From Bugula neritina (lineage: Eukaryota > Animalia > Bryozoa): DNA of 64,000 nucleotides. The stretch's first letter is position 1; every line of letters starts with the position of its first letter. A model generated the notes under the pieces. That model was not told where the DNA came from, made no database searches, and saw nothing but the letters and a program-made list of their open reading frames with translations. A program made the position numbers and the translations under genes. The stretch is taken from contig OZ037773.1 in the NCBI GenBank assembly GCA_964035545.1, positions 9,391,751-9,455,750 of the forward strand, given 5' to 3'. Shown piece by piece: positions 1-64,000 of this stretch.

Positions 1-818
1 AATTTTATACGTACATCAAGTTATCATTCTTATTCTTCCAGCTCAATCTCAACTCACAGTGTTTTATAAGTGTTGAACAATTAAATTGTTCAAACATAAC
101 ATTTATATCATCTTATACTAGCTGTAATATTTAAAGCCTATGTCAACTATATATGGTGGTAAAATTTTGCTGTACCTCTTCTCTTACCTCTTCTTCTTTA
201 GAAAGCACTAGAGCATGTAGCAAGTGGTGCTCCTCAATAGGTTGCAGTCTTTGGTTAGCTCGTACATGCATGTCAACTAGTTGTCAAATGACTAATGTGC
301 ACATCATTACGTATAAATGTACATCACTTTTACCGTATAGAAAGTTTAGATTTAAGTTCTCGTACTGTCTTTGGTAAAAAGCTATTGTTATAATTGTAAC
401 ATAGTCCTATCCTTTAGTGTACAGCAATGTATATCTATAAAACATCATGTTCTATATAGCACAGTCCTATAAATACCTGGTTAATTTAGCTTTGCATACC
501 TATTAACCTCTGGTGTAGCACTTACCCTACTTTTGTTTGTATAAATCGCTGTGACTTATGACGTGTTAACTATGAGCTTAAACATTTTATAAGGATTGAG
601 GCTAGTTTTGTCATATTCCAAAGGTCATTATCACTTTCCTCACCTTGAAGCAATGCTACTAAGATGAATTAGGTAAAGGCAATTGAACTATATCAGCCAA
701 TCACATGCAGTTATTTGTTTACACTATATGTTATATATTATATGCGAGGTACTATACTAGGTCATTTAACAACTATATGCTGAGTATATAACTGTGTCTT
801 ATAACTAATGTAGTGAAT

Positions 819-6255
<5,437 letters not shown>

Positions 6256-8076
6256 TTTTATTTTAATTAGATATAAATTGTCAATAAATATATCATTGCA
6301 TCACTATATACCCACAGCTAGGGTGACAAAGTTCAATTTCTAACAAGTTTTGTTACATCAGTTTATTGAGTATTTTGATGACATATTTAGTTTTAGTTAA
6401 CATTTTTTTGTTAAGTTGATTAGTAGAGTAAATATTGTATCTTCTATAGATTGCTAAACGTGAGGGGCTATGTATTAGAGTTAATTGTCTTCACTTTACC
6501 TTAATCGTGAATTTGCTTCTATAGCATGTTAGCTTTGATCTTATCTTTATTTCTTAATACCAATATTAATTAATGGCTTGCATGCAGTTTCAAATCAATA
6601 GAAATTTGTCATTCCACAACAGTAAACATTTTGCATTCTCACTGCCATTCAAATGTTGATAATAGCATATTCATTGTTCATTACATTAATATTAAAAAGA
6701 AAAGTAATTAATTCAACATAAACTGCAACAAATGCTACTAAAACAACACCAAAGTATGCATGTTTACTGAGCATAGGTTGGCCTTGATAATTTCTCACTA
6801 GAGTGTTAAGAATCTTGGTTAACAATGTTTATATATTTCCTAATTTTTACCACTGAATGAATAACCTTTAAGTAGTATTATTTATCACATCTTGAAATTA
6901 TCCCACCTTGTCAATCTAGTAAGCAAAGTATCTCATTCTATAGATAATCAAGTTAGCAGTTGTCTTACCAACACCATTTTTTTATTTAACATGCTTGAAG
7001 TGCTCAGCAAAAGCACTAACACATTATTTAGTCATGACATGCAACTCTAAATAACTGTTTTTACACCTATTTAATGCAAATCACGAGTTTGATTGAGTAT
7101 TTATGTCAAATTTTTCAACACTATAAGTTTATATTCTTTGTTGACAACTCTGCATGGCAACTCAAACAGAAACTATTGCTTTATGCCCATTTATTTGGTT
7201 ATTACACAGCTGAAAATAGTCTATCGTATACTAGTTTCCTTTCGTTTAATTACTGTTGTACGTTCAACTGATTTCCTATACAAATTTATACCAACTTATT
7301 ATACCAGCTGTATGTAGCATCCTACTTCAAGCTAGCATGTGACTTCTTCAGATACGTTATCATTCTCATCCTCCATCAAACTCCTAATTCATTCTGTTTA
7401 AGAGTTAAATTATCAAACTGTGCAAACATTATGTTCATATTACCTTATATACTAGCTGTATTACCTGAAGCTTAAGTGAAGTATTATAGGCAGTACAATT
7501 TTATTTTAATCATAATAAAGAAACAATTTATTTCCTCTAAAAAGCTTATTTGTAACTGGTTTAGCATTGTGTCTTGCTCTTATTGCCTTGTGTAGTTACT
7601 ATTCTTCCATGCAGGGATGGTATAGGTTTTTATACAGCAGATAACTTGTGCAGGATCAGGTATTTAATAAATTCAAATCAATAATAAAAAATTCAAATAA
7701 ACACATCAGCTTTCTGCAACTTCTTACTCTCTAAATAGTGCTAGATCTGTGTAGTTTACTTACTATGTTCATGCAGTATAATGTTTGAATTGAAGAAGTT
7801 ATAAAAACTTATGAAAGGCAAAGCATGATTGTATGAGTATAGTTTTGACATATCTCAAAATTTAGTCATTTTTGTTTACATTTAAGTATTATTACTGTTG
7901 ATTATATAGATGACAGTTGAGCATGTGGAGATAGACAAACTAACAGCCAATCATGTGCACTTAGCTATTCATATTATATAATGCTGCATATATATTATAT
8001 GCTTGGTGCTACTGGGTCACTAAACAACTGTATGCCGAATATAATATAACTGTGTCTTATAACTAGTGTAGTGAAT
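6256..8076. repeat. Intergenic spacer, near-identical to 15581-17396 (tandem segmental duplication)
   Basis: Long colinear near-identity between the two spacers by eye. Confidence 0.9.
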
Positions 8077-11000
8077 ATGCCAACAAGTAAAAATTTTGAT
8101 AGACTTTTGGAGTTGATGGAGGAAAGAAATGAAGTTGGATTTAAGCAAAAACTAAGATCTCTGAGTCGTTCACAGCAATTAGATGTCCTTAAAGAAGGGA
8201 ATGATCAACAGGTCACTTTACTTGAATGTGCAGCAGGATGGGGTCTTACAGAGATAGTGAATGTTGCCATAGTTTCAGTACCAGCTAGTGAGCTTCATGA
8301 TATTCTAGCTATACAAGACGTTATTGGCTACACGCCACTCCATGCGGCAGCTTACTTTGGCCACACAGTCATAATGCAGCTTATAGCAAGTCTTCTGCTT
8401 ACAGCTGATCTGTATCGTCTCCTGAGAATAAAAAACAAGAATGGGATTACTGCCATACAATGTGGATTAAAGAACGGAAGAACTGAGACCGTGAAATTTC
8501 TTTTAAACTGCCTTTTTCCAGCTGACATGTGTAAAGTGATTTCAATTCCAGACAATAAAGGAAACACTGTCTTGTCTTGGGCTGCACAGTATGGACTTAT
8601 GGATGTGTTAAGACTGCTCATAGATATTATACCACCAGTAGAGCTGTATTCACATGTTCTGGTAACAGATAATGATGGTGACACAGTCATACATTGTGCT
8701 GCTTACGGGAACCAATCAGAAGCTGCTGTATACCTGCTTGACAAGTTGAAAAAAAGCCAGGTTGAAGAAATTTTAGAAATACAAAACAAAGAAAGTCACA
8801 CTTTGATTAAATATGCGAAGAGTAGAGGTTACCACGAGTTTGTGACTGTCGTTGGAGCCTATTTGAGAGATAGAAAAATCCTTCTAACTGGTAAAATTAA
8901 GCATGTTGTTGTAAGGTTTGATCACAAGTAATATTCAAATAATTAAATCTTTTTGTATATAGCATAATGATTTTTATGCACACAAACCATGCAACCATCA
9001 TCCATGCCTAATATTTGTTTACAGTGCTTTCAGTCGACTGCTTTTTTTAATAACATAATTTGATTGATGTTTTGTAAAAAAGTAAAAACATCAAGATTTG
9101 CTTTCTTTAACACGGCAATAAAAAAAGTTTTAGATTTTGGCAAATTTAAAAAGCCTATAGATGCACTTCACACTACTGCAATTTTGTGCTGTATTACTAT
9201 TTTATAGTTATATGTATTATTTCATCACATATAATTTTTATATTATACAATTACTACCATAAAACATTTTAAAGTATTTTTCTTCCAAACTGCTAAGAAA
9301 TTTTCAAACAAGTTCTATATTTATGTGTAAATAAGTTACTAATAGTTTATTAACCTTCACACAGTAATTTGAATAGTTATTTATTATTTTCAAATGTTTT
9401 TGTTGTTGAATAATTTTGCAGCAACTAAATCAGTTTATGCAAACTCTAATATACAAATAAACTTGTTTGCAATAATTTCAATCAACTAGTAAAAAGGGGT
9501 ATACTTGCCAATATTATCATTATTATCAAAATTTCGAAATTATTCTAAGTGCAATATATAGGGTTTATATATAATAATTATAAAATACTTTACTTGAAGC
9601 TACATACAATGCTACATTCCTTCTAAACATTAACTGGATTATTATAGTAACCCAAAGTAATCATTATATCTGCATAACAGATAAATCTAATTCTATTGTA
9701 GATAGAAAAGTGGATGCTGACTCACACCAAAACACAAGCTCTGCTGACAGTGGAGTATCACGTGATGTTGAGACCACTGTAGTAGACAGTGAGTGTATAA
9801 TTACTTCTTTAATACTGCAGGTACTAGATAATATATATAACTGGTGGTGGTCTATATAGTGAACAGATTACAAGCTATTATTAATTAGACAATGTGCCAA
9901 GCCAGTGTTTGATATTGTTGAGCTATAGTATCAGAGCAAGCTAGCTTTCTTTCCTACATGACATATTATATATCTAATGGAAATGATAAAAAGTTATAAA
10001 ATACATTTGTAACGTTTAATTATAGGCATGTTTCACACATGCATATCACTTTTTATATAATTAGTCAATTTGTATGACTATAGCATCAAGTTTAGAATTT
10101 GACGTTCGCCTAGTTTGCAAAACTTAGGTTTGGGGTTGCATTATTTTGTTCAAATTGTTTCTGGACAGAGAGGATTTTTGTTTTTTATTACATAAACCAA
10201 CAGTAAACATGTTGTTCAACATGTGTACCAAGTGCTAATTGCTAAATTTGACCCAGCAGCAATATTCAGGCTTTCAAAAAGTCATGTAGCGCCGGTGCTA
10301 CACTGGGCTTTAGAGGCAACAATTCTTCCAATTTTCAGATCAATATTGCATTGATTGAAATTGCTATTTCAATCAATTTTGCAATCTATTTTTATTCAGT
10401 CACATTCAATCTAATTCACACATGTTACCCAGATAGTGAAACTAAATATTTTGAAGGTAGCCCTTGTACTAGCAAGATAAAAAACAGCAGAGCTCAAAAA
10501 TTCCACAACTTCATTGTTTAGTACTTTTGACGGATTATATCAAACCAAATAAATAATTTAAATTGGCTTTGCCATTTTTTTTAAATTTTAGACTGCCTTT
10601 TAATCAGTATTCAATATACTTTTTACCAGTTTTTGAGTGTAAAAAACCTAAACATAGATCTATGAAAATCTGAAGACGGCTGCATTCATTTTGTAAGAGC
10701 TTTTTGCCATCTATGCCAAAGGGACCGTCTCGCATTGCAAAACTGTTATCAAAAAAGCAAAAATATACCTGAACTTTATTGCCTAAATTAAATGAAGTTC
10801 CAATTTTGGAGCTGGAACATTAGTGTATATTCTCACTTTCATAAATATTATATAAAACTATTTGGGGCAACATTCGAAAACCATGAGTCATGTTTTATAG
10901 TATTGCGAAAACTCTTCAAACAATAGCTTTGGTAACAACACTTTACTTGCATAAAATCATAAGCAGCTAAAAAAAACAAAATATGTTTTAGGCAGACTGA

Positions 11001-13504
11001 GTTATAATAAACATCATGCTGCAGGCTACAAATCTACTAGATAGAAACAGCTGAATGATCTAGAATGTGAATTATTCAAACTGAAAGAGGAGAAACAAAA
11101 TTTTTTTGTTAGTGTGAATGCTAAACTGTGAGTTTGCTTCATTTTTAGTAAATCACAGCTAACATAAGAATATAGATTATAAAAAAACTAACAAAGATAA
11201 AGGCAGCATTATACATGTATTCAATATTCCAGAAACTGTGAGACACCATAAAACAATATCTGACATTGCTTTGCTTGATTTGTTAAACTTTGTTGATATT
11301 ACGAAAATTTCACAAGATAAGTTTGTTTGGGATAAGCTAATGTTAGCAACAGTGAGTGCATGTAGTATTGATGAACTAGCTCACAGTAATGGTATAAGGA
11401 TACAGCAAATATCAAATGTTAGATAAGCAAAGATCGAATTTTAAAGGGGGGGAGAGGGCTGGGTAAGCCTCATTAATGTATAATATATATTAGTTGTTTC
11501 TGGTATCTTATTTTACTCAGGGCACAATGTGACATCATTAATCATGGTAAATTTAAATCAGAATAATATCAATTACTTTTACACAACGAGCAAAAAATAT
11601 AATCAAAAGTTGAAATTGTGGCCTATATAAGATGCGAAACATGTGTGAATTGGTCATTTATAGTAGGTGTGACGGCGGATAATTGTTGCTGCATCAGCAC
11701 GGATGCTGTTTGGCACGGATGCCTATGTATTGTGATTCACTTAATGAAAGGTGAATGGATGGAGGACACGATGCAGGCCACAACTCTATTTTTTGTCTAT
11801 CACCAACAGTATATTTTCTAAGTTAGACTTAGACTTGAGCTCACATTCAGACTTAGACTCATATTCATACTCAAGCTTGAACTTGAACTCATACTCATAC
11901 TGTAACCTATAACCATGAAAATTACAAAAATATTGTTAACTTAACATTAATTACATAGCTGATAAAATATTTAGTTAATAAAGTTCAAAACAAAAGATAA
12001 TATAATACTTGATACTTACAATTATTTTGACAATAAAGTATAAGCTGCCTACATCTTTAGCAGGAGGAAAATTGAGCTACACTGACTCATTGAATAAAAA
12101 TAGCTAGCAAATAGCTATCGCAAAAGCTTTCACAAATAGCTTTCGCTATAACATTGGTTTTTGGAAAGCTGCCAAAAAACTCCTGCAACAGTAGGTCAAG
12201 GTCAAATAGTGGGGCCACTGAAAATGTCTTTTCCTAGTCTAGATTTGAAAAAATACCTTGGTGCAATTCTACATGAAACTCAAGTGTTTGTTTATAGCTA
12301 ACAAAACTATCCTTATCTAAGTGGCATTTCAAGCTGTTTAAGGTGACTACCCTGACAGCCAAAAAAGTCAAGTGATGTGCTTGTTTAAGGCTTGTGTGGT
12401 TTAGCTGCTTTATTTTAACAGTGATAATGTAAACACAGTTAAATATAGACTTACCACTTACCACCATTTAATTGAAAGTTTGTCACTCTGCAAATATATT
12501 TTCATTAGTATTAATTAATAAAATTCAATTTAATATACCCAGATTAACTATAATAGGATTCGTCACTAAATTTTCACTCTTTTAAAAATAAAACACCAAA
12601 TTGTCAAAATTGAATCTCTGTTGACAAAAACAGTCTTCAGAATGTCTATAAACTTTGCATTTATTTCTTATTTTAGTGCTGCACAGTTTAGAGGTTGGAG
12701 AAAAGCTAGGCGGTGGTGGACAAGCGACAGTGTATAGGGGGACTTGGTTGAGTACCCTAGTGGCTATCAAGATTCTACCAAACTCCATGGGTATAGACTT
12801 GTCCAAGACATCATTACAGGAACTAGAGGAGTACAATGCTATCAAGTAAGAGGAAAAATACAGCTTGTTAAATTCTTTTCGAATTTGGGTAAAAACTATT
12901 GAAGACCCATTATAAATAAAATAAGGTGAAGTATTCTATGTTTAAGATGCTCATGTCTTTTGCTACAGAAACCTTCGACATCCAAACATTATCCAGTTCT
13001 TTGGAGTTGGACAGCTGAAAACAGATATAGGTCTGGTGATGGAACTCTGTGACACTGATTTAAAGATAATGTCTCAACAAATTGGACAGAGTGGAGATGC
13101 ATTGGTAAGGGTTGTTTAAAAGCTCACTTATATTTGTATATTTCAGCATTTGCTGTGCAAAGAATGTTGCTGGTTTTGTACTAAAACAAAGTTTATTGTT
13201 TTGCTAACCAACAAAGCATAAAAACTTAGTTTGAGTTGTGTTGCATTGTACTTTTTTATGTTTTGCATGTTTAAATGAGTGCATTGGTAAGGATTGTCTA
13301 AAAGCTTAATTACCTTTGTAAGTTTAAGACCTTTCTGTAGAAAATATTGTTGGTTTTACACTAAAGCAAATTTGTTGTTTCGCCAACCAACAAAGCATAA
13401 AAACTTAGTTTGAGTTGCGTCGAGTTACGTTGCGATTTTTTTATGTTTTGTGCAATATGATTGCTCGTATTTTGTGTTTTGTGATTTTTGCTTTGTGCCT
13501 TGTG

Positions 13505-13870
13505 TCTTGTGCCCTGTGCCCTGTGCCCTGTGCCCTGTGCCCTGTGCCCTGTGCCCTGTGCCCTGTGCCCTGTGCCCTGTGCCCTGTGCCCTGTGCCCTG
13601 TGCCCTGTGCCCTGTGCCCTGTGCCCTGTGCCCTGTGCCCTGTGCCCTGTGCCCTGTGCCCTGTGCCCTGTGCCCTGTGCCCTGTGCCCTGTGCCCTGTG
13701 CCCTGTGCCCTGTGCCCTGTGCCCTGTGCCCTGTGCCCTGTGCCCTGTGCCCTGTGCCCTGTGCCCTGTGCCCTGTGCCCTGTGCCCTGTGCCCTGTGCC
13801 CTGTGCCCTGTGCCCTGTGCCCTGTGCCCTGTGCCCTGTGCCCTGTGCCCTGTGCCCTGTGCCCTGTGCC
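13505..13870. repeat. (TGTGCCC)n heptamer array, ~50 copies
   Basis: Homogeneous tandem array in intron 4 of copy 2. Confidence 0.95.
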
Positions 13871-14717
13871 TTGTGCTTTGTATAAGTGTGTGTGTGTGTG
13901 TTTCATAGTAGTCCCCAAAACAGAAGCAGCTCTAACAACCTGCCTATATTAGCTGAAAAAACATACTCAACAAACAATCTGCAAAGATAAATCACTAATT
14001 TTAAATAAAACTTCACAGCAAATTTGAAAAAGCTCATAATAACTGTCATGCATAAGATTGTTCATTGTGACTTGGCAAGATGCCATGGCATTAATATTCC
14101 ATGAGTACACAACTCCTACTATATTTTCTTGTAGAATCAACTACTGAGGATTATTAAAGATTCTCTGTGTTTATCTTCATGATAAGAACATGATTCACCT
14201 GGATATTAAACCACATAACATACTGGTAGGACAAATTCCAAATTAAATAAAAAAAATGAAAATAATGCATGTTATATGTAGAATACTAGATTGATATTTC
14301 ATCTAATAATATAACGATTTGAACGTTCATTGTTTTCATGTTGACACTATATTATATACTACTGTGTTGATTGTAGGTTCAATCTGGAAGAGGCAAGCTG
14401 GCAGACTTTGGTTTATCTGACTTAGTAGAAAACTTTCAGGACATGTCTATTACGTATTCTCCATGGCAAGGTGTGTTTTGCATATATGTTTTGTTTTTCA
14501 GTCAAATTAACTTCCCTTTAAAACTTGCTATATTACAAACCTTTTAAAGCTACATATATTTAGCATCTCACATACTTCAATCTGCTCAAATTATGTACAT
14601 CACAATTCAAAGTTTTAAATATAGGAGTATTATTAGTTTTCCTGTACCAAATATAATTACTTTAAAGTTTTGTTTATCCTTCATTGCAAAACTAATTAAT
14701 ACTTAAAAATGTTTAAT

Positions 14718-14773
14718 AACACACACACACCCACACACCCACACACCCACACACCCACACACACACACACACA

Positions 14774-14864
<91 letters not shown>
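14718..14864. repeat. Compound (CA)/(CACG)/(CACC) microsatellite
   Basis: Same intron position as 5376-5530. Confidence 0.9.
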
Positions 14865-17396
14865 GGATTTTCTGAAGTCTGTTTTCCATAGAAATAATGT
14901 CTGAATTTTTTGCCTGAAAAAGCTTTTTAAACAGCAAATTAGCATTTTTTAGCTATTTTGAAAAAATGGTCATTTATAAATGGTTTTCTATAGCAGTAAT
15001 GAAACTATTTGGAATAATGTGAAAACTTTTATTGTTTCTGGTATGGTAAAATATCATTATACCATAATATTAAATAAAATTTGGCCATGTCTTTTGTCAT
15101 GGAATGAGCACAGTTGATTTATGCTTCAATTTCTTTGTTTTAGGAACTTCAATGTACAGAGCTCCAGAGCTGCTACACAGATATGCTCCAACCAAGGCAG
15201 CTGACATGTGGTCTATGGGTGTGACAGCACTCGAAGTTTTCACAGGTGAGTAAACCAAAGCAACTGATAATTACACATTTACAGCATTCTGTCATCTTGG
15301 CATGTGTGAAATATAGTTATTCTGCAGCTTCTGCACATTCATATAATTTGTATCTATAATATTTTATTCAACAGGAGAACTTCCTTATCCTTTTGAAAAC
15401 TTTGTCCGACATAAAAGAGCGAGGGTACCTAAAGATCTTCTTGACAAAAAACTTCCTCAGTCCCTCCAAATGTTGTCAAATAGAAATCAGAGAATTATGC
15501 AGCTGGTATTGACCTTTGAACCTGACCAGAGATTGCCTGCAGCTGATTGGCTTGAAAGACTGGAAAACTATCAAATTTAATTTTATTTTAATTAGATTTA
15601 AATTGTCAATAAATATATCATTGCATCATTATATACCCACAACTGGGGTGACAAAGTTCAATTTCTAACAAGTTTTGTTACATCAGTTTATTGAGTATTT
15701 TGATGAGATATCTAGTTTTAGTTAACATTTTTTTGTTAAGTTGATTAGTAGAGTAAATATTGTATCTTCTATAAATTGCTAAACGTGAGGGGCTAGGTAT
15801 TAGAGTTAATTGTCTTCACTTTACCTTAATCGTGAATTTGCTTCTATAGCATGTTAGCTTTGATCTTATCTTTATTTCTTAATATCAATATTAATTAATG
15901 CTGGCTTGCATGCAGTTTCAAATCAATAGAAATTTGTCATTCCACAACAGTAAACATTTTGCATTCTCACTGCCATTCAAATGTTGATAATAGCATATTC
16001 ATTGTTCATTACATTAATATTAAAAAGAAAAGTAATTAATTCAACATAAACTGCAACAAATGCTACTAAAACAACACCAAAGTATGTATGTTTACTGAGC
16101 ATAGGTTGGCCTTGATAATTTCTCACTAGAGTGTTAAGAATCTTGGTTAACAATGTTTATATATTTCCTAATTTTTACAACTGAATGAATAACCTTTAAG
16201 TAGTATTATTTATCACATCTTGAAATTATCCCACCTTGTCAATCTATAGTAAGCAAAGTATCTCATTCTATAGATAATCAAGTTGGTAGTTGTCTTACCA
16301 ACACCATTTTTTCATTTAACATGCTTGAAGTGCTCAGCAAAAGCACTAACACATTATTTAGTCATGACATGCAACTCTAAATAACTGTTTTTACACCTAC
16401 TTAATGCAAATCACGAGTTTGATTGAGTATTTATGTCAAATTTTTCAACACTAGTTTATATTCTTTGTTGACAACTCTGCATGGCAACTCAAACAGAAAC
16501 TATTGCTTTATATCCCTTTATTTGGGTATTACACAGCTTAAAATAGTCTAACATATACTTGTTTCTTTTTGTTTAATTACTGTTGTACGTTCAACTGATT
16601 TCCTACAAAGTTATACCAACTTATTATACCAGCTGTATGTAGCATCCCCCTTCAAGCTAGCATGTGACTTTTTCAGATACGTTATCATTCTCATCCTCCC
16701 ATCAAACTCCTAACTCATTCTGTTTAAGAGTTAAATTATCAAACTGTGCAAACATTATGTTCATATTACCTTATACTAGCTGTATTATCTGAAGCTTAAG
16801 TGAAGTATTATAGGCAGTACAGTTTTATTTTAATTATAATAAAGAAACAACCTATTCCCTCTAAAAAGCTTATATGTAACTGGTTTAGCATTGTGTCTCA
16901 CTCTTATTGTCTTGTGTAGTTACTATTCTTCTGTGCAGGGATGATATAGGTTTTTATACAGCAGATAACTTGTGCAGGATCAGGTATTTGATAAATTCAA
17001 ATAAATAATAAAAAATTCAAATAAACACATCAGCTTTCTGCAACTTCTTACTCTCTAAATAGTGCCAGATCTGTGTAGTTTACTTACTATGTTCATGCAG
17101 TATAATGTTTGAATTGAAGAAGTTATAAAAACTTATGAAAGGCAAAGCATGATTGTATGAGTATAGTTTTGACATACCTCAAAATTTAGTCATTTTTGTT
17201 TACATTTAAGTTTTATTACTGTTGATTAGATGACAGTTGAGCATGTGGAGATAGGCAAACTAACAGCCAATCATGTGCACTTAGCTATTCATATTATATA
17301 ATGCTGCATATATATTATATGCTTGGTACTCCTGGGTCATTCAACAACTGTATGCCGAGTATAATATAACTGTGTCTTATAACTAGCGTAGTGAAT

Positions 17397-20300
17397 ATGC
17401 CAACAAGTAAGAATTTTGATATACTTTTGAAGTTGATGATGAAGAAAAGTGAAGATGGATTCAAGCAAACGCTAAGTTCTCTGACTGTTTCACAACGACT
17501 AGATGTTTTTAAAGAACAGAGCAATCAACAGGTCACGTTACTTGAATGTGCAGCAGGATTGGGTCTTACAGAGATAATGAATGTTGTCTTAGTTTCAGTA
17601 CCAGCTAGTGAGCTTCATGACATTTTAGCTATACAAGACATCAATGGTCATACACCTTTTCACCAGGCAGCTTACTGTGGGCACACGGACATAGTGAAGC
17701 TTGTAAAAAATTCTATGCTTACAGCTGATCGTTATCGTCTGTTGAAGATACAAGATAAGCATGGAAATACTCCATTAGCATGTGGATTCATGAAAAAGAA
17801 AACTTCGACCGTGAAATTTATTTTAAACTGTCTTCCTGCAGCTGACATGAGTAAAGTGATTTCAATTCCAAACAACCATGGAACCACAGTGTTATCTAGG
17901 GTTGCACAGTATGGACTTATGGATCTGCTAAAACTGCTTGTAGATATTATTCCACCAGAAGAGCTGTATTCACAAGTTCTGGTAGCAGATAATGATGGTG
18001 ACACAGTCATACATTGTGCTGCTTACGGGAACCAACCAGAAGCTGCTGTATACTTGCTTGACAGGTTGACAGAGAACCAAATTGGGGAAATATTTGAAAT
18101 ACAAAACGAAAAAGGTCACACTCTAATTGAATATGCAAAAAGTAAAGCTAACCATGAGTTTGTGACTGCTGTTGAAGATTACCTAAAAAGGAGAAGAATT
18201 TTCCTAAAAGGTGAAGATAAACAACTTTTGTAAGCTAGAACTCACGCAATAACCAACTGTTTAAATAATTATGATTATGTATCTATAATATTTATGCTGA
18301 AAATGTACATCAATCTTGTTGAATATGTTATAAGGAATATTTACTTCAAGGAAATTATAGTCCTATAACACCCTGTATTTTAGACAAGAATATTCTGAGA
18401 GCAAAATAGTTTCTAATAATTGTAAACTATTTAATGTGTAGCCTATTCACCTACTCATTTCTGTCTTTGGCCATTCCTTAATATAGTAACCCAAAGTTAT
18501 AATAGTAATATATGCATAAAGGATAAATTCATTTCTATTGTATAGATGAAACAGTGCAAGCTGATTCTTACAAGAACACAAGCTCTGCCGACAGTGGAAT
18601 ATCACGTGATGTTGAAACCAGTTTGGTACACAGTAAGTGCACATATAAGAATAATTTCTTTATTGTACATGGTATTACATAAGACAAAACATGGGTGGTC
18701 TAGTAAATATTAAGACGCTTGCAGTAATCAAACTGCACTGTGTCAAAAAATGATCAAGTTTGTCGCTGGCATATGTTATTCACACTTGCCTGGTTTGCTT
18801 AGAATATAATTATATTATTTAATTTGGTTTCAGGGGAAAACTACATCTGTCAACCAAAAACTATGTTTTAAAAACTTGGAAATTCAAAGTATATAAAAAT
18901 TATCAATGTTGTATGTTTTTAGTTGACAGTTTGCAGTGCCTTAGTTGTAATAAATAAGTTGGAAAGACTGGTCTTCAAAAATAACCTTATCTGCAGACCA
19001 ATTTACTATTACATAAAATTCATGCAAGTTTATAGTCACTACATCGCTGAGAGAATCCACGAATTAAAGAGCTTAATTTTAAAGAGAAATTATGACTGCA
19101 TGCATGGATACTTTTTCTACCATCACCGATAGCTTTTGCTGGACCAATGACTTTTTGTTTACTAAGCTAACGCTACATAACCCTTAGACCACAGCTGCAC
19201 CCATCTTTTCGACACACACGTCCCTGTAAAAATCTCTACAACAAAGCCCACTTTTGAAATATAGTTTTAAGCCAAGCTGACTTAGAGTTTTATAAGCCTA
19301 TTTAGTAATAGAGCTTATAGCTTCCAGGTAACTAATTGCAGGTAGTTAATATACTTGAATAAATAGATGCCAATCTGACTATTTGTGTTTAAACTTATAG
19401 TATCAAAATACTAAAATTGAAAATAAGTTTTTTACTATGATTTCTTAATATTATGCAAACTCTTAATAAGCTATAAACTCTGCAACACTGAATAACTTTT
19501 TGTCATTTTCATCATAACTGCAGTACAGTAGATAAAAAATGTTCAGTTTGCTTTATTTTTCTAGTTTTTAAGTTTACAGTCAAATATGAGAAGTCTATAA
19601 CTATAACCAACTGTATACTACTTGGTTCTCCGTATATATACATTAAACTTTCAATTAATGTATTATATTACGATTGTAGAGAATTTTCTTTAACTGTAGA
19701 AGTAAATATAAAATATATGTACCCAGCACGTACTAAATTTTCCAGGATTTGCAGCTACTCTAGAAGCTAGTTCTACAGACAAACCTAATTGGCCAATCAC
19801 AGATGAGGCCATAGTTGAGAAATACCTGAATGAGTCAAATGTAGAGGCAGACATGATCAACCTACCTCTAAGACCATCTACTCAACTAAACACAGAAGAG
19901 GTTTACATATATTAACTAGCAACAAATTTTATTGACAGATGAATAATTTCTTCAAATTTTCTTTCAACATCAGTCTTATAATTTTACTAATCAATTTATT
20001 TTCTGGCAGTGCTATAATTAAAATTAGTCACATGAACAGCTAATGCAGTTTTATATAGTATAATTTTAAACCAAACATCAGACTGCTTGAACTACAAAAG
20101 AGCTGGGAATAATTGTTAATGAGCACCAATTTGACAGATTATATAGCTCTAATCTGTGTTTAAGGATACAGCTTTTGTTACAATAAACTAACTGATGAAT
20201 TTACAATCATCGATTTTAGAAATATTATCAGATGACATCTCCCACCAGAGGAAGGTGTCTTATCATCAACAATAGAGACTTTGAAGCTGCCTCTACACCA

Positions 20301-22487
20301 GATCAAGTAGAACTTGATAAGAGACAAGGTTCAGATGTTGATGTGGCAAACGTTTTGAATGTCTTCACTCAGCTTAATTTCATCTGCGAAGTTCACACTA
20401 ACCTCACCAGTAAGGTGAGCTGAGTCCACACTTACCTCTCTTGTAAGGTATGTTAAGGTTTATAAATAATGAATTATAGAAAACCTTCTTATACTCTACA
20501 GATCGAGTGTAAGCCAAGCATCCTACATTCTATAAATTATATCAAACTCAAAAAATAAACAATTCTCAAGTTTTACAGCCCCTTGTAATCAGTTGTCAAA
20601 CTGAGAGGTAAGCAAGAGTTTGGGTGTAGTAGCTTGTGGGTTATTGAATGAAATCAGGCAGAGAACATAACTCCTTGTTATAGAAGAGACAAGAGAGGGT
20701 GTTGAAATCCTTTAATATAGTCTTGATCCTTCTAGTCCGAGCTCCAGTCCTCAAGTGATTGAAGCTCGAAAATGGGCTTTCTTTTATACTAGCCAGCCAA
20801 AGGACTTCTAGAACCTTTGACCGACAGTGGCTATAATTAGTTCAAGATCATCCTTTTCATTCTACAAAGCGAGAATATGAAATGTATAGAAATATTTTGA
20901 ATTTCTAGGGAATGCTGCATGTGTTGAACCGCGAAATACAAAACACAGAACATAAGAGTTTTGGAGTTAGTGCCTTTATCATAATGACTCATGGGACTGA
21001 AAACTTTATCTACGGCACAGATAGTCGCCCTGTCAAACTGTCGGACATGTTGGATCTTATGTCTCCATACGTATTCAAAGCCATGGCTGGTAAACCTAAA
21101 ATAGTTGTCATCCAGGCCTGTTCTGGTGGTGAGTTTTATCATTTAACTATAATCCATTACTTTTTTCTGATATTGAGATGGAGTTGGCTGTTACATTTAA
21201 TATCTATGTTTACTCACATCTATACACATACATCCGTATACTTACGTGTTTATTTGCATTTTCCTAACAATATCATCTTTTAGACAGACATTTATTTGCA
21301 TCGAAACTTGTATATACTTGTATATACATACATCTATGCTTACATAATATATACTTACATATATACATATATCTACGTAAAAAACCTGCACTTTGTCTTG
21401 TAGACATATCAGACAGTCTAGGCTTTTATACAGACGACTCTCCAAGCACTGATGGAACAAGTCCCAAATGGAAACTTGATCCATTTCCTGGAGATCACTT
21501 GTCTACTGATGATTTGTTCTTGTTGAGAGCCAGTTTTTTTAGTGAGTACAATCACATCTGATGAAGTTAACTAGTGCTGAATGCTCAACGTTAGATAATT
21601 AATTTAATAAAATATAATTATTGTATATATGTATATATATAACTTTTTTGTTAACACTTCTCACCTGATATGTTCTGCATGTTTTGTGTGTTTCAGGTTT
21701 CCGATCAGCGAGACATACTCGTCAGGGTAGTTGGATGATCAGAGCTCTGGTGTGTTCACTGTACAATCACAGCTGTGATGAAGATATTGAGACTATCTTC
21801 AGAAAGGTGAAGCAATTTGTATACAGGAAGGTTTGGTGACATAACTTCCCTATATAATTATACTTATAAGTATACTCGAAAGAAGACATACCAACTGCTG
21901 CCATATATTTAATTTTTTTATTTAGCATAATTTTGCTTGTTATAGAGCATTCAGTAGAAATTTGATTCAAAAAACTTCCAAATAACTGTAAACATTTCTT
22001 TCAAATAAAAATTATGGTCCTTTTACAATATTATCACTTTGCCGTCATGCTGTACCTCTTAATTTTTACTGTTCCCACTGCAAGCAGTCAACACTTAGCT
22101 GCATATGCTAGCCAGCTGCTGGTAAACAAATTTGTAACTCAACAGTAACAGCAAGCACTTGAAATCTGTAACTTCAATGTGGAGAACTGTTTCAGTCAAA
22201 AGCGTGCCTTTTAATAAATAGTTATAGCTGACCGAACTATATAATAATTTATTAATAAATAGCTCTTTGTCAAGCAGTAAAACTTAAAATAATTTTTACA
22301 GGTGACAAATATTGTGAGAGCAAAGAGTATTGAAGCATCTAAAAGAGATTTCGGTATAAGAGAACAACAACCAACTTATGAATGCTTTCCAACTAAGGGA
22401 AGAAAACTTTTTCTACTTCCTAAGTTTGATCCAGCAATGCAGGTTGCACGAGTGAAATATTTCAAAATAATAAAAACTCTGTTTTAA
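17397..22487 (+). CDS. Ankyrin-repeat / caspase (peptidase C14A) fusion, copy 3 (~634 aa)
   Basis: Exons 17397-18210 (ANK), 18546-18632 (linker), 19746-19900, 20220-20414, 20909-21128, 21404-21541, 21697-21806, 22302-22487, phase-compatible and open throughout. Caspase motifs: YQMTSPTRGRCLIINN, RQGSDVD, IMTHG, GKPKIVVIQACSG, SARHTRQGSW, QQP. Confidence 0.88.
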
Positions 22488-23336
22488 TTTTCTTGTTATA
22501 GTTTGAATATAGTTTGAATAACATAAAGAAATTTTTGAGAGATGAACCATGCCATTGAATACTTGAAATGTTAAGTAAATTGTGCCAGAAACCAGAATTT
22601 TGCTCTCTTGAAGAAAACTCAGGTGTGTTTTATAATTTTTTCTAGAAATTACTTTTAATTGAATAGCACTACTATATAAAGGATACATATGGAAAAAATT
22701 TGGATTTTGTTTGAATATTTATTGTTTTTTATTACGCCTCTACTTTTACTCTGGGCAATATTTTACTCATAATTTGTAACCTGTGAAATTGTGCATATAT
22801 TCAGTTTTGACAATCAATCTATTACTTTGCATACTGGTGAGAACAGTATAAACAGCTGTATAATATATTAGCTCCGCTTTGCATATGTAAATCCTTTACA
22901 GAAACTTTATCAACAATGCACTAACATGGCTAACCCTTTTTCTCTTTCTATGCACATGTATGCCTTCCAAACTTTTTAAATTACATTGCTAACTATTATC
23001 AATGAGAATTTTGTTAAATGAATACATCATGCAGACCACTTTTTATTTACCTAATTTTTGATTTTGAGATTTCTATCAACCATATAAAGTGAACTGCAAT
23101 GTTACATAAAATATCCCAAATATAATATTTAACTAAGCCAAGTCTTGTTATCGGAATCTTTAAATGAGATAGTTGAATGCTAGTTTTGGTAATGGTGGAG
23201 TGTAAAATACAGTTATGGTCAGCTTTTAGGTCATATAATCTTTAAACATAATTCAACATTTAACATTTGATTCACTTATAAGAACTTATTCAGCACTATT
23301 TATAGCATGTGCAATTTATTATCATAATTCAAACAT

Positions 23337-23342
23337 GTATTA

Positions 23343-23398
<56 letters not shown>

Positions 23399-23445
23399 GA
23401 AATAAAATGAGATTTGATTAATATAATGGCATTTATTACTAGTAG

Positions 23446-23503
<58 letters not shown>

Positions 23504-23550
23504 GAAATAAAATGAGATTTGATTAATATAATGGCATTTATTACTAGTAG
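23337..23550. repeat. Two tandem ~107-bp units, each (TA)n plus a ~55-bp unique tail
   Basis: TTAGAAGAAATAAAATGAGATTTGATTAATATAATGGCATTTATTACTAGTAG occurs twice, each time after a TA run. Confidence 0.85.
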
Positions 23551-23641
23551 TTTCGTACACAAGAACGATGGGCACTCGTCAGATAAATTAGCCACTATGA
23601 TTGCTTACAACTATAAATAATGTAATATGTAAATATACACA

Positions 23642-24256
<615 letters not shown>

Positions 24257-24344
24257 ATTATAACATAATATTAAATAAAATTTGGCCATGTCTTTTGTCA
24301 TGGAATGAGCACAGCTGATTTCTGCTTTAATTTTTTTGTTTTAG

Positions 24345-24783
24345 GAACTTCAATGTACAGAGCTCCAGAGCTACTACACAGATATGCTCCAACCAAGGCA
24401 GCTGACATGTGGTCTATGGGTGTGACAGCACTCGAAGTCTTTACAGGTGAATAAACCAAAGCAACTGATAATTACACATTTACATGCAGCATCCTGTCAA
24501 CGTGGCATGTGTGAAATATAGTTATTCTGCAGATTCTGTACATACATAAGTTGCATTTATACTATTTTATTCTACAGGAGAACTTCCTTATGCTTTTAAA
24601 AATTTTGTTCGAGATAAAAGAGCGAGAGTACCCAAAGATCTTCTTGACAAAAAGCTTCCTCAGTCTCTCCAGATGTTGTCAAATAGAAATCAGAGAATCA
24701 TGCAGTTAGTTTTGACCTTTGAACCTGACCAGAGATTGCCTGCAGCTGATTGGCTTGAAAGGCTGGAAAGTTATCAAACTTAA
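24345..24783 (+). pseudogene. Orphan last two exons of a further ankyrin-kinase paralogue
   Basis: 24345-24446 (GTSMYRAPELL...EVFT) and 24578-24783 (ELPYAFKNF...LESYQT*) match exons 7-8 of copies 1 and 2. I saw no upstream kinase exons between 22487 and 24345. Confidence 0.85.
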
Positions 24784-26028
24784 TTATATTCTCATTTCAA
24801 TCACATTGATTATAAATATATCAATATATGTTTTACTACAGCTAGGATGATAGCAATCTATTTCTAATAAATTTTGTAGTAGCAGCTTGAGTATAATGAA
24901 AAATAGTAAAAGTATATTACTTAAATAATCTTTTTGTCTATGTTGATTAGCAAAATCAATATTATAGATTGTTAAAATTGAGTGACCATTTGATAAGTGT
25001 TAATTGACTCCACTCTGGTTTAGTTTGTGATTTTGCTTTTAAGGTGAAATATTTGATATTTTAATTTCCAGGTAATTCAAGTTTTTCAATATTATGATAT
25101 TATTAAATTGCTTGAAATTTCAAATCAATACAAACAATAAATCTGTTCAAATGCAAATACCAGTCAGTATCTTAATTGTTCAATAATTAATTGAATTGCA
25201 GTAAAAGTCTTCAGCCAATACACCTGATCTACAAAATATTCTGCTGTCAAGTTGAGAGTACAAGAGGCGAATCAAGCTCCACTAACATTTACCTAATACT
25301 TTTTGTAAGCAGATGATGTAACAATTTAGTAGCTTAAAACTAAGCAATGAGAAGTTGAAAAACGTCAATTAAACAGCACAAATCTGTCAAATTACGGTTT
25401 GCATCTAACAAGGTAAAGTGACGTCTGTATTTCCTACAATAAAATTACCTGCATGTGTTTCTTATGGGTTTAAAATAAAACTGAATTTGATTTATTGTTG
25501 CGGCTCCTGAACAGCAGTGAAAAAGCAAATTAACAAAACGACTCTGCAAAAAAGATTTTCTGAAGATTTGCAATAGAAACAAAACAAGGCCTGAAGTTAC
25601 TCTTATAAAGGTTTTGAAAAAATGTCCATTAATTTTCATCATAATTGAAGCTACATATACAAATTGCTAATTGCTAATACCGCTAATAAAAAGGGTAACA
25701 TGTATTATAGTTGATCCGCTGCATAAATACTAATTTGTAATATTCAATTATATAATGCTATAATATATTAGTTCATTGTAATGGAATAGTTTGAATAACA
25801 GTAATGAAACTTGTGAAAAGAATGAAAATTGTTATGCCAGATAAATATTGCATTGTAGAATTTGTTTGCTAGTGTTTTAGCGTTTCATAAAGTGAAATAG
25901 ATTCAGCTAAAAATATTCAAGATATTTTTGAAGAATTTGTATAATTTATCAAAAGATAATGCTGAGAAATAATTTCCAATTTCATTATAGTATGATTTTA
26001 TCACACCTCAAAACTTGCATGTGTAAAC

Positions 26029-29000
26029 ATGGCGTAGGATAAAGCAGGCTTTTACATCTCTTCTTTTGGCATGGAGCCAGTCATAGTAGTGTAAGCTAAG
26101 CTATATCTATAACTAGCAGTCATAGTACTAGTGCATAGTGTAAGCTAAGTTATATCTACTAGCAGTCATAGTACTATAAGTATAAGCTAAGTTATATCTA
26201 CTAGCAGTCATAGTAGTGTAAGCTAAGCTATATTTACTAGCAGTCATAGTACTAGTGCATAGTGTAAGCTAAGTTAAATATACTATAGCAGTTATAGTAC
26301 TAGTGTAAGCTAAGCTATTTTCTGTAAAATGTCATAGTAGTGTAAGCTGAATTATTCACCAACAGTTTATAAGAAGCATGGAGTTAAGAAAATGGCTTCC
26401 ACTATAAACAACTACTAAGCATTTATTACATGTTTTTTAAAGCAATTTTAGTTAATTTTACAAAATCGCTCACATATAAAACAATCTACATTTTCTTGCT
26501 ATTTTATTTATTGCGCATATATAGCTAGATTGTTAAAGTCTATAAACTTGTGTGACGAATATTGTAAACATTGTTGTTACAAACAATACTTGTTATTCTT
26601 GCCATAAAGCAGACTGATTATTTATAGTGGAGCAAAAACCTTCATAGAAGAGAGAGGGGAGAGTAAGTGTTGCTGCTGCAAAGGCTGCTGTGAGATTTAC
26701 TTTGGAGTCAAATTAGGAATTGGACTGACATCGGTTTGTATAAAATAACTCTATAATAAGTTATATATTATATATTATATTATATATGATATATTGTATA
26801 ATATATTATATTATATATGATATATTATATTATATGTTATATATTATATTATATAGTATATTATATATTGTATATTATATTATATTATATATGATATATT
26901 ATATATTATATAATATGACACGTTATATAATATATTATATACAATATGTTATAGATTATATATAATATATTGTATATTATATACTATACTATATAATATA
27001 TCATATATATTATATATTATATATTATATAATATGACACGTTATATAATATATTATATATAATATGTTATATATTATATATAATATATTGTATATTATAT
27101 ATTATACTATATAATATATCATATATATTATATATTATATAACATATCATATTATATAATATATTGCATAATATATAACATAATATAATATATAACATAA
27201 TATATAATATATTATATAATATGATATGTTATAAAATATATAATATATTATATATTATATCAAATGGTTAACACAATTGGTAATTGAAATTGTAGAATTT
27301 GATTCAAATTGGATACATGTAAACTTTTTTCTATTGCTATCCGACAGTGAGCTAGTATGTTATAGCTATCTGCATGCAACTGCATGTATGTAGATATATT
27401 ACATGAAAAGCTTTCAATTGAATAATTTTAGCAGGGAGTTTATAAAATTCACTAATATATTTTACATAAAATTGAAGAGTAATAGTGATAATGCTAATTT
27501 TGCAGATATGGGCTCTGTTGGTACTGGCTATGTCTATAGGTGGTGTCGGTGAGTGCAACCAAACTCACTCTGCTCAAAATTGTGAAAAAAACTTACAGAC
27601 TATCAGAATAATATTGTTGCACTTGAATGTTAAAATTCAAACTCTACAAACAATGTTTTTTATAAAAAAACTTTTTCAATGTATAGGTCCAAAAACTTTT
27701 TGCAGCCAATTTTCAGTTTTAATCAAAAGGCTTTAGTATGCTGCTTAAATTACTGTTTGAAATAAACTTTGTGTTGTAAGCCGTAAATTTGTTTGATTGC
27801 AGAGTATTTCCTATTTCATCCAGTGTTCAACATAATATTCCTCGTCCTTCTTATGGTTGCTTGTCTTCTCTCCTTTGCCTCTACAATTCTTGTGAGTACA
27901 TGTCATGTGACTTAAAGTAAGTTAATACCTATAACTTGTAAGGTCCTTTAGGCAAGCTTACGCTGACCTATAAACCACTTGGCCTGACCTATAAACACCA
28001 CTCTTAGTGACACATAAACCATTCTGACTAACAAATAAACTATTTAGTTTGACCTATAATATAAGTTTTCTTAAATAAATAAAATGCACCTTCATTAGCC
28101 AGTAGCTATGCAATACTTCATGCAATACTGCACGCAGTACTGTGCTAAATGAAATATACTATATACATTCTTAAAATCAAGAAATGGACATTCAAAGCAA
28201 CAACAGAACTGCATTTAAATATATGATATAACATTATATTCATTCAAATTAATATTAGGCTGAAACTTTGAAACTACTTTATATTGAATATTAAATGGAT
28301 TATGAAAACCTGATTTGTTTTTTATATCTGCAAATAAATTCAATACGATAATAAATTGCTTCTATTTGTAGTCCAAGTTTTGGTATTTGAACCTTCCTTA
28401 CCTGGTTTTGCTGACGGCATACGTAGTGCTTCTAGGTGTGTCTGGAATCAGATCATTCTTTAGAGGTGAGATTCTTAACTAAGTCATTAGTATGATTATT
28501 CTCATATATATCTATTACTTTGTTATTATCGCTTAGAAGAGGTTTTAGTTTCAAAGGACTATGTAATTAAAGCATCAATTCTCTCAAATAACAGAAAATA
28601 GGCGCTTTTCTATTGTATTAAAGACCCAAAACATGCAATATTTTACTTACTTTATTTAAGAGAACCCGTTGTACTTGTTTTTATATTAGTATAGTCTAGG
28701 TTCTTGAAGTTTTAGCTTAATATCTTGTATTTCAGCTATTGGAGTGATAAAGAAAAACCCCAACCAGACTGCCTATGCCCTGAACTTAGAATGGATGGTC
28801 AACCTCACTATGATGGTCATCCAGGTTGGCTTCTAATTGTTATACATTGTGTTGGGGTGGTGGTTAAGAGACTTAAATGACACATATGTATGATAGGTTA
28901 AACAGTACAAAGCATGTACTATATATAATACAGCTCTTAGCAAATAATATATATTAGAAGTAACTATGGCTACTATTTTATATAATGAAATATATTATAT

Positions 29001-29354
29001 GATTATTATAGAATTTTTATATATAATAGCATTTTTATAATGTCAAATCATTATGACACTTGTATATCATCATTCTAGCAAACTAATGTTTGGGGCGTCA
29101 TAAATTAATGCATATTTACTTGACTTGTATTACAGACATGGAACTTGTTGTATACGTGCTACATTATATACTACTTGAGAAAAGATAAGATTATAAAGAA
29201 AAAGCGTCAAGTAGAACAAGCAAACGCTCAACATAACGCAGTAGCCAATGACAGACTTTCTGTGTCACCGGCTCCCCGCCCCTTTTCAACCACACCCCCT
29301 CCACCACCAGATCCGGAGTTTCCTCCTCCCCCACCTCCACTTCAGAATGTGTAG
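26029..29354 (+). CDS. Cys-rich four-transmembrane protein, paralogue A (short Pro-rich tail)
   Basis: Exons 26029-26033 (tentative start), 26628-26733 (SKCCCCKGCCEIYFGVKLG), 27506-27548, 27803-27891, 28372-28465, 28736-28824, 29136-29354. Phases are compatible and there are four hydrophobic segments. Confidence 0.75.
26075..26350. repeat. Degenerate minisatellite (TAGCAGTCATAGTA...GTAAGCTAAG)
   Basis: About 7 imperfect tandem units. Confidence 0.8.
26755..27260. repeat. AT-rich low-complexity tract
   Basis: TATAT/ATATT runs with an internal ~115-bp duplication. Confidence 0.85.
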
Positions 29355-29585
29355 CTCCACTACAACATGTGTGGCTACACTACCACATGTGTGGCTACAT
29401 TACCACATGTGTATACACTAGCTGCCACATGTGTAGCTGCACTCACACATGTGTAGCTACACTATACTACATGCGTGGCTACATTACATCATAGTTATAT
29501 AGTTACGCTGCAACATGTGTAGCTACACTACCACATGTTTAGCTACATTACCACATGTGTAGCTACATTACCACATGTTTAGCTA
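29350..29585. repeat. ~20-bp minisatellite (CTACATTACCACATGTGTAG) starting at the stop codon of paralogue A
   Basis: About 10 imperfect units. Confidence 0.8.
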
Positions 29586-30461
29586 ACCTGCACAAACAGC
29601 ATGCATCCTTTACTGCTTAACTTTACTATATGGGCTAACAAACTTGTAGGCCTATGTCTCCACCCGTCATCAATAAAGTTTATAATTTTGTTTCCTAACA
29701 GAGTTACAGAATAGATTACTATTTAACTGAGACATCTTATTTGTTGTTTAAAATCTGTTATAAATAATATAATAAGTTAGAAGTCAGCAACGCATTTGAA
29801 AAAACTTAGTTGTGATATAACTCTATTTGTTGGCTGAAATGTTTACAGATATTATATTCTGTCTTTGAACATACAGATAATATTTTCCAATGAAGTGATA
29901 AAATAATCTATTTGGCTAAATTTGAATGAGAACTGTTGGCAGTCAATAATTAAAAAAACAAGATTTTTAATAAAAGACAATTTAATTTATGACAACATTA
30001 TTATTTTATATATTTCACTAAATTCCAGGTGTATATTAAACTACTATTATTTCAATAATTGCATAAGCATATCTAAGCTATATAATTATGCTCAACTATC
30101 CCAAATATAAAGTAAGTTGATTTCTATTCTTTCACAATTACTGTAGTCAGATAAAGTATATTGAAAATAGTACGTACAATTCCAAAAGGTTTTATTTAAC
30201 AGCTCAGCATTCACATTATTCAAACTATAGTAGTAAGAGTAAGCAAGCTTAACCAATACAATAGCTAAAACCATGCTTGGAACTAAAATTGGTATCTTTT
30301 TAGATCAAAAGACCACTTATATATCAAAACTAGTTAAGTCTTTTAATAATGGTAAGATTTTGTTTAAAATTTTTATTTTCAAAGAAAGATTATAAAACAC
30401 CACATCAGCATTTGATAAAAAATCATAACAGTTTCTGGTTAAGATTCACTAACAATGTCAT

Positions 30462-33400
30462 CTATGATGCATTTCGTTTCCGGAATGGAGCTCGAGATAC
30501 TCTTTTCCTTTTACTTTTTGCTGCAGGTGAGTTGATTGCTGGATCTAAAGACTCTGAAGGTGGACCTGCTGTAAATTCTGGTATTGTGGGAGGTGGTGGG
30601 GCCGATCTGGAAGGAGCCCGAGATCTGGATTTATGAGTTGGTGTGTTCGCTAATGGTGTAGAAGATGTAAGTTGTTGTGAAAGTGGGGCAGCAGATTGAG
30701 GTAAAGATAGAGACCTGTCTTTTTGCTGGGACTGCAAATTTTCCAGTTCCTGTGCTTGGCGTTCAGGAGTTTGCTTTGATAACGTCAACATTTGCTGTAA
30801 GGATGATGAAATAGCTGGCAGTGGTGATGATTTATATTTGTCTATGACGTGTGGGTGAGAGGGTGTGTTGTTTAGGAGAAGAGGTTTAGAATTTATTGGA
30901 CCTGGCTTTTCGATGAGAAAGGAGTCATAATTGGTCATATTTGGCGAATCATCAGCCACAGCCGCTGGTGGTGGTTTAGAGAAAAGTTTATCCATGGCAT
31001 CAGGTTGAGATGGCGTCTCATTCAATAGTTTTGCGGCAAGAAAAGAGCCATAACTGTTAAGTTTTTCATCTTGGAAATTACCAGCTGCAATTGTTGGCCG
31101 TGAGGGTCTAGAAGAAGATTTGTTTATGGCCTGTGATTGAAATGGCTGGTCGTTTAAAAAAGGGGATTTGGAGGGTATTCTACCATGTTTTTCAAAAAGA
31201 AAAGAGTCATAACTGTCTAGAGTGTCATTTGGTGTGTCATCAGCCACAGTAGCTAATTGTGGTGGCTTAGAAGGAGATTTATCCATGACAGGTGGTTGAG
31301 ATGGTGTGTTGTTTGCAGTAGGAGGGTTGGGAGATATTGGGCGTGGCTTTAATGTGAAGAAAGAGTAATAGCTGCCTTGAGGTTCATTTGGTAAATTGTC
31401 AGCGGCAATGACTGGTGGTGGCGGTGGCTGTTTAGGAGATTCAACAATGGCCTGTAGCTTAGCCAAGATGTCGTTTGCAGGAGGAGGGTTGGGAGGTGTT
31501 GGTCCTGGTTTCATAGTAAAGAAAGAGTAGTAACTGCCTTGAGGTTCATCCAGCTCAGGTACAGCTGCAGTGGTTGGCGGGTGAAGCAAAATACCTGGTG
31601 ATGACTTTTCGGCAGGTTTCTGCATAGGTGCAATTGATGAGAGTTTATCAAAAACTTCCTCAGGGGGCTGCATAAAGTCGAATCTCCTTTCCAGATTAGC
31701 TGAAGTAGAGCAGCCAGGGACCCCCTGAGCAGTGTTCAAGGTCGTATAATAAGTTTTAAAGGATCCAACTGGCTTGGGCTCCAACCCAGCTGCTTTGGGG
31801 AAGGTTGGATCTATTGCACTCGGTTTGGGGAGAGTGGGATCCAACGCTTCTGGTTTGGATACTATAGGTTCTGATGGAGCTGGCTTGGGCGGCTTGGGTT
31901 CTGATGCCACAACATTTGTGGCTTCTTCTTTATGTGCTGTTATAAATTGTGGAAGCTCTTCTTTCTTAAGCTCTTCTACTCTATTAGTCCTGTAACTTCT
32001 CCACATGTAAAACAGTGCCACTCCAAAGTACACCCAATTCCATATCTGCATCAAAAAACAGGAAGAATAAGGTAGGTAGCTTCAAATAACTTTCAAATTT
32101 TAGCAACTCTTGTTAAAACACTTTACAAAAATGTGGATAAGAAGATGGGGAAATCGAAACAGTCTATAGTAAACAAGTATGCTATGAAACTGTATTGTAA
32201 ATTACCATGAATGGAAAAATGGTGAAGTTAAGAACCCAGTTTAGATGATTAGTTGCTTGCATCTCTTCCACGCCTGCTGTTTGGACGCCTGCAAATAAAT
32301 GCAACAATTAGGCAGAACAGAACTTTGAAGATATCTAAATCAAAGAATAATTTTAATTGCTAAACAAAGTAACTTGTTAATCTTTGAGCATCTAATTTTC
32401 CAATCCAAAAAAATGGATATAAAGCTGCATGCAGCAGTTTGTGTTTGTATAACAGCTCAAAACTGCTAGACAGTAACGTCCTTTGGCCACAACAGAATTC
32501 AATGTTCTACATATACTACTTTATTAGCAGTTGGTTTTGCTGCATAGAATTCTATTCAAAAGCTTACCTTTACGTAGTGTCTGAATTCCAGATACAACTA
32601 AGAGGATAATATATGCAAGAGTGAGGAAGAGGTATGGAATGGCTAGCTTCCAGTACTTCACCTACAGGTAGTGTAAAATGTTGGAGAACACCAATGAGAC
32701 TGCAAACAGTTATTATAACTGAGCGGGGGGGGGGGGGGGGGGGGGGGGGGGAGGGGGCATGTGACACATCTACTCTATGACTCATTTCTATATCAGGTGG
32801 ACTGTGCAAAGATACAAGACGTCAAATTTTATATGTTTAAATTTTGAACTCTGTTATTTAGCTATACCCATAGCTTGCAACTATAGATATCAATTCGAAA
32901 GCTCCTGATACTCTTTAATAATGTGATTAGCATAGTATGGTATAGGCTATATCATTTTAGGTGTTATGATGCGGTATAGCATTATGTTATGAGGGCTATG
33001 GCCAACAATGAAAAAAAATGTTAAAATGCATGCATTGATATTTATAGTAATATTCTTATACTTGTGTTGTTGAGACAATGTGTTTAGTAAAGAGTTATGT
33101 TCTCCCCTATCGTACAATTTTAATGGTCTGAACTATGTTATTTTGGGCTTACAGATTGTTTGAGATTATAGAAAATATGACCAAATGTTTTTACTTTGTA
33201 TTTATTGATTCTACTTAGTTACATAAAGTTATATTAGAGAATGGCTAATCTTAATTTGAAATTTAAAATCTTAATTTCAAATAAGATAAATAATAATAAA
33301 AGCGTTTCCTTGATTTTTCTAAATTTGCTCAAGTTTAAGGCAGCAATTATATATTTTATGAAACTGCTTTTAATTTAATATAAATTTAGAACTTGTTTTT

Positions 33401-35123
33401 TATGAATTTATTTGGCAGCTGAGGCTGTAGGCAACCGAAAATCACCCATGTTGACACATACTGACAGATGCTAACACATGTTAACACCTTTTGACAGATG
33501 CTGACATGTTGACTCATACTGACACATATTAACACCTTTTGACAGATGCTGACATGTTGACTCATACTGACACGTTAGCTGCTACTATTATAGTATTTTC
33601 TATTCTTCATATCTTACATAACATTTGACTGACAAATGAATACAGAATATAATTAATATTTTTACCCTCAACTGCGCCACGAGTCCTGAGACACAAGAAA
33701 TCGTCCAGAACACCAAAAATATGTTGTTGAATATCTTGTTGAACAGGAAATAATCTAAAAATAATATAATATATTAAGTGTATTCGAATATAGCAAAACA
33801 TTGTTTAACTTGCAAGCAGTTAAAAATAATACAAATACTTTAGTTGAATTAAAAGAGCTTAGCTATAATTTGACGTAGCATCAGATTAACCAAGTGAAGT
33901 GCCAAGTGGAATTGTTGAAGGGCACTTAGTGATTTTTACATTTAATAAAATAAACAACATTAATTAATACTTTTACAGCATCAACATAAATTAATTATTT
34001 ACTTTTAGTTTAAAATTTTTATACCTACCAATTCCTCCTGAAGCTAAGCTGAGAGCCAAAAGTCCCCATACCTGAAATAAATAATACAAGTGTAGTTTAC
34101 AGATATGTTTTACTTTATGATATTATACAAGAGCAATTATAGGGTAGCAAGCAATAAAGCTGGATGAGTAAACATTCTCTGATCATTATAAGCGCTCATA
34201 GAAGAATATCTTTAAATGGAACAGCACATTCTATTGTTAGCCAACGCCATATTATAATTGTAAATTTATTGTATAGTTATGTTCAAAATAATTAGCCAAA
34301 AAATCTATATTTATATATAGCAATAACATTACTAAAGAACAACAATTGAAGACATAATACAAAATAAAGAAAATGATTAAATAAATATTCCATAAGCCTT
34401 TAAACTTTCAATAGTAATATGCAAAACATGTACATTAAAGGTTAAAGTATATTTTTATGATGACTCATATGATGAAAGCTAAGAACTTACAAATGACAAA
34501 GTAGTTCCAATTCTGACTCCGATGTGTAGTAAACAGCATTTTGTCTGACTACAGCAAGTTCGATTCTCCAAAACATCTTTCAACAATTTCCTTGAGCTTT
34601 TTCTAGCAAGATTGACGGTGTCTGCCCTAAATGTAACAAAAGCAACACAACTTCATCAGAAAGAGGGGAAATGTAATTCTGGTTGAAGTAACTAAAGAGA
34701 GCATAGTGATTTTTTTGATAATCAAATTTGTGCTGATTAAAAGTATTGTCAAAGAAATAACTGCAAATATAAAATGTATTGTCTGTCGTAGACCAGCTCA
34801 AAAAGTCAGCATTGATATAAATCTTGAAAATGTTGTAAAATGTATAATCCTCTTAGCTAGATGCAACTCTTAGGGAAAGTAGACTTTGTTATTCCAGATA
34901 TAACATTCAGTAATAATTACTTTACAATTATTGTAAAAGATCTTTAAGTAATGCATTTTTTCCATGAAAGATTAAACAACCCAATAAAGTAAATAAATTG
35001 ATTTGAACATTAGTGACTATATCTTAGTTATGAAAGAATGCAAATGCTGTGAGATGTGCATTAAAGAATAGCCATTATAAAATGTAAATTCACACACAAT
35101 ATTCATTTATATAATACTTACAT
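30462..35123 (-). CDS. Cys-rich four-transmembrane protein, paralogue B, with ~500-aa Pro/Ser-rich repetitive tail
   Basis: Approximate exons: split AT|G at 35123 (tentative), 34491-34627 (RTCCSQTKCCLLHIGVRIG), 34028-34071, 33667-33755, 32568-32661, 32206-32288, 30462-32046. Each exon aligns with paralogue A. Confidence 0.78.
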
Positions 35124-35653
35124 GTTCACTGAGTCTGCCTTTTATCTCGTCTATAGTAAAACTTACTTGCATTATAACACTGCAATTTGTCTTTAAAATA
35201 TGTCATTGCTCAAATTTTTCAAATTTTGCTACCAAGTTACAAGTATCAAATATAGTCTTAAATGTTCCATAATTAACAAGTGCAGTTTATTATAACACAC
35301 ACAATTATATACACTTTACAACATAGCACATTTATGCTTGATGTTATAGGTTTTGTCTTTTATTTGTATTTTAAGCAATATTTATGTCAAAATGCATCAA
35401 TAAAAATGTAAGCAATTTAAGTTGCTGTATTTTTTGTATTGGTCAAAAAAAGTTTTTGAGTCCAAGTATAGTACTATTTAAGTATTTATTGGCTTTTCAA
35501 GAAATTATATGTAATATTTATTTTATATATTTTAGTAAAATACAAAATACTATTTATTCAACCAGAATAAAACAGTTAAAAATACTGAGCAATCACAGAC
35601 AGATATAAAGAGTGTTATTTCTATCATCAGCTACTTTATGAAGTAGATATTAG

Positions 35654-38600
35654 CTAGCAAGGTGCCACACCGGTCTTTTGCATACGGCAACAGCATGTCT
35701 TTGGCATGTAGAACATTACTCTGATTGTGTACACCATGCTCCATACCTGGGAATAAATATTATAATTAAAAAAATGCAGAAAATAAAAATGATACAGACT
35801 AACAACTAGCAACAAACTAACAAAGTAGTGCAGGTTAAAAGTAACTAAAATTTTATACTGTCATATTAGCTTGAAAACTAGACTTTATATTATAGTGTGT
35901 TTATTTTATGTGCTACAGTATCTTTGAATATACATAGCTAAATGTTGCTTTCTATAATTATATTTACGTTACAGATATCTTTAATTAGTAAAGGATATAA
36001 ATATACTGATTCTGTGTGACATAATAAACGTGCTGATAAGCAATTGTACTGAAAACTATAAACGGCTAATATAACAAAAACTAATGACTGTTTACCAATA
36101 GTTAGACTTTGACTTTGAATAATAAAAATTGGCTATAAGCTAAATACAAATTTTTTAGATTTCAACTAAAAACTATCAACGATTTCAATAGAAAGACAAA
36201 TGATTTGACTATATAGACAATACCTGAATGGCAAACATGGGTGTGTTGAAGAACCAGGTTAGGTTATCTCTTGGTAGATTGTCAGATCTCGCCCAGTTGC
36301 TGGAAACTAAACTCAAAGAAACAAGATTATTATAACAATTATTATAAAATTATCAACTGATTCTAAAAGTATTGAGGATACATGAAATTACTAGTTTGTT
36401 TTTATCTGTCCTATAAAGTGAGTTGTATAATTTTATGTTTTCTATACTGATTTTACTAATAATTAAAAAGGTCATGATGTAAATCAAACGTTTTCTATTT
36501 TAAAATAAAAAATACATACATGTACAACAACTTAATATTGCATGCTGTATTAAAGATATAATAATGATGAGTAATTTAATTATTCCATGAAAAAATTTGA
36601 AAAGAAAGTTGTTTTGTTTTCAGTATATTAAATCTCCATTGATTTATGTTGCAGTGTATGAAGCAGAGTTAATTTTAAGCAATAAATTGAAAAAAAACTC
36701 GGAAAAAGCTGTTGTTAGTTTAAAGGTTACCGAAGTAGATCACGTACCTTTTATAAAAGCTCTAAGCCCAGTTACTGCCAGTGTTATAATGTATGCAATG
36801 GTTAGAAGAACATATGGAACACAGAGCCAAAAGGAAGATATCTGAAACATGATATATATATATATATATGTGTGTGCGTGTGTGCGTGTGTGCGTGTGTG
36901 CGTGTGTGCGTGTGTGCGTGTGTGCATGTGTGCGTGTATGCGTGTGTGTGTGTGTGTGTGTGTGTGTGCATGTGCCTGTGTGTGTTTGCATACATGTGCT
37001 ATGAAACTAAACAAACGAGAAATTTTCTGTTTCTACAAGTTTATTTATTCCCAAAATAAATAAAGTAAGTTTACATTTTAAAGTACGTTAATAATTATAT
37101 TTGCAGCTAGTAAATAAAATGATACTTACAGTACATCTAATGATACTTACAGTACATCTATAATGATACTTATACACTACATCTAAGAATATACTTACAG
37201 TGGCGAAGGAAATCCCAGCAGTGATGCAAGTCACTGCCCAAACACTCAGAAATACTGCATTAAATGAAACGTTCACCAAGTAGTAATCTGAAATGAAAGT
37301 GTATTACCATATATGGTAATAGGCACGAGTGTGTAATATTACCCTATATGGTAATATAGACAGGTCTATGCAATTACCAAATATAATGATGATATGAAAC
37401 AAAATAAACTCAAGTAATATAATGCATTGTAAACACACTTCTGTATTACATACTACACATATCCATATTATACTCATAGTGTATATATAGGTGCATATAT
37501 AATATTACCAAATATGGTAGTATAAACATATTATGTATAAATAAATACTAGTATAGTTTTATATCAATTCAAGAGTAATTTTTAGAAACTTGTTTGTGCT
37601 TTTTAGACTAAACTCATTTTGGCATTATAGGTTTGAAATATTTTTTTTCAAAATATTCAATATTTATGCAAGGGACGAAAACTCACCAACTCCTGCCTGG
37701 GACATTAGTGCAGCTAAAACACACCATACCTGTAAATAATTTAGTAAAACTATATATATGATCTACAACTTGTATATATGCTTTTATAAGTTAAAAAAAT
37801 TAAATTAGGAAATCAAGGACAAGACACAGAAAGGTGAGGAATTTCATATTAAATTTTTAGCTCAACCAGTCATTAAAATAAATAATTATTACCATGATAA
37901 GCGATGGCCAATATTTTAGAACATTCTTTATATATAAATAGTTTTTTCTCTAACATACAAAAAACATATGCATTTGCCATGTATAATATTAGCAAAATAA
38001 ATTATAAAATTTAATTTAAATATAACTAAAAACATTACTGCATTTATTACTATTATATTAAGAATTAAATAATATCATCCATAAATTGAAATTTTTCAAG
38101 GTTTGTTACACGGAACCTCATACATTGTTTGTTTGGCAATATTTTGAAGTTTTATAAATGTATTCAATTAAAATGTTCATCTAAAAAAATTATTTGATTT
38201 CTAGTATTTGTAGTAAGATATCTTGTAGACTCACAGCACTGAGAAATGCCCCCAGGGTGACTCCAAATCCCACCTGGCAGCAACCAATGCAGCAGCAGCA
38301 GATCTGTGATCTCAGCTGTGATTCTTCACTTACAATTCTAAAACAGATATACTGTAACTATATAGCTACTAGTTATTGATGACTAGCAACTAGTTACTGA
38401 TAGCTATGTAGTTACTAGGTAATGACTTATATAAGTGACTAATTATACTTATGACTATAGGTGTTTTGTCTACCTCTATAAATCAGATTATTTCTCTAAA
38501 TGATGTTTTTTTTTTGTTCAAAATTATGAATATGCTACGCTATATCATTAATCTGAGTTAAGCAAATTTCATAAAAAAATTACTTATAACTTTGGCAATC

Positions 38601-38820
38601 AGAAATGTGCTTTTTTTTCTTTGACAATTTAATATAACTTGCATAAGCTAATGCCTTATGATAAATATCAAAAATACATGCAGCATGACTTGAATTGCTG
38701 GAGTTTATAGCATTGTGTACCAATAAGACACTTGTAAAGGCTATCAGTAATCTAAAAGTTAGATTACTTATACATAGAGTTTACTGACCGTATCTCATTG
38801 ACAGTATTGTTAGTATTCAT
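35654..38820 (-). CDS. Cys-rich four-transmembrane protein, paralogue C (short Cys-rich tail)
   Basis: Approximate exons 38789-38820 ([11 protein letters not shown]), 38235-38337 ([19 protein letters not shown]), 37688-37729, 37199-37287, 36748-36841, 36224-36306, 35654-35746 (VWSMVY...[15 protein letters not shown]). Confidence 0.78.
36850..36990. repeat. (TA)n plus (TG/CG)n microsatellite
   Basis: Seen directly next to an acceptor of paralogue C. Confidence 0.9.
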
Positions 38821-39335
38821 TTCAGAGGCTTATAAGCTTCTCAGAGAACATAAAATGGCATTGAATTACAAGCTAGCAGCTGTTGGCTTATTAGAAATAT
38901 TAATGCTATATAATGTTATACATGCAGCACACTTGGTATTTCAATTGCAACAATGATTGTAGTTGCAGAATGTGATGCACATTTTTCAAATATTTTTAGA
39001 ACTTTGTCTATAGTTTTTCGTAAAGCAAAATAGTTATTATGTTATATTCAATACAAAGTTATATGTAGTAGGCCTATAGTAATTTCAAATTGATATTCTT
39101 TTGAAACAATTCATCTTTCAAAGTATGTCATTTATAAAGCTGATTTTTTTTTAATTCAAACTGAATAATTAATATTTTTTATTTTATTGTGTTAGTATTT
39201 GCTTGTAAAATTTTTAATGCATTTTTTATTCTAGATTTAGTGAATTACTATCAGTTTTTCAGTACTTCACCAATGACATTTTTAATTTTTATTTTACTAT
39301 TTATTATTGCTTATTACTATAATGTTCTATTGCAA

Positions 39336-50524
<11,189 letters not shown>

Positions 50525-52060
50525 TGGAACAAGCAGCAATTGTCAATATGAATCCTTACCTTAGTCCTCAAGAAGATTAGAGGGTTTATAATCTATCTAT
50601 TGTAAAATGATGTGCTGAGGCTGGTATTCCATGAAGCAAAATTCCATTTTACTGAACCCTGACTATTGTCAAGGTTAAAGCCTTTCTAGTATGACTTGGG
50701 ATTCCCAGCTTCAACAACATTGCAGCTTTACTTTATGCATTCACAATAGCTTTTGCATATCTCTATATCATAGAATACATGCATGTAGCATTGTAGCAGT
50801 TACTGTCAATCCTATATTTACGTACATTGAGTTAATGTAATTAATTTTCAGCTTTCTTATATTCATGTAATTACTATTGTGATGAGGGTGCATGCTTTGG
50901 AAATAGGCATTTTATTTTAATCTATAGAGCAACTAAAAACACACAGCAACTGCATTTTGTATAGAATACAGAAAATTTGAACTGCTAGTAAAATTTTTCA
51001 CTTAGTGCTACTTACTAATGTTAGTGTTAGTTCCTTTAAGTTTGGGAAATTGTGAATTGAGTTTTGATTTCCTTTCTGAGGCATTAAAATCATTACTTTG
51101 TTTCATTGTTTAAATGTGCGATAAAAATATCTTTGTGCAAAGAATATTGAAATATTGAAGTATAGTTCTGTTATGCATAATGTAATATTTAGGCTGAGGC
51201 TGATGTAAATCTAAAAGTAGTGTGGGTATCACTTTATTGATAAAACAATACTACAGTAGGCCCATATAATTATATTGTAATTTATTAATATAAGTATGTA
51301 TATACATTATAATATTGTTATACAGTAGAATGAGCAACTTCAATTGATAGTCTTTGACTAGAACAAGTTTAAATATACAGATATTACAAAATTCCCAGTA
51401 TCTGGGTTATCAGGAATTACTAAATAATCAATAATAAATATTCTATTTGAGCATGAATGGTAAAATAAAATATTAGAATTATTAAAATCCAAAGTAAATA
51501 CAAGCAATCTATTAACAGCTAAGAGAATTTACAACTCTTTAAATAGCTTATAAATTGTAAAAAATGTACAAAATATTTCCAAGTAATACTAAATAACAAG
51601 AACTCGAATCTTTACATAATTGCGAATTACTAGTGGCATATATAAACACTAGTACTTGGGTATTCTGAAGCTAGTCTATGGGGGAATTACTACACTAGTA
51701 GATCTTACATAAAATCAAAAATGCCTAAAAAGGCATCTGAAAGAAAAATTACATTTATTCAGTATGCCAAATACATGCGGAGTAACTAAACTAACAAGAA
51801 AATCTAAGGAAAACTAGCAGTAAAAATTTACAAATATTGATGACCCATCAATAATTAGAGTTCAAAATAAAAGATGAAAATTTGTACACAAAGTATTTCT
51901 ATCAGTAATCTGCTGACACAAACATCCACTGACTGACTCATCTGCTGACTAAGTCATCATATCATCCAATCACGAGTCATCCAATCACGAGTCACCATAT
52001 GGTATAATCATGAGTCATCCAATCATGAGTCACCATATAGTATAATCACGAGTCACGGAA

Positions 52061-55000
52061 TCACTCGGTCACTGGATTGTTCACTCGACTCTTCTGGCGA
52101 GCCAAGGGACTTCTGTGAGATCTGAGATAACGTCTGCGTGCTGCCGCTGATGCCGGGTCACCTGAACTTCTGCAAACATGAGAAGACAACTGCTGAGTCT
52201 GACACTGCATTGTGCAGTTGATTGTTCGGACAGATAGCGGGAGTTGACTGTACAACTGCTCTAGCATGAGTTAGAAAAAGCAATGAGCTGCATAAACATG
52301 GCCTTTGAAACTTCTGGTACCAATTCAAATAGAGGCTGCATATTGTAATAGATACTCAAGCACATCAAGAATGGTTATCATTAGCATATATTTACTATGA
52401 ATTAAAGACCGTTTTATATATTTCTAAATCAAGATTAAACAACAATCTAACCTGTTCACAGCCTATCATATGCTACATAGCAATAACTAGCTGATACCAG
52501 CATAAATTAATGAAAGGAAGTCTGAATGATGCATACAATTTTAGAAACCCTAATTTTTTTTACTCTCACCTGCGAACTCTTTGTATTCTACCAGCATTCA
52601 TCTTGGACCTCGGCAGCTTGCCTGTGTTGAGAAATTTGATTGGCTGGTTTGAAAATGATTCGGAAAATACGCTCTACAATAAATAGAATGAATATAATAT
52701 ATTATAGACTGCAGGTATAATATGCTGTAGATACAGTATCATGCAGGTAAAATGTTTAGCCCCCATAGTACTAGACTACTGATCTACACTTCAGGCAATC
52801 ACTGTATTGCTTCAGCTGAAAGATTCTCCAACTATAAAGTGTGTTGGAATTTAGGTCATACTATCTCATAGTGATTAAAACAATTAAAAAGTATAAATTA
52901 CAGAGATTACAAATGATGGTGAGATTGGGGTGTAGATAGTAACTAGTAGAGGGTAACAAGCTAAGAGTAGTGAGTAGTGAATAATGAGTATAGAGTAGTG
53001 AGCTGGAGTAATTAGTAGTAAATAGGTATTGAGTAGTTATTGAGTAATGCATAATGGATAATTAGTAATGCATAATGAATAATGAGTAATGAGGAATGAG
53101 TAATGAGTAATGATTATTGAGTAATAAAGTAGAGAGAACTGAACATTGAATAGTAAATAGAAAAAGTAAGTAATGACTAACAAGCAGTGAGTTATGAATA
53201 GAAAGAAGTGAGTAATCAGTATTGATTATCTCACCAGTTCGCTGGGGGTAAGCAGTTTAGAAGTTGAGGCGGACTTAAAGCGGGCCGACCTGGCCCAAGG
53301 AATAGAACTGGACTCCTGGGCCTGCTGAGGCTGCTCAGACTGTACACTAGCGTAGCTGTACACTGACAGGGAGGTGGGGGAGTTGGCGCTACGACTCCTT
53401 AAAACTGGGCTAAATTAAAATAAAATGTAGACTATATCCTGAAACCAAAGGTAGGATTATTGAGTGTTTTGATTCAGCGAAAACATCCAAGCACAAAATA
53501 TTCCAAATAAAAAACTGAGACCTTACACATAAAAATAAAAACTGCACTTTAAATAAGCCAGCCTTTCGCTTTCATTATTTAAATAAAAATTCAGAAGATT
53601 CAGCTATTTCAATCAGCCTGATCTTTAATAATTCTGTAAACTGGTATGAACACGTTATAGACGTAAAGCAACCAACAGAGGAATTGTGACCAATTCGCAG
53701 CCCACCTGTCGCAGAAGCTAGTTGACGGGACTCGTAGTTTGGGTCTAGTTCCTGTGCCGTTATTGCTCTTTGTAAACTGTGGCGACTTGTTTCCAGGAAT
53801 ACTATTGGCTAAAGGAAACTCTCCAGTGCTACCATTGGCTAACGCAGACCTTGACAAACTGTTAACTGTATAGTTATTGGCTGCAGGCAGTGGAGGTGAA
53901 ATAACTTTGGGGGACTTCTTGACTTCAAACTTCTTCCGTCCACCGAACTGGATGGGACTTCCTCTGACGTCGAGAGGGGAGGGGTCGGAGTAGGTGACAC
54001 TCCCTAAGCTGCTGGAGCCTGCAACACCATGACTAGTATAGTAATATATTCTGATGATAAGCAGGTGTATGAACATCAGTTTACTTAGTCAATACAAAGT
54101 GTGATGATCAGCAATCACCATAGTATACTTTCCCTCACCTACCTTGTTCAGTTGCCCATACTTACCTTGCTTATAATCTACTCTAAGACACACTTCACTT
54201 ACCTAAGCTGTCTACGCTGTCAAGGCGCTGCTGTGTAGTTCTAAGAAAAGGAGATCTCTGAGGTGAGTGGCTGATAGACTCTGTCATTGCGTTGTAACTG
54301 ATTCCACTTTCTCTACATCACATCAGAATCAGTGTGATAAAATACTATACCATAATTATATTATAATATATATATTACATCTTTACTCTTCAAATTTATT
54401 TTCTATAGATTAATGATATCATAAAGAAACAGGTAGAATGAATATATTTATAAAACCACCCTTTCAGTGGAATGATACAATTTTACCAAGTAAATTAAAT
54501 CTGTATTTCGAATCAATTTTAACAATCAAAATATTCAAAGTGAATGAAACACAAACACACATCAAGTCCACTATAAAATAGCAATACATCTTTTGTGAAC
54601 TACTGACCTCTGACCAGAGTTCAAAAGGTCATTGGCGAGGAAGTTCTTGCTCCATTTTTTGTACAGAAAATTCTGCCTCAGAATAAACCACACAATCACC
54701 AGCAGAAGAATTAGGGCCAGTAGATAGCCAATCACAACTAACAATACATAATAAATAGCCAATTACAACTAACAATACAATAAAAAGGCAAATAAGATGT
54801 GAGAAAATACAATAAAATTGAATCACAGCCAAGCAATGATGATAGAAAGCTAATAAACACTGTGCAAATATTATAATACAAGTATAAGAAGCAATCATAT
54901 AAATACTACACAACTATAGATAACGCCTGCTCCAATAAGTCTACACTTTGAATTCCTAGAAAATATGTTATTCAATTCATAATTTGTCACTGAGCTGATT

Positions 55001-58000
55001 TTACAATTTATCAAAATATTGGAAAACAATTAAGTATCATTATTTATTGAACATGGCAAGTTATTACACCATGTGTATAGTAGTTACGAAGAAATGCTAG
55101 CAGAGCAGTTCACTGACGAGAAAGCAAGATCTCTAGAGACAAGATCCTATCCTAATACTCACTGGCAGCAATTTCAGAGGCATAGAGATCTGTGAAGTTC
55201 TCGCGAGGTTCAAGAACCGATGGTTGCCCTGGAAACACGTAAACAAACAATCTTAACACAATTTAGTATATATACTTTTCGAACTCCTCTCTACCAGTAC
55301 TTGTTCTGGTTATTCCAAGAATGAGCTGCATTATAAACTCAGTCTAATAGAGTCAGAACTCAGTCTAATAGAGTCAGAACTCAGTCTAATTTGATTCCGA
55401 GCTACAAGTTAGCTGTTAATAAAGTTCGTGGAATTAAAAAACAAACTGAAATTCAGCCAAAGCTATTACATAAAATGCATCTAAACATAAATTAAGTAGC
55501 AAAAAATATTGAGCCATTCAAAAACCTTAATTCCTCTCTAAAACCTGAGAAGGAAATTAGCCATATATACATTCTAGAACATGGAGGAGTTGTCCATACC
55601 TGTTATCACTGTAGGAGTCGTGGTTTGTGGGTCGCACAACTCCTCAACACTTGGACATTCGATGGAATAATTCAGCGGGGAACCCGACTGGCAAACAGGA
55701 AGTGATGGCGAGTCGACACAGCAGTCGGGATTTGTGTGGGCGGGGTTAGAGCAGCACGCTTCATTGTTGTACATCTGCAGCAGAAAGTGTAATCTGCAGG
55801 TTTTAGATACAGAAGAGATGTAATATGAAGTGAAATATGAAACGTGAGTATACTAGAAAAATGTTACCTATTGAAGCAGATGCAAGAGAAAACATTTCAG
55901 TTAAAATGAAACATAAACCATGAACTATGACAAAAATGAGAAGAAATAAATTATACAAAAAGCATCAGTGGACTCAATTTCCGATGCCATCCAAATAATT
56001 ATTTAAAAACGAATAATTCTAAGCCTTGCTACTCTGTGAGCTCTAAATCATGGAAACAGGAAACAGGAAATAGAAGTATAATTCCATCTCACCAGTCTGT
56101 TGGTGGCGCTGTTTGTTTTCATAGTCTGAATAAACGCCTCCAGTTTACATCTGTGAGGGGACAGTGAGAGTATAGGCATGCAGAGCTGTGAGAGACGGGT
56201 GAGAGAGTCTACGTGTTGGCAGTTATCCAATTTGTCTAATCTATAGCAAGAGAAGACAACTTTCATATGATGAAAAAATTCAATTTATTATTTGTAATAT
56301 TATTGTAAGTTAAAAAAAATTACTCAATTATTTTCAATATTACTTTAATAAAATTCTTATCCAAACCGATTTTAGTAATAAATGAATATTATTAGTATCT
56401 CATTTGTAGCCCAAATATTTGGCCCCGCTAATGCCCTTGACCTCAATGCAAGATACTCAAACCAACTGAAACCTAAGGCAGGTGACTTCTAGAGCATTCT
56501 ATAAACATTATGGACTTGGGAGTCTTACAAAGCAAATATAATGCGGGTTGAGACACGTACACCCGAGCCGACAATCAGCAAGCTACTCTATTAGAACTTA
56601 GGCTACCTGTTGTCTCGAATAGAGAGAAGTTTGAGATTGTAGAGAGAAGTCAAGTTGGGGAGAGATCTCAAGTCATTTCCACTCAGGTCCATAACTTGCA
56701 GCTGCAACAGAATGGGGGCGGACTGAGAGCTGAAACAACTCAAGGAGCTCAGTCTATTTCCGTGAAGGTCAAGGTAACGCAACTCATCTGTTCCTAGCAA
56801 AAAATAATCACTTAACATTCAACAAACTAAAACTCACAAATTGTTGTATCATAGACTAACAACAATTATAGTAAAAATCCAGTCATGAAAGTAATAAATT
56901 AAACGTCCACATCAGCAAGAAACTATTAATATTATGAAATCATTTAAGAGAAAACAACTCCAACTAACAGACACTCGGTATTCAATAGTAAAATTACTAA
57001 CTAAAGTCGGTAAAGAAATACTCGGATGAAATCTTCACGAGCTTAAAAAATGAATAATATTGAGCAATGCCGAGTGTAAAAGATAATGGAGTATAACTTA
57101 CTTACAGCTATTCTATTTATTCTATTTATAAGCTCAGAATCTAACAAACCAGGGTGATGCTGATGGAAACACTTACCTTTGAACGTATCTACAGGTAAGT
57201 CTATGAGAGCATTCCCCGAGAGATTTAACAGTTGAAGTGAAATTAGATTCTGAAATTCCGTGGTTATCTGTGAATCATATACAGTAATGTTATATTATAT
57301 TGTATATTATTATACTATAAATACGATATAGAGTATATTACAGCATATATCACTATACTATACACATGTTATAGCGTATATTAGCAGACGTATAATGTTA
57401 GACAAACAACTCACAGAGTTGAGACGACAGAAATGTAGGTCTAGGCGTTCTAAATAGACCAGATTAGCGAATGAGAGAGGAGATAATTCCAGCCCTTTGT
57501 TATGCGAGAGATTTAAATTCTTCAACTTGGTTCTTCCACTACAAAGATACAAAGTTAAAGCTTGTTTATTTAGAAGTCAAATTTACATTCAGTTTCCAAA
57601 TTGTTTCAACTTTATTTACTTCCTGTTATATTCTCATTGAGCGAGCTAAAAACATTGTTGAAACTCGTTTTAAATTACGTTGGCTAACACAGGACGTGAT
57701 GTCATTGCTAGCGGAAATATTCTGATAGAAACAGGAAGTACTGCTCTAGTACTTCAGCCAATAAAATTCAAGTATCATTCCACAACTAATGGTAAAATAA
57801 GTTTCGAGTTAGCAGAGCTCTTTATAACCAACAGGCCTCACGATATCAGGGCACTTACTGGGCTCAAAATAACAAGATTGTTGTCATGGTGAGAGATAAA
57901 TCATTTCATAAAATTAGGAGTTATGGCCACACACTGATGATGTTTATTAGTAACCTCAAAATGCTACTCACGCAGAGACTAAATAGTAATTCTTGCTAGC

Positions 58001-61000
58001 GTCTATTACTTCAGATTTAAACTATTCATGTAAAAACATATTTTAAGCTACGTCAAGTAAAATAACCAGAGTAGGGGAGATAATTACCTTTCGGAGAGAG
58101 AGGGGGTGATGGTGGTCAGTTGATTGTGAGAGAGTGAGAGAAACTCCAGCTCTGAGTTCCGTGACGCTGTCAGAGTCAGCTGCGTAAACTGATTGTAACT
58201 CAAGTCTATATCCACCACTGTGTCATATCTGTAAATAACTATAACTATATCCACCACTGTGTCATATTTGTAAGTAACTATATTTATATCCACCACTGTG
58301 TCATATCTGTAAGTAACTATAATTATATCCACCACTGTGTCATATCTGTAAGTAACTATATTTATATCCACCACTGTGTCATATCTGTAAGTAACTATAA
58401 TTATATCCACCACTGTGTCATCTGTAAGTAACTATAACTATATCCACCACTGTGTCATATTTGTAAGTAACTATATTTATATCCACCACTGTGTCATATC
58501 TGTAAGTAACTATAATTATATCCACCACTGTGTCATATCTGTAAGTAACTGAAACTTAGTTTACAGCTTTTCACCTAATATCTAATGGTGAATGACAATT
58601 GGAAAATAATTTAGAAATTATTTATGATGAATTTCCTACAACTGCTAACAAAAATTTCATCAGTGACTATTTTTAAAATTGATGTATGTTTTTTGGCACC
58701 GACATGATGTCCAAAGTAGTGTACAAGCTCCCCCCTCCCCCCACCAAACTAGCTACAAATCTACATATGTAGGGAGAATACAAAACCCAACCTCTACCTG
58801 TACAAACATAACTTACATCTTGTTCAGTATATTTGGATCGGAGAGCTCATTGTAAGACATGTTGAACTTCTGTAGCATGGTGAAAGTGTCCCATTTAAAG
58901 TTCAGTATCTCCTTTATATGGTTGTTGCTAGCGTCTAGCTCTGTGAGGAAGGGGTTCGCTGGCAAATAGCAGTTTACATATAGTAGAATATACAGTAATA
59001 TAGTATACAGTTATATAATATACAGTAATATAATATAATATAATACACTGTAATATAGTATACAGTAATATAGTATACAGTTATATATTATAATATAGTA
59101 TACAGTAATATAATACACAGTAATATAATACACAGTAATATAGTATACAGTAATATAATATAATATAATATACAGTAATATAGTACACAGTAATATAATA
59201 CACATTAATATAATATACAGTAATATACAGGGGGAACAACTCACTGTCTCTAAAGTCTAAGTTTCTGATGTGGTTTCCTCGAAGAGATAAATATTCGAGT
59301 ATTGAAAGTCGTTCCCACACTGCGGGGTCTATCTCTGTGACTCCACAGTTATTGACTTGTAGTCTCTTCATACTGCCCCACGGTACTCTGTAAGTAATAG
59401 TTATACACTGTAGGTAATAGTTATACACTGTAGGTAATAGTTATACACTGTAGGTAATAGTTATACACTGTAGGTAATAGTTATACACTGTAGGTAATAG
59501 TTATACACTGTAGGTAATAGTTATATACTGTAGGTAATAGTTATATACTGTAGGTAATAGTTATATACTGTAGGTAATAGTTATATACTATAGACTATAG
59601 AGTAATTAGGTAACTAGTAAATAAAAATTATTCATTTAATGGGTAAATGAATTAAACTAAACTACTTTTAAATTTACCTTGAAAAGTATATAGTCCTATT
59701 TTAGAGAAAAGATTATTAACTAATGGGGCTGCCACACTACAGTCCAAAAGCCATTTTGAACGCGTTTTCGAGGCCAAGCGCTAACCTCTGTGACGTCACA
59801 ACTGTCTGATTTCTGAACGCAACTGCGGTGAAAGTTCGACATGGCGAACGCTCAACTTCAGCGATCAGCCAATCACTGACTGGCAGATAAGCCCTGATTG
59901 GTTAGTGCTTTTACTTATTCCACGTGCTACTAGCGAGCATTATTATTTGATTTGGTTCTTCAAAAATTATATTATTTTACTTTTAACATAATTATGATGA
60001 AGTTATGTACGAAAATCTTAATAAATTATGAAAATAAGTATTTATTAGATAAATTTTGCTAAATTTTATCTGCATAATATTTAGTTTTTCTAATTTGGTT
60101 GAATTTTATTATCGTATTTAGTTCTTTAGGCTACTGAATGAGCTTGAATAAAGCTAGGTAATCTCATTAAATAAAGCTAGTAATTTCGAATAATAAGCTA
60201 GTCAATTAGAATAAAAATAACTAGTAAATCTCATTAAATTATGCTAGTAATTCTCAATAAATTGCGCTAAATTTGATTGCTGGTTACTGTGGATACTGCA
60301 AAAACTGAGTTATAGCATTCCTATTGGTTAAAAGTTTACTGCGGGGCTAGAGACAGTTAGCTTTCATCGTTCGTAGTGAACTGTAGTGTGACCAGCAAAA
60401 AGTAGGATGTGACGTTGAAGGTATGCGCGAGCAGCTCCAAAATGGCTGCCACAGTCGAGTTTCGACTGTAGTGTGTCATAAGCATTACAGTTTACATTAA
60501 ATCAGTAATAGTATTATTTATGGTTTGCCAAAAATTTAAAATTTAAAACTACCAAGTTGAAAAATTATATAATTTATATATCAATTCCCTCGAGGTTTAT
60601 CAACACATAATTTGTTAAGTTAAAAGTTAAAATAGTTTATAAACGCATAATATTTCACCTCACAATGTCTGTGTCTTTGATGAAGTCTATTGAAGTGAGA
60701 GCTGGCATATTCAGTAGCTTTAGTTCTTCTAAACTTGATATAAAACTGCTAAATGAATTGATAGTTATAGTGTGAGCATTCGACACCCCATCCAAGGTTA
60801 GAGATTTAAGGCTATCCAACACCGTTGTGTTCAGAAACGTTAGAGATGGTGGAACGTCGCAGTTTACCAGCTCCACAGAAGAAATCTACAGCAAGTATGA
60901 ATAACTGCAGAAAATTGGAAACACTGAATTTTGATACATACATGTTCCAAATGAAACACCGCGAATCAGTTTCATGTGATCAACGAAAATGAAAACAAAT

Positions 61001-62567
61001 ATCAAATATTAATGCATTGAATTCACTGAAAAGAAAAAAGAAAATTTGCAGGTTACTTGCAGTGTTCATTACAATCTATGTGATCAAATAACAGCCGTTT
61101 TACAGTAAGAAAAAGATAGAACAACTCTGGTAGAGTGAATTATGATGGAATATATTAGTGTTGTGAGTTGACAGCTCCAAAATACCTGCAGCAGACATTA
61201 TAATAGCATCAAGAATATCAACAGTTAAACTACATGTGTTTGCAGTTAGCTTAAAGCTGGGTCTCCTATACAAGGTAAGTCTCCACTGTGGGTCAAGTTG
61301 ATAGAAAAGTCATGAAGCTACCAGCTCAACCAAACCTACTAACGGATCAAATTCTCTAGCAGACGAAATACTGCTGGTATATGCAGAGTGAAATTGTATT
61401 GTGTGCAGGGAAATCCATAGGACTACATATTTCATTTGACAAAATTTAACTTTGAAGTTACTAATCATTCAGAGATAATAAATTGAATCAGTTTGAAGGA
61501 AAAATTCAATCATGAACTCAAATTGAAATTATTTGCCTGGTCAGAAAAACTCTTAAACTTTGTAGCCTATAACATTTTATGAGCTGTAAGATTGACAAAC
61601 AGCAGTAGCAGTGTATTAGTAGCACCTAGTAGTAAACTAACAGCAGTAGCAGTGTATTAGTAGCACCTAGTAGTAAACTAACAGCAGTAGCAGTGTATTA
61701 GTAGCACCTAGTAGTAAACTAACGGGTTACTAGGTCATACTGGATGATAAAGACAGCTGCTGAAATATTACAAAATCTGTCAACTTCTGAAGATTTCCAC
61801 AGATAGTCTGTTACACTCATTATAGTAGTGTATATTAAAGTAGAGTAGAGTATACAGGGTAGAGTAGAAAGCTACTGAAATCCAAGCCTGATACGAATAC
61901 ATGATTTACAAAGAATCATGGCAGAAATACACAGAATTGGCCAGAAACATGTTAATTCGATAAACAGTAAAACATACAACCTTTAGTCATAGTAAATATT
62001 GGGCTGATTAAGGTATTACGTTTCAGTTTAGAGTTTAAAGTTCCTGTTTTGTGTTGCAAAATCCTGAATAATTGTTTGTAAATATTGCTAAAGACAGCTG
62101 ATTTGACAAACTATAAAGTCAATAGAGGCTGACTTTACTGATTAAATTAAACTATTGAGTTGACTAATTAATTTAGTGTTAATAGTCAGACTGTATAGCA
62201 GTAACTCAATGATCTCAAAGTGAAAAGCTCAAGGTGTGTTTGTATATTCACTTTTTTCAGTCAGTTAGGTTCAGTAAAATCTAAGTTCTGTAATTATCTT
62301 TATGAAATTTAGTTTGGAGTGGCAGTGGAAATTCTAAGAATTGAGACATTCAAGTGTGATGCTCTATACAGAGGATCTATTCACCTTTGACATGCTGCCG
62401 CTGTAAGCGCTGCTGATATCCTGTGCTGTGAGTAGACTGAGATCCACGCCATTACACACAATCCTGTCACCATTGAGGGGCTGTGTTATGCACTGAGGTA
62501 CATTCTGTGAGCTGCTGTAAGATACTAAGGCTATGAGACTACATAACGCTAAGGCGGTTCGATCCAT
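52061..62567 (-). CDS. Leucine-rich-repeat single-pass transmembrane protein (signal peptide, LRRs, Cys-rich cap, TM, disordered tail)
   Basis: Signal peptide MDRTALALCSLIALVSYSSS at 62567. LRR exons near 60658-60886, 59245-59387, 58817-58958, 58088-58228, 57415-57538, 57177-57267, 56607-56794, 56091-56240. Cys-rich exon 55600-55774. TM across 54905-54956 / 54608-54720 (YLLALILLLVIVWFIL). Ser/Pro/Arg-rich tail exons run to the stop at 52061. Confidence 0.82.
58206..58550. repeat. 39-bp minisatellite x9 made of a duplicated splice acceptor plus exon start
   Basis: Unit TATATCCACCACTGTGTCATATCTGTAAGTAACTATAAT; the minus strand contains TTACAG|ATATGACACAGTGGTGGAT. Confidence 0.93.
58975..59232. 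repeat. ~15-bp AT-rich minisatellite (TACAGTAATATAATA) filling an intron
   Basis: Seen directly. Confidence 0.85.
59388..59590. repeat. 20-bp minisatellite x10 (CTGTAGGTAATAGTTATACA) containing repeated acceptor-like CTACAG on the minus strand
   Basis: Seen directly, starting at the exon boundary. Confidence 0.92.
59735..60473. mobile_element. Non-autonomous TIR element with CAC...GTG ends (Transib/CMC-like)
   Basis: Ends CACTACAGTC / GACTGTAGTG. Second subterminal inverted block AGCCATTTTG / CAAAATGGCT. Flanks TGCCA / TGTCA. GC-richer ends around an AT-rich core. Confidence 0.6.
61598..61723. repeat. 41-bp tandem repeat x3
   Basis: AACAGCAGTAGCAGTGTATTAGTAGCACCTAGTAGTAAACT, three copies. 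Confidence 0.9.
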
Positions 62568-64000
62568 CGCTCTGTGAGAATCTAGAAACAGGAGAATTGC
62601 ATTTAGCTGCAGCAGTAGTCCAAGTGTGAATACTGTAGGTGGGCACATTAACAGAGAAATGTAGCAACAGGAGTTATGCTTTCATGTGAGTTTCAACATA
62701 CACCCAAAAACCAAATGAATAAAGAAAATTAAAGAACTTGAGCTATTGAAAATTCTTTGTCATTGATGGGAGAAAAGAAGAAAAAAATCATGTAAATATA
62801 CGTTTTAATTGAATCAGTTTAGAAGTTTACAAGCTCTATATCTCAATCTACCAAAACCAAATGTTCCCAGAAGAGATTACAATAGAAAATTATTAAACCG
62901 AACTCTGCTAGAAACTATAAACAATACCTGAAATAATGCTGAAAGAATGCTTCACAAAATTTGACCTGTAAATCGTAATATTTCACCTCAAGGCGTGGAG
63001 GTTTTCAAACCGCAATATATTGTCAATATTATGAATAATGTTGTCAATATTACAAACAGTATTTTTTATCCCCTCCCAAACCTGTGGGGGTGGGTGACAA
63101 GGAGTAAAGGGGTGTGTCAGTCAAAGTGATTAAAAGTCAGCACCTATTAAAGGCAGCATATAGAGGCAGCTATGCAAGTGAAATAAGCTGCCAGATCAAA
63201 TAACAAATATAATTCTAAATTACATTAAGTAGAACAGTTCACTGACCAAATCTTCATTAGAAATCAGGCTAACAAATAAAGCTTAGTTGTTGAGGAGCTG
63301 TGAAGGTGAGCTTAATAATAGAAGTTACCTTACCTTGAACAAAATAAAGACAATAGTCACAATAATATCCAGAGTAGTACAAAGTCAGCGTGACTGAACA
63401 AGCAGCATATGAAGTCAACCCCTGCAGCTGTGAGGATTGAGTCAGCAGTGAATAGTATTAACAGCATAATTATATTTAATTATTACCAATAAATTATCAC
63501 CCTGAATGAGTGATGACTCAATAATAGGAAACTGAAGAATAAAGCTGAGGGTTTGTAGACCACCAGTGATATGGGGTCACGCCATGTGGCCATAAGAGTG
63601 GCCATAGTATGGTATGCTGTGGACTTTAGCACTGCGGTGTGTCATATTGACTAATCTAATAAATTCTACTAGTTTACACTTTTGTAAGCTTCTGCAGGCA
63701 GAATGAGAATGTGTGCCTTTAATAATCACCTAATATGGTCAGTTAAAGAGCTTGCAGTCACGTGATGTGACTTATACACTAGCAACACTTTGGGCAGTTT
63801 AAAGAAAGCTTTAAATATTGTTTCCAAGTCATAATATAGATAAAACTAATTATAACGAGTGTTGAACACCACAAAATCAACTAAAATACTGCATAGTTCC
63901 AATATTAAGGAAAAAGAATCTGTATTAAGTGAAGCAAAAAAAATATTTAGCTTATAGTAGAGGTGAAAAAATTTCAAATCTTCTGAGTATATACTATATA

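Follow-up and report, generated by a model that had tools for sequence, protein, structure and literature searches.

A predicted caspase gene with an ankyrin prodomain in a gene cluster of the bryozoan Bugula neritina

Caspases with an ankyrin (ANK) prodomain were described in 2024 for parasitic flatworms, first for Schistosoma, and for the annelid Alitta virens (PMC11463336). In this study, entitled [quoted passage not shown], bryozoans were not sampled. The ANK-caspases were called specific for parasitic flatworms with one annelid exception and were connected with parasitism and with a loss of DED-caspases; an initiator role was proposed for them without functional data (PMC11463336). The sequence-only reading of the DNA examined here had allowed for ANK-caspases being widespread and characterised already. 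They have indeed been described (PMC11463336), but functionally they are uncharacterised. For caspases of bryozoans, no paper was found in our literature search.

The gene at 17397-22487 of the window (the whole stretch of 64,000 nucleotides of Bugula neritina DNA that was analysed; all positions refer to it) resembles, in its predicted product, the ANK-caspases of flatworms and Alitta in the position of the ANK domain N-terminal to p20/p10, in having neither CARD nor DED and in its lophotrochozoan host. In contrast, this host is a free-living colonial bryozoan with at least 14 such loci, and its ANK module is shared with kinase genes. With caspase-8, caspase-3 and CED-3 the predicted protein shares the His and Cys motifs, the equivalents of R179, Q283 and R341, the GSW motif and the order of p20, linker and p10; the start of p20 resembles the YQM-S-PRG-CLIINN of caspase-8. 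It differs from these three enzymes by QACSG in place of QACRG or QACQG, by Ala at the position of Trp340 and by an ANK solenoid as prodomain instead of a death fold or a short peptide. The apical caspases with CARD or DED (caspase-2, -8, -9 and Dronc) likewise combine a long N-terminal interaction domain with a following protease and Asp sites in the linker. If they are taken as working model, recruitment followed by proximity-induced activation would be expected, although the recruitment domain of the bryozoan protein is not a death fold.

The splice model on the forward strand comprises eight exons (Table 1) with GT-AG introns throughout and agreeing phases. The spliced open reading frame of 1905 nt (634 aa) contains no internal stop and ends exactly at 22487. 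The ANK solenoid (aa 1-271) is followed by a linker of about 80 aa and by full p20/p10. Thus, the N-terminal ankyrin domain and the caspase, which had been read together before, lie in the same reading frame of a phase-consistent model. The exon set is not a chance product, since six other paralogues within 90 kb have it as well, and the exon order was also found in the independent assembly GCA_010799875.2. Furthermore, the GenBank AUGUSTUS model 'CASP2 [Bugula neritina]' (P0152) contains Pfam Ank and Peptidase_C14 together and joins an ANK exon of the same type to exons 3, 4 and 6. At the level of gene models (phases, recurrence, P0152), ANK and p20/p10 are predicted to lie in one polypeptide with ANK N-terminal. 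Judged from the DNA, 17397-22487 appears to be an intact eight-exon gene joining an ankyrin domain to a complete caspase. No RNA run was among the sequencing runs listed. In word searches, exon 5 yielded no RNA-derived fragments and matched only genomic exon ORFs from JGI metagenomes; the ANK exon yielded no RNA-derived protein and led to P0152, and the caspase part of P0152 matched only P0152 itself. The final 17 or so residues of the 634 aa are unique to this copy in the alignment of paralogues. An AATAAA overlaps the final codons of exon 8. Skipping of exon 2 would leave the frame unchanged.

Table 1 Features of the ANK-caspase gene and its surroundings (positions in the window)
Feature	Position	Strand	Content
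Exon 1	17397..18210	+	Start codon and entire ankyrin domain, aa 1-271 and base 1 of codon 272; predicted three-helix N-terminal cap and six 39-aa ANK repeats; following intron phase 1, donor GTGAAG
Exon 2	18546..18632	+	87-nt linker exon, aa 272-300, phase 1 to 1, ANK-kinase type
Exon 3	19746..19900	+	Caspase-type linker exon, aa 301-352; V-E-A-D336 then M; frame-consistent splice sites
Exon 4	20220..20414	+	p20 start, aa 353-417; R387 at 20322-20324
Exon 5	20909..21128	+	p20 catalytic core, aa 418-490 and base 1 of codon 491; H445 at 20990-20992; Q486 at 21113-21115 and C488 at 21119-21121, within QACSG
Exon 6	21404..21541	+	Acidic intersubunit linker and p10 start, aa 491-537
Exon 7	21697..21806	+	p10 core, aa 537-573; R542 at 21711-21713; GSW motif present
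Exon 8	22302..22487	+	p10 end and stop codon, aa 574-634; homologous exon found in paralogues
Upstream (promoter or intergenic) region	16000..17396	+	Shared with ANK-kinase copy 2
Foldback palindrome of kinase-intron sequence	23642..24256	.	Downstream of the ANK-caspase
Orphan last two ANK-kinase exons	24332..24780	+	tblastn 100% and 93% identity to copy 1; Pkinase 1.7e-08

Exons 4, 5 and 7 each exceeded alone the gathering score of Pfam Peptidase_C14 (PF00656; MEROPS C14A; 21.4) with 33.1, 39.5 and 32.0 bits; the E values were 5.8e-08 for exon 4, 6.7e-10 for exon 5 and 1.3e-07 for the ORF of exon 7. According to alignments, R387, H445, Q486, C488 and R542 are the equivalents of R179, H237, Q283, C285 and R341 of caspase-1. 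Exon 5 was aligned to CED-3 (3e-9), caspase-3 (2.7e-7) and caspase-8 (1.2e-6), and the His and Cys coincide in these alignments. MTHG (H445) and QACSG (C488) correspond to the motifs around His121 and Cys163 in caspase-3 and to those of CED-3, which confirmed the two catalytic residues of the sequence-only reading at their positions. Its two S1 arginines were recovered as well: exon 4 was aligned to zebrafish caspase-3a (1.9e-8) and caspase-8 (5.7e-6), with RQGSDVD over RNGTDVD of caspase-3a, and SARH of exon 7 to S339-W340-R341-H342 in p10 of caspase-1, a piece reaching alone only an E value of 0.12. All three residues of the S1 pocket (R387, R542 and Q486, the Q of QACSG) are present. By its sequence, the gene encodes a complete His-Cys dyad and a complete Asp-binding S1 pocket. 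The position of Trp340, which is Trp in most caspases, is occupied by A541 and varies among the paralogues (A, T, M or K). Ala at this position may alter the S2/S4 subsites.

The motif QACSG, formerly considered atypical, is genuine but not peculiar to this gene. Of the 30 p20 exons in the genome that are nearest to this one, 10 carry QACSG, more than any other motif; the rest have QACAG, QSCAG, ETCSG and EVCSG. The fourth position of the caspase pentapeptide is already treated as variable and written QACXG (PMC7836458). The string QACSG itself was not found in caspase papers by the literature search.

Exon 1 matched Pfam Ank_2 with 1.6e-23, and the anchors of its ANK repeats are spaced exactly 39 residues. 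A structure prediction, proposed with the sequence-only reading, was run on the ANK exon. AlphaFold2 returned an ankyrin solenoid with a pLDDT of 94.8 and three helices per unit, for which DARPin, gankyrin and AnkB were the best structural matches by Foldseek (target-normalised TM-score 0.79-0.86). By this model, the prodomain folds as a seven-unit solenoid of a cap and six repeats. Neither CARD nor DED was detected by Pfam in the scanned exons 1 and 3 of the prodomain, with only Ank families in exon 1 and no match in exon 3. The 352 residues preceding p20 constitute a long prodomain as defined for initiator (apical) caspases, which is more than about 90 aa. Searching with the ANK exon by phmmer revealed only short exon-like ORFs at high identity and generic ANK proteins. 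The reverse order was seen in an abalone protein (P0002) with caspase-like N-terminus and C-terminal ANK repeats.

The paralogues differ mainly at the canonical binding face of the ANK domain. Its mean entropy was 1.08 bits, compared with 0.575 bits elsewhere, and a value as high as the observed one did not occur in 20,000 permutations. Positive selection on this face was considered, as its positions are more variable, but dN/dS at the binding-face codons is only about 0.5-1.2. This is compatible with relaxed constraint or diversifying selection; hence, positive selection is not demonstrated.

Candidate processing sites were found in the linkers. The acidic stretch DISDSLGFYTDDSPSTDG begins one residue past QACSG; its first codon, D491, straddles the junction of exons 5 and 6 (21128 and 21404-21405), and the remainder lies in exon 6. 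The acidic intersubunit linker with candidate processing Asp residues, as reported before, is thus present, with D494, D502 and D507 in exon 6. The motif T-[D/E]-D followed by S-P-S (D502) is retained in 9 of 10 aligned copies. For V-E-A-D336 followed by M in exon 3, a putative site for removal of the prodomain, each of the 11 aligned paralogous copies has Asp at P1.

At least 140 matches of the p20 exon were counted in the genome. Given its size of 216 Mb, the caspase repertoire appears very large for an animal. ANK exons followed by caspase exons were found at 14 loci at least, counted by coordinate co-occurrence and from the loci whose sequence was examined; seven of these stand in the tandem cluster that includes 17397-22487. 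The gene belongs to a tandemly expanded, lineage-specific ANK-caspase family. In comparison with its twin, a copy 27 kb upstream, dN/dS was 0.23 for p20 (dS 0.14), 0.33 for linker plus p10, 0.57 for ANK and about 0.9 for the linker exons. These values point to purifying selection on the caspase part and to a more relaxed ANK exon. The family also sheds members, since at least one gene of the cluster carries a stop (TAG) inside the catalytic exon and frameshifts or a stop were found in two B. neritina copies.

Two ANK-kinase genes (copy 1 at 819-6252, copy 2 at 8077-15577) neighbour the ANK-caspase. They have the same ANK exon type (68-69% protein identity), the 87-nt linker exon and the phase-1 intron, but their effector is a protein kinase domain (Pkinase) and not a caspase. 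Overall, the ANK exon of 17397-22487 shows 68-74% protein identity to kinase-linked ANK exons and only about 25% to the ANK arrays of the older caspases in the cluster. Homologues of exon 2 follow the ANK exon in both kinase copies (2678-2806 and 9701-9784), whereas this exon type is absent from the five older ANK-caspases of the cluster. The upstream region is 95.7% identical over 1408 nt to 6672-8076, located 5' of kinase copy 2, but the ANK exons behind these near-identical regions share just 68% protein identity. On the other side of the gene, the arms of the foldback are complementary by 97% (23750-23949/23950-24149) and 88% (23642-23795/24103-24256) and correspond, in both orientations, to the K4-K5 intron of the kinase genes. 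This palindrome is a rearrangement scar. Identity to the kinase genes is 87-91% over 24055-24877, and the orphan exons in it are the remnant of the kinase gene that received the caspase exons.

Taken together, the gene at 17397-22487 and its twin are chimeras, with an ANK exon and a first linker exon of ANK-kinase type and with exons 3-8 derived from older ANK-caspases of the cluster. A kinase-type ANK exon followed by caspase exons was also found twice in a separate B. neritina assembly. Local exon shuffling suggests that the fusion of ANK and caspase can arise repeatedly. From the sequence-only reading, the combination of ANK with a complete caspase was retained and the peculiarity of QACSG was not, while an initiator-like enzyme whose activation the ANK prodomain controls is kept as a putative mechanism; the family and the chimera with the kinase had been missed.

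We consider it probable, at roughly 0.6, that the locus is an ANK-prodomain caspase gene in which ANK-driven clustering leads to dimerisation and self-processing of an enzyme cleaving Asp sites. The ANK solenoid would act as a module for protein recognition and recruitment, substituting for CARD or DED of the classical apical caspases. The zymogens would be gathered when a partner or ligand is bound; they would dimerise and then process themselves at T-D-D502 in the intersubunit linker and at V-E-A-D336 between prodomain and p20; the mature enzyme is expected to cleave after Asp. The use of one ANK module on kinase or caspase, together with paralogue differences mainly at the binding face, suggests that the module serves recognition in cell death.

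It is unlikely, though to be considered, that the protein is instead a constitutive dimer of executioner type, cut by an upstream caspase, with the ANK domain only localising the zymogen or inhibiting it until D336 is cut. Exons 4 and 5 match caspase-3-type enzymes and CED-3 about equally well as or better than caspase-8, an Asp site is conserved between prodomain and p20, and, as the genome contains no fewer than 140 p20 exons, cascades of paralogues are plausible. The prodomain of 352 aa, compared with the short ones of executioner caspases, the caspase-8-like N-terminus of p20 (YQM-S-RG-CLIINN) and the published tree, in which flatworm ANK-caspases adjoin DED caspases (PMC11463336), argue against such an enzyme, but none of them is decisive.

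Still less probable is a young chimeric duplicate with open frame, which has no function, is silent or only weakly expressed and is on the way to a pseudogene. The scar of rearrangement at which it sits, with the foldback and the orphaned kinase exons, would agree with this, as would the TAG in the catalytic exon of a neighbouring paralogue, the fast evolution of ANK and linker exons and the word searches with the ANK exon and exon 5, which gave no RNA-derived match. However, 8 of 8 exons and 14 of 14 splice sites are intact, p20 shows a dN/dS of 0.23 to the twin at a dS of 0.14, all catalytic and S1 residues are retained and the same chimeric architecture occurs twice in the separate assembly. 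It is very improbable that the locus consists of two transcription units, one with ANK alone and the other, beginning near exon 3 or 4, for a caspase with a short prodomain. An in-frame Met lies in exon 4 (aa 357, KYYQM) and, in the older assembly, proteins with only ANK were often annotated automatically for this cluster, but exons 1, 2 and 3 fit exactly in phase, the ANK exon has no stop before its consensus donor, it precedes the caspase exons in 7 of 7 copies on C9 and at loci on C2 and C5, and P0152 unites both parts.

The ANK-prodomain caspase gene, as the preferred reading, bears on the view of this protein class. The interpretation of ANK-caspases as a peculiarity of parasitic flatworms is undercut by a large family in a free-living bryozoan. 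To the known occurrences the bryozoan adds, as far as sequences indicate, ANK-caspases from a further phylum, where they form a large family of genes that have been reshuffled locally. Furthermore, the locus shows a possible origin of the architecture, by recombination of a phase-compatible ANK exon between kinase and caspase genes with the scar still visible. The gene and its twin provide a compact, intact construct for probing the effect of an ANK prodomain on a caspase.

Bryozoans exhibit conspicuous programmed tissue turnover, in polypide degeneration and metamorphosis, and colony recognition. It may be speculated that the ANK-caspase works in immunity, allorecognition or the cyclic degeneration of zooids. 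A wider and rather doubtful idea is that the cluster represents a modular recognition-effector system, in which a fast-diversifying ANK sensor cassette of 39-aa repeats is exchanged by exon shuffling between a death protease and a kinase. If this were true, B. neritina would possess a family of one-chain receptors: on recognising a pathogen, a symbiont or a foreign colony, the receptor itself would trigger cell death or signalling. The logic would be akin to that of NLR-type immune receptors, with ANK and caspase or kinase modules as the components.

With about 32% G+C, the window is AT-rich; it contains many microsatellites and is interrupted by introns, and is therefore eukaryotic. The ANK-caspase gene was modelled from eight open segments, joined by canonical GT-AG sites with matching phases to a predicted coding sequence of 1905 nt (634 codons and stop). 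Its coding region is identical to the interval that the sequence-only reading had assigned to an ankyrin-caspase, and at the level of sequence this feature was confirmed as real. The surrounding cluster was mapped by tblastn searches with the caspase model and the kinase exons across 144 kb, made up of the window and 80 kb upstream of it. All mapped cluster genes lie on the + strand.

Features of the ANK-caspase gene, its cluster and the neighbouring sequence (window coordinates; negative values lie upstream of the window)
Feature	Position	Strand	Remarks
Five older ANK-caspases	about -72 kb to -32 kb	+	tblastn; long ANK arrays, ~25% identical to that of exon 1
Catalytic exon of one older ANK-caspase	about -44830 (contig C9:9346917-9347135)		in-frame TAG
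Two ANK-kinases	from -31145 and from -23927	+	tblastn
ANK-caspase twin	-14933 to -9804	+	tblastn
ANK-kinase	from -8526	+	tblastn
ANK-kinase copy 1	819-6252	+	tblastn; Pkinase matches in exons
Minisatellite, copy 1	4337-4609		21-nt unit
ANK-kinase copy 2	8077-15577	+	tblastn
Minisatellite, copy 2	13361-13952		21-nt unit, ~22 units
ANK-caspase gene	17397-22487	+	tblastn
Exon 1	17397-18210	+	ankyrin domain, Pfam Ank_2 1.6e-23
Exon 2	18546-18632	+	87 nt, GT-AG, phase-matched
Exon 3	19746-19900	+	GT-AG, phase-matched; D336
Exon 4	20220-20414	+	Peptidase_C14 above Pfam gathering score by itself
Exon 5	20909-21128	+	Peptidase_C14 above Pfam gathering score by itself; MTHG, QACSG
Exon 6	21404-21541	+	GT-AG, phase-matched; D502
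Exon 7	21697-21806	+	Peptidase_C14 above Pfam gathering score by itself; SARH
Exon 8	22302-22487	+	phase-matched; last exon
Foldback palindrome	23642-24256		3' of caspase stop
Orphan kinase exons	24332-24780	+	tblastn; Pkinase match in 24332-24451
Proline-rich open frame	30462-32054	-	single frame, 530 aa
Leucine-rich-repeat exons (apparent)	58084-62648	-	unrelated to cluster

The caspase exons were compared with solved structures. In the alignments of exon 5 to CED-3, caspase-3 and caspase-8, MTHG falls on the catalytic His motif and QACSG on QACRG. In exon 4, aligned to caspase-3a and caspase-8, RQGSDVD lies over RNGTDVD at the Arg179 position, and in exon 7 S-A-R-H lies over S339-W340-R341-H342 of the caspase-1 p10. 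The catalytic His and Cys (H445, C488) and the two S1 arginine equivalents (R387, R542) proposed from the sequence alone are thus in register with known caspases; Q486 completes the numbered set. The acidic intersubunit linker, also noted before, follows QACSG directly, where exons 5 and 6 are joined.

The description of QACSG as atypical did not hold. Among the 30 p20 exons that are closest to exon 5 in this genome, QACSG was the commonest motif (10), followed by QACAG, QSCAG, ETCSG and EVCSG (4 each) and by QACGG and EACSG (1 each); two alignments end before the motif. Hence the closest paralogues most often have Ser at motif position 4, which is no peculiarity of this gene. The motif is given as QACXG in caspase papers (PMC7836458). 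More remarkable is that Ala541 stands at the Trp340 position, which is occupied by A, T, M or K in paralogues. This variation may tune the S2/S4 subsites. A large subgroup of the genome's p20 exons (contigs C1, C3, C5 and C6) carries ETCSG, EVCSG or EACSG, with Glu for the S1-pocket Gln283 equivalent. This substitution could alter P1 specificity or be a sign of pseudo-enzymes.

For exon 1, an AlphaFold2 model with pLDDT 94.8 and pTM 0.88 was obtained, containing twenty helices grouped by three. The best structural matches were a DARPin, gankyrin and ankyrin-B repeats 8-14 (target-normalised TM-scores 0.79-0.86), and TPLH-like anchors occur at residues 47, 86, 125, 164, 203 and 242, with a spacing of exactly 39 residues. 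For these reasons the domain is predicted to consist of an N-terminal three-helix cap and six ANK repeats of 39 residues that each carry an additional helix. The binding face, defined by the positions that correspond to the face randomised in designed ANK proteins, has diversified: over seven ANK exons its mean entropy was 1.08 bits versus 0.575 bits elsewhere, a value reached by none of 20,000 permutations. The dN/dS of binding-face codons (0.5-1.2) falls short of showing positive selection.

According to its exon relationships, the gene is a chimera of kinase-type 5' exons and caspase exons. Only five ANK exons of the exon 1 type were found in the genome, and each of them lies within the cluster; two belong to caspases and two to kinases, and the fifth is partial. 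The kinases also have the 87-nt exon 2, which the five older ANK-caspases lack. In exons 3-8, protein identity to four of these older copies is 60-100%; the most distant copy reaches 42-59% in exons 3, 6 and 7. The 1.4 kb before the start codon and the sequence that precedes kinase copy 2 share 95.7% identity. Downstream, 1.8 kb behind the caspase stop codon, the orphan exons correspond to the last two ANK-kinase exons and are still open; at the protein level they are 100% and 93% identical to their counterparts in copy 1. Just upstream of them lies the foldback palindrome, which consists of kinase-intron sequence. Its inner arms (200 nt, 97% complementary) flank a TA-rich core, and its outer arms (88% complementary) match the kinase K4-K5 intron. 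In the simplest reading, caspase exons 3-8 would have taken the place of the first four kinase exons in an ANK-kinase gene, and the phase-1 intron behind the ANK and linker exons would have kept the join frame-compatible. Intron 2 is 95.8% identical in the upstream twin, which argues for a single swap followed by segmental duplication.

Selection was estimated against the twin by the Nei-Gojobori method. The dN/dS was 0.23 for p20 (dS 0.14), 0.33 for linker and p10 (dS 0.35), 0.57 for the ANK exon (dS 0.26) and 0.90 for exons 2-3 (dS 0.12). These ratios indicate purifying selection on the protease part and far less on the prodomain. The ANK exon has 85% nucleotide identity to the twin, while the adjoining introns 1 and 2 are less diverged (91% and 96%). 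Against kinase copy 2 the ANK dS is 0.27-0.37, at an upstream spacer divergence of 4%. Since dS is also raised, the ANK exon has a history different from that of its flanks, by exon-scale conversion or exchange, beyond faster protein evolution.

Genome-wide, exon 5 had 140 matches at E <= 0.001 in 216 Mb, mostly in tandem clusters on C1 (32.5-35.5 Mb), C6 (2.5-6.3 Mb), C7, C5, C4 and C2. With at least 140 p20-exon matches, the caspase repertoire appears to be very large. An ANK region followed by caspase exons on one strand was found at seven loci in this cluster and further on C2 (26.76 Mb, four loci in 30.51-30.55 Mb, and 31.06 Mb) and C5 (0.35 Mb), in total at least 14 loci. The cluster includes at least one pseudogene, since the catalytic exon of an older ANK-caspase contains an in-frame TAG. 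ANK-kinase copies 1 and 2 have the catalytic-loop motif HMDIKPHN and are therefore non-RD kinases. They share a minisatellite in the same intron, open in several frames, with far fewer units in copy 1. The proline-rich open frame is internally repetitive, with recurring SYYSFFT-KPGP-type motifs.

Two conserved Asp residues are the best candidate processing sites: D336 for prodomain removal and D502 for intersubunit cleavage. D336, in V-x-x-D before [M/I/T]-I-N-L-P-L-R of exon 3, is invariant in 11 of 11 aligned copies from both genomes. In exon 6, T-[D/E]-D before S-P-S (D502) is kept in 9 of 10 aligned copies; the most divergent reads T-D-E-S. The protein would be an Asp-specific protease with the ANK domain as recruitment and recognition module, activated by clustering and self-processing, analogous to CARD or DED caspases. 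Among functional readings, we prefer this apical model at about 3:1. Its main rival, an executioner-type zymogen that another of the numerous paralogues would cut and whose ANK domain would serve localisation or inhibition, fits the present data as well but is rated less probable. A silent young chimera is unlikely. At the level of sequence the locus shows an unbroken gene model, a solenoid of ANK repeats and a caspase domain under purifying selection that has the full catalytic and S1 set. That ANK exon and caspase exons are two separate genes is very improbable. In an independent B. neritina assembly there are likewise two genes in which caspase exons follow a kinase-type ANK exon. The chimeric architecture is therefore older than the divergence of the two genomes, or was retained in both.

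In the literature searched, ANK-caspases were found by name only in a lophotrochozoan survey (PMC11463336) and its preprint. The animals sampled there were molluscs, annelids, one brachiopod and flatworms, but no bryozoan; ANK-caspases came out as confined to parasitic flatworms, apart from one in Alitta virens. They were placed beside DED caspases, and an initiator role was suggested without experimental work (PMC11463336). The same searches yielded no paper on bryozoan caspases, and the B. neritina genome paper, describing a draft of 214 Mb, mentions neither caspases nor ankyrins (PMC7576161). Database matches of exon 1 include the B. neritina GenBank proteins EB796_0130xx on one 254-kb contig of GCA_010799875.2. 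The closest public B. neritina proteins reach only 77% (ANK) and 89% (p20 exon) identity to the cluster, and the symbiont-metagenome runs of 2016 contain only 5-6% of the sequence words; thus, the window's genome belongs to a close relative or to a divergent member of the B. neritina species complex and is not of the same strain as the public data. The nearest annotated GenBank relative is an incomplete automatic model named CASP2, which lacks the catalytic exon. In XP_048241358.1 of Haliotis rufescens (1878 aa), residues 29-252 resemble a caspase (24% identity to the caspase domain of the present gene, E 9e-16). In contrast to the bryozoan protein, its ANK repeats lie towards the C-terminus, so that the domain order is reversed.

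The architecture of a caspase with ANK prodomain is thus already known, and QACSG is the least interesting aspect of this gene. New are the phylum, the large family and the visible exon swap with ANK-kinases. If the ANK cassette should turn out to be a diversifying sensor placed on alternative effectors, the finding would be of greater interest.
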